Shown here one piece after another: positions 1 through 64,000 of a stretch of 64,000 bases of DNA (its first letter is position 1; the number at the start of each line of letters is the position of its first letter). The translations under genes were made by a program, and so were the position numbers. The stretch spans positions 66,511 through 130,510 of the forward strand of contig CAIOGO010000006.1 in the NCBI GenBank assembly GCA_903857865.1, in the 5' to 3' direction. Origin of the DNA: an uncultured bacterium (lineage in GTDB: Bacteria; Bipolaricaulota; Bipolaricaulia; UBA7950; UBA9294). The notes under the pieces were generated by a model that was not told where the DNA came from, searched no databases, and saw only the letters and a list, made by a program, of their open reading frames with translations.

Positions 1-212
1 GCCACGTCGCAATAGACGCAGGCCGTCTCGCGCCCGACGAGCGGCCAGATGGCCGTTCCCGCGGACGCGGGAACGGCTAGGGTGCTGTTGGCTCTCGCCG
101 CAGGTGCGGCGAGAGCTAGGGCGGCAGCGAGCACGGTGGCTGCCGCTGCAGTGGCGGCGAAGATCAGAACGAGCAAGACCGCTCGGGTTCGCGCCTTTCT
201 TAGCATCCGCAT
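1..212 (-). CDS. Secreted protein, N-terminal 70 aa only. The gene runs off the window start and is divergent from the Lon-like gene.
   Basis: Reverse-strand translation from ATG at 212..210 gives MRMLRKARTRAVLLVLIFAATAAAATVLAAALALAAPAARANSTLAVPASAG... This is a signal peptide with an AxA cleavage site. An AACGGAG Shine-Dalgarno sits 6 nt upstream, and there are no stops to position 1. Confidence 0.4.
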   Translation of the reverse strand, partial: MRMLRKARTRAVLLVLIFAATAAAATVLAAALALAAPAARANSTLAVPASAGTAIWPLVGRETACVYCDV

Positions 213-244
213 CTCCGTTAGAATCCTAAGCTAAGGAGGACCGC

Positions 245-2743
245 ATGGTCAAAGAATTGGCGAGTCGAGAACTGCGCTACACCTGTGATCCATCCTCTTT
301 CCCCTTTCGGACAACCGCCGACCTCGAACCGCTCGACGAGATCATCGGCCAAGAGCGAGCCGTCGAGGCGTTGAAGCTCGGACTCGGAATCAAGGACGTG
401 AAGAACCGCTACAACATCTACGTGGCGGGCGATCCCGGCACCGGCAAGATGTCCGCCGTCGAGCACTTCCTCAGTCGCGCCAGCGCGAACGAGCCGGCGC
501 CGCCGGACCTGTGCTACGTGCACAACTTCGACAGCCCGTACAACCCGAAGTGCCTCGAACTTCCGGCCGGGAAGGGGCGTCAGCTCCGCAGCGAACTGGA
601 GCAGCACATCAAGCGCCTGCAGCGGGAGATCCCGAAGCTGCTCGAGTCGGACGAGTTCAAGGCGCGCTCGAAGAAGATCACCGAGCGGTTCGGCGAACGG
701 CGCACGACGATGCTCGACGAGATGGAGACGCGCTGCCGCGAGCTCGGATTCGCCATCCAGCGAACGCCGATCGGCATCAACACCCTTCCGCTGCGCGAGA
801 ACGGCGAGCCGCTCAGCCAGGAGGAGTACGACGCCCTGCCCAAGGAGAAGCGCGACGCGATCCGCGACCACCAGGGAGAGGTCCAGGCCGTTGTCCAGGA
901 GCGCCTGCAGGCGGTCGCGCAACTGGACGAAGAGCGAGAGGAAGAGGTCAAGACGCTGGCGAAGGAAGCGGTGCTGTTCATGATCGAGCCCCACTTCGCG
1001 CAGCTCAAGAGTCACTACGAAGGCCTTGCCAGAGTCATCGAGCATCTCGAAGCCGTCAAGCAGAACGTGGCGGATAGCCTCGATGATTTCCAGAGCAACT
1101 CCGGCCAGGCGAAGAAGTCGCCGTTCCCGTTCGTGATGCCCCAGCAGGGCGATCCCTTCAAACGGTACACCGTCAACCTGCTCGTCGATCACGGGGACAC
1201 GCGCGGCGCGCCCGTCGTCGTCGAGCACAACGCGACGTACCCGAATCTCTTCGGGTCGATCGAGCGCCGCGTCCAAATGGGCATCGCGATGACCGACTTC
1301 ACGATGATCAAGCCGGGATCGCTCCACCGCGCGAACGGCGGCTACCTCGCCGTGAACGCCAACAACCTCTTCAGACTCGGCGTCAGCTGGGAGGCCCTCA
1401 AGATCGCCATCAAGCGACGCGAGATCCAGATCGAGGATCCTTGGCAGATGCTCGGCTACTCCACGGCCGAAGGCCTGCGCCCCGAGCCCGTCCCGTTCCG
1501 CATCAAGCTGATCATCATCGGCAGCCCGCTCATCTACGAGCTGCTTCACGTCTATGACGAGGACTTCTCGAAGCTGTTCAACGTCAAGGTCGACTTCGGG
1601 ACCGAGATGGAGCGCACGCCGGAGCACGAGCAAGAGCTGGCGCGGTTCCTCGCCGGCTGCGCCGTGGAAGACCCGACCGTCCTCCCGTTTGCGCCATCCG
1701 GCGTCGCCCGCATGGTCGAGTACGCCGTCGAGCTCGCCGGGGATCAGAAGAAGCTGTCGTGCCAATTCGCGCACCTCGTCTCGATCGCCAAGGAGGCCTC
1801 GTACTGGGCACGCGTCGACGCCTCGCCGAACGTCGACGCGGCGCACGCCGACCGCGCCATCGCCGAGCGCGACTATCGCCTCGCGCGCATCGACGAGAAG
1901 ATCCGCGAGATGATCGCGCGCGGACAGCTATTCATCGACACGGACGGCGAACGGGTGGGCCAGCTGAACGGCCTTGCCGTGCTCCAGCTCGGCGAGTATG
2001 CATTCGGAAAACCGTCGCGCATCACCGCCACCGTGCAGGCCGGAAAGGGCGGCATCGTCGACATCGAGCGGGAGGCCAAGCTCGGCGGCAACACGCACTC
2101 CAAGGGCATCCTCATCCTCAAGGGCTACCTCGGCGAGCGCTTCGCGCGCAAGAAACCGCTGTCGTTCACCGCGCATCTGACCTTCGAGCAGAGCTACTCG
2201 ATGATTGACGGGGACAGCGCGTCGAGCGCCGAGTTGTACGCGCTCTTGTCCGCCCTATCGGGAGTTCCTCTCCGCCAAGGCCTGGCTGTGACAGGTTCCG
2301 TGAACCAGCGCGGCGAGATCCAGCCGATCGGCGGCGTGAACGAGAAGATCGAGGGCTTCTTTCGCGCCTGCCGCGAGCGCGGCCTCACCGGCAGCCAGGG
2401 CGTCCTCATCCCCCGCGCGAACATCGACAACCTGATGTTGTCGAAGGACGTCATCGACGCTGTGGCGTCGAGCACATTCCACATCTACCCGGTGTCGACG
2501 ATCGAAGAGGGAATCGAGATCCTGAGCGGCCTCGCCGCAGGCGGCATAGCCGCCGGCATTGCCGCCGGAACTCCCGACGAGAAGGGCGTCGCGCGTCTGG
2601 ACGGCGCGTACCCGGAGGAGAGCGTGTTCGGCCGCGTCGCCGCGCGCCTCGACGCCATGCGCCAACCCGAAGACACGAAGATGAACGACGAAAACGAGAA
2701 GAAGCCGGCGCACGATGCGAACGGGGGAGAGGACTCAACATAG
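245..2743 (+). CDS. Lon-like ATP-dependent protease of the LonC/YcbZ (COG1067) type, with a Lon-insertion coiled-coil domain
   Basis: 832 aa. Walker A GDPGTGKM is present. A long charged coiled-coil insert lies inside the AAA module. The C-terminal Lon proteolytic domain reads DGDSASSAELYALLSALSGVPL...AVTGSVNQRGEIQPIGGVNEKIEGFF, giving the Ser-Lys dyad context. An AAGGAGG Shine-Dalgarno sits 6 nt upstream of the ATG. Confidence 0.85.
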   Translation: MVKELASRELRYTCDPSSFPFRTTADLEPLDEIIGQERAVEALKLGLGIKDVKNRYNIYVAGDPGTGKMSAVEHFLSRASANEPAPPDLCYVHNFDSPYNPKCLELPAGKGRQLRSELEQHIKRLQREIPKLLESDEFKARSKKITERFGERRTTMLDEMETRCRELGFAIQRTPIGINTLPLRENGEPLSQEEYDALPKEKRDAIRDHQGEVQAVVQERLQAVAQLDEEREEEVKTLAKEAVLFMIEPHFAQLKSHYEGLARVIEHLEAVKQNVADSLDDFQSNSGQAKKSPFPFVMPQQGDPFKRYTVNLLVDHGDTRGAPVVVEHNATYPNLFGSIERRVQMGIAMTDFTMIKPGSLHRANGGYLAVNANNLFRLGVSWEALKIAIKRREIQIEDPWQMLGYSTAEGLRPEPVPFRIKLIIIGSPLIYELLHVYDEDFSKLFNVKVDFGTEMERTPEHEQELARFLAGCAVEDPTVLPFAPSGVARMVEYAVELAGDQKKLSCQFAHLVSIAKEASYWARVDASPNVDAAHADRAIAERDYRLARIDEKIREMIARGQLFIDTDGERVGQLNGLAVLQLGEYAFGKPSRITATVQAGKGGIVDIEREAKLGGNTHSKGILILKGYLGERFARKKPLSFTAHLTFEQSYSMIDGDSASSAELYALLSALSGVPLRQGLAVTGSVNQRGEIQPIGGVNEKIEGFFRACRERGLTGSQGVLIPRANIDNLMLSKDVIDAVASSTFHIYPVSTIEEGIEILSGLAAGGIAAGIAAGTPDEKGVARLDGAYPEESVFGRVAARLDAMRQPEDTKMNDENEKKPAHDANGGEDST

Positions 2744-2783
2744 ACGTTGACCAAGGCCGCGCAGCGACCAAGGATAGAGAAGA

Positions 2784-3434
2784 ATGCAGAGAGGAGAGCG
2801 CATGCAGAGACTTGGGAAGGTTCTTTCGCTCGCGATCGTCGCCGTTGCGGTCGCGGCGTTGACGGGCTGTTTCCTCCAGAGTGCGCCGCGCGCGCAGTTC
2901 ACGACCACGCCGGCCTACGACTACCCACCGCTTGACGTCACCTTCGACGCGTCCTCATCGTCGAGCCCGAACGGCCCGATCGTGAACTACAGCTGGGACC
3001 TCGGCGACGGCACCACGGCGGGCGGGGTGATCGTCACGCACACCTACGTCGAGAAAGGCGTCTACGAGGTCACGCTCGAAGTGCGCGACTCCGCCGGGGA
3101 GACGGGAGTGCGCACGAAGAGTGTCGAGGCACTGAATCGACCGCCAGTCGCGCGCTTCGCGGCCAACGTGTACACGACCGGCGTGAACCAGCCGGTGTGG
3201 TTCAACGCCGCCGAGTCGTACGACCCTGACGGCGAGATCGTCGAGTACGTCTGGTCGTTCGGCGACGGCGAGACGGACGAGGGCGTGCTGGTCGAGCATG
3301 AGTACACGACCGCCGGCGGGACCGGATGGCGCCCCCAGATCACGCTCACCGTGGTCGACGACAACGGAGGCACCGACTCGGTTTCGAAGCAGATCCTCGT
3401 CGTCGGCTGTGACAGTTGCGGCGGCGGAGGTTGA
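2784..3434 (+). CDS. PKD-domain lipoprotein with two PKD repeats
   Basis: Lipobox AALTGC. PKD signatures are LDVTFDASSS...YSWDLGDGT and VWFNAAESYDPDGEIVEYVWSFGDGE. The protein ends CDSCGGGG. Confidence 0.8.
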   Translation: MQRGERMQRLGKVLSLAIVAVAVAALTGCFLQSAPRAQFTTTPAYDYPPLDVTFDASSSSSPNGPIVNYSWDLGDGTTAGGVIVTHTYVEKGVYEVTLEVRDSAGETGVRTKSVEALNRPPVARFAANVYTTGVNQPVWFNAAESYDPDGEIVEYVWSFGDGETDEGVLVEHEYTTAGGTGWRPQITLTVVDDNGGTDSVSKQILVVGCDSCGGGG

Positions 3435-3630
3435 GCCGCGCCGCCGTCAAGCCTGTCCAGTCTCACAGCAGTGTCTACAGCGCTAACCGCAGAGCGCGCG
3501 GAGAATCGCGGAGACGACGGGGCCGACCGAATCCGACCTGTCGGAAGCTTGGAGCGGAGCCCTGGAGTCGCCGAGTGACTCGAGGATCAAGTAGCAACTC
3601 TTCTTCTAGAGAACACGATGATCATGAAAG

Positions 3631-3666
3631 GAGAAGGGCCGTTCCCCACGGAACGGCCCTTCTCCC
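3631..3666. terminator. Bidirectional rho-independent terminator between convergent PKD genes
   Basis: A perfect hairpin GGAGAAGGGCCGTTCC-CCAC-GGAACGGCCCTTCTCC. A second hairpin, CAGCTGCTGGC-CGAAA-GCCAGCAGC, follows. Confidence 0.55.
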
Positions 3667-3692
3667 AAGCTGCTGGCCGAAAGCCAGCAGCC

Positions 3693-4712
3693 CTACTCGT
3701 CGACCGGCTGCGCCAACGTGAGGTTCACGATCGCCGTACCCTGGAGCCCCTGGTCGTCGTAGACGTAGAGCCGCACGACGAAGGTGCGCGACGGGGAAGA
3801 CAGCTCGTAGACGTGGACCACTTCGAGGTCGCTCGTCTCGACCAGCGTCCTACCGTCCCCGAAGTCCCACGCATAGTAGTCGAGCGAGTGCCCGGCGTCG
3901 GCCGACGAACCCCGCGGATCGAAGGAGACCTCGTACAGCGTAGGAGTCGACGCTGGACTCGGGGAGTGGTAGAGAACGAGCGGATCCGACATCGTGAACT
4001 CGGCGACCGGATCGTCGCCGCTCGTACTGCCCTCCGGCACGATGACGATGATGCGCACCTGTTCGGTATCGACCGCGCTGTCCGAGTTCCACACAAACAG
4101 CGTGGCCGTGAACTCCTCGGTGGCCTCAGGCGTGTAGGTGTGCCGCACCTCGGCCCCGTTCGACGTCGCGCCGTCGCCGAAGTCCCAGCGATATTGGGCG
4201 ATCGTCCCCGTGCCCGCCGTCGACGTTCGCCCGTCGAACGCCACGGATAGCGGCGTCATCCCAATGAAACGGTCGACCGAGATGCGTGCCACCGGAGACC
4301 CGGTCCCACTACTGCCGCCGCTCGACGGCTGAACCTCGATCGTTTGCGCCGTCTCATCGCTCGCCCCACCGCCGTCGGTGACGCGTAACGTCACGGTGAA
4401 CACCTTCGCCTCGGTGAGCGCGAGGAACGTGTGGTGCGCCAATGCCTCCGACGCCGTTGCTCCCGCATCGCCGAAGTCCCACTCGTACGTCCTGATCTCG
4501 CCCTCCGGGTCGACCGACTCGGACGCGTCGAACGTCACCACGAGCGGCGAGTTGCCGGCGAGCGGCGTCGCCGTGATCACAGCCGTCGGCGCCTGGTTGA
4601 ACAGCATGCAGCCGCAGAAGAAGAGGAGCGATGAGACAAGCGCTCCCAGGTACCCCACCCTCATCCATCGAGCAGCTTGACTCACCGTCTCCTCCTCTGC
4701 CTGCTGAACCAC
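3693..4712 (-). CDS. PKD-domain lipoprotein with three PKD repeats
   Basis: Lipobox LLFFCGC. Repeats are VTFDASESVDPEGEIRTYEWDFGDAG, AFDGRTSTAG..YRWDFGDGA and YYAWDFGDGR. The start is either GTG at 4712, 6 nt after the upstream stop, or ATG at 4664. Confidence 0.75.
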   Translation of the reverse strand: MVQQAEEETVSQAARWMRVGYLGALVSSLLFFCGCMLFNQAPTAVITATPLAGNSPLVVTFDASESVDPEGEIRTYEWDFGDAGATASEALAHHTFLALTEAKVFTVTLRVTDGGGASDETAQTIEVQPSSGGSSGTGSPVARISVDRFIGMTPLSVAFDGRTSTAGTGTIAQYRWDFGDGATSNGAEVRHTYTPEATEEFTATLFVWNSDSAVDTEQVRIIVIVPEGSTSGDDPVAEFTMSDPLVLYHSPSPASTPTLYEVSFDPRGSSADAGHSLDYYAWDFGDGRTLVETSDLEVVHVYELSSPSRTFVVRLYVYDDQGLQGTAIVNLTLAQPVDE

Positions 4713-4718
4713 TCAGGC

Positions 4719-6332
4719 CTACAGATCGCTCGGGCCTTCGACGCCCGCCTTCAGCGTTACCGTGCGCGAGAAAGGTGCCGACTCGTAGCCTAGCCAGTCC
4801 TCGGCCGTCATGGTGATCGTCTTGATCGTGCCGTCGACGGTCACATTCTGGTAGACGTGGATCATGATAGCGTCGCCGCCAAACGGCATCGCCGTCAGGG
4901 TGGCGTAGCTGTACTGATCGAGCGCTGAACCGTCGCCCCAGTTGACGTACAGGTACCGAATCCCCCAACCCTTGTTGTTCGGCCAGTTTGGGAACCACGT
5001 CGGGGGATTCGCCGCCCAGGTCTGACCTTCCGGATCGTACGAGAAGTTGTGGTCATCGTAGCCCGTCGGTGCGCTCGGCGTCGTCGACGAAATCGCAGCG
5101 CCCGTGGCCGTCTGGAGATCGTGCTGGTTCTTCGTCCCGTCAAGACCGAACCAGCGGACGTCGGGGATCTTCCTCGAGCGGATGACCACGGGCACGTTCG
5201 CGCTGAACGCCGGATATGGGGTGGTACTGATCTCTTGCAGGTCGCCGTAGACGACGTCGTCGGCCTGCCAGATCGCTCCTGCGGCGTACGCCGCAGCCTC
5301 GCTGGCATAGACCTCCACTCCCGGTCCTGCCGTGTCCCCGCCCGGGGGGTTCGCGATGTCGAACCCGGCAATCGGCCGATGGTTGTACGCCTTCACCGTC
5401 TTCGTGATCGAGTCGCTCGCACCCTCGTTGTCGAGGACGAGGAGGGTGACGGAGAAGACCTCGCTCGAGGTGTCGGTCGTGTAGACATGAGTCTGGCTCG
5501 TCGCGTTGATGCTCGACGTCGCAGAAGTGTCGCCGAACGACCACGTGTAGAGGATCAACGTGCGGCCGTTGGCCGCTTCGGAGTCCGCCGGGTCGAACGC
5601 CACCTGCAGCGGCGCGACGCCGAGGCTGTCGGTCTGGATGTCGAACCGCGCGCTTGGGGCGCCCGCGGCCGGCGTTCCGCCATCGCCGCTCGTCGAGACC
5701 GACACGGTCTTCGACGCCGTGGCCGTCTTCCCGTCCGACGCACGCACGAGCAAGGTCACCGTGAACGACTGACTCCCCGAACTGAAGAAGGTGTGGGTCA
5801 CGACCTTGCCGAACCCGTTGCCGCCATCGCCGAACGTCCACTCGTAGGCCGCGATCGTCCCGGCCGCGTACGACGAGCCGGACGCGTCAAACGTGACGTT
5901 GACCGGCGATGTGCCCGACGTCGGGCTCGCGGTGAAACTTGCGCTGGGACCCGCCGGCTCGGCCGCGGTGACGTAGACCGTCTTCGCCGCCTGGTCCGCC
6001 GCGTCCCAGTTGTCGGTCACGGTGAGGATGATGGTGTACGTTCCCACCGCGGTGTACGTGTGACCCACCGACCTTCCGGTCCCCACAGCGCCGTCGCCGA
6101 AGTCCCACGAGTAGGTCTTGATCTCGCCATCCGAATCGCTCGACGGCGCGCCGCTCAAGGTCACCGCGAACGGCACCGGCCCCGTCGTGCTCGGACCGAT
6201 GGTGAACCCCGCCACTGGGAGCTTGTTGAACAAGGCGCAGCTTGCCAGAGCCAGCACCAACACGCTCATCCCAACGACGCAACTGAGAAGAATCAGCGTG
6301 CGCGTCGACATCTTCCGTACCCCACGTTTCAC
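4719..6332 (-). CDS. PKD-domain lipoprotein with four to five PKD repeats
   Basis: Lipobox ALASCALFNK. Repeated ...TFDASGS...Y.WDFGDG... modules are present. Confidence 0.8.
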   Translation of the reverse strand: MKRGVRKMSTRTLILLSCVVGMSVLVLALASCALFNKLPVAGFTIGPSTTGPVPFAVTLSGAPSSDSDGEIKTYSWDFGDGAVGTGRSVGHTYTAVGTYTIILTVTDNWDAADQAAKTVYVTAAEPAGPSASFTASPTSGTSPVNVTFDASGSSYAAGTIAAYEWTFGDGGNGFGKVVTHTFFSSGSQSFTVTLLVRASDGKTATASKTVSVSTSGDGGTPAAGAPSARFDIQTDSLGVAPLQVAFDPADSEAANGRTLILYTWSFGDTSATSSINATSQTHVYTTDTSSEVFSVTLLVLDNEGASDSITKTVKAYNHRPIAGFDIANPPGGDTAGPGVEVYASEAAAYAAGAIWQADDVVYGDLQEISTTPYPAFSANVPVVIRSRKIPDVRWFGLDGTKNQHDLQTATGAAISSTTPSAPTGYDDHNFSYDPEGQTWAANPPTWFPNWPNNKGWGIRYLYVNWGDGSALDQYSYATLTAMPFGGDAIMIHVYQNVTVDGTIKTITMTAEDWLGYESAPFSRTVTLKAGVEGPSDL

Positions 6333-6526
6333 CTTCGGCCTCCTTCAGCGCTCGCAACGAGGCATGATGCCAGCACAACACTAGTCCGGGGTTCGTCAAA
6401 CGTCAATCGGGATCCGGTACTTGCGAGGAGGACCCGTGTCCGTGCCGGGCGGGGCATGTGGCCGTCGGCTGTCTCTGCGAGACAGCTGCCGCTCCGGGGA
6501 GCGGCCTTCTCCTGGCCACAAAGACG

Positions 6527-6552
6527 AGGGGACGGCCCGCGCGGGCCGTCCC
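6527..6552 (-). terminator. Terminator hairpin downstream of paralog A
   Basis: GGGGACGGCCCGCGCGGGCCGTCCCC, a perfect GC-rich hairpin. Confidence 0.45.
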
Positions 6553-6574
6553 CCACAACCCAGTTCGCTTCACG

Positions 6575-9500
6575 TCATCGACGGATGAACACAGTTCCCT
6601 TGCCGCTGAACGTGTCCGTCCCATCCGTCGCCGTCATCAGGTAGATGTAGGCACCGTTGGCGAGGGGCTGACAGTCGCTCGCTGTGCCGTCCCAAACGAT
6701 CTGCGTCACGTTTCCCAACTCGTTCGCCCATACCAGATGACCTGCGAGGTCGTAGACCTCGACCGACATCACCGAGGCAATGCCGGTTCCGTTGTATCCA
6801 AACGTTACAGCGCCGGCCGACGGACTCGGCCCCGCGTAGAAGCTCGTGACATCCAGCTTGCTCGCGACGATCAGGATCGTGTCACTCGACGTGTCCGTAG
6901 GATCCGTGGGATCCTTGTACGTCGCCGTGATCGTGGCCCCTGCAGCCAAGTTGAGATCGAGGCCCGTGGTCACGAAGGCATTCTCGGCCCACCCTGCGGG
7001 GTGGGCTAGAGAGAATGCTTGTCCGTCGATCGTGACGGCATTCTCTAGCAGGGATGCGCCGGCGTGGGACGGGTCGACGACCTTCACGTACACGAGATCC
7101 GTGTCCGTGTAGCTTGTCACCGCCGCCCCCGTCACGTCCACGAACGCCGTCGTCGACGCCTGGGACGGAGGAGTGCCGCCACCGCCAATGGCCACCTTAA
7201 TCTGGATTATCGCCGAGTCGCTGTGGTTCGACGGATCCTGGTAGAAGGCCACCACCGTATCGCCCGGCAGCGCGCCAAGCGTCGGCACGCACGTGTACAC
7301 GTTCACGAGATCGACGCAGATGACCGACACGAAGTCTCCCGTGGTGACGCCCGTCTCCAGGAGGTCGAGCGCCGCCCAGAAACCGCTCCGCGGGTTCAAG
7401 ACGTAGATCTTCGCGTTGTCGTTGTCGTCGGTGGCTGGCGTTGTGTCGAAGATGTTCGTATCCCCTAGCAGGGAGTTCACAAAGTGGCCGTAGGTGTCGT
7501 CGGGTTCCGGGCAGTGCCAGTAGTTGTACGCCTCGGGCCCGAACGGCAGATTCTGTCCACCGTCCCAGAACCCGTCAATGCGCTCCCGACGGAGGATGTC
7601 CTCGTTCTGATCCGGGTCCACCACTTCGATGAACACGCAGTCCAAGTTCACGTACCCGTTCACGCGATTGCCCTGCCGGTCGAGGAAGTACATCGTGACC
7701 GACTGGCCGTTATAGACCTGCGTGTCGCCAATCGACATCAGGTCGAACGACACGTCATTCCCCACGCGGACACGATCGATCCGCGGTCCCGAGTAGGCCG
7801 TGCTCGTGTCGGAATCGCCTAGGCCGATCATGCCTTGGAGGCCGTCCACGTAATCCACGTCGTTGTATCGGACGTAGATGTCGTCCTCGTTGAACGCCTC
7901 GAGCTTCCAGTTGTCGAGCACAAGCTGGTATCCACCCATCAAGCCGGCAACTCCCACGCCGAGAGCATCCCAGACCGGCAGGAGCTCCATTCCCGCGTTC
8001 GAGAAGAAGACCGGCGAGTTCGAGCTCGTCTCGTCGAGCGGCCAGAACTCCCCGTCGTCCTCATCGTGCGGATCGCAGATATGAACCACGACCTGCTCCG
8101 GGCAGCACGAGTCGACGTTCGCGTTCGCGTCGATCACCTGCACGTACACCGGGTCGCGACCGATCCAGAAGAGCTTCTTGTCCTGGCGCGTCGCATCCGT
8201 GAACGACACGATCGAGTGCATCTTTTCCTCGATGTACGCCGCGTCCAGCTTGAAGTCGTCTTCGTCGTTCGGGTCAAGGTAGTAGGCCACGAGCACGTCG
8301 CGAACGTCCAGGCTGTCGAACCCAAGATCGACGAGGAGCGAGTTCAGGTTCAGCTGGAACACGCCCGTATTCGGACCCGTCTCCTGCGCGTAGAACGAGA
8401 CGGCCGTCACCCCGTTCGCGCTTGCCGTGTCAAACAGGGTCCCGTGATAGACAGGATTGAAGACTCCAGCCTTCGGGTATTGGATGTAGTAGCGCCCATC
8501 CTTCGCTCCCAGCGTGCCGTAGTCGTTCTTCTCGGAATTGTAGATGTTGAACCAGCGAATCGGACGGTTGGTATAGTCGGTGGTCGGTGGAAGCGCCGGA
8601 TCCTGCGCCACCGTGTAGTTCCCAGCGATGCCGCCCGTGCGCTTCAGCATACAGAAGTTGTTGGGGCTGTCGCCCGTCGTCAAGGCTGGGTCGTCAGCGG
8701 AGTTCGTCGGGTTCCATGACCCTGGGTTCACCAGGATGAATACCGGGACAACCTCCACCTCGTTGCAGTTCAAGTTTTCGTCTGCATCGGTGACGATGAT
8801 CGTCGCCGCTTCGTTCCCATCCTTGTAGATCTCTCGGTCCCACGCGATCGTCGCCTCGGTGTCGATGACCTTCATCATCGCCGTCGCGACGTCTGTGTCG
8901 TCGTTCGGGTCCTGATACATCCCAATGAGCGTGTCCATGTTCTCGAACCGGCCGACCAGCCAAGAAGCGGGAGAAGCCGTGTCGCGATTCCCATTCAGGC
9001 TGGAGGGAAGGACATACGCCGATAGCGGCAGGTCGATGTACCCGGACCCAAACGCTGCGGAGTTCCCTGTGACCGCGCCGACCCAGTGGAGCCAATCGCC
9101 GTCCGCGTTGCTCCCACCCTTCGTCTCGTTGTGCAGATCGGCGTAGAAGTAGTTGCCCCACTTGAACTCATCCGGCGGCGACGACGGCGTGTCGACGACG
9201 TGCGTTCCCTTCCACGGCTCGCCGGAGGCGAAGCTCTCGCGGGTCCCAATCTGAAACGCGTGGCTGCTGACGAAGAGCCCCGTGTCGGCGCCCGTCTCTT
9301 CGAGATAGTCTTCGGCAAGCGACCCGGGATTGCCAGGGAAGTGCCCCTTGTACGGGACGTAGTCTTCGTCGTCGTACGGATCGGACCAGCCCTTTCCAGT
9401 TAGGTCAGCGTAGCTCTTCCAGACGATGTAGGCGCCCGTCTTCGGGTCCATGATCTTGACGTCGGTCCAGATCTTGTCGCGCACGTCGCAGTCGATGTTC

Positions 9501-9673
9501 TCGTCCGTGTCGTGAATGACAATCCAAACCGAGTTCCCTTCCTGGACGTTCGTCACTCGGTTCTGCCCGTTCTTGTCGGACGCGAAGTACATCTCCGCGT
9601 TCGAGGCAGCCAGACCGAGCGACGCAATGACCAGGAAGAGGACGCCTACCCACACTGCCCTACGCATCCTCAT
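6575..9673 (-). CDS. Large secreted protein, paralog A, with a T9SS-type (FlgD-Ig-like) C-terminal sorting domain
   Basis: Start ATG at 9673 (MRMRRAVWVGVLFLVIASLGLAASNA signal peptide, GGGAGG Shine-Dalgarno). The C-terminus reads ...SVEVYDLAGHLVWANE...WDGT...NGAYIYLMTATDG...GKGTVFIRR, which matches the Por-secretion C-terminal domain pattern. About 60 % identical to the 10974..14057 protein. Confidence 0.8.
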   Translation of the reverse strand: MRMRRAVWVGVLFLVIASLGLAASNAEMYFASDKNGQNRVTNVQEGNSVWIVIHDTDENIDCDVRDKIWTDVKIMDPKTGAYIVWKSYADLTGKGWSDPYDDEDYVPYKGHFPGNPGSLAEDYLEETGADTGLFVSSHAFQIGTRESFASGEPWKGTHVVDTPSSPPDEFKWGNYFYADLHNETKGGSNADGDWLHWVGAVTGNSAAFGSGYIDLPLSAYVLPSSLNGNRDTASPASWLVGRFENMDTLIGMYQDPNDDTDVATAMMKVIDTEATIAWDREIYKDGNEAATIIVTDADENLNCNEVEVVPVFILVNPGSWNPTNSADDPALTTGDSPNNFCMLKRTGGIAGNYTVAQDPALPPTTDYTNRPIRWFNIYNSEKNDYGTLGAKDGRYYIQYPKAGVFNPVYHGTLFDTASANGVTAVSFYAQETGPNTGVFQLNLNSLLVDLGFDSLDVRDVLVAYYLDPNDEDDFKLDAAYIEEKMHSIVSFTDATRQDKKLFWIGRDPVYVQVIDANANVDSCCPEQVVVHICDPHDEDDGEFWPLDETSSNSPVFFSNAGMELLPVWDALGVGVAGLMGGYQLVLDNWKLEAFNEDDIYVRYNDVDYVDGLQGMIGLGDSDTSTAYSGPRIDRVRVGNDVSFDLMSIGDTQVYNGQSVTMYFLDRQGNRVNGYVNLDCVFIEVVDPDQNEDILRRERIDGFWDGGQNLPFGPEAYNYWHCPEPDDTYGHFVNSLLGDTNIFDTTPATDDNDNAKIYVLNPRSGFWAALDLLETGVTTGDFVSVICVDLVNVYTCVPTLGALPGDTVVAFYQDPSNHSDSAIIQIKVAIGGGGTPPSQASTTAFVDVTGAAVTSYTDTDLVYVKVVDPSHAGASLLENAVTIDGQAFSLAHPAGWAENAFVTTGLDLNLAAGATITATYKDPTDPTDTSSDTILIVASKLDVTSFYAGPSPSAGAVTFGYNGTGIASVMSVEVYDLAGHLVWANELGNVTQIVWDGTASDCQPLANGAYIYLMTATDGTDTFSGKGTVFIRR

Positions 9674-9872
9674 CGCAACCTCCCGCGTTTCAGAGCAAGC
9701 CATCACCGGGGCCGAGCCCCGTCCGTACCCTGCTCGACCGTCACCACCATGTCGATTCAATCATCGTCAGGATAGGCGGCGGCGAGGCCGCCGTCCAGTC
9801 AACGCGCACGGCGCCGCGCCCCGCGCGCGGCGCGCGGCGCCCCGCACGTCCGTGTCCACGAGTGCGTACAAA

Positions 9873-9898
9873 GGAAGCGGGGTGGAGTTTCCTCCACC
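9873..9898 (-). terminator. Terminator hairpin downstream of the PorV-like gene
   Basis: On the minus strand, GCGGGGTGGAG-GAAA-CTCCACCCCGC followed by TTCCTTTGTAC. Confidence 0.5.
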
Positions 9899-9928
9899 CC
9901 GCCACAAGCGAAACTGGAACCGTGTCCC

Positions 9929-10897
9929 TTACTTACCCGTCGTGGGCGTCGTCGCCGGCTTCACCGTCTCGGTGCCGACCGGCTCCTCGCCGAGCAGTCC
10001 GCCCAGCGAGAACTCCGCCGACAGCACGAGCGTGTTCCCCAGCGTCTGGTTCAGGACATACGCCGCGTCCACGTACAGGCCCGCCACGTTGATCCCTGCT
10101 CCAACGGTGAAGTAGTAGTCCTGGAAGTTGTTCGTCAGAACCACGCCGCCGCGCAGCGCCAACTCGTTGATCACCTTGAACTCCACGCCAACGTGCGTGT
10201 CCCCAAGGCTCGATCCGTCAAAGTCGACGTCCGTCGCCAGCACCAGCTTGTTGTCCGCCAGCTTCATCGCAATGCCGGCCTTGTACATTCCGGTGATGGT
10301 GTCCTTCGCGCCGCCGGACCAATCGAGCGCGCTGCCCGCAAGGTCCTTCGCGTTCACGCCGATCACGAACATGTCGCCAAGGCTCACCAGCAAGCCGAGG
10401 TCAAAGCCAAACCCACTGGCCGTGTCCCCCAGTCCGCTGTCCGCCATGTAGTACTTCACGTTCGCGCCCGCCATCGCGACGTCCATCACGTTCGTCGCCA
10501 GCGATCCAACGATCGCCTGCTCCGTCCACGTGAACGTCTCGCCGATCGTGCCTTCCCCGTCCACTGCCTGGCCGTCGATGGCAGCTCGCTCCCATCCAAG
10601 GCCGACTCCGAGGTTGGCAAACGTCGTCACGGCACCGACGTACTGGTGCGTAACGCCCAGTCCGTACAGGTCCGTCGACATCCCCGCCAGCCGCGTGTCG
10701 TTCAACAGTGCAAGACCCGCGGGATTCCAGCACGCCGCCGTCGCGTCATCCGCGACCGCCACAAACGCTCCACCCATCGCCAGAGCACGCGCGCCAACTC
10801 CATTCTTGAACGCGCTGAACGCTCCGATGCCGTCCGCCATCGCGACCGCGGACAGGACCAGGATGAGCGCTAGACTCACAATCATCGCTCTCTTCAT
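9929..10897 (-). CDS. PorV/FadL-like outer-membrane beta-barrel protein
   Basis: Start ATG at 10897 (MKRAMIVSLALILVLSAVAMA signal peptide). The N-terminal motif GARALAMGGAFVAVADDATAACWNPAGLALL is the hallmark of the PorV/FadL/TodX family. It sits between two T9SS-cargo-like paralogs. Confidence 0.6.
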   Translation of the reverse strand: MKRAMIVSLALILVLSAVAMADGIGAFSAFKNGVGARALAMGGAFVAVADDATAACWNPAGLALLNDTRLAGMSTDLYGLGVTHQYVGAVTTFANLGVGLGWERAAIDGQAVDGEGTIGETFTWTEQAIVGSLATNVMDVAMAGANVKYYMADSGLGDTASGFGFDLGLLVSLGDMFVIGVNAKDLAGSALDWSGGAKDTITGMYKAGIAMKLADNKLVLATDVDFDGSSLGDTHVGVEFKVINELALRGGVVLTNNFQDYYFTVGAGINVAGLYVDAAYVLNQTLGNTLVLSAEFSLGGLLGEEPVGTETVKPATTPTTGK

Positions 10898-10973
10898 CGC
10901 TGCCTGTACCCCCTTTGTAGGGTTGCAGAGTCGGGTTGCCGGACTCGTCGCCCGGCAACCCGTTTTCGCTTCC

Positions 10974-13900
10974 TTACCGGTTGATGAACAACGTTCCCTT
11001 ACCATTGAACGTGTCCGTCCCGTCCGTCGCCGTCACTAGGTAGATGTACGCGCCGTTCGCCACAAACGCGCCGCCGTCGTCCTTACCGTTCCAGACGATC
11101 TTCGTCACGTTCGCCAGCTCGCTCGCCCACACCACGTGCCCTGCGAGGTCGTATACCGTCACCGACATCACCGAAGCAATGCCGCTTCCCTTGTATGCAA
11201 ACGTCACATCGCCAGCCGACGGGTTCGGCCCTGCGTAGAAGCTCGTAACATCAAGCTTGCTCGCGATGATCGTGATCGTGTCGGTCGACGTATCGGTCGG
11301 ATCCGTCGGATCCTTGTACGTCGCCGTGATCGACGTTCCCGCCGTCAGGTTGAGATCCAGTCCGGTCGTGATGAACGTGTCCGTTGGCGCACCGGCGAGC
11401 GGCGCAAGAGCGTACGTTACCGTACCGATCGTCACCGCACCCGCCAGCGTCGTCGCCCCGGCGTGAGACGGGTCGACGACCTTCACGTACACCAGGTCCG
11501 CGTCCGTGTAGTTCACCACAGCGGCGCCCGTTGCATTCGTGAATGTCGTCGTCGACGACTGCGACGCAGGCGTAGTGCCGCCACCAATGCCCACCTTAAC
11601 CTGGATCATGGCCGAATCCGAGTGGTTCGACGGATCCTGGTAGTAGGCCACAACCGTATCGCCCGGCAGCGCGCCGAGCGTCGGCACGCACGTGTACACG
11701 TTCACCAGGTCGACGCAGATGACCGACACGAAGTCTCCCGTGGTCACGCCCGTCTCAAGAAGATCGAGCGCCGCCCACTGGCCACTCCGCGGGTTCAACA
11801 CGTACACCTTGGGATACGAGTACTGATAACTGTTGTACTGAGCGTCTCTGGCGCTAGCGTCAGAGAGTCTGCTGAAGATGTTCGTGTCGCCGAACAGCGC
11901 GTTCAGCGGGTTGATGTACGTCCGAGTCCAGTCGCAGACGAACCCGTTCAAGGCCCGGGGTCCGAACGGCATGTTCTGGTTCTTGTCCCAGAACCCGTCG
12001 ATGCGCTCGCGGCGCAGCGTGTCCTCGTTCTGATCCGCGTCCACCACTTCGATGAACACGCAGTCCGAGTTCACGTAGCCAGACACGCGGTTGCCCTGCC
12101 GGTCGAGGAAGTACATGGTGACCGACTGGCCGTTGTACACCTGCGTGTCCGCGATCTCCATCAGGTCGAACGACACATCGTTCGCCACGCGGATCCGATC
12201 GATCTTCGGCGGGAACGCGGTGCTGGCCGTGCTCGCAAACGTTTCGTCGCCGAGACCGCCCATGCCTTCAAGGCCGGTCACATAGTACACGTCGTTGTAC
12301 TGCACGTAGACGTGGTCCTCGTTGAACACCTCGAGCTTCCAGTTGTCAAGATTCAGCTGGTAGCCGCCCGTCTTGGACGGCTCATTCCCGATGCCCATTG
12401 CGTCCCACACCGGCAGAAGTTCCGTCCCGGCGTTGGAGAAGAAGACGGGCGAGTTCGAACTCGTCTCGTCGAGGATCAACCACTCGGCGTCGTCCCACTC
12501 GTGCGGATCGCAGATCGAGACAACAACCTGCTCCGGGCAGCACGGGTCAACGTTCGCGTTCGCGTCGATGACCTGCACGTACACCGGGTCGCGGCCGATC
12601 CAGAAGAGCTCCTTGTCCTGGCGCGTCGCGTCGGTGAACGACGTGATCGAGTGCTGCTTCTCCTCGATGTACGACACGCCGACTTGGAAGTCGTCCTCGT
12701 CGTTCGGGTCAATGTAGTAGGCCACGAGCACGTCGCGCACGCTCAGACTGTAGAACCCAAGATCCACGAGGATCGAGTTCAGGTTGAGCTGGAACACGCC
12801 CGTGTTCACGCCCGTCTCCTGCGCGTAGAACATCACTTCCGTGACGCCGTTCGTAGCGACGGTGTCGAAGAACGTGACGTTGCTCTGCGACTGGACCGGG
12901 TACTGCATGTAGTAGTTCCCAGCCATCGCAGGCCTTGTCGGGAACGTCAGGCCGCTGTTGTAGATGTTGTACCAGGCAATCGGCGCCGGCTTTGGCGCCG
13001 CAGTTGTCACAACTCGCTCGGTACCGTCGAGCTCAACGCCGCCGGTGCGCTTGAGGGCGCAGAACCCGGTCGGGCTGTCCCAATCACTCGCGGTCTGCAC
13101 GGGGTTCCACGACTCGGGGTTCACGATGATGAACACCGGCACGTACTCGATCTCGTTGCAGTTCAAGTTCTCGTCCGCATCGGTCACCGTGATGGTGGCC
13201 GACCCGTTCGCGTCCTTGTAGATTTGCTGGTCCCACGTGACCGACCCCTTCGTGTCGATGATCTTCATCATCGCCGTCGCGACGTCGGTCGGATCGTTCT
13301 GGTCAACGACCATGCCGATCAGCGTGTCCATGTTCTCGAACCGGCCGTGCTCCTTCGTGACCCATGACGGAAGGGTGGTCAGAGCAGTAGGAAGAGCCAC
13401 GGTCTGTTTGCCACGGATTCCGTTCACGTACTCCCACTGTCCGAAGTTGGTGTTGTTTCGAGTGCTGTCGAACGGGCCATGGAAACCGTTCTTCGCCGAG
13501 AGGACTCCCGCGAAGTCGAGGCCGACCCAGTGAGTGTTCAACTCATCCACTCGGTAGTCGAGCCGCGTGCCGATCTGCATCGGCTGGCTGCTCACGAACA
13601 GACCCGTGTCGGCGCCCGTCTCCTCAAAGTAGACGATGTCCGCGGGTACGTCCTTCCCGGGATTGTGCCCAGGCTGGTAGTGGCCGTACGCGGCCACATC
13701 ATTGCCAGCTCTCGCCAGAGCAAACGCAAAGTTGATGTACGCGCCGGTCTTGGGATCGAACACCTTCGCGTCCGTCCAGAACTTGTCGCGCACGTCGCAG
13801 TCAATGTTCTCGTCCGGATCGTGTACGACCATCCAGACCTGGCTTCCTTCTTGCACATTCGTAACCCTTGTCTGGCCGTTCTTGTCGCTCGAGAAATACA

Positions 13901-14057
13901 GCTCCGAGTTCGTCGCGGCGGCAGAAAGGGCGAAGAACGCCATAACCAGAATCGTTACGACGCTCAGTACTCCCAGTCTCTTCTTCAACGTCCTACCTCC
14001 TTCGTAGTTCGAAGATCTCGCTTGTGTTCTTTCGCTTCGTTCATCTTGTTCGGTCAT
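10974..14057 (-). CDS. Large secreted protein, paralog B, with a T9SS-type C-terminal sorting domain
   Basis: Start ATG at 14057 (MTEQDE...LKKRLGVLSVVTILVMAFFALSAAATN signal peptide). The C-terminus reads ...SVTVYDLAGHVVWASE...WNGKDDGG..NGAYIYLVTATDG...GKGTLFINR. Long blocks are near-identical to paralog A, for example FYAQETG.NTGVFQLNLNS.LVDLGF... Confidence 0.8.
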   Translation of the reverse strand: MTEQDERSERTQARSSNYEGGRTLKKRLGVLSVVTILVMAFFALSAAATNSELYFSSDKNGQTRVTNVQEGSQVWMVVHDPDENIDCDVRDKFWTDAKVFDPKTGAYINFAFALARAGNDVAAYGHYQPGHNPGKDVPADIVYFEETGADTGLFVSSQPMQIGTRLDYRVDELNTHWVGLDFAGVLSAKNGFHGPFDSTRNNTNFGQWEYVNGIRGKQTVALPTALTTLPSWVTKEHGRFENMDTLIGMVVDQNDPTDVATAMMKIIDTKGSVTWDQQIYKDANGSATITVTDADENLNCNEIEYVPVFIIVNPESWNPVQTASDWDSPTGFCALKRTGGVELDGTERVVTTAAPKPAPIAWYNIYNSGLTFPTRPAMAGNYYMQYPVQSQSNVTFFDTVATNGVTEVMFYAQETGVNTGVFQLNLNSILVDLGFYSLSVRDVLVAYYIDPNDEDDFQVGVSYIEEKQHSITSFTDATRQDKELFWIGRDPVYVQVIDANANVDPCCPEQVVVSICDPHEWDDAEWLILDETSSNSPVFFSNAGTELLPVWDAMGIGNEPSKTGGYQLNLDNWKLEVFNEDHVYVQYNDVYYVTGLEGMGGLGDETFASTASTAFPPKIDRIRVANDVSFDLMEIADTQVYNGQSVTMYFLDRQGNRVSGYVNSDCVFIEVVDADQNEDTLRRERIDGFWDKNQNMPFGPRALNGFVCDWTRTYINPLNALFGDTNIFSRLSDASARDAQYNSYQYSYPKVYVLNPRSGQWAALDLLETGVTTGDFVSVICVDLVNVYTCVPTLGALPGDTVVAYYQDPSNHSDSAMIQVKVGIGGGTTPASQSSTTTFTNATGAAVVNYTDADLVYVKVVDPSHAGATTLAGAVTIGTVTYALAPLAGAPTDTFITTGLDLNLTAGTSITATYKDPTDPTDTSTDTITIIASKLDVTSFYAGPNPSAGDVTFAYKGSGIASVMSVTVYDLAGHVVWASELANVTKIVWNGKDDGGAFVANGAYIYLVTATDGTDTFNGKGTLFINR

Positions 14058-14619
14058 CGGAGGCACCCCCTGCACTCTTCCTTCACGCCTCCACCCCGCT
14101 TGTAGGGACACACGGTTCCACACGTTCCGCCCCACCACCTCCAGAGGGAAGCTCTATGGTCGGCTTCCGCTCGGCCTCGCCGAGTCCAAGGAACAAACGC
14201 TGCCCAGTGTAGCAGCAACGCCAAGTCGCATTCTCAATGACCAGCGGAAGTGGTTGCCCACCCCCCCATTTCGTGAGTCGCTCGATCTTACAGCACGCCC
14301 GCAACGTCTGTCAAGCGCGATCAGGACTGAGCCATCTCCCCATCGTACAGCACCCGGCATGGCGGGCGTCAACGTCTTCCGTGCCGCGTGGGATGAGCAC
14401 AATCCAGGACTCACCATGCGTGAACCACCTCCCGGTCGGTGTTTCTTTCCAGATCGCCCCAGGCTACAGCGTCTCGGGCCCCTCAACCTGTACGGTGGGC
14501 GCTCGCGACCTGCCTCCGGTCCGCCTCGGTGGGGACACGCGTCCGTGATCCGAACTACGCGGTCCGCGGCCGGCAGGGCGACGCCCTCGCCTTGACACGA
14601 TCGGCAAGGAGTCGATATC

Positions 14620-15345
14620 GTGGCTTCGTTGCCCCGAGGGGGAGGAGGAACCATGACAGCGAAGGGAACGAGACGGGTACTGGCCAGCCTCTTGGTTGCG
14701 GCCGTCCTTGTGGGGCTCTCGATGGCGGGGAACGCGGTGACGGTGGCGGTGAAGACGAACGGGGGGCACGTGCTGCAAGGGACCCTGTCCGGACTCGCCC
14801 CAACGCTGCGGCTGCAGGATCCTACCCCTCCCGTGGGGCCCGCGGCGCAGTTCGACATCCCTCTCGCGTCCATCGAGCAGATGTGGATCAACTTTCCGCG
14901 CGTCGTCATCGAGACGGCCGACCATGTGATCGTCGGTCCCTACTCGGCGTTCGCGGGCATCGCGCAACTGCTTAGGATCGAAGACGCGGGGAGCGTCACC
15001 GAGGTGCCGTTCGCCGCGGTGCAGGCGATCGCGTTCAACGGCGCCGCGTTCCACGCCTTGCCGCGCGAGTGGCTCGGCCGAGACTGGCTGAACCAGCGAG
15101 GCTACGTGGTGAACACGACGGCCGGAGCGGTCGGCGCCGCGGCGGCGACCGAAGCGGAAACCGAGCCCCTGATTGTGTCGGCTCCGCTTGCGGAGGGGGG
15201 CGACGAGGTCATCTGGAACGGTACGCCGCCGGCCGCGCCGGCGCCGACAGCATCGAGCGGGGAACTGCCGTGGTGGGTGCTGCTCATCGGTGTCGCGGTC
15301 GTGGTCGCCCTGTTCCTCTTCCTCCCAGCGGGCAAGGGGGCGTGA
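14620..15345 (+). CDS. Secreted protein with a C-terminal membrane anchor
   Basis: N-terminal signal peptide (RRVLASLLVAAVLVGLSMAGNA) and C-terminal transmembrane segment (LPWWVLLIGVAVVVALFLFLPAGKGA). A GGGGGAGGAGGAAC Shine-Dalgarno is present. Confidence 0.6.
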   Translation: MASLPRGGGGTMTAKGTRRVLASLLVAAVLVGLSMAGNAVTVAVKTNGGHVLQGTLSGLAPTLRLQDPTPPVGPAAQFDIPLASIEQMWINFPRVVIETADHVIVGPYSAFAGIAQLLRIEDAGSVTEVPFAAVQAIAFNGAAFHALPREWLGRDWLNQRGYVVNTTAGAVGAAAATEAETEPLIVSAPLAEGGDEVIWNGTPPAAPAPTASSGELPWWVLLIGVAVVVALFLFLPAGKGA

Positions 15346-15352
15346 GGGCCTC

Positions 15353-16642
15353 TTGAGGCATAGCCTTGAGGGGCACAACCTCAAGGGGTGGGGCCGCGGA
15401 GCTTCCGTCCTCGTTGCCCTTGTCGCCGCCCTCACGTCGACGGCGGGAGTCGATTCGCACGCGTCGCAGGTCCGCACCGAGTCGAAGCACTTCGTCATCA
15501 CCTACAAGGCAGGCACGTCGTTCGACTACGTGCAGCTCGTGCAGCGCGGCCTCGAGGCGGCCTACGACCTCTTCGTCGTCCGTTCGGCCTTCGCGACCTT
15601 CCCCACGACCGTCGAGGTGATCATCCTGGCCGAAGGCACAGGCAGCATGGGCGCGGAGTACCTTGAGACGGACGACGCCGGGAATTCTTCCCCCGTGATC
15701 GAGATCGCGCCCGAAGCGTTCATGCAAGCTGCCGCCGACGCCACCTCGACGGGCCTTTCGCTCACCGAGGCCGTGCTGTCGACGACAGCGCACGAGTTCT
15801 TCCACGTCCTCCAGGACTACGCGTCGCTCAACGGGGCGGGCGATGTCTCGGAGGCTGCGTTCATCGAGCCGCTCGCCACGGCCGTGCAGGAGATCGCCGC
15901 CCCGAACGCCAACGACTACATCGACGCGGCCGCCGACCTCCTGCTCGCCCCGGACGCGATGTCCTTCCTCAATCGCGGCTACGACGGAGGACTCTTCTGG
16001 GTCTTCGTGCTCGACCGCTACGGAGGTCTCAACGCCATTCGCCGCGTCATGAAGGCGAGCGCAACCTACGACGGCAGCCAGGCGATCGACCACGCGTTTG
16101 CCGCCGAGGGCTTCACGTTTCTCGATCTCTGGGCCAAGTTCGCCATCGCGCTCGCGACGAACACCCTGCCGGACGCAGGCGTAATCGCCAAGCTCCTCGC
16201 GTCCTGGCGCTCGGAGCTCGATCTTCCCGGCCTCTACCTGCCCCCGGCGCTGGCGGTCGCGGACTGGACTGGAGCCCCAGCGATCATGGATCGCGTCACC
16301 GAGACCTCGCCGGCCGACGCGCTCCTCGGCACCTCGGACAGCGCCCTAGGAGCTGGGCTCCTAGGAGCCCAGCTCCGCGTCGCCCACCCGTACGGCATCG
16401 ACATCGTGTCCATCCGCCCGAGGTCAGCCGCGCCTCTTGCCATCGCCGTCACCGCGTCCGCGGCCACCGACTTCCGCATCGCCGTCACGGGACGAAGAGG
16501 CGGCGCGTGGGAGCTCCTCTCCCTGTCGGGCCGCGAGATCGACGTGCCCAGCCCCCAGCGCTATGAGGAGATCCGCGTCATCCTCACCCGCGGCGAGACC
16601 GGCGACGGCTCGTACACCGTCCGGCTGTCAACGGGGCCGTAG
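15353..16642 (+). CDS. Secreted protein with an HExxH motif (putative zinc metallopeptidase), TTG start
   Basis: There is no in-frame ATG after the upstream gene's stop at 15345. TTG at 15353 gives LRHSLEGHNLKGWGRGASVLVALVAALTSTAG, a signal-like segment. HEFFH is followed by VLQDYAS. Confidence 0.55.
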   Translation: MRHSLEGHNLKGWGRGASVLVALVAALTSTAGVDSHASQVRTESKHFVITYKAGTSFDYVQLVQRGLEAAYDLFVVRSAFATFPTTVEVIILAEGTGSMGAEYLETDDAGNSSPVIEIAPEAFMQAAADATSTGLSLTEAVLSTTAHEFFHVLQDYASLNGAGDVSEAAFIEPLATAVQEIAAPNANDYIDAAADLLLAPDAMSFLNRGYDGGLFWVFVLDRYGGLNAIRRVMKASATYDGSQAIDHAFAAEGFTFLDLWAKFAIALATNTLPDAGVIAKLLASWRSELDLPGLYLPPALAVADWTGAPAIMDRVTETSPADALLGTSDSALGAGLLGAQLRVAHPYGIDIVSIRPRSAAPLAIAVTASAATDFRIAVTGRRGGAWELLSLSGREIDVPSPQRYEEIRVILTRGETGDGSYTVRLSTGP

Positions 16643-16696
16643 GTCTTCTAGGGTGGTTGCGTCTAGACGCCCGCGCACCATACCATTGGCTTGTCG

Positions 16697-16782
16697 GAGG
16701 GATGACCGAACGGCAAGGAACCGCTCTCGAAAAGCGGCAAGGCGGCAACGCCCTCGGGGTTCGAATCCCCGTCCCTCCGCCA
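16697..16782 (+). tRNA. tRNA-Ser (anticodon CGA), class II with a long variable arm and encoded CCA
   Basis: Acceptor GGAGGGA pairs with TCCCTCC. Anticodon arm CCGCT-CTCGAAA-AGCGG. Variable stem GGCG..CGCC. T-arm CGGGG-TTCGAAT-CCCCG. Discriminator G, then CCA. Confidence 0.85.
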
Positions 16783-16786
16783 GGGG

Positions 16787-16810
16787 CTGAGCGGCTGGCG
16801 CCGCTCAGCT
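16787..16810 (+). terminator. Hairpin immediately after tRNA-Ser
   Basis: GCTGAGCGGC-TGGC-GCCGCTCAGC, a 10-bp stem, with a weak U-tract. Confidence 0.4.
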
Positions 16811-16961
16811 TGGGAGTTCTGCCGACTTGCGCGGCTGCAGAACTCCTGCAGCGAACGGCCGTCGCGTATCGCGTAAGATGGGATGGTCAGGAGTTCCGCG
16901 ACCGAAGATGTGCGGAACTCCCTAGCGATGCTCTGCATCGCCGCGATGCAGAGCATCGCCT

Positions 16962-17035
16962 GCGCCCGTAGCTCAGTGGATTAGAGCGCCGGACTGCGGC
17001 TCCGGAGGTCACAGGTTCGAGTCCTGCCGGGCGTA
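16962..17035 (+). tRNA. Probable tRNA-Arg (anticodon GCG), no encoded CCA
   Basis: Acceptor GCGCCCG pairs with CGGGCGT (one G-U). D-arm GCTC-AGTGGATTA-GAGC. Anticodon arm CCGGA-CTGCGGC-TCCGG. T-loop TTCGAGT. The T-stem has one A-C mismatch. It resembles bacterial tRNA-Arg. Confidence 0.6.
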
Positions 17036-17041
17036 AAGACG

Positions 17042-17074
17042 ATGCGGGCCCTTCCGGGCCCGCATTGGCTTTTC
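17042..17074 (+). terminator. Rho-independent terminator after tRNA-Arg
   Basis: ATGCGGGCCC-TTCC-GGGCCCGCAT followed by TGGCTTTTCTCC. Confidence 0.6.
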
Positions 17075-17149
17075 TCCTGACCGGTGAGAAGCCGTTGGAG
17101 TTTCGCACGACCAAAGGGCGAAACTCCCCAGCCGCCCCGCAGGGCGGCC

Positions 17150-17224
17150 CAGGTTACGAGTCCTGTCGGGCGTAAAGCAGAGACCGGGGGCACGAGCGAC
17201 GTTGCGCTCGTGCCCCTTTGGCTT
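17150..17224 (+). pseudogene. Partial tRNA-Arg copy (T-arm to 3' end, 17150-17174) with its own terminator hairpin (17187-17224)
   Basis: CCAGGTTACGAGTCCTGTCGGGCGTA matches the 3' 25 nt of the tRNA. It is followed by GGGGCACGAGCG-ACGTT-CGCTCGTGCCCC and TTTGGCTTG. Confidence 0.45.
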
Positions 17225-17284
17225 GTCAAGCTAAGAGTTCGAGAACCATCCACGGCGCTCGAACTCTCAAGCGACTCCATAGGA

Positions 17285-17520
17285 GTCCCCCGTAGCTCAT
17301 GTGGATGGTAGTCCCGCATCCATCGATCGGCGGGACTCCTTAGCGACTCCTGTGGAGTCGCCCGCGTCGGACCGGAGTTCCGCAGCCACTCCCGGCGGAA
17401 CTCCCCAGCGATGCCTCGCCCTTGCGCGACGCGAGACATCGCCTGCGGTTCCGGAGGTCACAAGTTCGAGTCCTGTCGGGCGTAGAAGCGGGATGGGCAG
17501 GCGCGCCCATCCCGCTTTTA
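17285..17520 (+). pseudogene. Degenerate tRNA-Arg copy split by a hairpin-rich insert of about 140 nt, plus a terminator
   Basis: The 5' part (17285-17310, CCCCCGTAGCTCATGTGGATGGTAG) resembles the tRNA's acceptor and D-arm but lacks a pairing D-stem. The 3' part (17453-17485, CTGCGGTTCCGGAGGTCACAAGTTCGAGTCCTGTCGGGCGTA) matches the tRNA from the anticodon loop to the 3' end. A terminator follows at 17488-17520 (GCGGGATGGGC...GCCCATCCCGC TTTTACTTTC). Confidence 0.4.
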
Positions 17521-17677
17521 CTTTCGGCGGTGAGAGCCTGTCGGAGTTCGCGCACGCGAACTCCAAAGTCACCCGCCGTTACATGTCTTTGGTGGCGTTG
17601 GGCCAGGTTCAGACAAGCGGGCCCGCTGGCGATCGCGCGAAGGCGGAAGGAGTGCTGTTGGAGCAACTCGTGCGTAG

Positions 17678-19108
17678 ATGCCTACGCCGAGGATCAGGCG
17701 ACCTCGGTACACCACCACCTTGACGGACGCGGCCCGCTTTGGCTACCCTCAGCGGAGGGTGCGGCTTTCCGAGTACGGGGTCGCACGGGGGTGGGGTGTG
17801 CGTCCGGTCGCCGGTCTTCTACGGTTCAAGCTCCGAAAGACGACTGACGAGATCGACTCCGTGCTCACTCATCTTGTCCGCGACGTTGGGCGTTGGGTGC
17901 CCTTCTACCGAGATCTGTTCCGCAACGCGGGGATCGACGTCGCCCGCTTCCGCGGCGCCAGGGATCTTGCGACGCTCCCTCGCTCCTCCAAGGATGCCTT
18001 CCAGGAATCCCCGGAGCGGGACTGCCTGCGACAGGGTCGTGACCCTCGACGGTGTGCGCGGACGAGCACGAGCGGCTCAACCGGCGCGCCCCTCACCCTC
18101 TACCTGAGCCACCCGGAGCTCTACTTCCGCCGCTATAGCGTGCTGACAGGTCTTCGCCACTACACGCCGCTTCGTTTTCCCGTGCGCGTGGCCGACGTGG
18201 GCTCCATGGTCCCTCACGGCGGGAGAAGCGCCGAGCAGAGCTTGGGGATTGTGCACCTCCTTCGCATCCCGGGAAACATGCCCTTGGCAGAGCAGCGTGC
18301 CGCGCTGCTCAGGCATCGGCCGACGATTCTACAGGGGTATCCAACGTGCCTGGAGCTCCTCGCCGAGAGCCTCTCCGAGAGCGAAGCAAGACAGGTTCGC
18401 CCTCTCCTCGTCGCCTGCCGCGGCGAGCAGCTGCGTCAAGGCACCCGTGACCTCCTCAAGCAGACCTTTCGCACACACATCGCGAGTCTCTACAACTGCG
18501 AGGAAGTGGGGAACCTCGCGTGGGAATGCCCTGACCGTGCCGACCGATTCCACGTGAACCGCGACACCTGTGTGCTCGAGGTGCTTGACAGCCATGGAAG
18601 TACGGCCGACGGGCAGGGGGACGTCTTCGTGACCAACCTGTACAACCGAACGATGCCGTTTCTGCGTTACCGCCTCGATGACCGGGCGCGGCTCGTTGGC
18701 CCCGCAGAGCGCACGTGCTCGTGCGGAGCGGCCGGGCCTTGGCTCGAGGACCTCAGCGGCGGCGAGGACGACTTCGTGTCGTTCCCCGACGGGCGGCGCA
18801 TGTCCCCGCTTCTTCTCTCGAATGCTCTCTTCGACGGCTTCCGCGCTCCCGGTGACCCGCATCGGCTCAGCCCTTCCGTTCGTCGTTACCAGATCATCCA
18901 GGAGGAGGATTACTCACTTCGCGTCATCCTCGACTGGCGAGGACCTTTCGACGCGGTCGTGTGGCGGCAGATTGCCTCCGAAATGAATCGGGCGAGTCAG
19001 GGCCTACGCTGCACGGTGGAGAGAAGCGCGGCATTCGAGCTCACGGCGGCAGGCAAGTTCAAAGAGGTCCTATCCAGGGCGCCGGTCGGAGCAGCGCAGA
19101 GATTCTAG
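17678..19108 (+). CDS. Adenylate-forming enzyme of the phenylacetate-CoA ligase (PaaK) / coenzyme F390 synthetase / CapK family
   Basis: AMP-binding motif TSGSTGAPLTLYLSH. Family-typical N-terminus ...WVPFYRDLFRNAGIDVARFRGARDLATLP.. Overall length and C-terminal domain fit. The true start is probably downstream of 17678; the first about 30 codons overlap the tRNA-repeat region. Confidence 0.65.
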   Translation: MPTPRIRRPRYTTTLTDAARFGYPQRRVRLSEYGVARGWGVRPVAGLLRFKLRKTTDEIDSVLTHLVRDVGRWVPFYRDLFRNAGIDVARFRGARDLATLPRSSKDAFQESPERDCLRQGRDPRRCARTSTSGSTGAPLTLYLSHPELYFRRYSVLTGLRHYTPLRFPVRVADVGSMVPHGGRSAEQSLGIVHLLRIPGNMPLAEQRAALLRHRPTILQGYPTCLELLAESLSESEARQVRPLLVACRGEQLRQGTRDLLKQTFRTHIASLYNCEEVGNLAWECPDRADRFHVNRDTCVLEVLDSHGSTADGQGDVFVTNLYNRTMPFLRYRLDDRARLVGPAERTCSCGAAGPWLEDLSGGEDDFVSFPDGRRMSPLLLSNALFDGFRAPGDPHRLSPSVRRYQIIQEEDYSLRVILDWRGPFDAVVWRQIASEMNRASQGLRCTVERSAAFELTAAGKFKEVLSRAPVGAAQRF

Positions 19109-19920
19109 TCTTGAGCGCTCCGCGTTCTTCCGTGCCTGCGGCCAACGGCGCAGGTCACCGCATGCCTCCCGCGCGGCCGCGCCCCGTCTCCTCATGCCGA
19201 CTTCCGGGTGAGGACAATGGGCGGCGGCGTGAAGAACGTGATGGACTGCTGCCCGACGTACCCGGGCAGTAGCGGCGTCCACGTGGTGCGGCACGTCTTC
19301 TCCGTGAACTTGATCTCCACCTCGACCACGCCATCCCTGTTCGTGGTGTAGTCACGCGATGTTCTTCGACGAACGCGATCACGACGCCTGGTACGGCCCC
19401 TTCTACCTGGGTGGGCCGCTGCAGACGCCTGCCAGTAGTCGAATACTGCCCCGCGGTTGGACCCATGCGCTCGAGCGAGGCGGCTCACGTCTCCATCGGA
19501 ACTGAACCGCCCCGGCTTCTCCAGAGGCTCCACTGCCTGAGTCCGGTGGCTATCTGATCCAAGATGCCAACCGATGCGACTTTCATGTGAATCTTCGGAA
19601 GCTCGAGAGTTGTCCAATAGGGCGTACCAGGTGCCAGAAGTGAGCCCTTCGGCGCGAGGTCGAAGGGTTTTCTCCTTCGGCTCGACGTTGCCACCGAGCC
19701 TACGAACCACAGAACGCAAGAGGGGCAAGAGAACTGCAGCGCCGTCGGGCGAGTTGCGAGTGAGAACGTAGGCGGCGCCCGCCCGGAGCCGAGCCCCCGG
19801 AAGTCCCGGTCTCGTCACGTTGGGCTCGCTTCGGGTTGCGGGCGGAGTGGAGACTGTCGCCTCTCCCACGGTGCATGGCATCAGACAAGCCGTTGCGTCG
19901 TTCGTTTCCGGGAGCTGTGC

Positions 19921-19926
19921 TATAAT
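19921..19926 (+). promoter_or_regulatory. Extended -10 box (TGcTATAAT) for the PKD lipoprotein gene
   Basis: TATAAT is rare in this GC-rich DNA and is preceded by TGC. It lies 29 nt upstream of ATG 19955, with a GGGAGGGAAGGAAT Shine-Dalgarno between them. Confidence 0.4.
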
Positions 19927-19954
19927 CGGCGCGGCAGAACGGGAGGGAAGGAAT

Positions 19955-20593
19955 ATGAAGCGGACGTTGCGGTGGCTTGGGGTGTTGGCGCTGATCGGGG
20001 CAGTGGTAGGACTCGCAGGGTGCGCGATCGGGGACTCGCCGCCGCAGGCCGCCTTCACTTGGACTCCTTCGGACCCGATTGCCAGAGCGGACGTTCAGTT
20101 CACGGACGATTCGACCGACCAGGGCGGCTGGTTCAGCGCCGGCGGCATCACGGCGTGGAATTGGGACTTCGGCGATTCGGACACGTCTTCGTCCCAGAAC
20201 CCGAAGCACCAGTATGCCAAGGGCGACACCTACGACGTCCGACTCACGGTGACCGATGCCAGCGGCGGTACGGCGACGAAAGAGAAGACGATCACGGTGA
20301 GCCCGAGCCTCGACGGCACCTGGCGAGGGACATGGGATAGTTGCGCGAACTTCTTCGACCTGACGCTTGAGCTCAATCAGTCCGCGACCGGAGGGATCGG
20401 CGGCATCATGTACATCGCCACCCAGGCGTACCCTCTCAACGGTGCGTCACTTGCCGGAAGCCAGGTGTCGATCAGCCTGCTGAATGGACTCATTCTTCAG
20501 GGAACGCTGAGCGCCGACGAGCGCAGCATGTCCGGCCAGTGGTCATTCCAAGGGAACACGGGCTGCACGTGGTCGGTGAGTCTGCGCGACTAA
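19955..20593 (+). CDS. PKD-domain lipoprotein
   Basis: MKRTLRWLGVLALIGAVVGLAGC lipobox. PKD signature VQFTDDSTDQGG...WNWDFGDSDTSS...YDVRLTVTDASGG. Confidence 0.75.
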   Translation: MKRTLRWLGVLALIGAVVGLAGCAIGDSPPQAAFTWTPSDPIARADVQFTDDSTDQGGWFSAGGITAWNWDFGDSDTSSSQNPKHQYAKGDTYDVRLTVTDASGGTATKEKTITVSPSLDGTWRGTWDSCANFFDLTLELNQSATGGIGGIMYIATQAYPLNGASLAGSQVSISLLNGLILQGTLSADERSMSGQWSFQGNTGCTWSVSLRD

Positions 20594-20622
20594 GGGATCG
20601 CACTTCGGCGATTGCCGAGAAG

Positions 20623-20652
20623 GCATGCGGCGCAGCCAGAGCTGCGCCGCAT
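20623..20652. terminator. Bidirectional terminator between the PKD gene and csp
   Basis: CATGCGGCGCAGC-CAGA-GCTGCGCCGCATG, a perfect 13-bp stem. Confidence 0.55.
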
Positions 20653-20677
20653 GACCGTTTCCTACGTAAGTCCCTGA

Positions 20678-20887
20678 CTACAGGACGGTGACGTCCTGTG
20701 CTTGGGGACCCTTCTCTCCTGACACGACGACAAACTCCACCTTCTTGCCCTCCTCGAGCGAGCGATAGCCCTCGCCGCGGATCGAGCTGAAGTGAACGAA
20801 CACGTCATCGCCGCTTTCGCGCGAGATGAAGCCGAAACCCTTGGTGTCGTTGAACCACTTGACCGTTCCGGTTTCGCGTTCTGCCAC
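20678..20887 (-). CDS. Cold-shock protein (CspA family)
   Basis: 69 aa. [36 protein letters not shown]... carries the RNP1 and RNP2 motifs KGFGFI and VFVHF. Confidence 0.9.
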
Positions 20888-21020
20888 GAGTACCCCTCCT
20901 TACGTGCTGGCTGATTCATCGAGGCAGAGCATTCGAGTGTGACCAGATCCCTGTACTCCTGCAAAGCGCTGCACGATGCCAACAAACGCGCAATCTATCC
21001 GCGGCTCGGGAGGTTGTCAA

Positions 21021-21445
21021 GGCGCGGCGCGCTCTCGTCAACAGAGCGCGTAAGCATCCTCTCGTCAAACCCGGATGCGGCGCGCTTTCGTTAGCAGAGC
21101 GCGTTGGCATCCTCGATTCAGGCCCGGGGCGCGGCGCGCTCTTGTCAACAGAGCGCGTTAGCACCCTCTCCTTGGGCCCGGGGCGCGGCGCGCTTTCGTT
21201 AACAGAGCGCGTTAGCACCCTCTTCGTGGAACCGGGCGCGGCGCGCTCTTGTCAACAGAGCGCGTTAGCACCCTCTCCTTGGGCCCGGGGCGCGGCGCGC
21301 TTTCGTTAACAGAGCGCGTAAGCATCCTCTCGCCAAACCCGGATGCGGCGCGCTCTCCTTAGAACCGCGCGTAAGCATCCTCTCGTCAAACCCGGATGCA
21401 GTCCGTTCTCTCGTTAGACCCGAACGGGCCGCGCTCTCCTGAGAG
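21021..21445. repeat. Tandem array of about 7.5 units of 51-56 bp, each containing the palindrome CGCGCTCT-(C/T)GT(C/T)AAC-AGAGCGCG
   Basis: Units start at 21021, 21076, 21127, 21181, 21234, 21288, 21344 and 21397. Units 3 and 5 are identical and others differ by a few substitutions. The array lies between the GRE-activase 3' end and the csp upstream region. Confidence 0.85.
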
Positions 21446-21457
21446 CCACCCGCGGTG

Positions 21458-22429
21458 CTAGAAGGGCGTCTCCGCGCCCACGTAGCACTGAAGCCCGGCA
21501 TCGGAGAAGAGCCGCCGATGGCCCGCCATCTGGTCGCCGGTCGGAGGCTGGGCCTGCGCATGCGCGTACTCCAACCCAAGCTGCGCGTACTTTGACTCAG
21601 CCATTCGGTGGAAGGGTAGAAGGTTCACCTCGATGAGCTGGAGCTCGGCCAGGAATCGAGCTGTGGCACGAAGGTTCTCCGGTGAATCGTTGAACCCCGG
21701 AACGATCGGGATCCGAACGACCACGCGTGTCTCACGCGACGACTGCGCCAAGTTCACAAGGTTGGCAAGGATCTGCTCGTTCCCGACGCCGGTGCCGCAG
21801 TGATGAGCCGCACCGTCCATGTGCTTCAAGTCGACGAACAGCCAGTCTGTGCGACGCGCGACGTCCAATACGAGCTGCTGGTCGGCGTGTGCAGAGGTCT
21901 CGACGACCGTGTGGATGTACGCCTCACGACAGGCGTCGAGTGCCGCCAGCAGGAACTCCGGTTGACTCGTCGGCTCGCCCCCGCTGAAGGTGACGCCGCC
22001 CTCCGGCCCCCAGTAGTCGCGATCCCGTCCCAGGGTTCGCATCAACTCGCGCACGGACATCCGGCGCCCCGACACCTCCAGCGCGCTGTTCAAACAAGCA
22101 GAGACGCAGCTTTGCGCATCGCACGTCGCGCAGAGCGTTCGATCGAAGATGGGGGGAAGCGGTGCGGCGGGGTCGACTCGGATCGCACCATACGGACAGG
22201 CAGCGACGCACGGAGTGCCGTCGGACCGGCAGCGGGACGCTCGGACCATCAGCCGTGGTCTCGGGAGGAGCCCCTCCGGATTGGCACACCATGAGCAACG
22301 CAACGGGCACCCGCTCATGAAGACTGTGGTCCGGCACCCCGGACCGTCGTGCACCGAGTGTGCCTGGATGTCGAAGATCAATCCCTCCACGGGCGCGCTC
22401 AGCCGTTCCTCCATTCGAACCACTCGCAC
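21458..22429 (-). CDS. Glycyl-radical-enzyme activating enzyme (radical SAM, with an extra ferredoxin-like Cys cluster domain)
   Basis: Radical-SAM motif CPLRCSWC. GHDGPGCRTTVF N-terminus. Additional clusters CRSDGTPCVAACPYG and CATCDAQSCVSAC. This architecture is typical of activases for non-PFL glycyl-radical enzymes. Confidence 0.85.
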   Translation of the reverse strand: MRVVRMEERLSAPVEGLIFDIQAHSVHDGPGCRTTVFMSGCPLRCSWCANPEGLLPRPRLMVRASRCRSDGTPCVAACPYGAIRVDPAAPLPPIFDRTLCATCDAQSCVSACLNSALEVSGRRMSVRELMRTLGRDRDYWGPEGGVTFSGGEPTSQPEFLLAALDACREAYIHTVVETSAHADQQLVLDVARRTDWLFVDLKHMDGAAHHCGTGVGNEQILANLVNLAQSSRETRVVVRIPIVPGFNDSPENLRATARFLAELQLIEVNLLPFHRMAESKYAQLGLEYAHAQAQPPTGDQMAGHRRLFSDAGLQCYVGAETPF

Positions 22430-22668
22430 GTCACGGCAACGAGGTCCGGGTACGTCATCGGCCGGTCCGGCGTGGCCGAGCAGGCGCCCGTGTACTCTTC
22501 TTCACTCGGCGAGTACAGCCTGCACTCGGCGCACCGCGGCAGGCGGTCGAACGAGGGGCAGGCGTCGTCGTCTGCGCGGACGGTCCCTTTCGTCACGTGG
22601 CAGATTCCCTTGACCACATCGATGGGGGCGTAGTTCCGGCAGTACATGTGCCTAGACGAGGCGCTCAC
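22399..22668 (-). CDS. Cys-rich small protein, candidate HpdC-like Fe-S small subunit of the glycyl-radical enzyme
   Basis: 89 aa. GTG start at 22668 overlaps the large-subunit stop as GTGA. A GGGGGTG Shine-Dalgarno is present. Potential ligands are spaced H7-x2-C10-x12-C23-x13-C37-x8-C46-x2-C49-x13-C63-x17-C81. It sits between the large subunit and the activase, the same arrangement as hpdB-hpdC-hpdA. Confidence 0.5.
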
Positions 22669-25381
22669 GGTTGCACCCCCTGGTACTCCGTGCGGGCGAT
22701 GATTTCATCCTGAATCGGCTTTCCAATCTCCACCCAGTACTGCGTGAACCCGGCCACGCGAACAAGGAGGTCGCGATACTCCTCCGGGTGCTCCTGAGCG
22801 TGCTTCAGGATCCTCGAGTCCACCACGTTGTACTGGATGTGAAAGCCGCCCTTACGCATGTAGGACCGCGTCAATTCGAGCAGCTTCTTGGTTCCCGCGC
22901 GACCGTGGATTGCACTCGGGTGGATCTTCAGATTCAGCTGGGAGTTCTGGGACTGGGCGTGATCCCAACACGTCGCCGAGGAGAAGAGGGCGTACGGTCC
23001 TTGCCGGTCAGTTCCAGGGTAAGCGGACATGGAGGCATCGGCGAACGTTGTGCCGGCCAGGCGCCCGTCGGGCGCGGCCATCGTGACGGCTCCCATCGGC
23101 GCGTGCGTGGAGACCGAAATCTGGCAAGCATAGTAAGGCCGCGCGTTGAGCGACTCGTACTCCCTGCACTTGGCGCAGAACCAGTCTTCCCACTCCTTGA
23201 GGATGTCGTCGACGTACGGATTGTCGTTTCCGTACTTCGGGGCGGTGAGGCACTCGACGTGCGTCCGGTCGTGCTCGGTGCTCTCCCCGCGCTTCTCCTG
23301 GGACGAGAGCGAGAAGGAACCCACCTCGTCGGCCGTCTTGAAGCCGAAGTTGTCCGCGAGGGCCTTCCGCAGTCCTGCGAGGGAGATGAATCCCCTGTCG
23401 TAGACGAGGGACTTCAGCGCAGCGAGGCTGTTGATCAGGTTGATCGTCCCGCACGTCTCGACGTTGTGGGTCGCGTTGTACCGGTATCCGAGTTCGTTGA
23501 TGAGATGCCCGGACTCGAGGCAGTCCGGCTTGAGGAGCGAGTTGAAGATGGCCATGTTGTTCTTGCGCCAGACATCGTGCTGGATGTTGTTTGCGAGCGC
23601 GAGCACCTCAACGGCCCTTGCGAAGTACGCCTTGACCTGATCGAACACTTCCTCGTACGAGGCGAGCGTCCGGCCGTGCGGGGGGAACACGCGGAGCCCC
23701 GTCCGCTGATCGGTGCCGTCGAAGAGAACGAGCTCCAGGATCTTGGGAAGGGAGAGGAAGTGAACGCCGACGCTCGTTGGTTGTCCCGAACCGCCTGGGA
23801 TCCAGTACGACTGGCCGTTAAGTACAACGGGCATCCAGGAACACGGAGACGTCTCGAGGCAACCGCCGATGGCGATCGCCCGCGCTTCTTCCAGATCCAT
23901 GCCCTCGGGACCGTATTGGTCCATGAGGAATTCGATCCCCGTCCGATTGTTCACGACGGCCGGATAGCCCGTCCCCGTCTTGATGCACTCCATGGCCTTG
24001 AGGAGGAACGACTCCGGCAGCTTGTCGTCGTAGAGGAGAGTCAGGGTGGGCTGTGTCGATGCGCAGGTCATCGCCGCTTTGATGATCAGCTCCTCGAGAC
24101 GATTGTTCGCCGGGCTCCCGTTTCGATCGAGACCACCGATGCTGAGGTTGTTGAACGTGTTCCCCGACAGGACGCCCCCGACGACGCCCATCGAAGCGAA
24201 GCAGTCGAGGCAGGTGTACTTGATGCGGAGGCACTCGAACAGCTCGAGGGCCTTCTGCTCGTCGAGGCGGCCGGCCGCGATGTCCTGCTCGTACCATGGC
24301 CAGAGGATCTGCCCGAGGCGGCCGGGTGACAGTCCGGAGATGACGTCCTCATTCAGCACGGCAACGTGCACTGTCCAACTGAGTTGCAGAGCCTCGCGGA
24401 ACGTCCGCGGTGGATGATGGGCGATCCACTCGAGGCACTCGGCGGTCTCGGCGTACTCAGTGCCTGCGCCGACTCCCTTTCCATCGCCTCGAGTCGGCGC
24501 GCCTCCTGTGCGTAGTTCTGAATCCACGCCTGGATTCCCCGAAGGACGTGACTCACCGCTTCGTAGTTGTAGAGGCGGTTCATGCCGGTGAGCCCGTCGC
24601 CGTCGGGGTGCCCCGCCACCTCGCCCTTCTTCCGCTCCGCCATCGAGATCAGTTCGTCGAACCCGAACTGCAGCGGGTAGTAGTAGTTGACGACCTCGCG
24701 CCCCTGCGGCAGCGTGTAGCCCGAATCGAACATGCACGTGACGGACTTCATCAGGGCTTCTTTGATCTCGTACCCGGGAACCATCTGCTCGTACTTGTGC
24801 CCCACATCGTCAACGGATCGGTCCTCCCAGGCGTGGGCCACTCGGAGCATCGCCGGAACTTCCTCTTTTCGGATCCCGAATTTCCCTGCGATCGACACGA
24901 CGGGACCGAAGCTCTTCGTCACGTTGCCCCCACCCGACCCGAAGGTAGAAACCGCGTCCGCGCTCGCGCTGCCTCGCGCCAGCGCCTCCTGATAGAGCTG
25001 GTTCTCCGCCGCCATATAGTAGCCCTCAGACAGCCACGGCATGGGGAAGGAGCCGCGGTAGTGGTAGGTCTTCCCCATGACGAGGAGTTCGCCGGGGAAG
25101 ATCGTCGGCGTCAGGTGCCGAAACGCGGACTCGAGGGCCAGGGCTCGGCGGACGACGGGGACCTCGTTGTCAAGACGCATGTAGGTCCGGGTGTACCAGT
25201 GCGGGAACTCGTTCGTCGCGGAGGAAAGGGCGTCGTAGTACAGGTCGCGCAAGCGCTGGACGCGGGGGAACGGTTTGCCGACGACTTCGCGCGGCATGGG
25301 CTCCGACGGCGGCTTGCCCATCGCTTGGTACTCCAAGTGGGCGTCTGCCTGAGCAAGGATGTCCGTCAGTTTGCGCGGCAT
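22665..25381 (-). CDS. Glycyl-radical enzyme large subunit (HpdB-like, 1,2-eliminase/decarboxylase clade), with an apparent frameshift near 24465-24475
   Basis: Two overlapping ORFs (24353..25381 and 22665..24737) together span about 905 aa. Motifs: [16 protein letters not shown], a Cys loop GGCLETSPC, and glycyl-radical motif [11 protein letters not shown] near the C-terminus. The frames switch within ...EARRLEAME / [11 protein letters not shown]... at a GGAAAGGGAG run. Confidence 0.8.
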
Positions 25382-25520
25382 GGTTCCTCCTCAGTTCTAC
25401 GGCGCCGTGATGCACGGCATTGCGGTTGCTGTCCGCGTAGCTGCGATCGAAGCCGCGCAGGCGCTTTCGGTTGCAGCATGGCCTAGCGAGAGTCTACCGA
25501 CCAGGTGCGCAGATGGCCAA

Positions 25521-25762
25521 CGCGCGCTCCTTTGTCAGAACCGAGCGCGTAGGCGCGCTCCTTTGTCAGAACCGAGCGCGTAGGCGCGCTCCTTTGTCAG
25601 AACCGAGCGCGTTTCGCTGGACAGGGCGCGTTCTCTCGTCAACAGAGCGCGGGCGCGTTCTCTCGATAGAACCGAACGCGGCGCGCCTACGTAGAAGAGC
25701 GCGTGGTGGACGGGACGCGTTCTCTCCACAGAACCGAACGCGTTCCGCTGGACCGAGCGTCG
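25521..25762. repeat. Second tandem array of the same palindromic repeat family (3 x 31-bp GCGCGCTCCTTTGTCAGAACCGAGCGCGTAG, then about four diverged units)
   Basis: It contains GGCGCGTTCTCTCGTCAACAGAGCGCG, the same core as the 21-kb array, and TAGAACCGAACGCG variants. It lies in the divergent region between the GRE operon and the MATE gene. Confidence 0.8.
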
Positions 25763-25785
25763 CGAGCCGAGGACTATTCGCCGGG

Positions 25786-27150
25786 ATGAGGGAGGGCAAC
25801 GTGGGAGAGTCCGGCAGCAGGCTGACGACCGGGCAGGTGTTCCGCACGTGGTGGCCGCTCGCCGCAAGCTGGGTCCTCATGGCGCTCGAGGGGCCGCTGC
25901 AGACCATCTTCGTCGCCCGCTTGGCCGACCCGAAGATCCACCTCGCCGCGTTCGGCAGCGTCGTCCTTCCCATCGCCATGCTCATCGAGGCGCCGATCGT
26001 CATGCTCTTGTCGGCTTCGACGACGCTCTGCGTCGACCGCGACGCCTATCGCAAGATCCGCCGGTTCATGCACGGGTTGTCCGCCGCTCTGACGGCGCTT
26101 CACGCCATCATCGCGCTCACGCCTCTGTACACGCTTCTCGTCGTCAGCGTCCTCCACGCGCCACCCGAGATCGTCGAGCCCGGCCGCATCGGGTTGATCC
26201 TCACGATCCCATGGACCTGGTCTATCGCTTACCGCCGCTTCAATCAGGGCGTCCTCATCCGCTTCGGACGCTCCCTGACCGTGGGAGTCGGCACGTTCAT
26301 CAGGCTCTGCGCCAACGGCATTGTGCTCACCCTTGGGTTCACCCTGCTCAAGGTCCCCGGCACGACGCTCGCCGCCCTCGCGATCACCGCCGGCGTGGTC
26401 AGCGAGGCCGCGTATGTCGGTCTGTGCGTCCGCCCGGTCGTACGCGACCGACTCCCGCAGGTGTCCGAGGCGCAACCTCTGAGCTACCACGCCTTCCTCC
26501 GCTTCTACGTGCCGCTCTCACTGACATCGCTTGTCCTGATGGGTATACGGCCTGTGCTGAGCGCTGCCGTTGGCCGCATGCCGAATGCCCTCGACTCGCT
26601 TGCAGTGCTTCCCGTGATCAACGGGCTCGTCTTCCTCTTCCGCAGCGTCGGGGCGGCGTACAACGAGGTCGTCATCGCCCACCTCGATCGCCCTGGATCG
26701 TCGATCGCCCTGGCGCGGTTCGCCCGTTGGCTCGCCGTCGCCACGACGCTTGGCCTCGTCACGATCACCGTGACGCCGCTGTCGGGAGTGTGGTTCGGCT
26801 CCATCTCCGGACTCGACGGCTCGCTGATGGACTTGGCGCGATCCAGCCTATGGCTCACGCTCCTCCTCCCCGGCCTCGCGGCAGCCCAGAGCTTCCTGCA
26901 GGGGATCATCCTGCACAGCAGGCGCACGCGAAGCATCACGGAAGCGGTCTTTGTCTACCTCGTGGCGAGCGTGGTCGTGCTGTGGGTCGGCGTGGCGTGG
27001 GGAGGGACGAGCGGCGCGTTCGTCGCTCTTGCCTCGCTGGCCGTCGGAGAGATCTTTCGCACGGCGTGGTTCGTCTGGCGGAGCCGCGAGCCGCGGCGCG
27101 TCCTGCGCGAGCGGGACCGCGGCGAACAGTCGGCTACCGCGGAGGCGTAG
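25786..27150 (+). CDS. MATE-family efflux transporter
   Basis: About 455 aa with roughly 12 predicted hydrophobic segments. N-terminal VFRTWWPLAASWVLMALEGPLQTIFVARL resembles NorM/MATE. ATG at 25786 is the first start after the repeat array. Confidence 0.7.
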   Translation: MREGNVGESGSRLTTGQVFRTWWPLAASWVLMALEGPLQTIFVARLADPKIHLAAFGSVVLPIAMLIEAPIVMLLSASTTLCVDRDAYRKIRRFMHGLSAALTALHAIIALTPLYTLLVVSVLHAPPEIVEPGRIGLILTIPWTWSIAYRRFNQGVLIRFGRSLTVGVGTFIRLCANGIVLTLGFTLLKVPGTTLAALAITAGVVSEAAYVGLCVRPVVRDRLPQVSEAQPLSYHAFLRFYVPLSLTSLVLMGIRPVLSAAVGRMPNALDSLAVLPVINGLVFLFRSVGAAYNEVVIAHLDRPGSSIALARFARWLAVATTLGLVTITVTPLSGVWFGSISGLDGSLMDLARSSLWLTLLLPGLAAAQSFLQGIILHSRRTRSITEAVFVYLVASVVVLWVGVAWGGTSGAFVALASLAVGEIFRTAWFVWRSREPRRVLRERDRGEQSATAEA

Positions 27151-27727
27151 CGCGCTGTCGCTCCTCGATCGCGCTCCACACACGCTCCGCGACCTCTTCG
27201 AGCGAGGCGTCCGCGTCGATGCGGACGGAGTCGTCCGCCGGAGCCAGCTCGTCGTTGCGGGCCGCGTGATGCCCACGCCCATCTTGCCGCAGCCGGGCGC
27301 CGCGCACGAGGGATGAGGCATCGAGCCAGAGGACGACGTCAAACAGATCTCGATCCACGTCGGGCACTGACGCCAACAGCGCACCTTCCACAAGAAGGAC
27401 CTGCCGGCCACGCCGCTCCTCTTCCCCAATCGATGCGGCGAGCGCCGCGTTGACAGCCGGGTGAACGATCCGCTCGAGGTCCCGTTTGCTCGCCGGGTCG
27501 CCGAACGCCTTCGCAGCGAGCGCCCCTCGGTCGACGCGCCCGTCGGCGGCGAGGATGTCGGAGCCGAACCGTGCCAAGAGGGCATGGAATGCCGGTCCGG
27601 CCGGCTCGTACGTCGACCAGGCGACGCGGTCGAGATCGATCCAGGCGACGCCGGCCCGACGGGTCAGTTTCCGCGCCACCGCACTCTTTCCGCTGCCGGC
27701 GGGTCCGGCGAGACCGACGACGATCAT
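27134..27727 (-). CDS. coaE: Dephospho-CoA kinase
   Basis: MIVVGLAGPAGSGKSAVARKL carries a P-loop. The conserved ...IDLDRVAW...GRVDRGALAAKAFGDP...IVHPAV pattern is present. Confidence 0.85.
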   Translation of the reverse strand: MIVVGLAGPAGSGKSAVARKLTRRAGVAWIDLDRVAWSTYEPAGPAFHALLARFGSDILAADGRVDRGALAAKAFGDPASKRDLERIVHPAVNAALAASIGEEERRGRQVLLVEGALLASVPDVDRDLFDVVLWLDASSLVRGARLRQDGRGHHAARNDELAPADDSVRIDADASLEEVAERVWSAIEERQRATPPR

Positions 27728-27816
27728 GACGTGGTGACGGTAGCGTCCGGCGCGTCAGCGGGCAAGATTGCTCGCCCCCGTGGAGTCCCCTACACTCGGG
27801 CCGGGAGGAGAGAGAC

Positions 27817-28632
27817 GTGAGCGAGGTTGTGCAGAAGTACTACGACGGGTGCGTCGAACGGGAATGGGAGCGCCTGGCGCGGCCCTATCGCCGTTTCGAG
27901 CTCGCGAGCACATTGCGCCTGATCGACGAGCACTTCCCGCCAGCTGGGCGCATCGTCGACGTCGGCGGCGGCCCGGGGCGGTACACGATCGAACTCCTCC
28001 GCCGCGGCTACCGCGTCACGCTGGTCGACCTCTCCTCGGGCAACGTTGCCTACGTACGAGCCAAGTTGGCCGAGTCCGGTCTCTCCGCGGACGCCGTTCT
28101 GCAGGGCGACGCGCGCAATCTTTCCCCGATCCCGGACGGCGAATTCGACGCAGCGCTCATGCTGGGGCCGATGTACCACATCGTCGAGGAGGCCGACCGC
28201 CGCGCCGCCCTCCTCGAGCTTCGGCGCGTCCTCAAGCCTGGCGCCCCAGCGATCGTCGGCTTCCTCAACCCATGGGGCATCCTCCGCTCCGGCCTCACCG
28301 AGTTCCCCGAGCAGTACTCGGACGAGCCGGCGATTCGCAAACTCCTCACCACGTGCGTGCAGGTCGGCGAGCAAAGAGCCTTCACGGAGGCCGCGTTCCT
28401 GACTCCACCTCAAGCGATCGCCGATCTGCGCGCTGCCGGGTTTGCGGTCGATACGCGAGCGGGAGTCGAGGGGTTCGCCGCCGGCATGCTCGACGCGGTC
28501 GAACGCATCGCGGCCGAGGACCCCGAGGCGTACGAGGTCATTCTGCGCCTCGTCGCCGAGACGTGCGATCTCCCTGCCTTCCGCGACTCGACCGAGCACT
28601 TGCACATTGTCGCCCGCGCCATCGGCCTCTGA
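27817..28632 (+). CDS. Class I SAM-dependent methyltransferase
   Basis: Motif I VDVGGGPGRYTIELLRRGYRVTLVDLS. GTG start with a GGGAGGAGAGAGAC Shine-Dalgarno. Confidence 0.8.
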   Translation: MSEVVQKYYDGCVEREWERLARPYRRFELASTLRLIDEHFPPAGRIVDVGGGPGRYTIELLRRGYRVTLVDLSSGNVAYVRAKLAESGLSADAVLQGDARNLSPIPDGEFDAALMLGPMYHIVEEADRRAALLELRRVLKPGAPAIVGFLNPWGILRSGLTEFPEQYSDEPAIRKLLTTCVQVGEQRAFTEAAFLTPPQAIADLRAAGFAVDTRAGVEGFAAGMLDAVERIAAEDPEAYEVILRLVAETCDLPAFRDSTEHLHIVARAIGL

Positions 28633-28675
28633 CACAAGTGCCAGGACCGCGTGTACATAGCGCGAGGTGATCAAG

Positions 28676-29470
28676 ATGAACAGGATCAAACGCGCAACGC
28701 TGCTTCTCGGGATCCTGACGGTCTTCTTCGTATCCGCGCTCGCGCTCGCCCAGAGCGGACCGTCGCCGCTCGGCATCGTTCCGACGCCAACGCCCAACCC
28801 GGTCTCGGTCTCGATCTGGACGGATAAGACGGCCTACGCGATCGGCGAGAACGTAACGATCACGTACACGGTCAGCCAGGCGGCGTACATCTACATTCTC
28901 GATTTCCAGCCGGACGGCATCGTGCGGCAGGTCTTCCCGAACCAATACTCGACGTCGTCGAACTACGTCAGCGCGGGCACTCACACGCTCCCCGACGGGA
29001 TGTACAAGTTCACGGTCTACCCGCCGACGGGCACGGAACAGCTGCAGATCATCGCGAGCGGAGTGCCCCTGAACCTGGCGCCGACGTCGTACAGCGAGCC
29101 ATTCCCGATGGTTGGATCCAGCCCGAGCGCCGCGGCCATGAGCGTGCAGGCACAGATCAAGGGCATCACTCCCGAGCCGCAGTGGGCCACGGCGTGGACG
29201 TCGTTCGTCATCCTCACGTCGTACGGGTACACGCCGTACACGCCACCCACTCCGTACACTCCATACACGCCCTACACGCCGCCGACTCCCCCCTCACCAC
29301 CGAGCGGGTACTACTTCTACCCGCCGTTCCCCGGCTCCCCCGGCGGAACATGGTATTGGCAGGACGGCGCGTGGCATTACGGGCTGCCGGCGAGCGGGAT
29401 GTACTGGTACTTCGGCCCGGACATGATGTGGCACTTCCGCATCACGATTCACTTCGGAATCGGAGGCTAG
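28676..29470 (+). CDS. Secreted DUF4384-like protein with a Tyr/Thr/Pro-rich repeat tail
   Basis: Signal peptide MNRIKRATLLLGILTVFFVSALALA. The segment WTDKTAYAIGENVTITYTVSQAAYIYILDFQPDGIVRQVFPN is DUF4384-like. C-terminal PYTPYTPPTPYTPYTPYTPPTP repeats. Confidence 0.6.
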   Translation: MNRIKRATLLLGILTVFFVSALALAQSGPSPLGIVPTPTPNPVSVSIWTDKTAYAIGENVTITYTVSQAAYIYILDFQPDGIVRQVFPNQYSTSSNYVSAGTHTLPDGMYKFTVYPPTGTEQLQIIASGVPLNLAPTSYSEPFPMVGSSPSAAAMSVQAQIKGITPEPQWATAWTSFVILTSYGYTPYTPPTPYTPYTPYTPPTPPSPPSGYYFYPPFPGSPGGTWYWQDGAWHYGLPASGMYWYFGPDMMWHFRITIHFGIGG

Positions 29471-29715
29471 AGACAAGAAACTGGTGGGGCCGTTGTACCT
29501 CCTCGGGACTCGGCCTCGCAGGAGGGTCCTGGCTGCGGCCAGGGCTTTCCTTTGGGTCCAAGGGCCCAGCTCTAGCTGGCTCGCCGGCAACGGTTGAGCC
29601 AACCGCTGGGCCCCCTTCTTCTTGACCTGAGGCTCGATGTCTGCCGGACCTCACATCTCATCTCGTCCATCCCGCACCGCTAGCGGTAGAATCGCCTCCA
29701 GCGCGAGGAGGCGTC

Positions 29716-30981
29716 ATGCTGGAGTGGAGCCCGGAGCAAGCTCGGCGATACCACCTCTTCGCCGCGGGCCTCACGGGAAGGCCGTATCCCGCAGGTGACG
29801 CGGGCATCCGACGCGCGTTCGCCGATCTTGGATCGCTGCAACTCGACCCGCTGCCCGTGCTTGGAAGAAACCACGACCTCGTGATCCAGGCCCGCGTCGA
29901 CGGCACGCACCCGGACGAGACGCTTGACCTCATCCATCGCGAGCGGCTCGGGTTCGAGTACTGGAACAAGGCGCTGTGCATCGTCGCACTGGAGCACTAT
30001 CCGCTACTGCGCCGCCTCATGGAGCACGGCGGCGACGCGTACACGTCGAGGCGCGCCGCCCCGCTTGAGCGCGACGAGCCCGGCACCGTTGACGATGTGT
30101 ACGCCGCTGTGCGGCGGCACGGCCCTCTGTCGAGCCGCGAACTTCGGACGCTCGACATCGCGCAGGGCGAGCGCCGAGGCTGGAAGTCGACGCGCGCCGC
30201 GAACCTCGCCCTAGAGCTCCTCTGGAACGACGGCCGGCTTGCGGTGTCGCATCGTGTCAACTACCGACGCTACTTCGACCTCGCCGAGCGCGTCATCCCG
30301 GCCGCCGTGCGGCGTCGCAGCGTGCGCCCCGAGAACTTCTGGCCCGGCCTCCTGAAAGAGAGAGTCCGCATGGTTGGGCTCCTGCCAGCCTCGGGCGACG
30401 CGGAAGCCTGGATGTTCCTGCAACAAGCGAGGAAGGATGGCACGCTCGCCGAGCTGCTTCGCCGCGGCGACGTGGTCGAAGTGAGGGTCACGGGGATCAA
30501 GACTCCGTTCCTCGCCCTCGGCGACGCGCCGGATCGCCTTGCCGAAGCGGAGCGGGCGGAGCCGGACTCGAGAGTCGCCCGCTTCCTCGCGCCGCTCGAT
30601 CCTTTCCTCTGGGCGCGAACGGCCGTCGAGCGACTGTGGTCGTTCCGCTACACGTGGGAGGTCTACAAACCTACGGAGAAGCGGGAATTCGGCTACTACG
30701 TCCTTCCGGTCCTCGTCGGCGACCGCCTCGTGGGACGGTTCGACGGCGCCGTCGACCGAGCCAATGGGCTCCTGAGGGTACACGCCTATCACACCGAACC
30801 CGGCGCACGCGGCCTCGACGACCCGGCCGTCTACGGGGGGTTCCAGCGATTCCTCGGGTATTTGAACGCGGACACTGCCGTGCTGCCGAACGGCGAGACG
30901 TGGACGCGCACGCCTGTCGAGCGCCCTAGCGGAGCGACTTCTCGTAGATCCGCCACGTCTTGTGGTGCACGCCGCCCATGA
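29716..30981 (+). CDS. Winged-helix YcaQ/AlkZ-like (DUF1006) protein, possible DNA glycosylase
   Basis: 421 aa. N-terminus MLEWSPEQARRYHLFAAGL.. and overall composition resemble the YcaQ family. This is recognition by eye only. Confidence 0.45.
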   Translation: MLEWSPEQARRYHLFAAGLTGRPYPAGDAGIRRAFADLGSLQLDPLPVLGRNHDLVIQARVDGTHPDETLDLIHRERLGFEYWNKALCIVALEHYPLLRRLMEHGGDAYTSRRAAPLERDEPGTVDDVYAAVRRHGPLSSRELRTLDIAQGERRGWKSTRAANLALELLWNDGRLAVSHRVNYRRYFDLAERVIPAAVRRRSVRPENFWPGLLKERVRMVGLLPASGDAEAWMFLQQARKDGTLAELLRRGDVVEVRVTGIKTPFLALGDAPDRLAEAERAEPDSRVARFLAPLDPFLWARTAVERLWSFRYTWEVYKPTEKREFGYYVLPVLVGDRLVGRFDGAVDRANGLLRVHAYHTEPGARGLDDPAVYGGFQRFLGYLNADTAVLPNGETWTRTPVERPSGATSRRSATSCGARRP

Positions 30982-32086
30982 AGCTCGACGCGCGCAGGAT
31001 GAGGTCGTTGCCCTCGAGTAGGAGGGACGGCTCGCACGTCTTGTACCCGCGGCGCAACGCGTAGTCGAGCACCTCCGAGTAGAGGACGGCGTCGATCCCG
31101 AGCTTGCGAAAGCGAGGCAAGACCCCGAAGAACATCAGGCGCATGTCGGGAATCCGGCGGCGTGTCCGCAGTAGGCGGAGCGCGCGGACGAGATCGGTGT
31201 CTTGCAGCTTGTTCCAGCGCGGCCGGAACGCGACGTTCGGATCCGGGAGCGCGCCGAGGACGGCGGCCAATTCGCCGTCCACGTAGGCGAATCGCATCAG
31301 ACCGGGGTCCGCCACCAGCTTGAGGGTCGACGCCACCGCCGCGCCCTCGGCCTCGGTCAAGGGGAGGAATCCCCAGTTGGCGGCCCACGCTTCGTTGTAG
31401 ATCCGGACGATCAGATCCACCTCTTGCTTGACCTTGCCCATGTCGATCGGCCGCGTCTCGATCGAGCGGCGCCGGAGTACGGCGTCCGCAAGTGGACCCA
31501 GACGCTCGGATGGGCCGTCGGAGATCTGGATCAGGTAGGCGTGATAGTCCATGGCCTTCACGAATCCACACGCTTCGATGTACTCGCCGTAGTACGGAGG
31601 GTTGTGCGTAAGCTCCACGGTCGGCGGGTAGGCGAACCCCTCGATGAGGACGCCCTGATTCGCCTCGTGCGTGGCGTTCGAGTACCCGCCGGGTCCCCTC
31701 AGGCACTCCATGCCGCGTTCCTTCACCCAAGCGGACGCGCAGTCGAGCAGCTCCTTGGCCACATCGGGGCGCGGCCCGACGTCAAAGAACCCGAAGAACC
31801 CGGTCTTCGTCCCGTAGAACTCGTTGAACCGACGGTTCACGGCCGCCGAGACTCGACCGAGAAGATTCTCGCCGTCGCGCGCGATGAAGTGCGTCACCTC
31901 CGCGTCGTGATGGTAGGGATGGGCGCGGGTGAGCAGCCCCGTGATCCCGAGGAGACGGCTCCCGAGAAGCTCAGCCCGCAGCGGCGGAGTCCAACACGGG
32001 TCGCCGCGAAAAAGCTTCCAGGGAACTTCGACAAACTCCTCGAGCCCTCGCTCGCCCAGCTCGACCTGTTGAATCTGGAATCCCAT
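30926..32086 (-). CDS. GNAT-fold / FemAB-like acyltransferase family protein
   Basis: 386 aa. The C-terminal region MFFGVLPRFRKLGIDAVLYSEVLDYALRRGY resembles an acyl-CoA N-acyltransferase fold. Assignment is weak. Confidence 0.4.
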   Translation of the reverse strand: MGFQIQQVELGERGLEEFVEVPWKLFRGDPCWTPPLRAELLGSRLLGITGLLTRAHPYHHDAEVTHFIARDGENLLGRVSAAVNRRFNEFYGTKTGFFGFFDVGPRPDVAKELLDCASAWVKERGMECLRGPGGYSNATHEANQGVLIEGFAYPPTVELTHNPPYYGEYIEACGFVKAMDYHAYLIQISDGPSERLGPLADAVLRRRSIETRPIDMGKVKQEVDLIVRIYNEAWAANWGFLPLTEAEGAAVASTLKLVADPGLMRFAYVDGELAAVLGALPDPNVAFRPRWNKLQDTDLVRALRLLRTRRRIPDMRLMFFGVLPRFRKLGIDAVLYSEVLDYALRRGYKTCEPSLLLEGNDLILRASSFMGGVHHKTWRIYEKSLR

Positions 32087-32197
32087 GTCTGCCTTTCACA
32101 CTCCCCTGATCCATCCATTATGCCGCGCCCGACTTCCCGTGACACATCGCGAGAGCGGACTTGCGCGCACCGATGCCAAGGGGTATTCGTTGTCTGT

Positions 32198-32992
32198 ATG
32201 TCGGACACGGGTGCGCACGACGAGATGAAGCTCTTCCGTTTCCTCCAGGCGCAGGCCGGTGTTTCGCGCCGGAAGGCCTTGGACCTCGTCCTCGCAGGCG
32301 AGGTCACCGTGAACGGCGAGCCGGTCTTGGATCCGTTCCTCCTCCTCGCGCGCGGTGCGGTTCTCCGCCTCGCGCTGCGCGGTCACCCTCTCTCCATCGA
32401 GCCGCGCGAGGCGCGCGTCTATCGACTCTACAAGCCGGCCGGCATGCTCTGCAGCCATGACGATCCGTTCTCCGGCAACACCGTGGGGCGCCTGCTCCGC
32501 GCGGACGGATTCCTCGGCTACACGTGGGTCGGACGCCTCGACCAGGACGCGGAGGGTCTGCTCCTCGTCTCGAACGACGGAGACGTGATCCAAGCATTCA
32601 CGCATCCGCGGTACGAGGTGCGCAAGGTCTACCGGGTGTGGCTTGCCGAGTCACCTCCGGAGCGAGAGCTCCATCGGGCCCTGCGCTCGATGGAGCGCGG
32701 CGTCGAGGACGAGGGCGAAGTGTTGCGCATCCTCGAGGGGCGAATCGAGGGGCACCCGCGGCACGCGGTGATCACCCTGGCGGAGGGGAGGAAGCACGAG
32801 ATCAAGCGTCTGTTCGCCCGGTTCGGCTACTCCGTGACCCGCTTGCTGCGCGTCGCCGTGGGGCCTGTCCAGCTTAGCGACCTTGTCCCAGGCGCGTGGG
32901 ATCGTCTGTCGCTCCCCGAAGAGGCGTCCCTCGTCGACCTGGCGCGGACGCTTCTCGCTCAGGCTGGAGAAACGCCAGACAGGGACCTATAA
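32198..32992 (+). CDS. Pseudouridine synthase, RsuA/RluB family
   Basis: S4-like N-terminus MKLFRFLQAQAGVSRRKALDLVLAGEVTVNG. Catalytic motif GRLDQDAEGLLLVSNDGD. Confidence 0.85.
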   Translation: MSDTGAHDEMKLFRFLQAQAGVSRRKALDLVLAGEVTVNGEPVLDPFLLLARGAVLRLALRGHPLSIEPREARVYRLYKPAGMLCSHDDPFSGNTVGRLLRADGFLGYTWVGRLDQDAEGLLLVSNDGDVIQAFTHPRYEVRKVYRVWLAESPPERELHRALRSMERGVEDEGEVLRILEGRIEGHPRHAVITLAEGRKHEIKRLFARFGYSVTRLLRVAVGPVQLSDLVPGAWDRLSLPEEASLVDLARTLLAQAGETPDRDL

Positions 32993-32999
32993 TCGGCTT

Positions 33000-34622
33000 A
33001 TGCGGGTCGGCATCGGGCAGATGAACGCGCACGTCGGCGCGATCGAGCGAAACGCGCAGGCCGTCATGACCCTGATCGACGAGGCGAAGGCGGCCGGGTG
33101 CGACGTCGTGGCGTTCCCCGAGCTCGCCATCCCCGGATACATTCCTCTCGACCTCCTGTGGCGTCCGGGCTTCGTGTCCGCCTGCGAAGAGGCCGTGGCG
33201 TCGCTTCGCGACCGCGGCGGCCCGATGACGGTCATCGTCGGATCGGTCGCCGCGGAACCGACGAGGAGTGCCGCCAACCGAAGCGATCCTTCGTCGACGT
33301 GCGACGGAGCGGGCACCGACATCGCCAACGTCGCGCACCTCCTCGCGGGCGGCCGAGAGATCGCGCGCGTCGCCAAGATGCACCTGCCGACATTCGACGT
33401 CTACAGCGAGAAGCGCTATTTCACGCCGGGCGAAGGGGTCGAGACGCACGATGTCGCGGGGACGAGAATCGGCGTCAACCTCTGCGAAGACCTCTGGATC
33501 GACGAGGGCCCGACAGACCTCCAGGCAAGCCTCGGCGCGAAGCTCATTTTCAACCTCTCGGCATCCCCGTTCTTCATGGGCAAGCTTGGCATCCGTCGCC
33601 GGCTCGCCCGCCGGCGCGCCCAGGAGAACGGCGTGGCCATCGTCTACGTCAATCTCGTCGGCGGCCAGGACGACATCGTCTTCGACGGCGGCAGCTTCGT
33701 CACCAACGAAGAAGGGGACGTCGTCTTTGCGGCTCCCCGATTCGAGGAAGGGCTCTATGTGGTCGACCTCCCCCACGGCGCCATCCGCGTTCCGCTCGAC
33801 GATCCGACGCTAGAGACTCGGTCCGCCATCGTCCTCGGAATCCGCGACTACGTCCGTAAGAATGGCTTCGGAGGATGCCTACTCGGGCTTTCCGGAGGCA
33901 TCGACTCCGCCGTCGTCGCCGCTCTCGCCGCCGAGGCCGTGGGCGCTGAGAACGTGGTGTCGATCTACATGCCAAGCGTCTTCTCCGCCCAAGAGAGCGG
34001 GGAGGACGCGGCCGCGATCGCCTCAGCGCTGGGCATTCGTCATCTCGAGATCTCGATCGCCGAGATCCACGAGCGCTTCCGCAACGCCCTTCCCAACGCC
34101 GCGATGGGCCTCGTCGACGAGAACCTGCAGCCGCGGATTCGCGGGATCCTTCTCATGGCTCTGTCGAATCAGGAGGGAAGGCTTGTGCTGTGTCCGGCGA
34201 ACAAGTCGGAAATCGCGATGGGCTACAACACGCTCTACGGAGACACGGTGGGAGCTCTAGCGCCAATAGCCGACCTCTATAAGGACGACGTCTATCGCCT
34301 CGCGGCGACGTACGGCAACGTGATCCCGCGACGCGTAGTCAAGCGGGCGCCGACGGCAGAGCTGCGTCCGAACCAGAGGGACGACGACGACCTCCCGCCC
34401 TACGCTGACCTCGATCCCGCTCTGCGCGCCCTGATCGAAGGGAACGCCTCCCGCGACGGGCTTCTCGCCGCCGGTTTCGCGACCCCTCTGGTCGACGAGG
34501 TGCTGCACCGCTATGTCCAGCACGAGCACAAGCGCCGCCAACTGCCGCCTGGGATCAAGGTAACGCCCAAGGCGTTCGGAAGCGGGCGCCGCGTTCCGAT
34601 CACGAACGCCTACCAGCGCTAA
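33000..34622 (+). CDS. nadE: Glutamine-dependent NAD+ synthetase
   Basis: N-terminal carbon-nitrogen hydrolase domain (MRVGIGQMN...VVAFPELAIPGY). C-terminal NAD synthetase domain with GLSGGIDSAVVAAL. TATAAT lies 10 nt upstream of the ATG. Confidence 0.9.
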   Translation: MRVGIGQMNAHVGAIERNAQAVMTLIDEAKAAGCDVVAFPELAIPGYIPLDLLWRPGFVSACEEAVASLRDRGGPMTVIVGSVAAEPTRSAANRSDPSSTCDGAGTDIANVAHLLAGGREIARVAKMHLPTFDVYSEKRYFTPGEGVETHDVAGTRIGVNLCEDLWIDEGPTDLQASLGAKLIFNLSASPFFMGKLGIRRRLARRRAQENGVAIVYVNLVGGQDDIVFDGGSFVTNEEGDVVFAAPRFEEGLYVVDLPHGAIRVPLDDPTLETRSAIVLGIRDYVRKNGFGGCLLGLSGGIDSAVVAALAAEAVGAENVVSIYMPSVFSAQESGEDAAAIASALGIRHLEISIAEIHERFRNALPNAAMGLVDENLQPRIRGILLMALSNQEGRLVLCPANKSEIAMGYNTLYGDTVGALAPIADLYKDDVYRLAATYGNVIPRRVVKRAPTAELRPNQRDDDDLPPYADLDPALRALIEGNASRDGLLAAGFATPLVDEVLHRYVQHEHKRRQLPPGIKVTPKAFGSGRRVPITNAYQR

Positions 34623-34627
34623 GAGCA

Positions 34628-34652
34628 AGTGGACCCGGGATCGCCGGGTCCA
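34628..34652. terminator. Bidirectional terminator hairpin between nadE and hsp20
   Basis: GTGGACCCGG-GATCG-CCGGGTCCAC. Confidence 0.5.
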
Positions 34653-34677
34653 CCGACTCTCTGCTCTCGTACGGTCT

Positions 34678-35172
34678 CTACTCGACTTTGATCTCGACGG
34701 CCTTCTCGGGCTCTTTGATCGACTCGAGCAGCGGCGCGGACACCCGGAGGATGCCGTCCTCAAAGCGCGCAGCGACTTTTCCCTTGTCGATCAGTTCCGT
34801 CGGCAGCGGGAACGACCGATGAAAGCGCCCGACCCGTCGATCGATGCGGAAGTACTGATCGCGTCCGACGTCTTCCCGACGCTTCACCTCGCCTGAGATG
34901 ACGAGTTGGTCCTCCTCGATGCGCACCTCTACGTCCTCTTTGCGCGCGCCGGGCAGCTCTGTCTCGAAAACGATGTGCTTGTCCTTCTCGTACACGTCCG
35001 TACGTCCGAAACCCGCGGCGACATCGAATCCAACTCCGTCGAAGCCGCTCGACAACTCATCGATCAGGTGCGACAGACTCGACTCAAGCAGGAAGGTCCC
35101 ACGCCTCGCCTCGGGGAGGCGCCTCAGGGCGCAGCCCTCGCTGCCACTTCTGTTCTGTAGTAGGACTCTCAT
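34678..35172 (-). CDS. Hsp20/alpha-crystallin small heat-shock protein
   Basis: Alpha-crystallin domain DVYEKDKHIVFETELPG...RFHRSFPLP...AARFEDGILRVSAP. AAGGAG Shine-Dalgarno. Confidence 0.9.
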   Translation of the reverse strand: MRVLLQNRSGSEGCALRRLPEARRGTFLLESSLSHLIDELSSGFDGVGFDVAAGFGRTDVYEKDKHIVFETELPGARKEDVEVRIEEDQLVISGEVKRREDVGRDQYFRIDRRVGRFHRSFPLPTELIDKGKVAARFEDGILRVSAPLLESIKEPEKAVEIKVE

Positions 35173-35214
35173 GTTTCGCTCCTTGGCAGGCTCGCCATCT
35201 GTTTGCTAATTGGC

Positions 35215-35265
35215 AGTCTACTCCCCCGGGTGCCAGTTGTCAAGAGAGACGCATCCCCCTAATAT
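35215..35265. promoter_or_regulatory. Divergent sigma70-like promoters for hsp20 (minus strand) and yidD (plus strand) sharing a palindromic -35 TTGTCAA/TTGACAA
   Basis: Plus strand: TTGTCA (35237-42), 17-nt spacer, TAATAT (35260-65), then ATG at 35272, which makes the transcript near-leaderless. Minus strand: TTGACA (35243-38), 17-nt spacer, TAGACT (35220-15). Confidence 0.45.
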
Positions 35266-35271
35266 CAGACC

Positions 35272-35514
35272 ATGCTCCGCCGAGTCCTCATCGCGCCGAT
35301 TCGCGCCTACCGCCGGTTCCTGTCGCCGGTCCTGCCTCATCATTGCCGGTTCGCCCCGTCCTGTTCGCAGTACGCGATCGAGGCGGTGGAGACGCACGGC
35401 GTTCTACGCGGAGGATGGCTCGCCGTTCGTAGACTCCTCAAGTGCCAGCCGCTCCACCCGGGCGGCTATGATCCCGTGCCAGAGAGGAAGACAAGGGGTG
35501 AGCATCACGACTGA
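35272..35514 (+). CDS. yidD: Membrane protein insertion efficiency factor YidD
   Basis: [29 protein letters not shown] is the canonical YidD motif. Confidence 0.9.
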
Positions 35515-36475
35515 GATCGAACATCCGGCGGACGACGACATCGTCGATGTTCTCGTAATTGGGGGAGGTCCCGCCGGGGCGACGGCCGCGCTCTACGCCG
35601 CGAGGTCCGGTCGGACGTGCCGAGTCGTCGACAAGGGTATCGCATCGGGCGCACTCGGCATGAGCCGCGAGATCGGCAATTTCCCCGGACTCATCGATCC
35701 GGTTCCCGGCGCCCACATCGTCGCCAGCATTCGGGCTCAAGCGGAGCGGTACGGCGCCATCTTCGTCGCCGATCGTGTGACGGCCGCGAATCTCGACGGC
35801 CCGGTGAAGACGGCGTGGGGAGCGAAATGCGCATACCAGGGACGCGCAATGATCGTCGCCACGGGATCGATGGGGCGCGCGGCGGCCCTTCCGGGCGAGG
35901 AACGACTGATCGGGCGGGGGGTGTCGTATTGCGCCACGTGCGACGGCTACTTCTTCCGCGACCAGGCGGTGGCCGTGGTGGGGGCGACGGACGAGGCGGG
36001 CGAAGAATCGCTCCTCCTCGCGCGGCTGGCTCGTCGCGTGCATTTGCTCATGCCTGCGGAGTCGCTGCGGGCGCCGGGCGCACTGGCGGCGGAACTCGCG
36101 GCGAACCCGGTGATCGAGGTGCATCGGTCCACCCTCGTCGACGAGATCCTCGGTCAGAATCGGGTGGAAGGGCTACGCATCCGCGCCCGCGGCGCGGCCG
36201 CGTCCGTGCTCGAGGTGAGCGGGGTCTTCCTTTACCTGCAGGGCGCTCGGCCGATCGTGGACTTCCTCGGCGGCCAGGCGTCGCTGTCGGCGGAGGGATG
36301 TCTCGTCGTCGACTCCCTCTCCCACACATCTGTTCCCGGAGTGTTCGCCGCCGGCGATGTTCTGTGCAAGCACCTCAAGCAGGCCGTGATCGCCGCCGCG
36401 GAAGGCGCCACGGCGGCCGTGGCCGCGGATCGCTTCCTGTCCGGACACGCGAAGCTTCGGCCCGACTGGTCCTAG
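35498..36475 (+). CDS. trxB: Thioredoxin-disulfide reductase
   Basis: FAD motif [21 protein letters not shown]. Active site CATCDG. NADPH motif [15 protein letters not shown] at 35498 with a GAGGAAG Shine-Dalgarno overlaps the yidD stop; an alternative ATG lies at 35468. Confidence 0.9.
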
Positions 36476-36499
36476 GCCACGCCACAGGCGGCGGCCCGC

Positions 36500-37681
36500 C
36501 TACGGCCGCTCGCGGAATTCCGACCAAGCGTCGCGGACGAGATCGGGGGACACGAACGCATCGATGGCCGTCATCGCCATCGACTTCGCCGCGGCCATCA
36601 TGGCCGCGTGGCCGCGCTCGGATCGCGACGCCTCGGCAAACGGACCGGAGTGTCCCACCACGTCCTCGCTGCAAATCGCCACGTAGGGGTGAAGCGACGG
36701 GACCACCTGGCTCACGTCGCCCATGTCCGTTGACCCGTAGGGGAGCGAGCCGCCGCGTGGCGCATCGAGATGCCAGCCAAGTCGCTCGAGGTTGCGGGCA
36801 AAGGCGGCGTCGAGGGTCGCGTTCAGCTTCATCGCCTTGTACGGGACCGAGATCGTCTTGAACTCGAGCGTCGCCCCGGTGGCGAGCGCCGCGCCCTCGG
36901 CGCAGCGGCGCAGCTTCCCGAGCAACTCGTCACGATAGGCCGTGTCCGCCGCGCGCACGTAGAACTCGGCCGCCGCGTAGTCCGGGACGATGTTCGGCTT
37001 GACGCCGCCGTGCGTGATGATCCCGTGGATGCGCGCGCCGTCCTTGATGTGCTGGCGCAGGGCGTTCAGGCCGTTGTACGTCTGGATCACGGCGTCGAGC
37101 GCGTTCACGCCGCGCTCCGGCCAGGCGGACGCGTGGGCCGCGACGCCCCGGAACTCGACGCGCACCTCGGTGATCGCGAGGCTCCCGTGTCCGACCGCCG
37201 TGAAGGGCGACGGGTGAAACATCATCGCCACATCCACGCCGTCGAAGAGGCCGGCCTCGATCATCGCCACCTTTCCGCCACCGCCCTCTTCCGCCGGCGT
37301 CCCGAGAACCACGAGGCGACCCGGCAGCTCCGGCTTGACACGCCCGAGCGCCAGCGCGGCGCCGAGCGCCCCGGCGGCGATCAGATTGTGGCCGCAGGCG
37401 TGGCCCAGGTCGGGCAACGCGTCGTACTCAGCGATCACGGCCACCGTGGGGCCATCGGAAACCGACGGGTGCTCGGCGCGCAACGCGGTGGGGAGACCGG
37501 CCACCCCGGTCTCGACCCGGAAGCCGTCGCCCTCGAGCTCCTCCGCGAGGCGCCGCGAGGCGAGGACTTCCTCGAACTTGACCTCGGGGTGAGAGAACAC
37601 GTACTCGCTCACGCTCCGCAGCCGCGCGTCGAGATCGTCGACGCCTCCGATCACGCGTTCCTTCATGTCCCTGCCCATCAT
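36500..37681 (-). CDS. M20-family amidohydrolase (aminoacylase or hippurate-hydrolase type)
   Basis: Motifs VIAEYDALPDLGHACGHNLIAAGALGAA and PAEEGGGGK. ATG at 37681 overlaps the racemase stop as ATGA. Confidence 0.8.
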   Translation of the reverse strand: MMGRDMKERVIGGVDDLDARLRSVSEYVFSHPEVKFEEVLASRRLAEELEGDGFRVETGVAGLPTALRAEHPSVSDGPTVAVIAEYDALPDLGHACGHNLIAAGALGAALALGRVKPELPGRLVVLGTPAEEGGGGKVAMIEAGLFDGVDVAMMFHPSPFTAVGHGSLAITEVRVEFRGVAAHASAWPERGVNALDAVIQTYNGLNALRQHIKDGARIHGIITHGGVKPNIVPDYAAAEFYVRAADTAYRDELLGKLRRCAEGAALATGATLEFKTISVPYKAMKLNATLDAAFARNLERLGWHLDAPRGGSLPYGSTDMGDVSQVVPSLHPYVAICSEDVVGHSGPFAEASRSERGHAAMMAAAKSMAMTAIDAFVSPDLVRDAWSEFRERP

Positions 37682-38361
37682 GTCCCTCCTGCGCGCGCCT
37701 CGCGCACGGTCGCCCCGACGAGGCAGTCGAGGGCGTCGACCACCGGCAGACTCTCCCCCGCGTCGTAAAGGAGCGAGATCTCCGTGCAACCGACGAGGAG
37801 TCCCCTCGCGCCCTCATCTCGCAAGTGAGCGATGACTCGACGCAGTCGTGCCCGAAGCTCCTCCAGAGCCTGCCCGGCTTTCACCGCAGCGATCAGGCGC
37901 GTGATCTCCGCTTGGTCGGTCGCCCGCGGAACGACCGCGGCGATCTCGCGAGACCCGAGCACCTTCTGGTAGAGGCCGGCGCGGATCGCGGCTTCCGTGG
38001 CCAAGAGTCCCACACAGTCGACGTTCACGCAATCTGCCGCCTCCGCAAGCATGTCGAGCACTGAGATCGCCACCGCCTCGCGCACGGACTCGAGGTACGC
38101 GTGAGCGGTGTTGCACGGCATGGCAAGAATCTCCGCGCCCGAGCGCTCCAGGCCCCGCGCGATCACGCACAGCCGCGGAGCGGGGTCAGGTCCCCCGTGC
38201 AAGATCGCGTCGGTCCGACTGGGAATCGCCGGATCGCTGTCGACGAGCACGTGCAGGTGGTCGCTGTCTCGCTCCGCGGGGGTCGCGCGAACCAACCGCG
38301 CGAGGTACTCGACCGTCGCCGCCGGCCCCATGCCCCCGATCACGCCCACCACCTTCGACAT
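37678..38361 (-). CDS. Aspartate/glutamate racemase family protein
   Basis: MSKVVGVIGGMGPAATVEY... N-terminus. Two Cys-containing motifs (MPCNTAH and LVGCTE). AAGGAGG Shine-Dalgarno before ATG 38361. Confidence 0.8.
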   Translation of the reverse strand: MSKVVGVIGGMGPAATVEYLARLVRATPAERDSDHLHVLVDSDPAIPSRTDAILHGGPDPAPRLCVIARGLERSGAEILAMPCNTAHAYLESVREAVAISVLDMLAEAADCVNVDCVGLLATEAAIRAGLYQKVLGSREIAAVVPRATDQAEITRLIAAVKAGQALEELRARLRRVIAHLRDEGARGLLVGCTEISLLYDAGESLPVVDALDCLVGATVREARAGGT

Positions 38362-38443
38362 CGCCGCGCCTCCTTGCCCGCCACGAACGGCGGGAAGCGT
38401 ACGAAAAGGCGGATCCAGCCGCAACGAAGACCCACGGGTGGAA

Positions 38444-39397
38444 TTATCGATCGAACTGGACGAGGGCCGACGCGACGCAGCACGGCGGCGGAACGTCGAG
38501 AATCGGCGCGTAGTCGGAGAGCGAGAAGTGGAGGAGCCGACAGGCTCCCCCAGGACCCACCACGCCCGCAAGGACAGGGAGGATCTCCCGTTGATCGTTG
38601 CGCAAACGTTCCACGGAGAGCCTGTAGGCCAGATCGAGATCCCCGCGGAGCGCCGCCGCGAGCGCGCTTTCCACCTCGCGCTGCAGCACGGGTTCTGCGT
38701 CGCCGGCGTCGCGGCAGCCGAAGGCCGAGAGCGGCGATCCATAGTGGGCCCCGCAGTGGACAAGATCGCCGGTCGCGACGATCGCCGTGCCGGCGCGGGC
38801 CACGTCGCGGAGCCACTGGGCGAGGCGCTCGGCGACGTCGAAGGCTCCCGTTTCGGGGTCGCGGGTGACGCCGACGTAGAGCGGTAGGACCGGGATCGCG
38901 TCGCTCCCTCGGTCCGCGGCGAACGCCGCGGACAACGCGAGGAACGAATCGAGCGAGAACTCGTCGCGCAGCATTCCGCCGGCGGCGCGGCGCACGAGGC
39001 CGGACCCTGGCGGCACCGTCAACAGGAGCGCGCGCCCGAGCGGCGTGTCCGCCGCGCTCGGGGCGGCCAGGAAGCCGCCGGACGCCGCGTTGAATGCCTC
39101 TCGCCGTTCGGCCGGGGATGCCGCTGTGTCCTGGGCGACTCGAACCGCCGGGACCACGCCACCGTGGACGACGCCCAGCGCCAGGACACGTCGGACGCCG
39201 GCGCCGTACAGCGCGCGAAGGATGGACGCCTGGAGAGCGCCCGCATATCGGAGTGCCGTGTGGGGGAAGGAGAGGATGGCGCCGCAGTGCACGGACTCGA
39301 CAAGAGCGTTGTTGGGCGGCTCAGCAAGCCACCGTGCGACCTGCTCCGCCGCGTCAGACCTCCGCCACTCTGCCGTGTAGTAGGCTTTCCAGTCCAC
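38444..39397 (-). CDS. Hypothetical protein, possibly Memo-like (AmmeMemoRadiSam-B) or a class III dioxygenase fold
   Basis: SFPHTALRYAG and GDLVHCGAHYG resemble Memo-family His motifs. Assignment is weak. Confidence 0.35.
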   Translation of the reverse strand: MDWKAYYTAEWRRSDAAEQVARWLAEPPNNALVESVHCGAILSFPHTALRYAGALQASILRALYGAGVRRVLALGVVHGGVVPAVRVAQDTAASPAERREAFNAASGGFLAAPSAADTPLGRALLLTVPPGSGLVRRAAGGMLRDEFSLDSFLALSAAFAADRGSDAIPVLPLYVGVTRDPETGAFDVAERLAQWLRDVARAGTAIVATGDLVHCGAHYGSPLSAFGCRDAGDAEPVLQREVESALAAALRGDLDLAYRLSVERLRNDQREILPVLAGVVGPGGACRLLHFSLSDYAPILDVPPPCCVASALVQFDR

Positions 39398-39597
39398 GTC
39401 ACCATTCCCCAGAGAAAGGGATTGCCAGCGCTCGCCCTAGAAAGGAGCGAGCGAAGCGGCTCACGCCTCTCCGCTCGCTCTGGCACCGGGTGGTGCTAGC
39501 TGTCTGTACCGGGATCATGCCATCGGTCCCCTGTCAGCCTTAGGGAGTACGTCCCCGTTCCCGGGGACAGCGGTCACGGGCGGAAAGCAGCGCAGGG

Positions 39598-40983
39598 CTA
39601 GTGAGAGTCGCGCAGAAACGCGTCGATGGCGCTGGCTGCGCGCTTTCCGGCCCCCATCGCCTCGATCACCGTGGCGGCTCCCGTCACAATGTCCCCGCCG
39701 GCGTAGACGCCGCACAGGCTAGTCGCACCTGTCTTCTGATCGGCCACGATGTTGCCCCACCGATTGAGCTCAAGTCCGGGCGTCGTCTGGAGGACGAGCG
39801 GGTGAGGTCCGTTCCCTACGGCAATCACGACGGTGTCCGCGTCGATGTCGAATTCGGACGACGGTACGGGCACCGGCCGGCGGCGTCCGCTCTCGTCGGA
39901 TTCCCCGAGCTCCATGCGAAGGCAGCGCACGCTCGAGACGCGTCCCCGCTCGCCCAGGAGCGCGACGGGATTCGTGAGGAGGCGCAACTGTACGCCCTCT
40001 TCCTTCGCGTGGTGGACTTCCTCGCGCCGTGCGGGGAGCTCGTCCTCGCTCCGCCGGTAGACGATGATAGACTCCTCCGCTCCGAGCCGGAGGGCCGTTC
40101 GCGCGGAGTCCATGGCGACGTTCCCGCCCCCCACGGTGACCACGCGGCGACCGAGGCGAAGCGGGGTGTCGTACTCCGGGAAGCGGTAGGCGCGCATGAG
40201 ATTCGTGCGCGTCAGGAACTCGTTCGCAGAGTAGATCCCGTTCAGGCTCTCTCCCGGAATGCCGAGGAACTGCGGCAATCCTGCTCCCGTGCCGATGAAG
40301 ACCGCATCGAACCCTTTCGCCAGCATCTCGCCGACCGTGGTCACGCGGCCGATGACCTCGTTCACCCGGATGCGGACGCCCATCCGGCACAGGCCGTCGA
40401 TCTCGCGCTTCACGATGGCCTTGGGAAGCCGGAACTCCGGAATGCCGTACATGAGAACGCCCCCCGCGACGTGCAGGAGCTCAAAGACCGTCACATCGTG
40501 TCCGCGCTTGCGCAGTTCGCCGGCCGCCGTGAGCCCGGCCGGGCCGGCGCCGATCACGGCCACCCGCTTTCCCGTGTCCGGAGCCATCGGGGCGCAGCAC
40601 GCCTCGTGCTCGCTCTCCCAATCGGCGCAGAACCGCTCGAGACGCCCGATGCCGACGGGCTCGAACCGCTTCCCCAGGGTGCACACACCCTGACACTGCG
40701 TCTCCTGCGGGCAGACGCGCCCGCACACCGCCGGCAGGGCGTTCGACACCTTGATCACGGAGATGGCCTGCGCGACGTCGCGCGCGGCCACGGCTCGGAT
40801 GAAGGCCGGGATATCGATCCCCACCGGGCACCCCTGCACGCACGGCGCATTGCGGCATTGGAGGCAACGAGCCGCCTCCTCCGCCGCCTCCACCTCGCTG
40901 TAGCCGAGTGCCACTTCCTCGAAATTGCGGATGCGGACAGCCGGTGGCTGCTCGCGCATCGGAACCTGCTTCTCTCGAATCAT
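39598..40983 (-). CDS. nfnB: NfnB / GltD-like NADPH-dependent oxidoreductase beta subunit (FAD, 2x[4Fe-4S])
   Basis: CLQCRNAPCVQGCPVGIDIP Fe-S motif. VAVIGAGPAGLTAAGEL FAD/NAD Rossmann folds. ATG at 40983 overlaps the nfnA stop as ATGA. Confidence 0.85.
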   Translation of the reverse strand: MIREKQVPMREQPPAVRIRNFEEVALGYSEVEAAEEAARCLQCRNAPCVQGCPVGIDIPAFIRAVAARDVAQAISVIKVSNALPAVCGRVCPQETQCQGVCTLGKRFEPVGIGRLERFCADWESEHEACCAPMAPDTGKRVAVIGAGPAGLTAAGELRKRGHDVTVFELLHVAGGVLMYGIPEFRLPKAIVKREIDGLCRMGVRIRVNEVIGRVTTVGEMLAKGFDAVFIGTGAGLPQFLGIPGESLNGIYSANEFLTRTNLMRAYRFPEYDTPLRLGRRVVTVGGGNVAMDSARTALRLGAEESIIVYRRSEDELPARREEVHHAKEEGVQLRLLTNPVALLGERGRVSSVRCLRMELGESDESGRRRPVPVPSSEFDIDADTVVIAVGNGPHPLVLQTTPGLELNRWGNIVADQKTGATSLCGVYAGGDIVTGAATVIEAMGAGKRAASAIDAFLRDSH

Positions 40984-41828
40984 GACGTCGATGCGTCCTT
41001 TCGCGTCGCGAGGTATCGCTCGAGCGAGCACGCCTCCTCTTCGGCGTAGAACTTCTGCCTCGACATCAGGAGATCGAAGTCCACGCCATGGCCGTCGAAC
41101 TCGGGCCCGTCGACGCAGGCGAACTTGGTAGCCCCGGCGACCTCGACGCGACATCCGCCGCACATCCCGGTCCCGTCAATCATGACCGAGTTCAGACTGA
41201 CAATCGTCGGCACGCCGAACTCCTTCGTCACCGCGACGCACACTTTCATCATGATCGCCGGCCCGATCGCCCAAGCGCGAGCCACGTCGCGGCGCGTCGA
41301 CAGCACGTCGCGCAGCGCGTCGCTCACGTAGCCCTTGCGACCGTACGAGCCGTCGTCGGTCATGACGCGGAGCTCGTCGCAGACAGCGGCCATGCGATCC
41401 TCGTAGAAGACGAGGTCGCGATTCCGTGCGCCGATGATGCCGATGACTGTGTTCCCCGCCTTCTTGAGATCACGCACGATGGGGTAGAGAGGAGCGATGC
41501 CCAGTCCTCCTCCGACGCACACCACCGTTCCGAAACGCTCGATGTCCGAGGGAAGTCCAAGAGGACCCGCAAGATCGAGCACGCTGTCGCCCTTGTGGAA
41601 GCGCTCGCCCATCTCGCGCGTGCTCTTGCCGACCTCCTGCACAACAAGCGTCACTCCGCCGGTCGCTGGGTCGCAGTCGACGATCGTCAGCGGGATCCGC
41701 TCGCCGCGCTCGTGAAGCCGCAACACGACGAATTGCCCCGCCCTGCCGACTCGCGCGACGTCAGGAGCATGGATGACATACTCCTGGATTCCGGGGCCGA
41801 GCGGCCGCTTCGCGAGGATCTCGTACAC
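40980..41828 (-). CDS. nfnA: NfnA / PyrK-like ferredoxin-NADP+ reductase subunit
   Basis: FAD-binding barrel (GQFVVLRL...RIPLTI). C-terminal Cys cluster CGGCRVEVAGATKFACVDGPEF. Confidence 0.8.
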   Translation of the reverse strand: MYEILAKRPLGPGIQEYVIHAPDVARVGRAGQFVVLRLHERGERIPLTIVDCDPATGGVTLVVQEVGKSTREMGERFHKGDSVLDLAGPLGLPSDIERFGTVVCVGGGLGIAPLYPIVRDLKKAGNTVIGIIGARNRDLVFYEDRMAAVCDELRVMTDDGSYGRKGYVSDALRDVLSTRRDVARAWAIGPAIMMKVCVAVTKEFGVPTIVSLNSVMIDGTGMCGGCRVEVAGATKFACVDGPEFDGHGVDFDLLMSRQKFYAEEEACSLERYLATRKDASTS

Positions 41829-41919
41829 GGTTCCTCCTTCGCCTCCGTCGAGGCGGATTCTGCACGGGCTCGATCAGGCACGCAACCCGCTAGAGGCATA
41901 CAATGTCGCCGGTGACGCT

Positions 41920-42558
41920 ATGCGATACTACGTGGAATCGGACGGTCGCATCTTTCTGGTTCGCAAGAACGGAGCGCTCGACCTTCCGACGCCGAACGAG
42001 GTTCCGTTCCCGGTCGAATGCATTGCCCCGCTCGCGGCAGGCGAGGATGTGTGGTTCTGCGTCCCTCGTCTTGCGGAGCATCCGAGTCACTGGCCCAGCA
42101 AGGACGATGTCGCACGGCTCCCGGACATCACCCCAGTCGTCCGCGAGGCCGTCCACGCCACGATGCCGCGCGTCGTCGTCGAAGGTATCTGCATCGAGGG
42201 CGACTGCGTCTTGTTGGTCAAGGGCAGTCGCGGGCTGAACGACGGGCGCTGGTCGTTGCCCGGGGGGTTCCTCCGCTTCGGCGAAACGCCGGAAGCCGGC
42301 ATCTTGCGGGAGATCCGCGAGGAAGTGGGGGCGGAGGCGAAGATCCTGCGCTTCGTTAGCGTGCACGGGAGGCTTGGCCAGAAGACGGGGCTGCACTGGA
42401 TCATGCTCTTCTACCGCACCGCCCTGTGCGGACAGCCGCGGCCCGACCCGGACGAGATCGCCGAAGCGCGCTACGTCCCTCTCCACGAGGCTCCGGCCAT
42501 GCTCCACGACCTCGCGATGGCGGACGCCGTCCGCCGCGAAGCGTCGACGCATTGCTAG
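41920..42558 (+). CDS. NUDIX hydrolase
   Basis: Nudix box GGFLRFGETPEAGILREIREEVG. Confidence 0.8.
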   Translation: MRYYVESDGRIFLVRKNGALDLPTPNEVPFPVECIAPLAAGEDVWFCVPRLAEHPSHWPSKDDVARLPDITPVVREAVHATMPRVVVEGICIEGDCVLLVKGSRGLNDGRWSLPGGFLRFGETPEAGILREIREEVGAEAKILRFVSVHGRLGQKTGLHWIMLFYRTALCGQPRPDPDEIAEARYVPLHEAPAMLHDLAMADAVRREASTHC

Positions 42559-42567
42559 GCGCCCCAG

Positions 42568-43683
42568 CTAGAGTAGTTGGATGCTCAGGCCAAGGCGGAT
42601 GTCGACGCTCCATTCGAGGTAGTACGGACGGTGCTCGAGTGACACCGCAAGGGTGACGTCGGCAGTGTCCAGCGGCGTGAGAACGATATTCAGTACGATG
42701 CGATGGACGTCGGTGGGAATACTCGCCCACGTCTCGCGCGAGAACGCATACGTCGCCTCCATGTTCAGAAACTCCGAGACGAGGTAATCGACCTCCGCAT
42801 CCAGATCGATGCGGTTCGTGGTGAAGATCGCCGGGGGACCGGAGATGCTGCCGTTGAGCAGGAGCTGAGCGTTGGGGGCCGTCGTGAATGCGTAGTTGAA
42901 GGCGGCCGTGACCAAGAGGTCGTTCGTTCCGCCGGATGGGTCGAGGATTTCGTACCCGACTCCGAGTTTGCCATCCCAGCCGCAGTACCTCGAGAAGCTG
43001 GCATCGGTGAGCAGGTCCGTAATCTTCGAGAGATCCAGAGCATCCACTCCCCCCGGTCGCACGTAGCCCGAACTCTCGATGATCTCCTGAACGACGGAGA
43101 GAAGGTCGGCGGTCGACTTGTAGGTCTCCTTGCTGCCGATTTCGTACGCAAGGATCTCCAGGTCGGCAGATCGCAGGTGATCGGTCAGCGTGCCGCGGCG
43201 CACGAGGGTCTCGTCGATGCGCGTGGCGGTCGCCAGCGGCGTCACGTCCGTGAATCGGCCGACCCCAAGGCCGAGGTTCACGGAGACGCCCAGCGACGCG
43301 AACGACGACGAACTCCGCGCGCTCGCGCCGGCGAACGCGAAGGCGTCGCCTTCGGAGGCAAGGTACTGCTTGTAGTTGCCATCGGCGATCGTGGAGTAGC
43401 TCGAGACGTCGAGAAGCGAGATCTCGAACTGATTCGCCAGTCCAATGTCGAAGCCGTACTCCGCAGTGTCGTAGAGCCGCTTGTAGTCCACGATGAACTG
43501 GCCGGCGTTCTCGTCCCGGTCCTTCGACCCGTACGGGTCGTTGGCGTACTGGTACGAGAACGACATGACTAAGTCCGAGAGGTCGGTCAGAGGAGATCGG
43601 TAACTGCACAACGGCATCGCCTGCGACGCGAGACAGACTGCGAGAAGCCCAACCAACACCGCCACTGCGCCCCTCATCCGCAT
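42568..43683 (-). CDS. Hypothetical outer-membrane (beta-barrel-like) protein
   Basis: MRMRGAVAVLVGLLAVCLASQA signal peptide. Alternating amphipathic beta pattern, ending ...IRLGLSIQLL. GGTGAGGTG Shine-Dalgarno. Confidence 0.5.
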   Translation of the reverse strand: MRMRGAVAVLVGLLAVCLASQAMPLCSYRSPLTDLSDLVMSFSYQYANDPYGSKDRDENAGQFIVDYKRLYDTAEYGFDIGLANQFEISLLDVSSYSTIADGNYKQYLASEGDAFAFAGASARSSSSFASLGVSVNLGLGVGRFTDVTPLATATRIDETLVRRGTLTDHLRSADLEILAYEIGSKETYKSTADLLSVVQEIIESSGYVRPGGVDALDLSKITDLLTDASFSRYCGWDGKLGVGYEILDPSGGTNDLLVTAAFNYAFTTAPNAQLLLNGSISGPPAIFTTNRIDLDAEVDYLVSEFLNMEATYAFSRETWASIPTDVHRIVLNIVLTPLDTADVTLAVSLEHRPYYLEWSVDIRLGLSIQLL

Positions 43684-43699
43684 CACCTCACCGGCAACT

Positions 43700-44848
43700 C
43701 TAGAGAGGAGATCGGTCCCTGCCCATCGATTCCTTCCCCATCCAAGGTGCCTGCTGTCCCCGTTCCAGTATGCTCGCCGGGACACCATCAAAGAGCGACA
43801 GCTGTCGCGTCGCGGCGACCCCGAGTCTGGAAACCCCCACGCCGAGGAGGCGAACCCCACGTTCGTCGAGTTCGGCACGCTGACGCAGAAGATGCACCGC
43901 CAGCGTCTCGATCAAGCCCTCCGAGTCCGTGGCCACAGGCAGTTTCACCTGGCGCGTGATCGTCCGAAAGTCGGGGTAGCGGATCTTGATGCGGACCGTG
44001 CGGCACAGCATCGACGCCGCGCGCAATTGCCCCGCGACATGGCGTGCCAGTCGCCGCACTTCGTCCTCGATCTCCTCGGCGCGAAGGAGGTCCACGGCAT
44101 ACGTCACTTCGCGCGACATGGACACCGATTCGGACTCCCCGGCAATCGGCGTGTCGTCCTCGCCGCGGGCCAGCTCGTGTAGTCGCACGCCCATGCGCCC
44201 GAACTCGCGCTCAAGGAGCTCGACGGGCGCCGTACGCACGTCGGCGATGCGAAGGAGTCCGAGCCCGCGCAGCCGCCGCTCCGTGACGTCGCCGACGCCC
44301 CACATCTTGCCGATGGGGAGGGGGTCGAGGATCTCACGCACTCGCTCGGGACGAATCACAAGGAACCCATCGGGCTTGGAGAGATCGGACCCCATCTTCG
44401 CCAGAAAGCGGTTCGGCGCAACCCCCACCGAGCAGGTGAGCTGAGTCTCCCGCTGAACCTCCTGTTTCGCGGCCAACGCAACCGCCATCGCGGCCGCGCC
44501 GTGCTCCGACACGTCGAAGAACGCCTCGTCGAGCGACACCGTCTCGAGCACCGGCGACACACGGAGCAGGACCTCCCGAACGCGCGCGGAGATCTCGCAG
44601 TACCGTTCGAACCGAGGCGGGACGAAGACGCCGTCCGGACACCGCTTGCGCGCCATAGCCATCGGCATCGCGCTGTGCACCCCAAACCGGCGCGCCTCGT
44701 ACGACGCCGTGGCGACGACGCCGCGAGAACCGAGTCCACCGACGATCACGGGCTTCCCACGGAACTTCGGCTCATCGAGCTGTTCCACCGCGGCGAAGAA
44801 GGCATCCATGTCGAGATGACCGATCCACCGCTCGCTGGACGCATCCAC
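43700..44848 (-). CDS. dinB: DNA polymerase IV
   Basis: HLDMDAFFAAVE, SLDEAFFDV and GVGPNRFLAKMGSDL... match Y-family polymerase motifs. Confidence 0.9.
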   Translation of the reverse strand: MDASSERWIGHLDMDAFFAAVEQLDEPKFRGKPVIVGGLGSRGVVATASYEARRFGVHSAMPMAMARKRCPDGVFVPPRFERYCEISARVREVLLRVSPVLETVSLDEAFFDVSEHGAAAMAVALAAKQEVQRETQLTCSVGVAPNRFLAKMGSDLSKPDGFLVIRPERVREILDPLPIGKMWGVGDVTERRLRGLGLLRIADVRTAPVELLEREFGRMGVRLHELARGEDDTPIAGESESVSMSREVTYAVDLLRAEEIEDEVRRLARHVAGQLRAASMLCRTVRIKIRYPDFRTITRQVKLPVATDSEGLIETLAVHLLRQRAELDERGVRLLGVGVSRLGVAATRQLSLFDGVPASILERGQQAPWMGKESMGRDRSPL

Positions 44849-44946
44849 AGTGCCTCCTCTATCACACGGCGACGCGGCGCGCTCGATCGAAGCTCTGCAA
44901 CGCGTAACCCGCTTCGCTCACGAGAAAGAGGGTAGAATCGCGCCCC

Positions 44947-45498
44947 ATGGCGATCAAGGGGCGCGTAGCAATCACAGGACGACCAGGCGTGGGGAAGACC
45001 ACGCTCATCGAGCGCATTCTCCCCCTCGTCTCCGCGACCTACGGCGGCTTCCTGACGAAGGAGGTCCGCAAGTGCGGACACCGCGTGGGATTCGCGCTCG
45101 TCGATCTCGGGACCGGAGAAGAGTGCCTCTTCGCTCGCGTCCACTCCTCCGCTGGGACGAAGTTCGGACGCTACGCCGTCGACATCGGAGCCGTCGAGCG
45201 GGTGGGCGTTCCAGCAATTCTTCGCGCCATCGAAACGAAGGAGCTCGTCGTCATCGACGAGATCGCGCCGATGGAGCTCTCCGCTCTCGGCTTCGTCGCC
45301 GCCGTTGAACAGGCGTTGGCGAGCGACAGGGCCCTTCTCATCGCCACGCACGCCCACGCCACGCACCCGGTCGCCGACCGCGCGAGGCAGGAGTTGCAGC
45401 TCGTCCGCATCCGCCTCGGGAACCGAGACAGCCTTGTCGACACCATCGTCGCCCTGCTGTCCGGCGACGCTACGCTTGCGCCGCCTGCCAATCCTTGA
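44947..45498 (+). CDS. NTPase (THEP1/COG1618 family)
   Basis: [18 protein letters not shown] Walker A. About 180 aa. DExx-like [10 protein letters not shown]. Confidence 0.7.
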
Positions 45499-46108
45499 GG
45501 AAACGCTCGACGCCGACGTCCGTCAGGGGGTGCCGGAAAAGCTGCTTCAGCACCGCATGCGGCACGGTGGCAATGTCCGCGCCGAGAGACGCCGCCTCGA
45601 ACACGTGCCTGGGGTGACGAACGCTGGCGACGATGATCTCGGTCGGGAACACGTAGTTCTGGAAGACATCGAGAATGTCCGAGATGAGGTCCATCCCCCC
45701 GCCGCCCACATCGTCGACACGGCCCACGAACGGCGACACGTAGGACGCGCCGCACTTGGCCGCAACCAGCGCTTGGTTCGCCGAGAAGACGAGGGTGACG
45801 TTCGTCCGAATCCCCTCCGAGGACAGCGTTCGCACGGCCTTCATCCCCTGTTCGGTCATCGGGACCTTGATCACCACGTTCTTGTGAATGCGCGCGAGCG
45901 GCCGCGCCTCGCGCACCATCTCGTCGGCTACGAGCGACATCACCTCCGCGCTCACCGGGCCGTCGACCAGCTCGCACAGCCGCGCGATCGTCTCCTCGAA
46001 CGGAACCTTCTCCCGCGCCACGAGGCTCGGGTTCGTCGTCACCCCGTCGACCAACCACGCCAGCTCGCGCACCTCGTCGAGATTCGCAGAATCGATGAAC
46101 AGCTTCAT
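45470..46108 (-). CDS. tal: Transaldolase / fructose-6-phosphate aldolase (short Tal/Fsa type)
   Basis: [13 protein letters not shown]...GVTTNPSL...NVVIKVP... with the Schiff-base Lys context. GGGAGG Shine-Dalgarno. Confidence 0.85.
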
Positions 46109-46241
46109 GCTGCCTCCCTGTTCGCATTGCGCTCGCGGCCGAGTGTATCGGCTCCCGCGCCTCCCTCCCACAGACGCCGCTACGAACAACCTTGAAGGGC
46201 TCCCCGGCGGAAGCTACGGTATGACTGGAGAGGAGAGAGAC

Positions 46242-47630
46242 ATGGCATACGACGTACTCATCATCGGAGGCGGACCGGGGGGCTATGTCTGCGCCCTGCG
46301 TTCGGCGCACCTCGGGCTCCGCGTTGCGCTTGTCGAGGAGAAGGAGCTTGGCGGAGTGTGCCTTCACTGGGGCTGCATTCCCACGAAGGCGCTGTACGCT
46401 GCAACGCGCCTCATCCATCAGGCGTCGACGGCGACGGAGATGGGAATCGCGTTTGCTCCCCCCAGCCTCGATCTGCCCCGCCTGGCGGCGTGGAAAGAGA
46501 GTGTCACCGCGCGCCTCGCCGGCGGGATCGTCGACCTGATGAAGGCAGCCAACGTCGACGTCGTACGCGGCCGAGGCCGCCTCATCGGACCCCGAGAGGT
46601 CGCCGTGTCGACCGGGGAGACCCTGCGTGCGGACCGCATCGTCCTTGCGACGGGATCCCGACCGATTGAGATCAACGGATTCCCGTTCTCCCACCCCCGT
46701 GTCTGGTCGTCGGACGATGCTCTCCGCCTCGACGAGATCCCGCAGCGCTTGGCGGTGATCGGCGGAGGAGTCATCGGCGTGGAGTTGGCCGCGATCTACC
46801 GGCGGCTCGGGAGCGACGTGACCGTCGTCGAGCTTCTGCCCGATATTCTCGCCGCCCTCGGACTCGACCGGCGGGCCACGGCCGTTGTGAAGAAGGGACT
46901 CACCCTGGCCGGAGTTCGCGTCCTGAACGGGGTGAGTGCCACGTCGTTCGTGGAGGAAGAAGGGGACGGCCTCAAGATCACGCTCAGCGACGGGACTGCG
47001 CTCGCCGCAGATCGCGTCCTCGTCGCCGTCGGCCGCCGCCCGAATTCATCCGACCTCGGGCTCGAGACCATCGGCGTCGAGCCCGACCGCCGCGGCGCAA
47101 TCCCGGTCAGCACGCGCTGCGAGACGTCGGCTCCCGGCGTGTACGCAATCGGCGACGTGGTCCCAGGGCCGATGCTGGCGCACAAGGCGTCGGCCGACGG
47201 CATCGTCGTCGCGCACGCGATGGCCGGCGACGCCCACGCCGCCACACCGGCCGAGCTCATTCCCCAGGTGGTCTTCACCGATCCCGAGATCGCGTCCGTC
47301 GGTCTCTCCGAGACGGCGGCCCGCGCCGCCGGGGGTGAGGTCGCTGTCGGCCGGTTTGCCTACGCCGGGCTCGGGAAAGCGCTTGGAATGCGAGAGACGG
47401 AGGGCTTCTTCCAGGTCGTTGCCGATGCGGCCGACCACCGCATCCTCGGCGTCACGATCGTCGGCGCCGAAGCCTCGGATCTCCTCGCCGAGGGAGTGCT
47501 CGCCGTGCGCCACGGCCTCACGCTGGAACAGGTCGCGGAGACCGTCCACGCGCACCCCACGTTGCCCGAGGGCTTCCACGAGGCCGTCGAGAATGCCCTT
47601 GGCTGCGGCATCCATACGGTCAAACGCTGA
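46242..47630 (+). CDS. lpd: Dihydrolipoyl dehydrogenase (E3)
   Basis: YDVLIIGGGPGGY FAD motif. GGVCLHWGCIPTK redox-active disulfide. NAD motif and C-terminal HAHPTLPE dimerisation motif. GGAGAGGAGAGAGAC Shine-Dalgarno. Confidence 0.9.
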   Translation: MAYDVLIIGGGPGGYVCALRSAHLGLRVALVEEKELGGVCLHWGCIPTKALYAATRLIHQASTATEMGIAFAPPSLDLPRLAAWKESVTARLAGGIVDLMKAANVDVVRGRGRLIGPREVAVSTGETLRADRIVLATGSRPIEINGFPFSHPRVWSSDDALRLDEIPQRLAVIGGGVIGVELAAIYRRLGSDVTVVELLPDILAALGLDRRATAVVKKGLTLAGVRVLNGVSATSFVEEEGDGLKITLSDGTALAADRVLVAVGRRPNSSDLGLETIGVEPDRRGAIPVSTRCETSAPGVYAIGDVVPGPMLAHKASADGIVVAHAMAGDAHAATPAELIPQVVFTDPEIASVGLSETAARAAGGEVAVGRFAYAGLGKALGMRETEGFFQVVADAADHRILGVTIVGAEASDLLAEGVLAVRHGLTLEQVAETVHAHPTLPEGFHEAVENALGCGIHTVKR

Positions 47631-47884
47631 GCCGCTGGCCGCTGGCTCCTTCGGCCAGCGGCGAGAGAGAACCCCTGCGGGCTTCTTTGGTCTCCATCAG
47701 GACGGTCACAGAGGCTCTTCTTCCTAGCTGCCCCGCGTCTGAGGACAAAGAGAAAGCCATCAGTTCGTAGAACCGATGGTCTTCTCCCAAGCTACCGACC
47801 CTACGGGCAAAGCCAGAAGAAGCGCTGCCTGTCCCACGAACAGGCAGCACTTCTTCCCAGCCGTCGTTCCGCAAGACCGACGGC

Positions 47885-48625
47885 CTAGGTCTTCGTCTGT
47901 TTGTCGACCTTGGCGCCCGCGTGCACCTCGATCGTTTCGCTGTACTCGACCGTGCCGATGTGGCACCCCGGGCCAAGCTTGATCCGCTTGCCACGTACAG
48001 CGTCGGCCGTCGTCTCCTCGAGCTCGACATCGTCTCCTTCGATCGATGACGCCTTGAGTTCGGCGAGGCCCCCGCCGGAGAACATGCGGACCAAGCCGTC
48101 GAAGAGAATTCCGCGCTCGCGGAAGCCGCCCCGCAGGATCTCGATCTTCTCCCCGCCGATCTCGCGCGCAGAGCACTTGCCGCCGAGACGAACTTCGACC
48201 TTGTCAGCCGAGAGGAGGCCTTCGATCGTAAATCCACCAGAGGCCTTGAAGATCTCGGACTCTAGGTCGCCGCCGACATGGATGTGTCCGCTAACCTTGA
48301 CGTACTCGGCCGCGACACTTCCCGTCACGCGGAACGTCCCCGAACACTTGAGTTCCTTGACCTTCGCGTCCCCGCCGATGCGCGCCGCGCCGCTCACCGA
48401 CATCTCGTCGGCCACAACGGAGCCCGCAAACGAGGCGCCCCCGGAGACCGAGACCTGCGTCGCCTCCACGTTTCCTTCCACCTTGCCCGCGCCGGAAATG
48501 CGGAGCTCCTCAGCCTTGAGATCACCGGTTATCTTGCCGGCCCCGGAGATCGAGACGCGAGCGTAGTCGCCGCCACTCAGTTTGCCGGCCCCCGACAGGC
48601 TGGCCGACCGTCGATCCTCGCTCAT
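47885..48625 (-). CDS. Bactofilin (CcmA/DUF583) polymer-forming cytoskeletal protein
   Basis: Repeated beta-helix pattern SGAGK..G..VSGG..VSG.. throughout. The ATG overlaps the upstream gene's stop as ATGA. Confidence 0.8.
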   Translation of the reverse strand: MSEDRRSASLSGAGKLSGGDYARVSISGAGKITGDLKAEELRISGAGKVEGNVEATQVSVSGGASFAGSVVADEMSVSGAARIGGDAKVKELKCSGTFRVTGSVAAEYVKVSGHIHVGGDLESEIFKASGGFTIEGLLSADKVEVRLGGKCSAREIGGEKIEILRGGFRERGILFDGLVRMFSGGGLAELKASSIEGDDVELEETTADAVRGKRIKLGPGCHIGTVEYSETIEVHAGAKVDKQTKT

Positions 48626-49335
48626 CGCTCCTCCTCTCTCTTGTCCGATGCCGCACCCCCGTGCGACCCTCCGGTTCCCTGCGCCAAATCCAGCTTGATG
48701 CGCTCCAGCGTGTTCCGCAGATCGACCGTCCCAATTCGTTGCACGTCCGGATCGAACAGCGCATCGAGCGGCGCCATCGCGACCAGGCTGATCTCCGCCG
48801 AGATGCCGCCTGCGGAGAGCTTCTTCCGCAACAAGTGAATGTGCAGATTCGTCTCCGCGGCGTGCTCGAGGAATGCCTCATCCAGGTTCTTCCGCAGCGT
48901 TCGCTGCACGAGAGTCTGTTCCTCCGGCCTCGCTACGCCGCGCAACCGACTCGCCACCGCGACGCACAGGGCATCCGCCAGCGATAGGGACTGCGCCCCC
49001 GCAGTATCGACGCCGCACTCCTTGAGCGCCGCCTCGTCGAACCACGTCGCGCCGCGCAGATGATCGAACGCCACACGGACCTTCGCGTTGACCTGCTGCG
49101 TGATCACGTCGGCCAGATCGTCGAGCGGGTGCGTGTCCTTCATCGCCTTGACCCGTTCGATGCGCTCCAGAATCTTGTCGCGCGGGAAGAACGTCTCCTG
49201 CCCGGTGAACGTCGAGCGCCGCACGAACCACGCCTCGGGGATGAGGCCCTTCCTCTTCCAACGGTAGAGCTGGCCGTACGAGATGTCGGTCTGAAGAAGG
49301 ACTTCCTTCTTCGAGATCAGGTTCTCCTCATCCAT
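48622..49335 (-). CDS. DUF4004 (YhbD-like) protein with an N-terminal MerR-like HTH
   Basis: ISKKEVLLQTDISYGQLYRWKRKGLIPEAWFVRRSTFTGQETFFPRDKILERIERV is a DUF4004-type N-terminus. It is co-oriented and coupled with the bactofilin gene, as in the B. subtilis yhbD-yhbE-yhbF operon. Confidence 0.65.
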   Translation of the reverse strand: MDEENLISKKEVLLQTDISYGQLYRWKRKGLIPEAWFVRRSTFTGQETFFPRDKILERIERVKAMKDTHPLDDLADVITQQVNAKVRVAFDHLRGATWFDEAALKECGVDTAGAQSLSLADALCVAVASRLRGVARPEEQTLVQRTLRKNLDEAFLEHAAETNLHIHLLRKKLSAGGISAEISLVAMAPLDALFDPDVQRIGTVDLRNTLERIKLDLAQGTGGSHGGAASDKREEER

Positions 49336-49460
49336 GGGCGTGACACCTCCCCTCGTCTTCTTGGGGTCCGCGCATCTTCTCACGCGAACATCGGTTCGAG
49401 CGCGAGCCGCCCGCGCGGGACGCTGGCATTGTAACAACACACTGTGTCGCGGTCAATGGC

Positions 49461-49770
49461 TGAGCGCGGCGGGACACATCATGCCGCGCTCAGCTAGGGA
49501 GTTCCGACTGCGTCGGAACTCTAGGCCTGTCGCCGGGACACACCGTAGCTCACTCAGCTAGGGAGTTCCCGCGGTGCAGGAACTCCTGGCACCATCAACG
49601 GGACGCACCACGCCGCGCTCAGCTAGGGGGTTCCGACGCAGTCGGAACTCCAGGCATCTGTCATCGTGACGCACGTTGTCCCACTCAGCGGCTAAACGAG
49701 ACGGGACGGACTCTGTCTCGTTCAGCTAGAGAGTTCCCGCTACACGAGAACTCCAGGCCTGTCGCCGTGT
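49461..49770. repeat. Tandem array of four ~65-bp units, each with a GGAGTTCC-(7-10 nt)-GGAACTCC hairpin and conserved flanks GGGAC...CTCAGCTAGG / CAGGC(C)TGTCGCCG
   Basis: Units start at 49471, 49535, 49600 and 49703; unit 3 carries a 38-nt insert. The loops of units 1 and 3 (GACTGCGTC and GACGCAGTC) are exact reverse complements. An extra hairpin CTGAGCGCGGC...GCCGCGCTCAG sits at 49461-49493. Confidence 0.7.
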
Positions 49771-50047
49771 CAGACGCTGTCTTGCTCTTCCGGCTCTCCA
49801 CCTTGGCGATCTTGGCGCTCTCCGCGTGATTGCGTGTGTTGGACTCGCGGCTGATTCCCTCGCGCCAAGGGCGCCAAGGAAGGCATGTCACAACGCGTGT
49901 CTGATCCCCCACCTGTCTCGGGAGTCCCCGCCGCACGGAGACTCCCGCGCTGCTCGCCGGGACTCATCTTGTCTGACTTACCCCGTCGCCGCGAATTACG
50001 CACTCGGTGCCGCGGACCCGGCGACTCCACGTTCGAGGAATCGAAGG

Positions 50048-51691
50048 TCACATCCCCGGGCACTGACGTGCCACGGCCGCGTCGATGCCTTTCTTCCCGT
50101 ATGCCTTCTGGAAGTGAGACGCGAACTCGCTTGCGAGCTTGGCTGAGCGCTCGTCGAACGCGGCTTTGTCCTTCCACGTGTCGCGCGGGCGAAGGACGCC
50201 GCTCGGAACGCCGGGGCACGTCTGCGGGATCTCGACATGGAACGTCCGATCCTCGTCGTAGGCAACCTTGTCGAGCGCGCCCTCGAGTGCCGCGCGGACC
50301 ATCGTGCGCGTCAGCGTGATGTCCATGCGCTTGCCGACGCCGTACGGCCCACCGCTCCAGCCGGTGTTCACGAGGAACACCTTCGTCCCGTGGCGGTCGA
50401 GTTTCTCGCCGAGCATACGCGCGTAGACATCGGGGTTCCGCGGCATAAACGGCTCTCCGAAGAAGCGCGAGAACGTCGACTTCGGCTCGACAATGCCGGT
50501 CTCGGTGCCCGCCAGCTTGCTCGTGTAGCCCATGAGGAACCAGAGCATCGCCTGCTCTTTCGACAGCCGCGCAATCGGCGGCAGGACGCCGTTCGCGTCC
50601 GCGGTGAGGAAGAGGACCGTCGATGGGTGGCCGGAGCATGCCGAGGGTTTGATGTTCCCGAGGTACGTCAGGGGGAACGACGCGCGCGAGTTCGGGGTGA
50701 GGCGATCGTCGTCGAGGTCGAAGGCCCCGTTCGGATAGGCCATCGCGTTCTCGACGATCGTACCGTGCCGGCGCCAATCGTCGTCGTGGAACACGGCGTG
50801 GTAGATCTCAGGTTCCTTCGACGCGTCGAGTCCGATGAGCTTCGCAAAGCAGCCATTCTCGAAGTTCCAGACCCCGTCGTCACTCCAGCCGTGCTCGTCG
50901 TCGCCGAGGAGCGCGCGCGTCGGGTCGGCCGACAGCGTTGTCTTACCGGTCCCCGAGAGTCCGAGGAGGAGCGCGGAGTCGCCTCGCTTGCCCTCGTTGG
51001 CCGAGCAGTGGAGCGGCAGGACGCCGACGCCCGGCAGGAGGTAGTTCATGACCGAGAACATGAGCTTCTTCACGGAGCCGCAGTAGGCCGACCCGTAGAC
51101 GATGCCGATGCGGCGGTCGAAATCGATGGCGATGGCCATCGTCGTCGTCTTGCCCGTGCCCGGGTCAACGCGCAGCCGCCCCGCATATCGCACAGGATCG
51201 AGCTTGTCGTTCGGCAGCGCGAGGATCGTGAACGCGCGGTCGCCGAAGATGCCCTTCTCCGCGCCGGCAGGGATCGGGCGGAACATGTTGTCTGTGAACA
51301 GGGCCGTCAGCGCGCGATCGGTGATCGTGCGGGCAATGAGCGCGTAGTGCGGATCCGCGCCGAGGGCGCGCTCGGTGACGTAAAGTCGTTTCTTCGCGCG
51401 AAGGACGGAGACCGCGTCTTCGAACAGGAGGTCGAACGTCTCCTCGGTGATCGGAAGGTTGTTCGGCGAGTCCCAGTCGATGTCCTTCTCGCTCGACGGT
51501 CGACGCACCGACACCGTATCCTTGGGGCTGCGGCCCGTGGACTCCGGCCGACTCCACGTCGCCAAGGCGCCGTTCGGCGCAACCAGCGCCTCCTTGCGGT
51601 CCACCGCGTCCTCGATCGCGCGTTCGCGCGACGGGTTCAGCACGACGCCGCGATGCCCAAGCAACCCCGCCAGTTCCCGATCCAGATCCAT
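50048..51691 (-). CDS. pckA: Phosphoenolpyruvate carboxykinase (ATP)
   Basis: Kinase-1a motif LLGLSGTGKTTLSADP. 547 aa with family-typical N- and C-termini. Confidence 0.9.
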   Translation of the reverse strand: MDLDRELAGLLGHRGVVLNPSRERAIEDAVDRKEALVAPNGALATWSRPESTGRSPKDTVSVRRPSSEKDIDWDSPNNLPITEETFDLLFEDAVSVLRAKKRLYVTERALGADPHYALIARTITDRALTALFTDNMFRPIPAGAEKGIFGDRAFTILALPNDKLDPVRYAGRLRVDPGTGKTTTMAIAIDFDRRIGIVYGSAYCGSVKKLMFSVMNYLLPGVGVLPLHCSANEGKRGDSALLLGLSGTGKTTLSADPTRALLGDDEHGWSDDGVWNFENGCFAKLIGLDASKEPEIYHAVFHDDDWRRHGTIVENAMAYPNGAFDLDDDRLTPNSRASFPLTYLGNIKPSACSGHPSTVLFLTADANGVLPPIARLSKEQAMLWFLMGYTSKLAGTETGIVEPKSTFSRFFGEPFMPRNPDVYARMLGEKLDRHGTKVFLVNTGWSGGPYGVGKRMDITLTRTMVRAALEGALDKVAYDEDRTFHVEIPQTCPGVPSGVLRPRDTWKDKAAFDERSAKLASEFASHFQKAYGKKGIDAAVARQCPGM

Positions 51692-52097
51692 GCTCTCCTC
51701 ACCCGCGTGTCGGCCGGGGGCGTTCCCGCGGCCGCAGATGGCCGGATCATAGCCAACGGAGACCGGGTTCTAAAGGCAGGTCGGCCTCGCGGCCCGGCGA
51801 CGGAGGGAGACGCCATGCCGCGCAGCAGGCCCGCAGGATGCCGCCGCCTCGGGGGCAACACCCCGTCGCCCCAGGCGTGCCGGGATTCGCACATCGCTCA
51901 GTTCGGAGTGCGCAGAACGCAGTTGATTGACACCGCTCCGGTCAGGAATGATCCAAGCGGGGCGCCCCCCCTGCACCACACCTTTCCCAAGACGGGGAGT
52001 CCCTCACGGAGCGTGCTCTACGCTGGAGAGGGCCCGGATGCCGCTCCTGCTGGTCAACGAGCTCGCCACATCCGACTCGCGGATCCGTGAGCTTTGC

Positions 52098-53396
52098 CTA
52101 CATCCGGTCCTTCCCCTCCAACCCTGGGAGGCTCGCAAGGCCGTTCCGAAGCTGCTTTCTTTGCCAGGAGCTGTACCAAAAGATCGTCAGGACGGCACCA
52201 ACCATGCCAATACTCGCTGCAAATGGTAACATCGCCTGGATGCCGGCAACGTCTACTAGCGCGCCACATGCCAGAGGTCCAAGCATCTGCCCTACGCCGA
52301 ACGCTCCGCTTTGCAGGCCGGCCATCACTCCCATGCCATGCTCTCTGCCGCGCTCCACTCGCTCGGCGAGCATCGATGCCCTCGATAGCGCATCGAGCAC
52401 ACCCATCGCGAAGGCTAGGGACAGGACGGCCCATAGTTGATGCACGAACTGGATCGACAACAGAGCCAAAGGTGAGATCACGGCCCCAACGGCTATCTGA
52501 GGGAGCCGACGATAGCGATCGGCGAGCCACCCGAATGGTATCTGGAGTAGCCCTCCGGCAACGAGCTGAACGGTCAGAACAAGCCCGATCGACGACTCGG
52601 AGAAGCCGGCCACGCTCGCGGCGAAGAGTGGATAGAACGTGTTGAACCCTTGCTGCCAGAACCCGCGGGTGATCCAATACACTAGTAGTGTTCTGACCCC
52701 GGGGTCGCGGAACTCAGTGCCTGTCTTCGTGGGGTCGGAGGCTCCGGCCGCCTTTCGATCGGCCTTCGTGTTTCTGGGAAGGACGACCGCCACGAGCGCA
52801 AGAGCTCCGAAACTGAGGGCGGCCATCACCAAGAAGACCGCTTTGTAGGACCACAGCTCGGCGACCCCTCCACCAATCAACGGGCCAAGCGCCATTCCGA
52901 TGAACATCGACGAGTAGAAGACGTTGATGTACTTCCCCTCGCTCCCCGCGGGCGTTAGATCCCCAACATATGCTTGGGCGACCGGTGTCACCATGACCGC
53001 GGCCGCGCCTTGGAGGAACCGAAAGACCCCAAGATGCCACAGGGAGGTGGCAAAGACGAAGAGGATAGATACGGCCCCGTAGGCCGCGAGCCCCGCGAGC
53101 ATGATCCTCTTGCGGTCGGTTCGATCGGAGATCCTCCCCACGAGCGGGGCGACAAACGCGCGAGCCGCTGAGAACGCCGCAAACACAACGCCGATGGAGA
53201 ACGCACTGGCCGAGAAACCCCGCGCATAGAGAGGGAAGATGGGGGCTATGATCCCCATCCCAATCTGCGCGGCACAGGTTGCCACGAAGAGAGCCAGGAA
53301 GGTCGCCCTCAATCGGCTCGTCTCCAGCTTCGTGGCAACCTCCTCAAGCGATGTCCGTCTCCAGAAGCCGAGTATCGAATCGGCCTGCACGCGCAC
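52098..53396 (-). CDS. MFS transporter
   Basis: 12 hydrophobic segments. MFS loop motif GRISDRTDRKRIM. Confidence 0.85.
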   Translation of the reverse strand: MRVQADSILGFWRRTSLEEVATKLETSRLRATFLALFVATCAAQIGMGIIAPIFPLYARGFSASAFSIGVVFAAFSAARAFVAPLVGRISDRTDRKRIMLAGLAAYGAVSILFVFATSLWHLGVFRFLQGAAAVMVTPVAQAYVGDLTPAGSEGKYINVFYSSMFIGMALGPLIGGGVAELWSYKAVFLVMAALSFGALALVAVVLPRNTKADRKAAGASDPTKTGTEFRDPGVRTLLVYWITRGFWQQGFNTFYPLFAASVAGFSESSIGLVLTVQLVAGGLLQIPFGWLADRYRRLPQIAVGAVISPLALLSIQFVHQLWAVLSLAFAMGVLDALSRASMLAERVERGREHGMGVMAGLQSGAFGVGQMLGPLACGALVDVAGIQAMLPFAASIGMVGAVLTIFWYSSWQRKQLRNGLASLPGLEGKDRM

Positions 53397-53594
53397 CTAT
53401 TCGGGAACCGCGCAGAAGACTCTGTCTCCGGTGTCCCCGTCCACCCGACAAACCCTGGGGAGCACACCGCCCACGATTCGCGAGCACCGCGAGGGATCGA
53501 GCCCGCTGCGCACCTCAGGGGCGGGGCAAGCCGCTAGGAAACCAGCACTCTCGCGTGGATGCCCGACGTACGCGCTCTCAACCGCCTCCGAGGA

Positions 53595-53909
53595 CTAGTC
53601 GTCATCACTGCTCGCGGAGGTCCTCTCGTCTCCCAGGATGATGGAAGATGCTATGGCCGAAAGGCGGACGGGTCGAACCGGGAAGCGGACTGTACAGGAT
53701 TCCACCGCACTAAGCGGAACTCCCGTTTGTTCACTGATGATTCTCTCGATCAGTCTTCCACAGGTCCGTCCTTGGCAAGGGCCCATCCCAGCGCGGGTCA
53801 TCCGCTTGATCTCTCCTGCCGTGCGGCATCCTGCCTTGATCGCCGCAAGGATCTCCTGTTTCGTGACTTCCTCACAACGGCAGATGACAAGATCGCTATT
53901 GCCTTCCAC
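53595..53909 (-). CDS. BFD-like [2Fe-2S]-binding domain protein
   Basis: VICRCEEVTKQEILAAIKAGCRTAGEIKRMTRAGMGPCQGRTCGRLI is a C-x-C...C-x4-C BFD-like pattern. Confidence 0.7.
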   Translation of the reverse strand: MEGNSDLVICRCEEVTKQEILAAIKAGCRTAGEIKRMTRAGMGPCQGRTCGRLIERIISEQTGVPLSAVESCTVRFPVRPVRLSAIASSIILGDERTSASSDDD

Positions 53910-54444
53910 TGTTCTTTCCCCCTCCCACGCGGCGGAAGAAGCGCACGTCCATTCCGAGACCTTTCGGAGTCAGGAGAGTCACCACAGCCGTGCGATCGTT
54001 TCGTTCGCGCGCATCGACGGTCAATGTCCTTGCGGTGCACACGGCCCGACCCTCTCGATCGACTCCCTCCACCAATTCGCCCGACTCAGGTAGGGGAAGG
54101 AACTCATACGGAATGCTCACGTGATCGCCATCATCGGAACTCAGATCGACTACGAAGATTGCGAGTCCCGGACAGCGGGATACACAAAGCGCGCAGCCAA
54201 CGCAGCCCTCCGGATCCAGACAGGGTTGACTGGTCACCGTGCTGCCGACCCGAATCGCTCCCCGTGGGCAGTTGCCCTCACAAGGATTGCACGGAATCTC
54301 CTCGCTGCACTCGATAACAGCGACTGGACCTTGCCGAAGACGCTGGGCCGAAGGCACGCCAGGGCAGCAAGCCAGTTCTGCTGAGCTCAGTACGCCTGTC
54401 TTCCGCAGCGCCTTCTCGTGAACCTCAAGTCCCTGTTTGCTCAT
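53896..54444 (-). CDS. 4Fe-4S cluster protein (ferredoxin-like subunit of a multi-subunit dehydrogenase)
   Basis: CNPCEGNCP and CVGCALCVSRCP motifs. Confidence 0.6.
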   Translation of the reverse strand: MSKQGLEVHEKALRKTGVLSSAELACCPGVPSAQRLRQGPVAVIECSEEIPCNPCEGNCPRGAIRVGSTVTSQPCLDPEGCVGCALCVSRCPGLAIFVVDLSSDDGDHVSIPYEFLPLPESGELVEGVDREGRAVCTARTLTVDARERNDRTAVVTLLTPKGLGMDVRFFRRVGGGKNSGRQ

Positions 54445-55528
54445 AGGATCTCACCACATCATCCTTCGCCCTTCTTCGTTCCACACCGAACGGGCCGCTT
54501 CGTAGCTCGTTCAAGGCCTCGATGTACGACCCAAGTCTCTCCTCGTACTCGCCGCGCTCTACGAGCCCGAGTGCAGATGCCGCCGACAACCCCGCCAGCT
54601 TCCCTTCTTCGATGGCTGTTGACGCCTCCTCGATTCCCGAAACATCGCCGGCCACATAGAGCCCCGTGACGCTGGTTTCCATCCCGAGGGAGTGCACGGG
54701 AACCTTCCCTCCCAGCGCCGGAACGTTGGCAAGCCGGCAACCTGCCATCTCGGCAAGCCGCGTCCGAGGGGTCATGCCGACCGCGAGGCAGACTGTGTCC
54801 ACTTCAAGAAGCTTCTCCGTACCGGCGACAGGACGGAACCTCTCGTCAATCTGCTGGATTACAACTTGGTCAACGTGGCTGTCCCCCCGCGCCTCTTTGA
54901 TCGTGTGTCGCGGCAGGATCGGTATGCCCAGGCGCCTGACCTTCGCCGCATGGACCCCCCAACCCCCTATGTTGGGCAGCGCCTCCACGATTGCCACCAC
55001 ATCAATCCCCGCCTGCATCAACTGGTAGGCAACGATGAGTCCGACGTTCCCGCTTCCGACGACAACCGCACGCTCTCCCACCGGGACACGATGCACGTTC
55101 ACGAAGGTCTGCGCTGCCCCGGCCGTTATCACACCAGGCAAGGTCCATCCCGGGAATGCAGCAGCGTTCTCCCCCGCGCCCGTGGCGAAAACGGTGCATC
55201 TCGGGCGGAATCCCAGAAGCCGCTCCTGTTTCACGGCCATGACGACGAGCCCGTCGAATACGCCGACTACAGGAGTCTCCAGCCAGATGTCCACTCCATG
55301 TTCCCGAGCTTCCTGGATCAGCTTTGCGCCGATGTCGACGCCTCGGGTACCTGCGAAGTGACGTTCGGATCCAAAGAACTTGTGCGTCTGCTTGAGGAGT
55401 TGACCGCCGGGCCTCGTGTTCTCGTCGACGACTCGTACTGACGCCCCGCGGCCCGCGGCCTCGACCGCCGCCGCAAGTCCGGCCGGCCCGGCTCCAACAA
55501 TCAGGATGTCCGGAGTATCAGTTATCAC
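54425..55528 (-). CDS. FAD/NAD(P)-binding oxidoreductase (HcnB / OoxA / proline-dehydrogenase-alpha-like subunit)
   Basis: DILIVGAGPAGLAAAVEAAGRGASVRVVDE.. Rossmann fold plus a second nucleotide fold (VVVGSGNVGL). GTG at 55528 with a GGGAGAG Shine-Dalgarno overlaps the upstream stop as GTGA. Confidence 0.75.
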   Translation of the reverse strand: MITDTPDILIVGAGPAGLAAAVEAAGRGASVRVVDENTRPGGQLLKQTHKFFGSERHFAGTRGVDIGAKLIQEAREHGVDIWLETPVVGVFDGLVVMAVKQERLLGFRPRCTVFATGAGENAAAFPGWTLPGVITAGAAQTFVNVHRVPVGERAVVVGSGNVGLIVAYQLMQAGIDVVAIVEALPNIGGWGVHAAKVRRLGIPILPRHTIKEARGDSHVDQVVIQQIDERFRPVAGTEKLLEVDTVCLAVGMTPRTRLAEMAGCRLANVPALGGKVPVHSLGMETSVTGLYVAGDVSGIEEASTAIEEGKLAGLSAASALGLVERGEYEERLGSYIEALNELRSGPFGVERRRAKDDVVRSYEQTGT

Positions 55529-55878
55529 GACTCTCCCGCCCCCGTACTGATCACCATGCCCGCTTCCACGGGCGTCACGCAGCTTCGGACGTTCGGCGTC
55601 CCATTCACGGTCACCATGCAATCCGTGCAAAGCCCGATGCCACAGAACAATCCCCGAGGCTCACCTCGCTTCTCCGTCCGTCTCGTGGCGCGGATTCCGT
55701 AGGCCAGAAGCGTGGCAAGAATCGGCTCTCCTTGGCGAGCCCGCAGCGGCGTGGAGTCAACGATGATCGTGCACTCCTCCGCGTACTCCAACGGCCCAAG
55801 CACTGGGTGCTGGTGGATCCTCCGGCCTTCCGCTTTCGTCATCGCTATCTCCCTCTTGTCTTCGATCGACTGGGCCAC
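55525..55878 (-). CDS. [2Fe-2S]-binding small subunit (HcnA-like)
   Basis: GLFCGIGLCTDCMVTVNGTPNVRSC is an HcnA/SoxA-N-like 2Fe-2S motif. Confidence 0.7.
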   Translation of the reverse strand: MAQSIEDKREIAMTKAEGRRIHQHPVLGPLEYAEECTIIVDSTPLRARQGEPILATLLAYGIRATRRTEKRGEPRGLFCGIGLCTDCMVTVNGTPNVRSCVTPVEAGMVISTGAGES

Positions 55879-55922
55879 GGGCGCCTTCTTGCGAACGCCG
55901 TGCGCCCCACCTATCGGACACC

Positions 55923-57116
55923 CTAGCCCTCCTTGGCTCGTACCTCCTCAAACTGCGCTCGGATGCCCTCCAGAAGCTGCGGGTTCGCCAGGATGCGCTC
56001 CGTCGCAAGCGCCATCGCTTTGGCTGCCACTTCGATGGCTTTGCGGGCCTGCCCACTCTTTGCAGCTTCCGTCCAAGTCCGGGTGTGTCCGGGCGTTCCG
56101 GCGGGTACGAACGCGACCTTGAGCGTCGCGGCGGGGAGCCGATGGCTCACGTTGCCGAAGTCTGTGCTACCCAACTCCTTCTCCGGTTCGAGGATCTGAT
56201 CCGCCCCCACCTGCGAGGCTTCGGCAAGCAGGAGATCGCTGAGCAGGGGAACGAGAAGCTTGTTGTCGTTCCCGGCTTCGTAGCAGACCGCCAGCTCCGT
56301 TCCGGTTGCAAGGGCTCCGGCCCGCGCGCAATTGATGACGCGCTCTTTGATCTCGTTTAGGTATGACCTATTCTCCGCCCGCACCATGTACTCCAGCGCT
56401 GCGTGTTCGGGGACGATGTTCGGCCGTAGGCCGCCGTCCGTTATGATCCCATGGAGCCTCACGTCGGATCGTACGTGCTCCCGGAGGAACTCCAACGCAG
56501 TCATCGTCAGCAGAGCTGCATCGAGCGCGCTGGCCCCCAGATGCGGGTACTTGGACGCGTGAGCGGGCCTCCCTCCGAAACGGAACTCCACGGAGTCTAC
56601 GGCAAGATTGCGCCCCATCGTCGTCGTCCGATCGCTCGGATGCATCATGAGAGCGATGTCCAACTCGTCGAAGACCCCGTGGTCCAGCATGGTCTGCTTG
56701 ACATGAAGTTTCGAGGTTTCCTCCGCCGGCGTCCCGATGACGCAGATCTGGCCGCTAAGCTCGGGACAGGCTGATGCCAGCGCAACGGCCGCACCTACAG
56801 CGGAAGCAGCGATGAGGTTGTGACCACACGCGTGCCCTAGCTCAGGAAGCGCGTCGTACTCGGCGATGAATCCAACAGCCGGGCGGCGGCGCTCTCCTTT
56901 CCACGCGACAAAGGCTGTCTCAATGCCGGCTACGCCGGTCGTACACTGAAAGCCTTTGGCCCGCAGATACGTGACCACGTGCTCCCGGGCCTGGAACTCC
57001 TCCCCACTCAGTTCGGGGTGCTCATGAAGGAAACTCGCTAACGCCCAGAGCTCCGCCATCAGTCCATCGACGGCGGAGCCGATTCCGGCGCGCTCCGTCT
57101 CGGGTTTCTTCTTCAT
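55923..57116 (-). CDS. M20-family amidohydrolase (second paralog)
   Basis: FIAEYDALPELGHACGHNLIAASAVGAA. Same family as the 36500..37681 protein. Confidence 0.8.
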   Translation of the reverse strand: MKKKPETERAGIGSAVDGLMAELWALASFLHEHPELSGEEFQAREHVVTYLRAKGFQCTTGVAGIETAFVAWKGERRRPAVGFIAEYDALPELGHACGHNLIAASAVGAAVALASACPELSGQICVIGTPAEETSKLHVKQTMLDHGVFDELDIALMMHPSDRTTTMGRNLAVDSVEFRFGGRPAHASKYPHLGASALDAALLTMTALEFLREHVRSDVRLHGIITDGGLRPNIVPEHAALEYMVRAENRSYLNEIKERVINCARAGALATGTELAVCYEAGNDNKLLVPLLSDLLLAEASQVGADQILEPEKELGSTDFGNVSHRLPAATLKVAFVPAGTPGHTRTWTEAAKSGQARKAIEVAAKAMALATERILANPQLLEGIRAQFEEVRAKEG

Positions 57117-57155
57117 CTTCGGCCTCCTCCCAATCCCGGGATATGCGCGTCGAGG

Positions 57156-58220
57156 TCACTTGAGCTCGTCAACGACGATCTCTCCATCCTTTAGAACGGC
57201 CACCCCATCCACCGAGAAGCTGCAATTCCTCATGCAGAAATCGATGTGTGCCGGTGTCACGTTCGCTCCCCCCAGCCCGACGAAATAGTTCGCCCCCATG
57301 CCGAAGAGGATGTTGCCGTAGAACGACTCAGCGTCCATCCCTCCACCGGGGCCGGGCAGCGCTTGCTCGATCCAGATCGCTCTGTGCTCGCAACCCCACC
57401 CAATGTGCGCGGGGATGAACGCTTTCTCGTCACCCCAAGTATTCATGTACTCTCGGATGAGATAGCCGTCGATGCCTCCGCCTTTGATGCCCACCATCTT
57501 CCCGCTCTTGAACTCGCACCGGATCGGCTCGGAGATGTATCGCTCGACGCGCAGCACAATGTCCCCCACATCCAGCACCAGAACGCCTTCGGCGCTCCCC
57601 TCAATCGGGGCGCAGGCGACTTGCCCTGACGGCCAGTGATCCCACCGGCCGGGGATGTCCGATGCCCCATACTGGAAGATCCCCTTTCGCCCCTTCTTGC
57701 TGAACGTGAGGTCCGTGCCTGCACGAGATGTGAGGTGCAGCTTCGTTCCTTTCTCGAGAAAAGCTGCTCCAGCCCGCGTGCGCTCACGAATCTCCTTGCA
57801 GGGCAACAGTCGGCGTAGGACCTCGGGGGGGTTGTTGACCATGAGGGTTCTTGTCCCACTCGCTAGAATCTGGTTGTGGACATTCGTGTACAGCCACCCA
57901 ACCGTGGACATGTCAATCACGAGGTCTGCCGCCTTCATCGCCTCCAACGGCCCTCGAGGCGGGATGACGTCATCGCTGGCTGCTCGAACAATGCGCCGAG
58001 TAGATGAGGTGAAGAAGGGGACCCGGAGTTCGAAGACATGCGCGCCCAACTCCTGCGCCGCGCCCATAAACGCGGCCGGGTAGTGCGGATTCGTCCTCGA
58101 GTCGCACATGAGGGCCACGGTCTCGCCGGGTTGCAGGTTGCATTCCTGCAACTCCTGTCTGAAAAGCGATACGAGCTCTCCCGTCATCTCGTAGGACAGT
58201 GGAAAGTCATTCCTTGCCAT
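57156..58220 (-). CDS. Aminopeptidase-T-like (M29 / COG2309, NicX-like) family protein
   Basis: 355 aa. ATG at 58220 with a GAAGGAGG Shine-Dalgarno. The family call is pattern recognition only. Confidence 0.4.
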   Translation of the reverse strand: MARNDFPLSYEMTGELVSLFRQELQECNLQPGETVALMCDSRTNPHYPAAFMGAAQELGAHVFELRVPFFTSSTRRIVRAASDDVIPPRGPLEAMKAADLVIDMSTVGWLYTNVHNQILASGTRTLMVNNPPEVLRRLLPCKEIRERTRAGAAFLEKGTKLHLTSRAGTDLTFSKKGRKGIFQYGASDIPGRWDHWPSGQVACAPIEGSAEGVLVLDVGDIVLRVERYISEPIRCEFKSGKMVGIKGGGIDGYLIREYMNTWGDEKAFIPAHIGWGCEHRAIWIEQALPGPGGGMDAESFYGNILFGMGANYFVGLGGANVTPAHIDFCMRNCSFSVDGVAVLKDGEIVVDELK

Positions 58221-59469
58221 AGTGCCTCCTTCTAGCGATTTCGGTGCAACTTGGACGCGCCGTTTTGCGTCGCTCTGACGGCTCGCCCGGCTGACTACAG
58301 AACCTTTTCGGACTGAAGACCTCGGCAATCTTCGTTTCGCCGTCGACGATGGACCGCGCGACGAGGCGTGCGCTCGCTGCCCCCAATGCGAAACCCTTGT
58401 CGCCAAACCCGCACGCAGCGACGAGTCCCCGCGGCTCGGAGACCTCCCCTAGAACGGGCAGCAGATCGAGGCTGTAGGGTCGCACCCCGCAGAACATTCG
58501 AATCATCGACGTGCGGGACAGGACCGGGATGAATCGTTGCGCCCGTCGCACAATCCCAATGGCGGCTTCCAGCGCGCCCGTGTCGAGGCCGACATCACCA
58601 CGCACCCCCGACCGACCGATCAGGCAATTGCCGCTCCTCGTCTGCGAGAAGACGAGATGGATGTTGTAGCGCGCACTCAGATCGTCTCGCCGTGGCTCTG
58701 TCGGGCTCCCTTCAGTGCACTCCCCCTTGACCCGAACCCCCAAGGATGGAAGACACTCCGTAACGACCACGACACCGCGATCCCTCACGATCGGAATGCT
58801 GGCACCCGCCATGGCGGCGATCCGATCCGCCTCCGGCCCCGCCGCGTCGACCAAGACGTCACAATCCAAAGTGCCGGTCGCCGTCGCAACCCCGGCCACC
58901 GCGCCCTGGCTGACCCTCACGCCCGTGATCTCCGTGTGACGGTAGAATCGCGCTCCGAGTGCTTCGGCGGCCCGAGCGAGAGATCGACAGAGGAGGAACG
59001 GATTGAGTCGGGCGCTCGAGTGGCAATGGACGGCACCCGCCAAGTCGGGAGCGATGGAGCGGTCCAACTCGCCCAACCGCCGTGGAGGAATGAACTCGAC
59101 ATCCAACCCGGCCTGGCGTTGGACCTGAACCCGTTGCTGGGCCCATGGTACCTTGTCCTCATCTTCGATAAGCATGAGGCTGGAAGACGCCTCGAATTCG
59201 AAGTCCTCCCCAAGAGACTGACTCCATTCCTCATAGAGCGAACGGGACGCCATCGCAAGATCCCACGTGGGACCAGGCATTCGATTGTGCAGGGACAGAT
59301 TCCCCATCGTGGCTCCCGATGTCCCAGAAGCTGCGTCGCCACGGTCGACGAGACCCACATCGACGCCTTCTCGCGCGAGGAAGAGCGCAATCGCCGTCCC
59401 TACAACGCCAGCGCCGACCACGATCACATCATGCCCGTGCGACCGATTCATCGACCCGATCTCCCTCAC
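58207..59469 (-). CDS. FAD-dependent oxidoreductase (DadA / sarcosine-oxidase-beta-like)
   Basis: HDVIVVGAGVVGTAIALFLAREGVDVGLVDRGDAASGTSGATMGNLS. Confidence 0.8.
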   Translation of the reverse strand: MREIGSMNRSHGHDVIVVGAGVVGTAIALFLAREGVDVGLVDRGDAASGTSGATMGNLSLHNRMPGPTWDLAMASRSLYEEWSQSLGEDFEFEASSSLMLIEDEDKVPWAQQRVQVQRQAGLDVEFIPPRRLGELDRSIAPDLAGAVHCHSSARLNPFLLCRSLARAAEALGARFYRHTEITGVRVSQGAVAGVATATGTLDCDVLVDAAGPEADRIAAMAGASIPIVRDRGVVVVTECLPSLGVRVKGECTEGSPTEPRRDDLSARYNIHLVFSQTRSGNCLIGRSGVRGDVGLDTGALEAAIGIVRRAQRFIPVLSRTSMIRMFCGVRPYSLDLLPVLGEVSEPRGLVAACGFGDKGFALGAASARLVARSIVDGETKIAEVFSPKRFCSQPGEPSERRKTARPSCTEIARRRHYGKE

Positions 59470-59472
59470 TAT

Positions 59473-60423
59473 CTAGAAGCCCTTCTCGCGATCTACAACT
59501 CCGTGCATCGTGGCACCACGCTGCCATCGATCCAGGTTGTCGAGGAAGAACGCGACCATCTCATCGGGAACACTGGGACCCGCATGATGAGGAGTGATGA
59601 TGACGTTCTCCATTTCCCACAGCGGACTATCCGGCGCAAGAGGCTCTTGCTCGAAGACGTCAAGAACCGCGCCCCCGATCACGCCACGTTGGAGCGCATC
59701 AATCAGATCCGCTTCCCGAACGACTCCGCCCCGTGCCGTGTTGATCAGTATGCTGTCAGCTCGCATCGCTTCGAACACCCCGAGGTCGAACAACCCTTCG
59801 GTCTGCGAAGTCAGCGGTAGGCTAATCGAGATGAACCTCGGGCGGGACACGAACTCCAACAGCTGCTGGAAGCCGTAGCACGTTTCGATCGCCGGGTCGT
59901 CCCTAGGAATCAGGTCGAATCCGATCACGTGCATGTCGAATGCGCGCGCCTTCCTGGCTATGGCGCCTCCGATAGCGCCCACCCCCGCGACTCCGAGCGT
60001 CTCGCCATACAACCACGAACAATCCAACGGTTCCCACCGTTTGGCTTGTTGGTGCCCGACCACATCCCTCATCCGCTGCGTCCTGGCGAGCATATAGCCC
60101 AACACATATTCGGAAATCTTCTCACCAAATCCAGTATTGACTCGCGTGAAAGCGATCGAGTCGGGAATCCTCATATCCTTCGCGAATCGCTCGACTCCAG
60201 CCCCCATCGCTTGGATCCACCGCACACGAGTCGCAAGCTGAACGTAGCGAGTCGGAAACTTGGTCGACACGAAAAGCACGTCGGCATCCTTGATCGAACG
60301 CGCCACGTCCGCCTCCGACTCGCAGACGAGCAGCCTCAGCTCGGGGGCCCGCTTGGTCAGCAAGTCCACATACGCAGCCGTTCTATCAGGATTGTAGATC
60401 AGTACGTTCACACGGGGACTCAA
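59473..60423 (-). CDS. D-isomer-specific 2-hydroxyacid dehydrogenase family protein
   Basis: NAD fold GVAGVGAIGGAIARKARAFDMHVIGFD and catalytic His region. The start is TTG at 60423 (overlapping the upstream stop as TTGA) or GTG at 60411. Confidence 0.75.
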   Translation of the reverse strand: MSPRVNVLIYNPDRTAAYVDLLTKRAPELRLLVCESEADVARSIKDADVLFVSTKFPTRYVQLATRVRWIQAMGAGVERFAKDMRIPDSIAFTRVNTGFGEKISEYVLGYMLARTQRMRDVVGHQQAKRWEPLDCSWLYGETLGVAGVGAIGGAIARKARAFDMHVIGFDLIPRDDPAIETCYGFQQLLEFVSRPRFISISLPLTSQTEGLFDLGVFEAMRADSILINTARGGVVREADLIDALQRGVIGGAVLDVFEQEPLAPDSPLWEMENVIITPHHAGPSVPDEMVAFFLDNLDRWQRGATMHGVVDREKGF

Positions 60424-61559
60424 CTCACTCCCCCTCCTTGCTCTCTTCCCCCGCCTGCATACCGCTGAGGAGAGAACGCAGCCAACGACATCCCAGGTTC
60501 GTCGCCGCTCATCACTTCAGCCATGAGCTTCCCGATGTACGGACCAGCGACGTACCCTCCGAAACAGCTACTCGCCAGAAAAACGTTGCCATGCCCGGGG
60601 ATCGGCCCGAGGATGGGCAACTGGTCTTCCGTCCTCCCATCGAAGCCCGCCCACGTGCGAACCGCCTCGACATCAGCGAGCGCAGGGACCACACGAACGG
60701 CTGCCATGGCGTTCCCAACGACGCTCGCATAGCGGGGCAGTTTGATGTCCTTGTCCAGGTCCCCGTCCCCCGGCCATCCGCCTCCGATCAGGACGCTCCC
60801 GCATTCGACCTGCTTGAGAGTCAGGTTCCCCGACGCATGGGTGATCATGTGTTGGATGAGACGTGGCAATCGTGGCGTGACAATCATCTGGTTGATGCGC
60901 ATGTTGATCGGAAGTGAGACTCCGAGCCAGCCTGCGACTTGCTTCGTCCAGATGCCCGCCGCAATGAGGATCTTGCGGCAGCGGTACTCGTCCCCGGTCG
61001 TTCGCACCGTGATGTCTTGGTCCTTGTGAAGCTCCACGCCGACAACCGGAGTGTGAGCAACAATCCGGACGCCTCGCGCAGCTCCCGCCCCGGCAATCTG
61101 TTGCGTAGCGACACGAGCGTCCGCATATGAATCCCAGGCGCAGTAGTTGACCGACTTCAGCTCTCGCGAGAGGTACGGCGCCATTTCCCTCGCTTCGTCC
61201 ACCGACAGTCTGCGAACGCCGATCCCGTAGCGATTCCGCTCCTGGAGGTCGCGTTCCAGAAACTGCGCCTCCTGGTCAGTCTCTGCAACCCGGAAGCCTC
61301 CGGACTGCGTGAAACCAAGCCCACCGATCTCAGTCTCAAGCTCCCTCCAAGTCACAATGCCCCCCTTGCAGAGGGGAATGATGGGGTAGGGCTTGTTCTG
61401 CAGGGAGAGGCTCCCGGCGTTCCTGCCGGAAGCCTCATCCCCGACTGCCTTGCGATCGATGAGGACAACATCATGACCAAGCTCGTTCAGGTAGAACGCG
61501 GCGGAGACTCCCATGATTCCCGCCCCCACGACAACGCATTCCACTTCTGTTCGATGCAT
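60420..61559 (-). CDS. FAD-dependent oxidoreductase (second DadA-like)
   Basis: ECVVVGAGIMGVSAAFYLNELGHDVVLIDRKAVGDEASGRNAGSL. ATG at 61559 with an AGGAGGAAAG Shine-Dalgarno. Confidence 0.8.
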   Translation of the reverse strand: MHRTEVECVVVGAGIMGVSAAFYLNELGHDVVLIDRKAVGDEASGRNAGSLSLQNKPYPIIPLCKGGIVTWRELETEIGGLGFTQSGGFRVAETDQEAQFLERDLQERNRYGIGVRRLSVDEAREMAPYLSRELKSVNYCAWDSYADARVATQQIAGAGAARGVRIVAHTPVVGVELHKDQDITVRTTGDEYRCRKILIAAGIWTKQVAGWLGVSLPINMRINQMIVTPRLPRLIQHMITHASGNLTLKQVECGSVLIGGGWPGDGDLDKDIKLPRYASVVGNAMAAVRVVPALADVEAVRTWAGFDGRTEDQLPILGPIPGHGNVFLASSCFGGYVAGPYIGKLMAEVMSGDEPGMSLAAFSPQRYAGGGREQGGGVS

Positions 61560-61631
61560 ACTCAAGCTGCTTTCCTCCTGGTCTCGCGGGGTCGGCCCCT
61601 CTCGACGTGCCCCAGAGAACGCCAGCACGCC

Positions 61632-62534
61632 CTACAGAACGCCGATCGACTGCAGGACAGAACGCAGCCGCTCCTGGTCTTCGGCGGAGAGCGGTTGGAT
61701 CGGACTTCGTGGGTATCCACCCGGGCGCCCGACGAGGTTCATCGCTGCTTTCAGGGCGGACGGGAACGTGCCAAGACCGTGCACAGCGTGGTCGAGCTGG
61801 ACCAGTCGGTATTGCAGCTTCCTTGCAGCCTCGACGTTGCCCGATGCACTTAGCCGATACAGATCAATGGCTGCTCTCCCGAGAATCTGAGTCTCCACAC
61901 TGCTCACGAAGCCGTCCGTTCCCATGACAACGCAGGGGAACCCCCGCGTTACTGAGTGCCCTGCGAAGACGCGGATCTTGTCTGCGCACAGTCGCACCGT
62001 TTCTACGACATCGTCGAAACTGCCGGAACTCTGCTTGACAGCAACGACGTTGTCGATCGAGCAGAGCTTCTCCAGCAACGCGGGGGACGTCGTCACTCCA
62101 ACTCGCTTGGGAATGTTATAGATGAGGATCGGTATGTCGGCCTCCCGAGAGACTCTGCGGTAGTGCTCAATGATTTCGCTCTCGTTCGGGAGGATGTAGA
62201 AGGGAGGTGTCACCATCACTCCGTCTGCACCCGCCGCCTTCGCCTTCTTGCTCAACTCGACGACCTTGTCTGTGAGCATGGCCAGCGTGCCGGCAATGAC
62301 GGGCACCCGCCCGCCGGCCACATCCACCGCCGTTCGATGAAGACGCGTTCGTTCCTCGTCGGACAACGCCCAGAACTCCCCCGTGCATCCGGTAACAACG
62401 AGCCCGTCTATCCCCTCAGAGATCAGCAACTCAATGTTCTTCTTGAACGCCGCTTCGTCAATCGCTCCGTCCTTCTTGAACGGCGTGACGATCGCGGTGA
62501 AGTTGCCCTGCCAGGTGACGTCATTGCGATTCAT
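61632..62534 (-). CDS. DapA-family (dihydrodipicolinate synthase / N-acetylneuraminate lyase superfamily) lyase
   Basis: AIVTPFKKDGAIDEAAFKKNIELLISEGIDGLVVTGCTGE... with Schiff-base Lys context VVAVK. Confidence 0.85.
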   Translation of the reverse strand: MNRNDVTWQGNFTAIVTPFKKDGAIDEAAFKKNIELLISEGIDGLVVTGCTGEFWALSDEERTRLHRTAVDVAGGRVPVIAGTLAMLTDKVVELSKKAKAAGADGVMVTPPFYILPNESEIIEHYRRVSREADIPILIYNIPKRVGVTTSPALLEKLCSIDNVVAVKQSSGSFDDVVETVRLCADKIRVFAGHSVTRGFPCVVMGTDGFVSSVETQILGRAAIDLYRLSASGNVEAARKLQYRLVQLDHAVHGLGTFPSALKAAMNLVGRPGGYPRSPIQPLSAEDQERLRSVLQSIGVL

Positions 62535-62554
62535 GAACTACCTCCGTGGTCTGG

Positions 62555-63589
62555 TTACATCGGCTTCTCGACGAATGCCGCTCCTCCGAGCTCCTTCGTG
62601 TCGGCGAAGATGTAGGCAAGATGGTCCCCTTCAGAGACCGCATGCGATCCGTGCACACCGCCCGTGAAGGACCAGCAGTACCCATTGATCGGCATCTTGA
62701 CGTCCTGGATGACGTCTCCGTAGACATCGACGATCTCGACGGCCGTCTCGCCCTTGCGGATCAGTTCGCCGGGCTTCCTGCGGACGCACATCAAGCCGCC
62801 TCTCTGTGCGATCAGCCAGCCGTAGAATGTCAGATCCCCCTTAACCACGGTCTCGGTTTGCTTCTCCAGCGCTCCCTCAAGCATCCCCAGCTCTTTCATG
62901 ACGTTGCGGATGCCCCGCGCGCCGATTCTGTTGACCTCGTCCCACATGTAGATGTTCCCGGGGAGTTCGTGCGTGATGGATGGCTTCCCGTTCTGGGAGC
63001 ACACGTCCCGTATGCTGGTCGCCTGTTTGCGGGGCCAGTTGATCGTGGTCAATCCAAACGCTTTCGCCATGCGAACAACGTCCTTCTTGACCCGATCGTC
63101 CGGACACATCTCCAGATCCGTGAGAACGAAACCAATGGACGGCAGCGGATTCGCGTGGACGTCGATCACGTAGTCCGCCTTCTCCAACGCCGCGTTGATG
63201 CAGATTGCCATTCGTTGGGTGATGTTCGCCGTTGCCTTATCCACCGCCGGCAAGTACCAGGGACCCGAGAGGTTCTTCCCGTCGATCGGGGTCGTGTAGA
63301 CGCCGATCCTGAACGCCAACGGGTTCCCGCCGGGCACTGCGAGGAGTGCACCACGCAGCTTCTTCGGATCCATCGTCTTGACCAGTTCGTGAATGGCTCC
63401 GATTCCACTGATCTCCGTGCCGTGGATCGCTGCAATGACGGTGAGAACGGGGCCGTCCTCAGCTCCATTCACGATGATGACGGGGACGTGTGCTCGCGAC
63501 CCGTCCGCTAGTTCCACCGACCCCAACGAACCTTTCGCTATCTCACCAGGTTTTGCCTTCGCGTCGCCAACCGCCAGTACGCTTCTCAT
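62555..63589 (-). CDS. Succinylglutamate desuccinylase / aspartoacylase family protein
   Basis: PVLTVIAAIHGTEISGI (zinc-ligand context H-x-x-E) and the overall AstE/AspA fold pattern. Confidence 0.7.
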   Translation of the reverse strand: MRSVLAVGDAKAKPGEIAKGSLGSVELADGSRAHVPVIIVNGAEDGPVLTVIAAIHGTEISGIGAIHELVKTMDPKKLRGALLAVPGGNPLAFRIGVYTTPIDGKNLSGPWYLPAVDKATANITQRMAICINAALEKADYVIDVHANPLPSIGFVLTDLEMCPDDRVKKDVVRMAKAFGLTTINWPRKQATSIRDVCSQNGKPSITHELPGNIYMWDEVNRIGARGIRNVMKELGMLEGALEKQTETVVKGDLTFYGWLIAQRGGLMCVRRKPGELIRKGETAVEIVDVYGDVIQDVKMPINGYCWSFTGGVHGSHAVSEGDHLAYIFADTKELGGAAFVEKPM

Positions 63590-64000
63590 TTCCTTGACCT
63601 CCGTCGATTGCCAGTCCCGCGCGTTCCTGCATCGCCCTGCATTCCATCTCTGGTGTTCATGCGTTCTCGGACTCCCCCACCTCCTTGCGTCCCCGTCTCA
63701 GAACGAATTCGGTACTTGCTCATCGTGCTCGGATCCAGTTCCACTCCCAACCCTTTGCCGGGCGGGACTCTCACGACACCATCTACGACGTCAATGGGTG
63801 ACGTAGTGACCTTCCTGCGAAGCGGAGTCTGCAGGGTGCAGAACTCCACATACGGGATGTCCGGCATGCACGAGACCAGATGCATGGTCGCACTCAACAA
63901 GATGTCGCTGCTCCAGCAGTGCGGGATGCATGTGACCCCGTACGTTCGCGCCATGTCGACGATCTTCTTCACTTCGGTAATTCCGCCCGCACGCGCAATG
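63586..64000 (-). CDS. Enolase-superfamily (mandelate racemase / muconate lactonizing enzyme-like) protein, C-terminal part only; the N-terminus is beyond the window
   Basis: The C-terminal segment ...IPHCWSSDILLSATMHLVSCMPDIPYVEFC...GLGVELD resembles MR/MLE barrel ends. The ORF is open to the window edge. Confidence 0.5.
   Translation of the reverse strand, partial: IARAGGITEVKKIVDMARTYGVTCIPHCWSSDILLSATMHLVSCMPDIPYVEFCTLQTPLRRKVTTSPIDVVDGVVRVPPGKGLGVELDPSTMSKYRIRSETGTQGGGGVRERMNTRDGMQGDAGTRGTGNRRRSRK

Follow-up and report, generated by a model that had tools for sequence, protein, structure and literature searches.

Related systems and layout of the locus

The closest described counterparts of the locus examined here belong to the T9SS, in which PorZ and PorU are the two proteins with uncleaved C-terminal domains (CTDs) and the barrel PorQ anchors PorZ (PMC10947112). 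A second arrangement, the SprB-SprF type of Flavobacterium johnsoniae, combines a type B CTD protein with a PorP/SprF-like barrel serving specifically as shuttle or anchor for that protein (PMC9143113, PMC12618676). Systems of this type need a complete T9SS. The literature assigns the T9SS to the FCB superphylum or to Bacteroidota alone, and no paper links it to the Bipolaricaulota, which lie outside the FCB superphylum. In strain J31, a cultured member of the Bipolaricaulota, a hexagonal S-layer whose protein is not named covers the outer-membrane toga, and the phylum is reported to carry tethers like Omp-alpha/Omp-beta of Thermotoga too. The latter are also envelope proteins of toga-bearing lineages, but they tether the outer membrane to peptidoglycan via SLH domains, have neither a CTD nor a PorV-type barrel, and were not homologous to any of the three cassette proteins described below in the searches made.

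The window, i.e., the whole 64-kb stretch of DNA analyzed, belongs to Candidatus Bipolaricaulota, as assigned from the source names of homologs (labelled Candidatus Bipolaricaulota/Acetothermia). It encodes a cassette transcribed in the order B, barrel, A, in which the open reading frames of the two paralogs span 10974-14138 (B) and 6575-9760 (A). We propose, with about an even chance of being right, that A and B are surface or toga coat proteins held on a cognate PorV/PorQ-type barrel via a retained CTD. The features are as follows.

10974 to 13988, minus strand: paralog B, a 1,004-aa all-beta protein, predicted to be secreted to the cell surface, first gene of the cassette (open reading frame, RBS, and independent gene call)
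10977 to 11252, minus strand: CTD of B, T9SS type A-like (TIGR04183, PorU/PorZ C-terminal regions, and CTD HMM)
9929 to 10897, minus strand: barrel, a 322-aa outer-membrane protein of the PorV/PorQ (FadL-type) superfamily with a signal peptide ending in AVAMA/DG (NF033709 and PDB profile matches)
6575 to 9673, minus strand: paralog A, a 1,032-aa all-beta protein, predicted to be secreted to the cell surface (AF2 model, hhalign, and Foldseek)
6578 to 6853, minus strand: CTD of A, a beta-sandwich of seven strands at residues 941-1032 (FlgD_ig, TIGR04183, and PDB profile)
3693 to 6332, minus strand: two PKD-domain lipoproteins, 3' of A (Pfam PKD_4 and lipoboxes)

Signal peptides are present at the N-termini of both A and B, that of B being MKKRLGVLSVVTILVMAFFALSAAA. 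The original prediction began B at ATG 14057; a TTG at 13988 (MKKRLG...), with GGAGG 7 nt 5' of it, is the likelier start, and the independent gene call likewise gives 1,004 aa. Lipobox cysteines (LASC, FCGC, and LTGC) are found in three PKD proteins, as predicted, though these had been placed upstream of the cassette and lie 3' of A in the sense of transcription. Neither of the two PKD lipoproteins at 3693-6332 carries a CTD; their gene order is found again in the P0008 contig, the PKD genes are not beside the cassette in loci L004 to L006, and the two are clade-specific accessories outside the conserved pair. The LonC-like protease, the secreted HExxH protein (HEFFH), and the membrane-anchored protein (a signal peptide plus a TM segment at the C terminus) were all recovered in the window. 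Codon usage of the cassette genes is not distinctive.

A conserved pair of CTD protein and PorV-like barrel

The CTDs of A and B match FlgD_ig, Por_Secre_tail, and CHU_C, bearing out the expected shared architecture of signal peptide and Por-secretion-type C terminus. FlgD_ig scores 29.7 bits on the CTD of A (cutoff, 27), and the type A model TIGR04183 scores 18 to 23 bits on A and 23.2 bits on B (cutoff, 23); the CTD of B also matches the C-terminal regions of PorU and PorZ and an offline CTD HMM (E 4e-44). Across the family, TIGR04183 matches 29 of 30 CTDs, and the type B model TIGR04131 gives weak matches in just 4 of the 30. The best PDB matches of the CTD profile are the CTDs of PorZ (5m11, E 8e-6) and PorU (6za2, E 6.9e-5). 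By these profile comparisons, the CTDs resemble T9SS type A domains and are nearest to the uncleaved versions of PorZ and PorU.

The barrel between the paralogs is of the PorV/FadL-like kind that had been anticipated: the NCBIfam PorV/PorQ family NF033709 matches it over its full length with 88.2 bits (cutoff, 90; E 7.6e-25), as it does all 42 members of the barrel alignment (A3), and the profile of this alignment retrieves PorV (6H3I_F) from the PDB with E 1.1e-21. On these matches we regard the barrel as a homolog of PorV. It scores below the equivalog cutoffs of PorV (33 bits versus 250), PorQ (34 versus 220), and PorV2 (60 versus 325), and the confidence of its structure model is low (pLDDT, 44).

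Among Bipolaricaulota loci having upstream DNA, a big CTD protein directly precedes the barrel ortholog in 27 of 28, with an intergenic gap of roughly 20 to 110 bp, and the remaining neighbors vary from locus to locus; the exception is locus L020, where the barrel has no big protein upstream. Further pairs of a CTD protein followed by a barrel occur in L007, L025, and L035, and L036 has a second PorV-family barrel directly after a CTD-bearing, subtilisin-like protease. Outside the phylum, about 28 loci (Ignavibacteria, Zixibacteria, Calditrichota, Gemmatimonadota, Eisenbacteria, and others) show this gene order as well. Taken over all these pairs, the N-terminal domains of the CTD proteins range from Ig-arrays to subtilisin and beta-helix. 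A CTD protein with its own PorV-like barrel is a general pairing rule. The conserved unit is two genes, and A is a second copy from a duplication restricted to one clade. Of the predicted tandem of roughly 60% identical paralogs around a barrel, the similarity stands (63% identity over the full length by BLASTP and 69% counted over aligned columns) and the layout is a lineage-specific elaboration of the pair. B groups with P0043, P0046, and P0077 in a B-like lineage.

As in the PorZ-PorQ and PorU-PorV pairs of Porphyromonas gingivalis, a CTD-bearing surface protein is here proposed to sit on a PorV/PorQ-family barrel. In contrast to those, the host lies outside the FCB superphylum with no translocon or motor genes in the DNA examined, cargo and barrel are encoded side by side in strict synteny, an Ig-like array of 940 residues takes the place of a sortase or an LPS-binding protein as passenger, and the barrel falls short of the equivalog cutoffs. 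The SprB-SprF type shares the genetic linkage of a large surface-protein gene to a dedicated outer-membrane barrel but differs in that the CTD here is type A-like and the barrel belongs to the PorV/PorQ rather than the PorP/SprF family.

These parallels raise the possibility that A and B are ordinary T9SS cargo, with a complete T9SS encoded elsewhere (SprA/Sov translocon, PorKLMN motor, and PorU sortase), the barrel acting as the PorV shuttle to pick up cargo from the translocon, and cleavage of the CTD. The type A-like CTDs in 29 of 30 family members, the PorV homology of the barrel, the NCBI name “T9SS type A sorting domain-containing protein” on some members, and the several distinct CTD proteins per genome, as expected of a general secretion signal, are in line with this. 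However, no T9SS core gene was found within the 64-kb window or in the flanks inspected, the system is described as confined to FCB/Bacteroidota with no paper tying it to this phylum, and the barrel is under the PorV, PorQ, and PorV2 cutoffs. Moreover, a genome has several barrels, each adjoining its own CTD protein, so that they look like dedicated partners and not one general shuttle. Finally, genes for LPS, the anchor for classical type A cargo, are reportedly missing from a closed genome of the phylum, which speaks for anchoring between proteins rather than for the classical sortase-to-A-LPS attachment. We consider this explanation unlikely; the domain calls behind the predicted T9SS-cargo-like nature of A and B hold, but the label “T9SS cargo” is not established, given the missing core genes in the DNA inspected and a phylum outside FCB.

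Alternatively, the barrel could mainly be a FadL-type channel through which hydrophobic substrates (fatty acids or alkanes) are taken up across the toga, next to an independent adhesin or substrate catcher, with adjacency mirroring a shared nutritional role. The barrel does weakly match Toluene_X/FadL and UPF0164, its profile retrieves the FadL-like 3DWO (E 0.002), its 80 to 91% identity across the 120 best-scoring homologs would suit a conserved transport function, PKD lipoproteins adjoin the cassette, and strain J31 is described in the literature as taking up hexadecane via its toga. Yet the barrel is far closer to PorV than to FadL (E 1e-21 versus 2e-3), it adjoins CTD-ending proteins whatever their N-terminal domains across many phyla, and A and B have no detectable catalytic or carbohydrate-binding domain, all of which makes this alternative rather improbable.

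The passenger region of A and B

The AF2 model of A (pLDDT, 89.4; pTM, 0.78) resolves five diverged beta-sandwich repeats, D1 (24-270), D2 (271-482), D3 (483-630), D4 (631-835), and D5 (836-940), which are related to each other in hhalign comparisons (D4-D5, E 3e-8; D1-D4, E 4.6e-7; D3-D5, E 7e-6; D1-D2, E 1e-5). The central domains had been held to match nothing that could be named; in Foldseek searches with the model, they structurally match the Ig-like arrays of archaeal S-layer proteins, the best hit being that of Nitrosopumilus maritimus (8c8m, E 1.6e-22), with 8c8l and 8c8k also on top and the Haloferax volcanii protein (7ptp) further down, at low TM-scores of 0.10 to 0.17. The same search returns MG-domain chains of alpha2-macroglobulin and complement; hence, the S-layer similarity mainly mirrors a chain of Ig-like domains. 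Both groups are long beta-sandwich chains, and the A/B protein can also be likened to archaeal S-layer proteins in being acidic with many conserved carboxylates; in contrast, there is no detectable sequence similarity (the A1 profile matches PDB entries in the CTD only), and the archaeal proteins are anchored in the cytoplasmic membrane, whereas the predicted anchor here is a CTD on an outer-membrane barrel.

The calculated pI is 4.1 to 4.3, and dozens of Asp, Asn, and Glu are invariant in repeated DxDxNxD, ETGxxTG, and YxDPxD motifs, features consistent, at the sequence level, with metal-dependent assembly. Variable regions are limited to insertions at residues 81-120, 161-240, 321-400, and 721-760. 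The family has ten conserved cysteines; all 119 sequences carry C523, C524, P525, and E526, and 106 of them also have Q527. It is very improbable that this C-C-P-E-Q stretch is a CxEQ thioester and that A and B are protease traps or covalent adhesins of the alpha2-macroglobulin-like thioester type, even though Foldseek returns numerous chains of alpha2-macroglobulin, complement, and CD109 (E 1e-10 to 1e-8). Replacement of Q527 by K, T, or D would abolish the thioester in some members, and the four short helices (4 to 7 residues) of the A model outside the signal peptide leave no alpha/alpha-toroid thioester domain. The D1 and D2 equivalents also carry a Cys after the acidic motif with no EQ, suggesting that these residues serve the repeats in structure or metal binding, and no A2M-family Pfam model matches A or B.

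Noncoding elements

The following noncoding features flank the genes.

14285 to 14314, minus strand: promoter-like site TTGACA-18-TAAGAT, 5' of B (consensus match only)
10933 to 10961, minus strand: 10-bp stem-loop GGGTTGCCGG...CCGGCAACCC with no T-tract, within the 76 nt that separate B from the barrel gene (read from the sequence)
9876 to 9903, minus strand: intrinsic-terminator-like hairpin 3' of the barrel gene (12 bp, GAAA loop, T-rich tail), containing the 12-mer GCGGGGTGGAGG (terminator scan)
6527 to 6554, minus strand: terminator-like hairpin 3' of A (12 bp, 10 G-C; terminator scan)

The promoter-consensus scan gave 3 sites versus 1.5 predicted from shuffles; if the site 5' of B is real, B would have a 5' UTR of about 290 nt. 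The promoter and 5' region of B match no Rfam family. The terminator scan did not call the stem-loop between B and barrel, which, speculatively, might set the ratio of B to barrel transcript.

DNA shared upstream of both paralogs had been taken as a possible duplication junction or common regulatory element, to be compared across strains for inversion. Both segments do exist, the 12-mer at 9891-9902 and 14088-14099 (both minus) and a 13- to 15-nt segment at 9916-9928 (minus) and 14105-14119 (plus). However, the motif copy preceding A forms an arm of the 12-bp terminator hairpin of the barrel gene. This hairpin is identical in strain L087 and is kept in L007 (10968-11012) with compensatory changes and no downstream copy of A. 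The upstream regions of A and B align at shuffle level (best local alignment, 24 to 26; shuffled controls, 20.1 ± 2.4, maximum 29), and the suggested cross-strain comparison shows the same motif orientation in L087, which is 94% identical. These findings do not support a duplication junction or an invertible element.

A proposed coat protein on a cognate barrel

Returning to the coat reading, A and B are acidic, all-beta proteins for export by Sec, each composed of five diverged Ig-like repeats with hypervariable insertions and a type A-like CTD. The CTD would be retained and dock noncovalently onto the cognate PorV/PorQ-type barrel, by analogy with PorZ held by PorQ and PorU held by PorV in the T9SS attachment complex. 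Such docking would fix the array of Ig-like repeats to the exterior of a toga-like outer membrane, where the presumably exposed arrays might form a lattice serving as the proteinaceous coat of the cell. Against this reading stand the lattice spacing of 6.25 nm in strain J31, which is small for a 110-kDa subunit, the ten conserved cysteines, which are unusual in S-layer proteins, the low Foldseek TM-scores, the lone barrel of L020, and, if no translocon exists, the need for some other route across the outer membrane.

The tandem duplication that produced A and B is old; the two differ mainly in the exposed insertions and may assemble together or serve as alternative variants of the coat. The A/B-type protein is a candidate for the S-layer protein on the J31 toga. 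The deep-branching and little-known Bipolaricaulota reuse parts known only from the T9SS of a very distant group, in a two-gene unit of an approximately 1,000-residue all-beta surface protein and an outer-membrane barrel that probably holds it.

Organization of the locus

The genes for two paralogous secreted all-beta proteins of about 1000 aa, termed A and B, and for the 322-aa PorV/PorQ-type outer-membrane barrel encoded between them are consecutive on the minus strand, and all three show coding-type GC3 in a window with a G+C content of about 65%. A and B share 63% identity from end to end, and each starts with a classical signal peptide. By effective number of codons and GC3, the three genes are not distinct from their neighbors, and a search of Rfam returned no family at E ≤ 1 in positions 6000-15500. 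The genes and signals of the locus are as follows.

245-2743, plus strand: LonC-like protease
2784-3434, plus strand: third PKD lipoprotein
3693-4712, minus strand: PKD-domain lipoprotein, after A
4719-6332, minus strand: PKD-domain lipoprotein, after A
6554-6527, minus strand: terminator-like hairpin 3' of A
6575-9673, minus strand: paralog A
9903-9876, minus strand: terminator-like hairpin 3' of the barrel gene
9929-10897, minus strand: 322-aa barrel
Inside the 76-nt B-to-barrel gap: 10-bp stem-loop without a T-tract
10974-13988, minus strand: paralog B, 1004 aa from a TTG start
14314-14285, minus strand: promoter-like TTGACA-18-TAAGAT, a consensus match only, which would mean a B leader of about 290 nt

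The start of B is most likely the TTG at 13988, which has GGAGG 7 nt upstream and agrees with an independent gene call of 1004 aa on the same contig; the ATG at 14057 that had been taken as the start would give an extra 23-residue leader without a counterpart in A. Of two genes divergent from B (14653-16642, plus strand), one codes for a 230-aa product with a signal peptide and a TM helix at its C-terminus, the other for a secreted product of 429 aa with a metalloprotease-like HEFFH motif. Pfam matches neither of them, and neither lies next to the cassette in the related loci L004 to L006.

The barrel-to-A gap is 255 nt long. In it, 5' of A (9790-9850, minus strand), an extremely G+C-rich palindromic stretch, GTGCGGGGCGCCGCGCGCCGCGCGCGGGGCGCGGCGCCGTGCGCG, is followed directly by a TTGACT hexamer; the palindromic stretch is largely kept in a strain with 94% protein identity (L087). 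A 12-mer with an adjacent 13- to 15-nt segment, which the original prediction had placed upstream of both A and B and had read as a possible duplication junction, with inversion between strains as the check, is indeed present at both places, but that meaning did not survive. The copy 5' of A belongs to the 12-bp terminator hairpin that follows the barrel gene, of which it makes up one arm, and the terminator stretch of about 60 nt is kept after the barrel gene, with compensatory stem changes, in another genome (L007) that has no second big gene downstream. Further, the best local alignment between the regions upstream of A and B scores 24-26 and does not exceed what shuffles give (20.1 ± 2.4, maximum 29), and the L087 strain carries the same orientation. 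Hence, the motif marks no duplication junction and is not an invertible element.

The C-terminal domain

In the AlphaFold model of A, the C-terminal domain (CTD; residues 941-1030) has seven strands with a block pLDDT of mostly 79-94, and both this model and the profile searches predict a C-terminal beta-sandwich like the solved CTDs of type IX secretion system (T9SS) proteins. Individually, the two proteins score close to the cutoff of the type A model TIGR04183 (23 bits), with 23.2 bits for B and, for A, 18.1 bits as a whole protein and 22.8 bits as an isolated CTD; A further reaches 13.5 bits with PF18962 (cutoff 27), and FlgD_ig (cutoff 27) gives 29.7 bits for A and 24.8 bits for B. At the level of the family, TIGR04183 matches 29 of 30 CTDs at E ≤ 0.01 (best 1.1e-7), in line with the Por-secretion-type domain of the original prediction. 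Models of the PorU and PorZ C-termini match 28 and 21, respectively, of the same 30 representatives. When the CTD profile is compared with the PDB, the first matches are the CTDs of PorZ (5m11, E 8e-6) and PorU (6za2, E 6.9e-5), followed by Ig-like domains of streptococcal C5a peptidases and then by FlgD; the cargo CTD 8glj_D is reached at E 0.044. PorZ and PorU are T9SS proteins with uncleaved CTDs, and the PorQ barrel anchors PorZ to the surface (PMC10947112).

The barrel

The barrel matches NF033709 with 88.2 bits (cutoff 90; E 7.6e-25), with residues 31-297 of 322 aligned to profile positions 8-325 of 326, and all 42 relatives in its family alignment match the same model at E ≤ 0.001. The homology of the barrel to PorV is established by the match of its family profile to Flavobacterium johnsoniae PorV (6H3I_F; E 1.1e-21, 80.6 bits), which spans the greater part of each protein in two segments. 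It scores under the equivalog cutoffs for PorV (NF033710, 33 versus 250 bits), PorQ (NF033711, 34.1 versus 220 bits), and PorV2 (NF052325, 60.4 versus 325 bits). On these profile scores, we classify it as a member of the PorV/PorQ superfamily that is probably not an ortholog of any named T9SS component. That it is instead a FadL-type uptake channel is less likely; the same family profile reaches the FadL-like 3DWO at only E 0.002. An AlphaFold2 model of the barrel, for which a 14-stranded FadL-type fold would be expected, had a pLDDT of 44 and was discarded, the low confidence being due to a shallow alignment of 121 sequences that are all at least 80% identical. The pairing of a type B CTD with a cognate PorP/SprF barrel was also considered and rejected: the type B model TIGR04131 matches only 4 of the 30 family CTDs, and these weakly, and the barrel matches PorV/PorQ models, not PorP/SprF.

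A conserved pair of genes

Over 500 of the 8000 candidates scored are homologs of A with a length of about 1000 aa. Identity to A is 57-100% for the 120 listed, and those among them with a named source are labeled Candidatus Bipolaricaulota, Bipolaricaulia, or Acetothermia, with one entry labeled "archaeon." The barrel has more than 800 homologs, the best 120 of which are all 80-91% identical. When the two are compared within the same genome pairs (including loci L004 to L010), the barrel shows about 81-83% identity versus about 59-63% for the big protein; thus, of the two partners, the barrel is under far stronger constraint. Outer-membrane proteins are not usually conserved to this degree, and a role in structure or in a lattice, or a large number of interaction partners, would be in keeping with it.

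About 28 Bipolaricaulota loci came from a scan of species-representative genomes. The big CTD protein directly precedes the barrel ortholog in 27 of the 28 Bipolaricaulota loci with upstream DNA, the exception being L020, and the other neighbors of the two genes vary. The conserved unit is hence a pair and not a trio. A second copy 3' of the barrel is found only in the clade of the window itself, where a contig with an A-like protein 74% identical to A shows the same order of B-like, barrel, A-like, PKD, and PKD genes. Since the second copy is limited to this clade and the A-like and B-like lineages are separable in the alignment, the duplication is older than the strain and not ancestral to the phylum. 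Several GenBank records are titled "uncultured Thermotogae bacterium" (L008, L010, L011, L017 to L019, L021, L023, L024, L027, L030, and L035); they encode a barrel 63-84% identical to that of the window plus an ortholog of the big protein, and they are probably Bipolaricaulota MAGs under another taxonomic label.

HMMs built offline from the CTD and barrel alignments and run on all fetched loci detected further cassettes of a CTD protein and a barrel in Bipolaricaulota (L007, L013, L025, and L035). Two more examples of pairing lie on one Bipolaricaulota contig, JAUWGE010000001.1 (L036, 7323-11005, and L022, 11186-14524). On this contig, a second barrel of the PorV/PorQ family, 33% identical to the first and scoring 85 bits with NF033709, comes directly after a subtilisin-like protease that has a PorU-like CTD at its end, and a beta-helix protein of 1112 aa with a CTD of type A (TIGR04183, 25.8 bits; cutoff 23) comes directly after the first barrel.

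With the same HMMs, an ORF of 790-3300 aa that ends in a CTD and is followed by a barrel within about 100 bp was found at about 28 loci outside Bipolaricaulota, from Ignavibacteria, Zixibacteria, Calditrichota, Gemmatimonadota, Eisenbacteria, Bacteroidota, and unclassified MAGs. Examples from these groups, Bacteroidota excepted, are L040, L044, L046, L048, L052, L053, L058, L060, L062, L063, L067, L073 to L077, L079, and L084, with ORFs of 1000-3300 aa; their passengers are not homologous to A or B. The recurrence of the same order in other phyla suggests a general rule; a gene-linkage rule has been described for pairs of type B CTDs and PorP, and none was found for PorV/PorQ-type barrels in the literature searched.

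The five-repeat passenger

The AlphaFold model of A, built from 119 homologs (pLDDT 89.4, pTM 0.78), is almost all beta, and in it the region before the CTD is divided into five diverged beta-sandwich repeats, D1 to D5 (residues 24-270, 271-482, 483-630, 631-835, and 836-940). Profile-profile comparisons between slices of the family alignment link D4 with D5 (E 3e-8), D1 with D4 (4.6e-7), D3 with D5 (7e-6), and D1 with D2 (1e-5), and every unit carries the motifs [VI]x[VI]xDxDxNxD, ExETGxxTGxF, and YxDPxDxxD. D1, D2, and D4 contain large insertions. Variation between A and B and across the family sits in the insertions at 81-120, 161-240, 321-400, and 721-760, and identity in the cores is 75-95%. 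With a pI of 4.1-4.3, the proteins are acidic; Asp, Asn, and Glu are invariant at dozens of positions, and ten cysteines (C62, C303, C341, C523, C524, C533, C679, C721, C786, and C795) are conserved in a predicted extracellular protein of an anaerobe.

Pfam and NCBIfam gave nothing credible for these roughly 900 central residues, RRP40_S1 and Neuralized matching under cutoff. The original prediction had described the central domains as matching nothing that could be named; by structure there are candidate matches. A Foldseek search of the PDB with the model returned the S-layer protein of Nitrosopumilus maritimus first (8c8m, E 1.6e-22; 8c8l, E 3.3e-19; and 8c8k) and also listed the Haloferax S-layer protein 7ptp (1e-8), but the TM-scores of the S-layer matches are low (0.10-0.17), and unrelated alpha2-macroglobulin and complement MG-domain chains reach similar scores. 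The family profile of A matched PDB entries in the CTD only, and a sequence-level link to S-layer proteins was not found. An exhaustive HMMER search with residues 24-940 against 1.84 billion cluster representatives recovered only 174 relatives at E ≤ 0.001, many of them fragments. The central-region family is thus narrow and unnamed.

Some of the homologous proteins are of unusual architecture. A few giants of 3400-3700 aa contain 13-20 tandem copies of a unit corresponding to about residues 426-563 of A; P0290, P0291, P0307, and P0325 (3364-3692 aa) have 14-20, and P0290 additionally has K319L-like PKD domains. The cluster P0258 (including MCL7388293.1), of 1376 aa, is labeled Thaumarchaeota/Candidatus Terraquivivens. 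Its protein combines a right-handed beta-helix at the N-terminus, a segment with 43% identity to D2-D5 of A, a T9SS-like CTD, and a bacterial-type signal peptide; given this signal peptide and the same kind of CTD, mis-binning or a labeling error is at least as likely as cross-domain transfer.

Residues 523-527 of A (8095-8106, minus strand) form an invariant C-C-P-E followed by Gln527 in 106 of 119 homologs, which resembles the CxEQ thioester of alpha2-macroglobulin. That A and B are thioester proteins of this type is nonetheless less likely, and we rejected it: Gln527 is not invariant, the model has no helical domain, and neither A nor B has an alpha2-macroglobulin match in Pfam.

Envelope context and proposed function

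Published accounts confine the T9SS to the FCB superphylum or to Bacteroidota (PMC8754138, PMC11205867), and in the literature searched no paper was found that links it with Bipolaricaulota or Acetothermia or that identifies an S-layer protein there. The closed Ran1 genome of the phylum has no LPS genes and points to an atypical Thermotoga-like envelope (PMC6092417), and Omp-alpha/Omp-beta-type tethers are present in Bipolaricaulota (bioRxiv 10.1101/2021.05.31.446380). In J31 (64.5% G+C), the first strain brought into culture, a hexagonal S-layer covers the outer-membrane toga (bioRxiv 10.1101/2025.11.21.689855); the 6.25-nm hexagonal spacing reported for this layer is nearer to the dimensions of a barrel than to those of a 110-kDa subunit. 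Elsewhere in the window, a bactofilin-domain protein is encoded at 47885-48877 (minus strand); it has been suggested that bactofilins give the polar prosthecae or toga extensions of Bipolaricaulota their shape (PMC6092417). A PFL-like glycyl-radical enzyme gene (22665-25390, minus strand), adjoined by a radical-SAM activase (21458-22429), appears to be split over two overlapping ORFs in different frames, with 24353-25390 covering positions 4-229 of the PFL-like profile and 22665-24809 covering 235-647 together with the Gly_radical domain; the split may reflect a frameshift, a pseudogene, or a sequencing error.

The pairing of the genes and its conservation, the homology of the barrel to PorV, the similarity of the CTD to those of the T9SS, and the confident fold of A are direct results of this analysis, and the reading of them with the strongest support is a cassette of cargo plus anchor. 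In this cassette, a PorV/PorQ-type barrel in the toga outer membrane would tether its own surface protein, made of an array of Ig-like domains, by the PorZ/PorU-like CTD that the protein would retain, and the array would probably form, or add to, a surface layer. We infer the docking of the CTD on the barrel, the retention of the CTD, the exposure of the passenger at the surface, and the formation of a lattice.

A more far-reaching version, which we put forward tentatively, is that the CTD and the PorV/PorQ-type barrel are an autonomous surface-anchoring module, possibly even one of two-partner self-export, that builds the toga S-layer in Bipolaricaulota without a T9SS translocon or motor. The main rival of the cargo-plus-anchor reading, that a full T9SS lies elsewhere in these genomes, with A and B as ordinary cargo and the barrel as a PorV shuttle, seems to us unlikely. 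None of the core components (SprA/Sov, PorK/L/M/N, PorT, PorU, and PorW) was found in the 64-kb window (searched with Pfam), which is only part of the genome, or in the ±10-kb flanks of related loci. Several barrels, each adjacent to a CTD protein of its own, the scores of the barrel under the equivalog cutoffs, and the absence of LPS reported for the phylum argue against such a system; indeed, the missing LPS genes of Ran1 (PMC6092417) count indirectly against cleavage by PorU and attachment to anionic LPS.

The kinds of components in the proposed cargo-plus-anchor cassette are already known, and the NCBI pipeline labels some members "T9SS type A sorting domain-containing." What is new is the strictly conserved gene pair of a CTD protein and a PorV-type barrel in a phylum that is far from the FCB group and reported to be without LPS, the unnamed five-repeat Ig-like passenger, and the generality of the cargo-then-barrel order across phyla. 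The partnership of a T9SS-type CTD with a PorV-type barrel is thereby present, as a gene pair, far outside the Fibrobacteres-Chlorobi-Bacteroidetes superphylum, and it becomes testable whether docking of the CTD on the barrel is a self-sufficient anchor, separable from the T9SS translocon and sortase. Were the autonomous module to be real, the attachment half of type IX secretion would be older or more mobile than the secretion machine and usable in an LPS-free outer membrane, in a lineage near Thermotogota. For Bipolaricaulota, which are deep-branching, globally distributed, and only recently cultured, the pair supplies a concrete candidate, open to testing, for both the surface layer and the anchor of that layer and bears on how atypical toga-like outer membranes acquire a protein coat.

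Follow-up and report, generated by a model that had tools for sequence, protein, structure and literature searches.

Tandem hairpin arrays at the edges of a variable gene slot that carries a glycyl-radical enzyme operon

Why is an operon for a glycyl-radical enzyme (GRE) bracketed by two tandem arrays of short palindromes, and do these arrays belong to the operon at all? The operon lies on the minus strand of the stretch analysed here (64 kb of DNA from an uncultured bacterium, which we will call the window). It comprises the large subunit of a 4-hydroxyphenylacetate-decarboxylase (HPAD)-type GRE (22665–25381; Pfam PFL-like domain split over two ORFs), the HPAD small (gamma) subunit (22399–22668; Pfam 4HPAD_g_N and HPIP_like on the orthologous gene) and the 318-aa glycyl-radical activating enzyme, or activase (21458–22414; Pfam Radical_SAM and Fer4_12), the exact protein of which is present on 10 contigs. 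The large subunit is frameshifted in the window, where the alignment places a 1-bp deletion between 24463 and 24464; an intact orthologue of 905 aa scores 1507 bits on NF033715. The neighbours are csp, encoding a 69-aa cold-shock protein (20678–20887, minus strand; Pfam CSD, 1.8e-29), and a divergent gene whose translation is a 454-aa membrane protein (25786–27150, plus strand). The latter had been labelled MATE from the sequence alone but matches no Pfam or NCBIfam family.

One hairpin family on both sides of the operon

Array 1 (21021–21445, minus strand) lies between the activase stop codon (21458–21460), from which it is separated by 12 nt, and the −35 of the csp promoter, and contains about 16 head-to-tail hairpin units of two alternating types, A and B, with periods of 54 and 107 bp. 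Tandem Repeats Finder describes it as 7.0 copies of period 53 with 79% matches (21021–21395) and, in a second call, as 6.3 copies of period 54 (21021–21357), together with the 107-bp higher-order period. Array 2 (25521–25762, minus strand) occupies the space between the −35 of the GRE promoter and the start of the divergent membrane-protein gene; it begins upstream of the GRE start codon (25381) at a distance of 140 nt and, contrary to the first description, does not directly adjoin the large subunit. It holds six hairpin units, of which three are perfect 31-bp copies and the others have diverged, as well as the module CGCGCTCTTCTACGTAGGCGCGC and two short motifs of degenerate sequence, and the same program finds 2.9 copies of 31 bp, 100% identical, at 25522–25612 and a further repeat at 25624–25686. 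The sequence-only reading had assigned both arrays to one family bracketing the operon, and this is borne out by the repeat calls, by a shared core and by a covariance search. The 24-mer GCGCGCTCTCGTCAACAGAGCGCG occurs seven times at ≤3 mismatches, six times in array 1 and once in array 2 (25628), against zero in shuffles. The covariance model of the hairpin unit (R1, hits counted at E<0.3) gives 18 hits in the 64 kb, all on the minus strand, with 12 in 21026–21429, 6 in 25522–25743 and no significant hit in the rest of the window. Together the arrays hold about 18 co-oriented hairpin units, arranged head-to-tail within each array.

The unit is ~29 nt long, with a GC-rich stem of 5–8 bp and a loop of 13 nt (gene-strand consensus GGTTCTGACGAGA), and this hairpin of variable stem and 13-nt loop is the common denominator of arrays 1 and 2. 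The 54-bp period noticed earlier in array 1 stands, but what was taken for one hairpin with an 8-bp stem is a pair: type A, CGCGCT(CT)-...-(AG)AGCGCG, where the stem reaches 8 bp in only three copies and 6 bp in the others, and type B, for example GCATCC-tctcgtcaaaccc-GGATGC. There are no unique spacers, as the segments between A hairpins are repeated B hairpins, and the arrays were rightly described as not CRISPR-like. The stem sequence varies in a compensatory way: double changes are found at 4 of 6 stem pairs (75 cells versus 22 in shuffles), and 90% of cells are paired as compared to 35–64% with the partners slid. A structure-only scan of 12 orthologous arrays places the peak of loop length at 13 nt (70 of 155 maximal hairpins), with loop positions carrying 0.43–1.36 bits versus ~0.1 bit in control hairpins. 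Folding energies of the two strands are equal (z −6.0 and −5.8), and a wobble test for the folded strand (27 G.T versus 6 A.C pairs) is uninformative because one inherited position in the A units dominates it.

Each array ends 1–6 nt upstream of a conserved −35. The predicted csp promoter (P_csp, TTGACA-17-TAGATT, 20992–21020, minus strand; 10/12 matches in the promoter scan) has its −35 directly past the last hairpin of array 1. The inferred promoter of the GRE operon (P_GRE, TTGGCC-18-TAGACT, 25491–25520, minus strand) was read from the sequence, being under the promoter-scan threshold, and only 1 nt separates it from the first unit of array 2; its hexamers and spacing are kept in the related contigs L055, L072 and L070 (TTGGTC-18-TAGACT), in surroundings that have diverged. 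The loops themselves are not iterated −35 elements: some contain TTGACG, but CTGCCG, CTAACG and TTAAGA are found just as often, and there is no −10 downstream.

Slot content and copy number among relatives

The slot between the membrane-protein gene and csp exists in three states among relatives: empty, occupied by a Na+/solute symporter, or occupied by the HPAD-type GRE operon. Orthologues of the membrane protein, the conserved left flank of the slot, are found in all three, and so is P_csp. In the empty-slot relatives (L056, L057) homology to the window stops at 21021 and 25784, which are the outer edges of the arrays, so that array 1, the operon and array 2 form one replaceable block (21021–25784). 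These relatives have no array in front of the same csp promoter and keep one degenerate proto-unit at the junction. In L028 a sodium:solute symporter of the SSF family takes the place of the GRE operon, with an array on one side only and no units on the 5′ side.

Copy number at this locus is hypervariable. Upstream of csp there are 0, 2, 8 or ~16 hairpins among relatives (2 in L051, 8 in L050 and L052, ~16 in the window), and upstream of the GRE operon 0 to 8, with none in L070/L071, both of which are GRE-positive, about one in L010 and eight in L055 and L072. Between near-identical strains the number shifts in whole-unit steps: array 1 is 107 bp (2 × 54) shorter in L050, L052 and a 278-kb contig, while the activase and csp proteins are 100% identical.

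These observations bear directly on the earlier proposal that the arrays are boundaries of a mobile cassette. In its explicit form, the hairpins would be exchange sites similar to integron attC or to the dRS3 repeats of neisserial intergenic mosaic elements (NIMEs), and a single-strand or site-specific recombinase reading the bulged hairpin would insert or swap cassettes (the GRE operon, the symporter) beside csp and build up arrays at the junctions. The three states with conserved flanks, the exact coincidence of the block edges with the arrays and the proto-unit at the empty junction all speak for such exchange, as does the independence of slot content from flank similarity: the flanks of the symporter-carrying L028 are 87–89% identical to the window, those of the GRE-carrying L055 only 85%. 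The same idea was put forward for NIMEs, which are arrays of dRS3 and RS (PMC1797815). In NIMEs and minimal mobile elements, too, alternative gene cassettes are found between conserved flanking genes, and dynamic arrays of short palindromic repeats flank genes of strain-variable content or sequence. However, the GRE operon was not seen outside this slot among the relatives listed, the symporter state lacks units on its 5′ side, L070/L071 carry the operon without array 2, and none of the neighbourhood listings contains an integrase (intI included), transposase or recombinase gene; the swaps are equally explained by ordinary homologous recombination in the conserved flanks. The NIME repeats are unrelated in sequence and phylum, dRS3 has conserved ends and a variable centre, which is the opposite of the unit here, and the window arrays have no demonstrated phage or recombinase link. 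Like attC sites, the units are imperfect hairpins found at cassette junctions and contain unpaired bases placed asymmetrically, but they have no RYYYAAC/GTTRRRY core and no R′′/L′′-L′/R′ boxes in their consensus, occur in many copies per junction and adjoin cassettes that carry their own promoters. Of the cassette proposal, then, the exact absence of 21021–25784 in some relatives and its replacement in others hold, while mobility of the block by means of the hairpins appears unlikely to us. A narrower version, in which the loop-conserved bulged hairpins are sites of a candidate single-strand DNA recombinase or HUH enzyme that swaps promoter-bearing cassettes (the HPAD operon, the symporter) at a csp hotspot, as an attC- or dRS3-like system of Candidatus Bipolaricaulota, we regard as improbable.

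Dispersal and comparison with known repeats

The sequence-only reading had linked the family to the operon, allowing that a spread elsewhere with no association to it would make the family a generic REP/MITE. The link is largely overturned by the presence of the same units at at least eight unrelated loci in metagenome contigs of Candidatus Bipolaricaulota, an uncultured phylum; a metagenome scan gave ~18 high-GC contigs with true hairpins. The units occupy the gap that separates a molybdenum oxidoreductase gene from that of IorA (indolepyruvate:ferredoxin oxidoreductase alpha subunit), and they are found beside DUF885 and secreted-protein genes and at toxin-antitoxin loci. The nearest named relatives of the IorA at such a locus are Candidatus Bipolaricaulota, and it is through these homologues alone that the dispersed loci were given a taxon; the GRE and csp clusters are likewise Bipolaricaulota. 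The oxidoreductase–IorA spacer measures 458 bp with units in L075 versus 66 bp without units in L076. At dispersed loci the units sit in mosaic elements together with REP-like palindromes, GTAG-CGTCGCAC...GTGCGACG, and it is only these other modules that bear the GTAG tag (L012, L013, L016, L075). In the lineage of the window itself all units found are in one slot, over ~100 kb of distinct sequence (the window and the non-overlapping parts of L055, L056 and L062): there is a single unit-bearing locus in the 64-kb window and likewise in the 22.7-kb L055. Dispersal is seen solely on other Bipolaricaulota contigs, and since these loci have no synteny with the window they cannot be assigned to the same genome.

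The A-type 23-mer has no match in the contigs of GTDB representative genomes, and a generic two-unit pattern has three there, low-GC and stemless, which we take as chance; in recognisable form, the source species is therefore absent from these representatives. A scan of viral contigs gave two matches, one to the low-GC, stemless contig L039 and the other to L073, and a phage link for the repeats is so far unsupported. Among the 10 best-ranked papers on Bipolaricaulota/Acetothermia and repeats we found no description of a repeat family.

Could the hairpins act as RNA? They might be protein-binding elements, similar to iron-responsive elements (IREs) or to Csr sponges, and the GRE, symporter and csp transcripts would then share a post-transcriptional regulon or carry a titrating array. 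The fixed, conserved 13-nt loop on covarying stems would suit this, as would the diversity of the genes that the units adjoin and their gene-sense orientation at the csp/GRE slot in all relatives. At two loci, L015 (4132–4218) and L029, however, the units are antisense to both neighbours. Also against this reading, copy number is unconstrained (0 to 16), the csp promoter is downstream of array 1, which empty-slot relatives lack, and to our knowledge there is no candidate binding protein. Apart from a tRNA, the window has no Rfam match at the gathering score, and at E up to 5 the region 20500–26000 yields only a weak cspA-thermoregulator match in the csp 5′UTR (29 bits, under the gathering threshold). 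The structured-RNA suggestion made from the sequence thus survives at the level of the single covarying hairpin, and a regulatory RNA role seems rather improbable. By-eye comparison with consensus sequences led us to reject the Gram-positive SOS (Cheo) box, FNR box, IHF site, PyrR loop, CsrA GGA motif, ANTAR dual hairpin, hammerhead CUGANGA core and tRNA T-loop, each of which fits a subset of units only or has the wrong geometry.

Very improbable is the third proposal, in which a transcription factor acting on the promoters of csp and the GRE operon would bind the arrays as repeated operators or enhancers in double-stranded DNA. Both arrays do sit next to a −35 and the units contain a TTGAC(G/A)-like sequence. 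However, close relatives keep the same promoters with anything from zero copies (L070/L071 at the GRE operon, the empty-slot relatives at csp) to ~16, other loci have no promoter-like sites beside the units, and the stem halves vary yet stay complementary, a pattern incompatible with a dimeric factor of defined sequence specificity.

The units also resemble REPs and BIMEs (bacterial interspersed mosaic elements), of which E. coli REP325 is an example. REPs that separate unidirectional genes lie near the 3′ end of the first ORF (PMC3733652), and the units here are likewise small, GC-rich intergenic palindromes, arrayed, mosaic and strain-variable, near an upstream 3′ end between co-directional genes; in related loci they co-occur with GTAG-tagged palindromes (PMC3733652). 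In size (~29 nt, stem of 5–8 bp) they fall within the 20–40 bp of the palindromic unit of tagged REPs (Di Nocera et al., 2013). In contrast to these, they carry no unpaired GTAG or CGTC at one end, there being no constant tetranucleotide in the unit flanks (alignment A2), and GTAGCGTCGCAC is no commoner in the window than chance. Unlike in BIMEs, orientation does not alternate or invert, with 18 of 18 units head-to-tail on one strand, although modules of several types are combined into a mosaic. At 13 nt the loop is long; its length is fixed and its sequence conserved, whereas the stem sequence varies. No RAYT (the Y1 HUH transposase associated with REPs) or other transposase was found in ~0.3 Mb of related loci, nor any PF01797 match in the neighbourhood listings. 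The GTAG-23 REPs of Thermomicrobium roseum differ in being tagged and inserted in CCGSSCC...GGSSCGG palindromes.

A probable origin of the arrays and its implications

Weighing all this, we think it likely, if far from certain, that each array is a local tandem expansion from a family of small hairpin repeats, intergenic and specific to a lineage of Candidatus Bipolaricaulota, that is similar in kind to the REPs and BIMEs of enterobacteria and the NIMEs of Neisseria. They are not a device specific to the GRE operon, although they mark the exact edges of a variable gene slot, and they occupy dispensable spacer that extends to the −35 of the promoter that follows. The repeats are best read as dispensable and slippage-prone, probably serving, by analogy, as a 3′-end terminator, stabiliser or insulator and incidentally as a recombination substrate. 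Replication slippage or unequal recombination would account for the gain and loss of units. Transcription of the upstream gene (the activase here, the symporter in relatives) would run into array 1, making it a 3′ tail that may act as a terminator or insulator before the csp promoter and as a block to 3′-exonucleases, following the example of E. coli REP325, which is both terminator and stabiliser (bioRxiv 10.64898/2026.03.23.713779). The fixed-length, conserved and asymmetric loop would then be a putative recognition site for a host or mobilising protein, and the repeats may promote, or at least tolerate, the recombination that exchanges slot content. Several facts sit uneasily with this preferred reading. 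Because the genes on either side of array 2 diverge, that array cannot serve as a 3′ element, and a simple terminator or stabiliser has no need of a conserved 13-nt loop. The orientation of units relative to neighbouring genes (7 of 9 informative loci) is only suggestive. As to termination, no hairpin is followed by a U-tract and neither array contains a terminator-like site.

The conserved loop of fixed length on a covarying stem sets the family apart from classical REPs and suggests a putative binding partner. In practical terms the family offers a variable-number tandem-repeat marker for strain typing, and it also disrupts metagenome assemblies, which break inside the array at this locus. 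For the biology of these bacteria, the arrays mark the edges of a slot that gains, loses or replaces an operon for aromatic-amino-acid fermentation (the p-cresol-forming HPAD), and variation in this slot bears on differences in metabolic traits among close populations.

Hairpin arrays at the glycyl-radical operon

Two tandem arrays, array 1 at 21021-21445 and array 2 at 25521-25762, lie on either side of the HPAD-type glycyl-radical (GRE) operon, as the sequence-only reading had proposed, and Tandem Repeats Finder and 24-mer counts against shuffles place both far above chance. Tandem Repeats Finder describes array 1 as 7.0 copies of period 53 (21021-21395) with a higher-order period of 107 bp, and array 2 as 2.9 copies of a 31-bp repeat, 100% identical (25522-25612), followed by degenerate copies. 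The originally noted 24-mer, at up to three mismatches, occurs seven times (six in array 1, one in array 2) and not at all in shuffles. Our covariance model of the unit (R1) finds 18 units, all on the - strand and within the two arrays, and no other significant match in the 64-kb window.

The 54-bp repeat of array 1 is made of two hairpins, A (CGCGCT...AGCGCG) and B (e.g. GCATCC-13 nt-GGATGC), and the hairpins of array 2 have the stems CGCGCTC, CGCGTTC and ACGCGTTC. Both share a design in which a stem of 5-8 bp, variable in sequence, encloses a 13-nt loop (TCTCGTCAGAACC on the + strand, GGTTCTGACGAGA on the gene strand, here the - strand). R1 was built from 60 distinct units (alignment A2), in which the stems covary, with double changes in 4/6 pairs (75 cells vs 22 in shuffles) and 90% of stem cells paired vs 35-64% with slid partners. 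Since the A2 units had been chosen for pairing and loop similarity, the analysis was redone on structure alone in 12 orthologous arrays, where a sharp 13-nt loop peak appears (70/155 maximal hairpins). Loop information is 0.43-1.36 bits per position; control hairpins taken from coding DNA have ~0.1 bit. An inner helix of 3 bp (UCU/AGA) is possible, being 84% paired with one-sided changes only, and if formed would leave a 3-nt 5' bulge and a tetraloop.

On the - strand the locus runs from the GRE large subunit (25381 to 22665; its intact orthologue is a 4-hydroxyphenylacetate decarboxylase, NF033715, 1507 bits) through the HPAD gamma subunit (22668 to 22399) and the activase (22414 to 21458) to array 1 (21445 to 21021), the predicted sigma-70-type promoter of csp (TTGACA-17-TAGATT, 21020 to 20992) and csp itself (20887 to 20678). 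Array 2 occupies the spacer that separates the GRE start from a divergent gene for a 454-aa multi-pass membrane protein (25786-27150). This neighbour had been called MATE, a label we do not retain because searches of Pfam (E up to 0.1) and NCBIfam (E up to 0.01) give no match. In the window the large-subunit gene carries a 1-bp deletion at 24463-24464 relative to three related metagenome loci (L001, L010 and L055), splitting it into - strand ORFs at 24353-25381 and 22665-24737, which reflects either pseudogenisation or an error in the assembly. The csp gene with its 5'UTR (20622-20923, - strand) weakly matches the Rfam cspA thermoregulator (29 bits vs a gathering score of 78), and the predicted 5'UTR of ~100 nt is strongly conserved among relatives. 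Proteins identical to the activase and csp products are also found on stratified-freshwater-lake metagenome contigs and on MAGs, and clustering at 90% identity groups the GRE and csp proteins with entries that NCBI names Candidatus Bipolaricaulota or Bipolaricaulis. Elsewhere in the window, two adjacent large genes on the - strand (6575-9760 and 10974-14138; ~1060 aa each, ~80% identical over their full length) represent a tandem duplication of ~4.4 kb.

The same units in other contexts

JGI metagenome contigs were scanned for two adjacent loop motifs with the stem sequence left free. Of the 38 loci recovered, ~18 lie on high-GC contigs and form true hairpins built in the same way on different stems (TGCGCTC, GCGTTC, GCACTC, CCGCTC). 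Four of these are the GRE/csp locus in relatives; the others are unrelated contexts, including the spacer that separates IorA (indolepyruvate:ferredoxin oxidoreductase alpha subunit, here with Bipolaricaulota as nearest named relatives) from a molybdenum oxidoreductase gene, sites 5' of DUF885 genes, upstream of a secreted-protein gene and next to PIN/RHH, NYN and HEPN genes. Units also lie close to another, different GRE operon. The notion of a device specific to the glycyl-radical operon is thus mostly unsupported, as the same units occur in unrelated surroundings.

At the dispersed loci the units are components of mosaic elements of 150-450 bp, together with a GTAG-tagged REP-like hairpin (GTAG-CGTCGCAC...GTGCGACG) that at times encloses two or three units, its inverse (CGTCGGAG...CTCCGACGCTAC), CTAGGGAG...CTCC hairpins and a CGCGCTCCTCTATGAAGGCGCGC module, the last also present in array 2 of the window as CGCGCTCTTCTACGTAGGCGCGC. 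Judging from the GTAG tag, the Bipolaricaulota phylum may have a system of the REP/RAYT type. Mosaics in other contigs of this phylum (L075 9598-9950, L012 10642-10926, L013 360-663) contain GTAG palindromes (GTAGCGTCGCAC...GTGCGACG), some around 2-3 loop-conserved hairpins, plus several other palindromic modules. A second, different hairpin-repeat array lies in intergenic DNA of the window at 49437-49960; its units recur every ~65 bp, vary in their stems and resemble CTAGGGAGTTCCGAC...GTCGGAACTCC, and its CTAGGGAG...CTCC module recurs in mosaic elements of L013, L015, L029 and L075.

The oxidoreductase-to-IorA spacer is 458 bp long with units (L075 9542-10001) vs 66 bp without (L076 9934-10001), and therefore the elements are dispensable insertions at this locus too. 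In this pair, repeat elements show a presence/absence polymorphism outside the GRE locus.

A replaceable block between conserved flanks

Relatives share the gene order CoaE - membrane protein - [slot] - csp - PKD gene, with the 454-aa protein as the left flank in all of them, and the slot is found in three states. It holds the HPAD operon in the window, L001-3, L010, L055 and L070-72, with arrays on both sides in most (L055 and L072 have one on each side, array 2 is nearly absent from L010). L070 and L071 lack array 2 entirely but retain TTGG(C/T)C-18-TAGACT in front of the GRE gene. A sodium:solute symporter of the SSF family fills the slot in L028, L047, L051 and L062-69, where the only array lies 3' of the symporter stop codon, ahead of the csp -35. 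In L056-61 the slot is empty and there is no array, only one degenerate proto-unit (gcgtccGGTCCTGCGAAAGggaaag) directly before the -35. Homology between window and empty state ends at 21021 and 25784, so that the indel is exactly array 1, operon and array 2. Since the flanks of symporter-bearing L028 (87-89% identity to the window on both sides) are closer than those of GRE-bearing L055 (85%), slot content does not follow flank similarity. The HPAD operon was not seen outside this slot among the relatives examined. The proposed role as cassette boundary survives in a weak form: the two ends of the replaceable block coincide with the arrays.

Between strains whose activase and csp proteins are 100% identical, array 1 differs by exactly 107 bp (two units); other relatives have 2, ~8 or ~16 hairpins, and many assemblies break within the array. 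Expansion and contraction would occur by slippage or unequal exchange, as suggested by the identity of three 31-bp copies and by the length step of 107 bp.

Possible roles and known parallels

In the GRE and symporter states alike, array 1 begins 12 nt past the stop codon of the co-directional gene that precedes it, and it reaches the csp promoter -35 in every relative bearing an array. In L047 a ~12-unit array 3' of the symporter gene (1244-1656) is followed by a terminator-like hairpin and no csp gene or promoter; hence it is the 3' end of the preceding gene, not csp, that the array accompanies. Most simply, judging from its placement, array 1 would be a 3'UTR element, able to terminate or attenuate read-through into csp and block 3' exonucleases. 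REP elements between unidirectional genes match this placement (PMC3733652) and E. coli REP325 matches the proposed role (bioRxiv 10.64898/2026.03.23.713779). Units are in the sense of neighbouring genes at 7/9 informative loci (antisense at L015, 4132-4218, and L029), a bias that is only suggestive, and strand-specific tests did not tell the strands apart. A pure terminator or stabiliser does not explain the lack of a U-tract 3' of any hairpin, nor the conserved, asymmetric loop of fixed length. These loop properties imply sequence-specific recognition by a putative partner, which might be a mobilising ssDNA enzyme or else a protein that binds RNA or DNA. Array 2, in a divergent spacer, cannot be a 3' element.

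That the hairpins themselves direct cassette exchange appears improbable to us. An operator function is unlikely: array 2 does come within 1 nt of the -35 of an inferred GRE promoter (25520 to 25491), but no promoter-like sites were found beside units at other loci and both promoters exist without arrays. In our reading, therefore, the arrays occupy whatever spacer is tolerated and stop at the first essential element. They belong neither to CRISPR, integron attC or any Rfam family nor to canonical intrinsic terminators.

The window unit has the size and palindromy of REPs but lacks their GTAG/CGTC tag, and does not alternate in orientation as in BIMEs. The GTAG-23 REPs of T. roseum are a precedent for REP-type repeats in blocks at few loci of a high-GC, deep-branching lineage (PMC3733652). 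For the whole locus the closest functional parallel is the combination of NIME and minimal mobile element in Neisseria, in which dynamic palindromic repeat arrays flank strain-variable genes and alternative cassettes lie between conserved flanks (PMC1797815). The hairpin family is dispersed, modular, variable in copy number, dispensable and arrayed head-to-tail; it is an intergenic palindromic mosaic repeat, a known kind of element, here in an uncultured phylum.

Follow-up and report, generated by a model that had tools for sequence, protein, structure and literature searches.

A probable hpdBCA operon of Candidatus Bipolaricaulota encoding 4-hydroxyphenylacetate decarboxylase, with a one-nucleotide deletion in hpdB

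Three co-oriented genes are arranged in tandem on the minus strand of the window, by which is meant the whole 64-kb stretch of DNA that was analysed, and run from position 25381 down to 21458. The first gene, hpdB, corresponds to the large (alpha) subunit of 4-hydroxyphenylacetate decarboxylase (HPAD); it starts with an ATG at 25381, 4 nt downstream of the ribosome-binding sequence GAGGAGG (25392-25386), and ends with a TGA at 22667-22665. Its reading frame is broken at 24463..24464, where one T is absent between both bases, which leaves a 5' part (24464..25381, codons 1-306) and a 3' part (22665..24463, the remnant of codon 307 and codons 308-905). The second gene, hpdC (22399..22668, 89 aa), encodes the small (gamma) subunit; its GTG start overlaps the hpdB stop through GTGA, and AGGGGG is present upstream at 22681-22676, with a 7-nt spacer. 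The third, hpdA (21458..22414, 318 aa), encodes the radical SAM activating enzyme; its ATG start at 22414 falls before the end of hpdC, so that the two genes share 16 nt, and hpdA is called with the same length in public assemblies. The original prediction of an hpdB-hpdC-hpdA-like operon, in which the small open reading frame has a GTGA overlap and its own Shine-Dalgarno sequence, is borne out, and all three genes match HPAD families. Both outcomes that had been named as refuting it were checked, and neither occurred: the small open reading frame does resemble HpdC-type subunits, and the large subunit does not group with dehydratases or lyases by its profile scores.

The order large subunit, small subunit, activase is found in the window as well as in each of the 30 related genome loci whose length suffices to cover the three genes; in four of them a gene for an MFS transporter stands between the small subunit and the activase (B-C-MFS-A). 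MAGs of Candidatus Bipolaricaulota are the nearest genomes, and synteny with them is conserved: the arrangement methyltransferase-CoaE-membrane protein-hpdBCA-CSD is common to the window and the related loci L006 and L027, and this shared neighbourhood is taken as a sign of vertical inheritance. The GC content of the host is high, about 65%. We consider it very probable (about 0.88) that this Candidatus Bipolaricaulota genome carries here a canonical hpdBCA (csdBCA) operon encoding HPAD, in which hpdB has a 1-nt deletion at codon 307 in this assembly. Points that weigh against it, each described below, are the score of the activase, the Ser in place of Gly532, the absence from the window of genes for 4-hydroxyphenylacetate supply or transport, and the disrupted state of hpdB.

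The family membership of the large subunit follows from curated profiles. The intact allele of HpdB, present on the related contig L041, scores 1507.3 bits over positions 2-900 of 901 on NF033715, the NCBIfam curated equivalog for the HPAD large subunit with a cut-off of 1150 bits, against 643.8 bits on the indoleacetate decarboxylase (IAD) model NF033718 (cut-off 1100) and 280-390 bits on dehydratase and lyase models. These HMM scores, together with the diagnostic residues discussed below, place the protein with HPAD, as the original prediction had it. The two parts in the window match complementary regions of the same profile: residues 3-306 of the 5' fragment cover positions 2-305 (441.9 bits) and the 3' fragment covers positions 307-900 (1046.5 bits), the latter also matching Pfam PFL-like and Gly_radical. 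With PDB 2Y8N_A the window large subunit aligns at 985.7 bits (E = 1.8e-295), with 50.1% identity over 861 residues, and NCBI already gives proteins of its 90% cluster the name 'HPAD large subunit [Candidatus Bipolaricaulota bacterium]'.

The active site is well preserved. In the numbering of the Clostridium scatologenes enzyme, R223, S344, G345, V399, L400, F405, C503, E505, H536, E637 and G873 are kept, and these eleven columns are invariant in all 35 aligned sequences. Most of the substrate-pocket residues described for HPAD (R223, S344, G345, F405, G532, H536, E637; PMC4979209), including H536 and E637 with their specificity for the para-hydroxyl, are among them; Gly532 is replaced by Ser in the window, as it is in 33 of the 35 homologues. 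In intact-protein numbering, the 3' part of hpdB bears S349, G350, F410, C508, E510, H541 and E642, of which C508 and E510 are the equivalents of the catalytic pair Cys503/Glu505 (GGCLE), as well as the glycyl loop RVAG878FTQ, which has the sequence known for HPAD (PMC13450708). The original prediction of an arylacetate decarboxylase had left p-cresol, toluene and skatole open as products. The decarboxylase assignment stands, and since the equivalents of the phenol-binding residues Glu637 and His536 are present, the comparison points to p-cresol rather than to toluene or skatole.

The small open reading frame scores 73.7 bits on the NCBIfam equivalog NF033716 (cut-off 50, E = 1.2e-20) and matches Pfam 4HPAD_g_N and HPIP_like; the models that it matches are of the HPAD gamma type only. 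It contains His at position 7 and Cys at 10, 23, 37, 46, 49, 63 and 81, in agreement with the one His and seven Cys reported earlier. A second His, H24, was absent from that list and is not at a ligand position. H7, C10, C23 and C37 align to H3, C6, C19 and C36 of 2Y8N_B, and C46, C49, C63 and C81 to its C45, C48, C62 and C80, so that each of the eight [4Fe-4S] ligands in the solved gamma subunit of C. scatologenes has its counterpart. Two [4Fe-4S] sites are thus predicted in HpdC, H7/C10/C23/C37 and C46/C49/C63/C81, in line with the scheme of one 3Cys+1His site and one 4Cys site described for the gamma subunit (PMC13450708). The four C-terminal Cys are invariant in 33 of 33 HpdC sequences and the three Cys of the N-terminal cluster are retained in 28 of the 33.

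The small gene was supposed to be unannotated and easily missed, which does not hold: public gene calls on identical DNA contain it, as 89 or 82 aa and with 4HPAD_g_N matches, and NCBI and JGI label close relatives "4-hydroxyphenylacetate decarboxylase small subunit". The difference between the two lengths has a practical side, as some gene callers begin hpdC at an internal ATG, and the resulting 82-aa version is without the His that is predicted to bind the N-terminal cluster. Most close relatives are 89 aa long, and in the relative P0003 the sequence RHVHC offers no Met downstream of the His, so that translation must begin before it.

The activase gave its best match with NF033717, at 384.3 bits over profile positions 3-311 of 311, which is 36 bits short of the cut-off of 420; the next-best model, that of the IAD activase, follows at 291 bits, 93 lower. 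The activase of the PGAP-annotated Bipolaricaulota relative L006 likewise stays under 420 on NF033717 (386.7 bits). Pfam Radical_SAM and Fer4_12 match HpdA. The ferredoxin domain that had been predicted for the activase was recovered as a Cys-rich ferredoxin-like insert (Cys 62, 69, 73, 95, 98, 103 and 107) next to the radical SAM motif CX3CX2C (C36-x3-C40-x2-C43); the motif Cys and the seven insert Cys are invariant in 30 of 30 homologues.

By homology to the enzymes of C. scatologenes and Clostridioides difficile, we infer the substrate, product, mechanism and quaternary structure of the encoded system. HpdA, with its extra ferredoxin-like Fe-S domain, would cleave S-adenosylmethionine and take hydrogen from Gly878 of HpdB, after which the glycyl radical would generate a thiyl radical on Cys508. 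Kolbe-type decarboxylation can then be envisaged, in which the thiyl radical takes an electron from the 4-hydroxyphenylacetate carboxylate as the phenol proton passes to Glu642. Upon departure of CO2, the benzylic radical would regain hydrogen from Cys508, which Glu510 would re-protonate, and p-cresol would be released. HpdC would act as the gamma subunit with two [4Fe-4S] clusters, one with His+3Cys and one with 4Cys ligands. [quoted passage not shown]

The resemblance to CsdBC/CsdA of C. scatologenes (PDB 2Y8N, 2YAJ) and HpdBCA of C. difficile extends to the B-C-A gene order, an identical glycyl loop RVAGFTQ, the same Cys/Glu catalytic and His/Glu phenol-binding pairs, the His+3Cys and 4Cys ligand spacing of the small subunit and the ferredoxin-like insert of the activase. 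The differences are that the window has Ser for Gly532, an activase below the equivalog cut-off, a frameshifted large gene and a small subunit without the three residues 'GEG' that 2Y8N_B has inserted ahead of its third ligand, and that its host is an uncultivated Bipolaricaulota bacterium from an environmental metagenome instead of a gut or sludge Firmicute.

Other glycyl-radical enzymes fit less well. IAD of Olsenella and phenylacetate decarboxylase (PAD, PhdB) belong to the same subclass of arylacetate decarboxylases, IAD being the sister clade of HPAD (PMC6181972, PMC13232127). IAD carries Leu at the position of Glu637 (PMC6181972) and PAD lacks this Glu (PMC13232127), and neither has a small subunit (for PhdB: PMC13232127, PMC13450708). 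The window, in contrast, has hpdC, and its HpdB carries the Glu (Glu642) and does not reach the cut-off of NF033718; the comparison with PhdB is one of described features, not of sequence. The arylacetate decarboxylase AAD (PDB 7E7L) also turns 4-hydroxyphenylacetate into p-cresol, with a different active site and no accessory subunit (PMC13450708), and aligns to the window HpdB at just 240 bits, against 986 for HPAD. [quoted passage not shown] Unlike HPAD, the X-succinate synthases add hydrocarbons to fumarate, and their small subunits number two or three, every one of them carrying just one cluster or one Fe, whereas the window has one small open reading frame; the alpha chains of BSS and MASS score only 159-172 bits with the window HpdB, against the 986 for HPAD.

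The assignment of substrate and product in this environmental clade rests on residue conservation, and it can be asked whether an HPAD-like arylacetate decarboxylase with another substrate is present, acting on 3,4-dihydroxyphenylacetate or on some other para-hydroxylated arylacetate released when lignin or peptides are broken down in sediment, and not on tyrosine-derived 4-hydroxyphenylacetate. The identity to the characterised enzyme is just 50%, the host lineage is environmental and non-gut, and tyrosine-fermentation genes are absent nearby: the 64-kb window contains no gene for producing 4-hydroxyphenylacetate from tyrosine. Clostridial HPAD also accepts 3,4-dihydroxyphenylacetate, which we count in favour of such a substrate. 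Against it, all listed substrate-contact residues are kept with the exception of G532S, which is the majority state, and HpdB scores far above the curated equivalog cut-off, so that another substrate appears improbable.

The surroundings provide no functional partner for the presumed decarboxylase, as Pfam and NCBIfam searches of 25 neighbouring open reading frames gave housekeeping or unknown genes only. A dedicated transporter gene is likewise absent from the 64-kb window, and an Rfam search of the window found a tRNA only. A 476-aa adenylate-forming enzyme (17678-19108) was considered as a partner and rejected, its resemblance to PaaK/F390 synthetase being weak and far below cut-offs. The divergent 454-aa membrane protein, without a Pfam or PDB match, was also set aside as a part of the system: it is a lineage-wide Bipolaricaulota 'hypothetical protein' and does not stand beside hpdBCA in the related locus L032.

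The original prediction described the large enzyme as about 905 aa in one open reading frame, which applies to intact alleles only. In the window the hpdB span (25381..22665) measures 2717 nt, a length that 3 does not divide, and is split into a 342-aa frame (25381..24353) and a second frame reaching 22665; past codon 306, the 5' frame reads 36 out-of-frame codons to a stop at 24353. The intact allele in L041 has CAG TGC ACT (Q-C-T) where the window reads CAGGCACT (CAG GC ACT), and the T missing from the window is present in L041, L042 and L043; eight more distant aligned homologues are also one base longer at this site. Over 5,562 nt around the operon L041 and the window differ by no mismatch and by a single gap, the missing T, and over all 14,104 shared nt by one mismatch and the hpdB gap. 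As written in the window, hpdB cannot yield the enzyme. The source record appears to call the gene only as 24359..22665, a 564-aa protein (P0015), and an exact look-up of this C-terminal call and of the 342-aa N-terminal product found nothing on record. The indel-spanning pattern and a flanking 41-mer gave 0 matches in metagenome_contigs, a collection without this strain.

Contigs from other assemblies that are otherwise identical encode an intact 905-aa HpdB. Because the same strain's other assemblies carry the intact 905-aa gene, the lesion is private to the window record, being either an error in the consensus or a null allele that truly exists. If the deletion is real, hpdB would be a pseudogene or a segregating null allele in the sampled population, the organism would make no p-cresol, and the loss may recur in the strain. 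We rate this somewhat below an even chance. The window assembly is not generally indel-prone, to judge from its agreement with the independent L041, neighbouring gene lengths agree with those on the 278-kb contig, and the deletion site lies outside any homopolymer. Moreover, L043 has an independent second lesion in the same gene, a change of AAG to TAG (LRIKYTC to LRI*YTC) that is one of just 2 mismatches in 4.4 kb. What speaks against a real deletion is that three other assemblies of the same strain (L041, L042 and a 278,660-nt contig with a 905-aa call) are intact at both lesion sites, that the downstream hpdC and hpdA are undamaged, and that full-length proteins of 905 aa make up the majority of the members listed for the 90% cluster, so that hpdB is under purifying selection in the lineage. 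Furthermore, the lesions are two only, were noticed after the fact and are judged from assemblies rather than reads.

That both lesions are real alleles, with hpdB repeatedly inactivated in nature in a near-clonal Bipolaricaulota strain, is rather unlikely. If true, a loss-of-function polymorphism would be segregating in an environmental producer of p-cresol; one conceivable reason is that making p-cresol is costly or toxic to the producer itself and that neighbours can take over the task. Rescue of full-length HpdB in the cell, whether through a programmed -1 frameshift of the ribosome or through slippage during transcription, is hardly conceivable and was rejected: the sole point in its favour is that the required shift is -1 (or +2), while the sequence GCG CAG GCA CTG offers no slippery X XXY YYZ heptamer and no homopolymer, and the identical strains and all 30+ site-spanning homologues encode HpdB in one frame.

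Curated HMMs and annotation pipelines already recognise all three genes, and the probable hpdBCA locus is a textbook operon of a known kind of system. With hpdB frameshifted in the source record and apparently called there only as a 564-aa fragment, metabolic reconstruction from the MAG could miss or over-call the HPAD function. HPAD homologues in environmental MAGs were noted earlier (PMC6258724), and the operon extends a well-characterised enzyme, studied in the gut, to an uncultivated environmental phylum. Related loci occur in Bipolaricaulota, Acidobacteriota, Bacteroidota, Fermentibacteria, Elusimicrobia, a Methanomicrobiales MAG and others, and their presence across these lineages suggests that p-cresol formation from 4-hydroxyphenylacetate is widespread in anoxic sediments and lakes.

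The three coding regions on the minus strand from 25381 to 21458 form an ordinary, already recognisable 4-hydroxyphenylacetate decarboxylase (HPAD) system, and the original prediction identified it correctly. The best curated-model matches of all three products are HPAD-specific models. The large subunit HpdB, taken as the intact allele, scores 1507.3 bits with NF033715 (HPAD large subunit, cut-off 1150) against 643.8 bits with NF033718 for indoleacetate decarboxylase (IAD, cut-off 1100) and 280–390 bits with the hydroxyproline, sulfopropanediol, choline and PFL-type models, whose cut-offs are not reached either; by these scores it groups with HPAD and not with the dehydratase or lyase clades. 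The small ORF, HpdC, matches NF033716 (HPAD small subunit) at 73.7 bits (cut-off 50), as well as Pfam 4HPAD_g_N and HPIP_like. For the activase HpdA, the HPAD model NF033717 gives the top-scoring, full-length match, yet at 384.3 bits this is under the cut-off of 420, as it is in the PGAP-annotated related locus L006 (386.7 bits); the IAD activase model gives 291 bits (cut-off 425). Compared with solved structures, the repaired large subunit is 50.1% identical over 861 residues to the C. scatologenes HPAD chain 2Y8N_A (985.7 bits, E = 1.8e-295), whereas the second-best match, choline TMA-lyase, reaches 303 bits, the p-cresol-forming but unrelated arylacetate decarboxylase (7E7L) 240 bits, and the alpha chains of benzylsuccinate and methylalkylsuccinate synthase (BSS and MASS) 159–172 bits. 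NCBI already names members of the 90%-identity cluster '4-hydroxyphenylacetate decarboxylase large subunit [Candidatus Bipolaricaulota bacterium]', and relatives of the small subunit are likewise named by NCBI and JGI.

The hpdB region (25381..22665, a span of 2717 nt in two frames) is followed by hpdC (22668..22399, 89 aa) and by hpdA (318 aa), for which the ATG at 22414 is the best start; it gives a 16-nt overlap with hpdC and agrees with the calls in public assemblies of identical DNA. The GTG start of hpdC consists of the last G of the preceding hpdB sense codon and the TG of the hpdB stop, so that GTGA is common to both genes, exactly as predicted, and AGGGGG lies 7 nt upstream. The expectation that so short an ORF is easily missed was not borne out, as current gene callers and curated models do pick up hpdC. 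On identical DNA (window 22645-22668; 2915-3163 in L041, a contig of the same strain) it is called at 89 aa in some public assemblies and at 82 aa in others. The shorter call starts at the ATG of M8 and would drop His7, a predicted ligand of the N-terminal [4Fe-4S] cluster. Since the His is retained in the five nearest relatives, relatives are mostly called at 89 aa, and the close relative P0003 has RHVHC, where no Met follows the His, the predicted GTG start is the better one.

The small ORF contains seven Cys (10, 23, 37, 46, 49, 63 and 81) and two His; besides the His7 listed earlier there is an unlisted His24, which is not at a ligand position. In alignment with 2Y8N_B, H7/C10/C23/C37 fall on H3/C6/C19/C36 and C46/C49/C63/C81 on C45/C48/C62/C80. 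All eight Cys/His ligand positions of an HpdC-type subunit are therefore matched, and the predicted scheme is that of the HPAD gamma subunit, 3Cys+1His plus 4Cys (PMC13450708). Such [4Fe-4S] small subunits are not confined to HPAD among glycyl-radical enzymes, as had been supposed, but occur also in BSS and MASS (PMC13450708). In an alignment of 33 small subunits, all retain the four C-terminal Cys, while the three Cys of the N-terminal cluster are present in 28 and the His position is occupied by His in 17, Cys in 8 and Asn in 3. The remaining five (L016, L018, L019, L020 and L038, from MAGs labelled delta-proteobacterial, Halodesulfovibrio, Oceanispirochaeta, Oligoflexia and Proteobacteria) have none of the N-terminal ligands left, with Y/T/D/P replacing H/C/C/C. 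These ORFs sit just downstream of hpdB and retain the C-terminal 4-Cys site, and they appear to be a gamma-subunit variant with a single cluster.

The C. scatologenes active-site residues (Martins et al., as quoted in PMC4979209) were mapped through an alignment of 35 sequences. R223, S344/G345, V399/L400, F405, C503/E505, H536, E637 and G873 correspond to R228, S349/G350, V404/L405, F410, C508/E510, H541, E642 and G878 of the window protein (numbered on the intact 905-aa HpdB), and all these columns are invariant (35/35). The only listed residue that differs is G532, which is Ser in the window protein and in 33 of the 35 sequences, so that C. scatologenes is the outlier here. In the activase, C36-x3-C40-x2-C43 and seven more Cys in the ferredoxin-like insert are invariant in 30/30 homologues. 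The HPAD residue Glu637, proposed to deprotonate the para-hydroxyl of the substrate (PMC13450708), is replaced by Leu in IAD (PMC6181972) and has no equivalent in phenylacetate decarboxylase (PMC13232127), and both of these enzymes lack the small subunit found here. With both features present, the earlier prediction of p-cresol, toluene or skatole can be narrowed to p-cresol as the predicted product, and toluene and skatole dropped. By homology, HpdA would cleave SAM reductively and generate a radical on Gly878 of HpdB, which would move to Cys508. The Cys508 thiyl radical would oxidise the carboxylate of the substrate by one electron as Glu642 accepts the proton of the phenol, a Kolbe-type decarboxylation; loss of CO2 would leave a p-hydroxybenzyl radical that recovers hydrogen from Cys508, giving p-cresol, with Glu510 re-protonating Cys508. 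HpdC would shield a hydrophobic patch on HpdB and be required for a soluble, active hetero-octamer (PMC13450708).

The large subunit had been described as a single ORF of about 905 aa, but in the window the gene is broken into a 342-aa ORF (25381..24353) and a second frame running to 22665. Profile matches place the break after residue 306 in the first frame and before residue 93 in the second, skipping one profile position, and 8/8 homologues aligned at the DNA level have one extra base at this site. Around the operon, L041 (JGI 3300023311) differs from the window by no mismatches and one gap in 5,562 nt, and over all 14,104 shared nt by one mismatch and the same gap. The missing base is a T (CAG TGC ACT in L041 versus CAGGCACT in the window), and its restoration yields 905 aa. 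The gene is also intact in the same-strain contig L042 (JGI 3300022650) and in a 278,660-nt ENA/NCBI contig. The 564-aa protein record P0015, on a 155,824-nt NCBI/ENA contig, is exactly window 24359..22665, so that the frameshift is apparently present in the source record as deposited. Programmed frameshifting is not credible, because the site contains no homopolymer or slippery heptamer and identical strains are in frame. The deletion may be an error of the consensus or a true allele, a question on which a further same-strain contig, L043 (JGI 3300022653, contig Ga0236337_1109576), bears. It shows just two mismatches with the window over 4.4 kb, one of which turns AAG into TAG (LRIKYTC to LRI*YTC; L043 position 464, window about 24221), and its hpdB is called as 154 + 508 aa. 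This is a second disruption of hpdB in the same near-clonal strain, independent of the deletion in the window.

G+C-rich hairpin repeat arrays bracket the operon at 21021-21396 and 25522-25686. The former, just 3' of the hpdA stop, has a 53/54-nt unit in seven copies, whose cores are GCGCGCTCTCGTCAACAGAGCGCG and GCATCC..GGATGC; the latter, between the hpdB start and a divergent membrane-protein gene, has three perfect 31-nt copies of GCGCGCTCCTTTGTCAGAACCGAGCGCGTAG and two degenerate 27-nt copies. Of the 12 motif matches in the 64 kb, 11 fall in these arrays, in a single orientation, and the syntenic Bipolaricaulota loci L006, L027 and L032 lack the arrays. As hpdBCA-sense RNA the 3' array folds better than shuffled sequences (z = -5.8), the 5' region no better (z = -1.0), and neither has an Rfam match. 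Possible roles are REP-like elements, a 3' mRNA stabiliser or terminator, or operator sites.

Neither genes for steps producing 4-hydroxyphenylacetate nor a dedicated transporter were found within the 64-kb window. Four related loci (L015, L016, L018 and L020) have, unlike the window, an extra gene between hpdC and hpdA, the insert being about 1.6 kb in the three of one-cluster type (L016, L018 and L020). In the two tested it encodes an MFS transporter (L015 8161-9462; L020 8178-9506), which may import the substrate. The divergent plus-strand gene at 25786-27150 encodes a 454-aa polytopic membrane protein without a match in Pfam, NCBIfam or PDB yet with more than 2,500 homologues, those with a source name being Bipolaricaulota 'hypothetical protein' entries. 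In one JGI record a relative is labelled as a Na+-driven multidrug efflux pump, and PF07260 occurs in a few homologues; the protein probably belongs to a MATE/MOP-like transporter family that has no model. A 476-aa adenylate-forming enzyme on the plus strand (17678-19108), 2.3 kb from the operon, distantly resembles the PaaK (phenylacetate-CoA ligase), F390-synthetase and DVU_1553 families, all far under their cut-offs (best score 72.9 bits versus 300), and any connection with arylacetate metabolism is speculative. The spans 3693-6332, 6575-9760, 10974-14138 and 19955-20593 form a cluster that encodes large secreted-type proteins with PKD and FlgD-Ig domains, together with a pair of ORFs of about 1,050 aa, the latter lacking a Pfam match; a stretch of L041 (12709-14104) is 83-85% identical to window 7059-8418, so these two giant ORFs are paralogous.

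The nearest genomes are Candidatus Bipolaricaulota MAGs, some recorded as Thermotogota/Thermotogae, with HpdB proteins of 85-89% amino-acid identity to that of the window. As the order methyltransferase-CoaE-membrane protein-hpdBCA-cold-shock protein is common to the window, L006 and L027, the operon is inherited within the lineage, with no recent insertion. HPAD homologues in environmental MAGs were noted earlier (PMC6258724), and our literature search found no paper linking HPAD to Bipolaricaulota. The three-gene cassette occurs across many phyla, in MAGs as well as genomes. Complete copies in a MAG labelled Methanomicrobiales archaeon (L022, HpdB 60% identity) and in the enterobacterium Dryocola clanedunensis (L021, 63%) suggest wide horizontal spread, although the archaeal case is possibly due to mis-binning. 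The only non-routine features of the operon are the private frameshift with the independent same-strain nonsense allele, and the bracketing hairpin arrays; neither the hpdB lesions nor the arrays alter the functional call.
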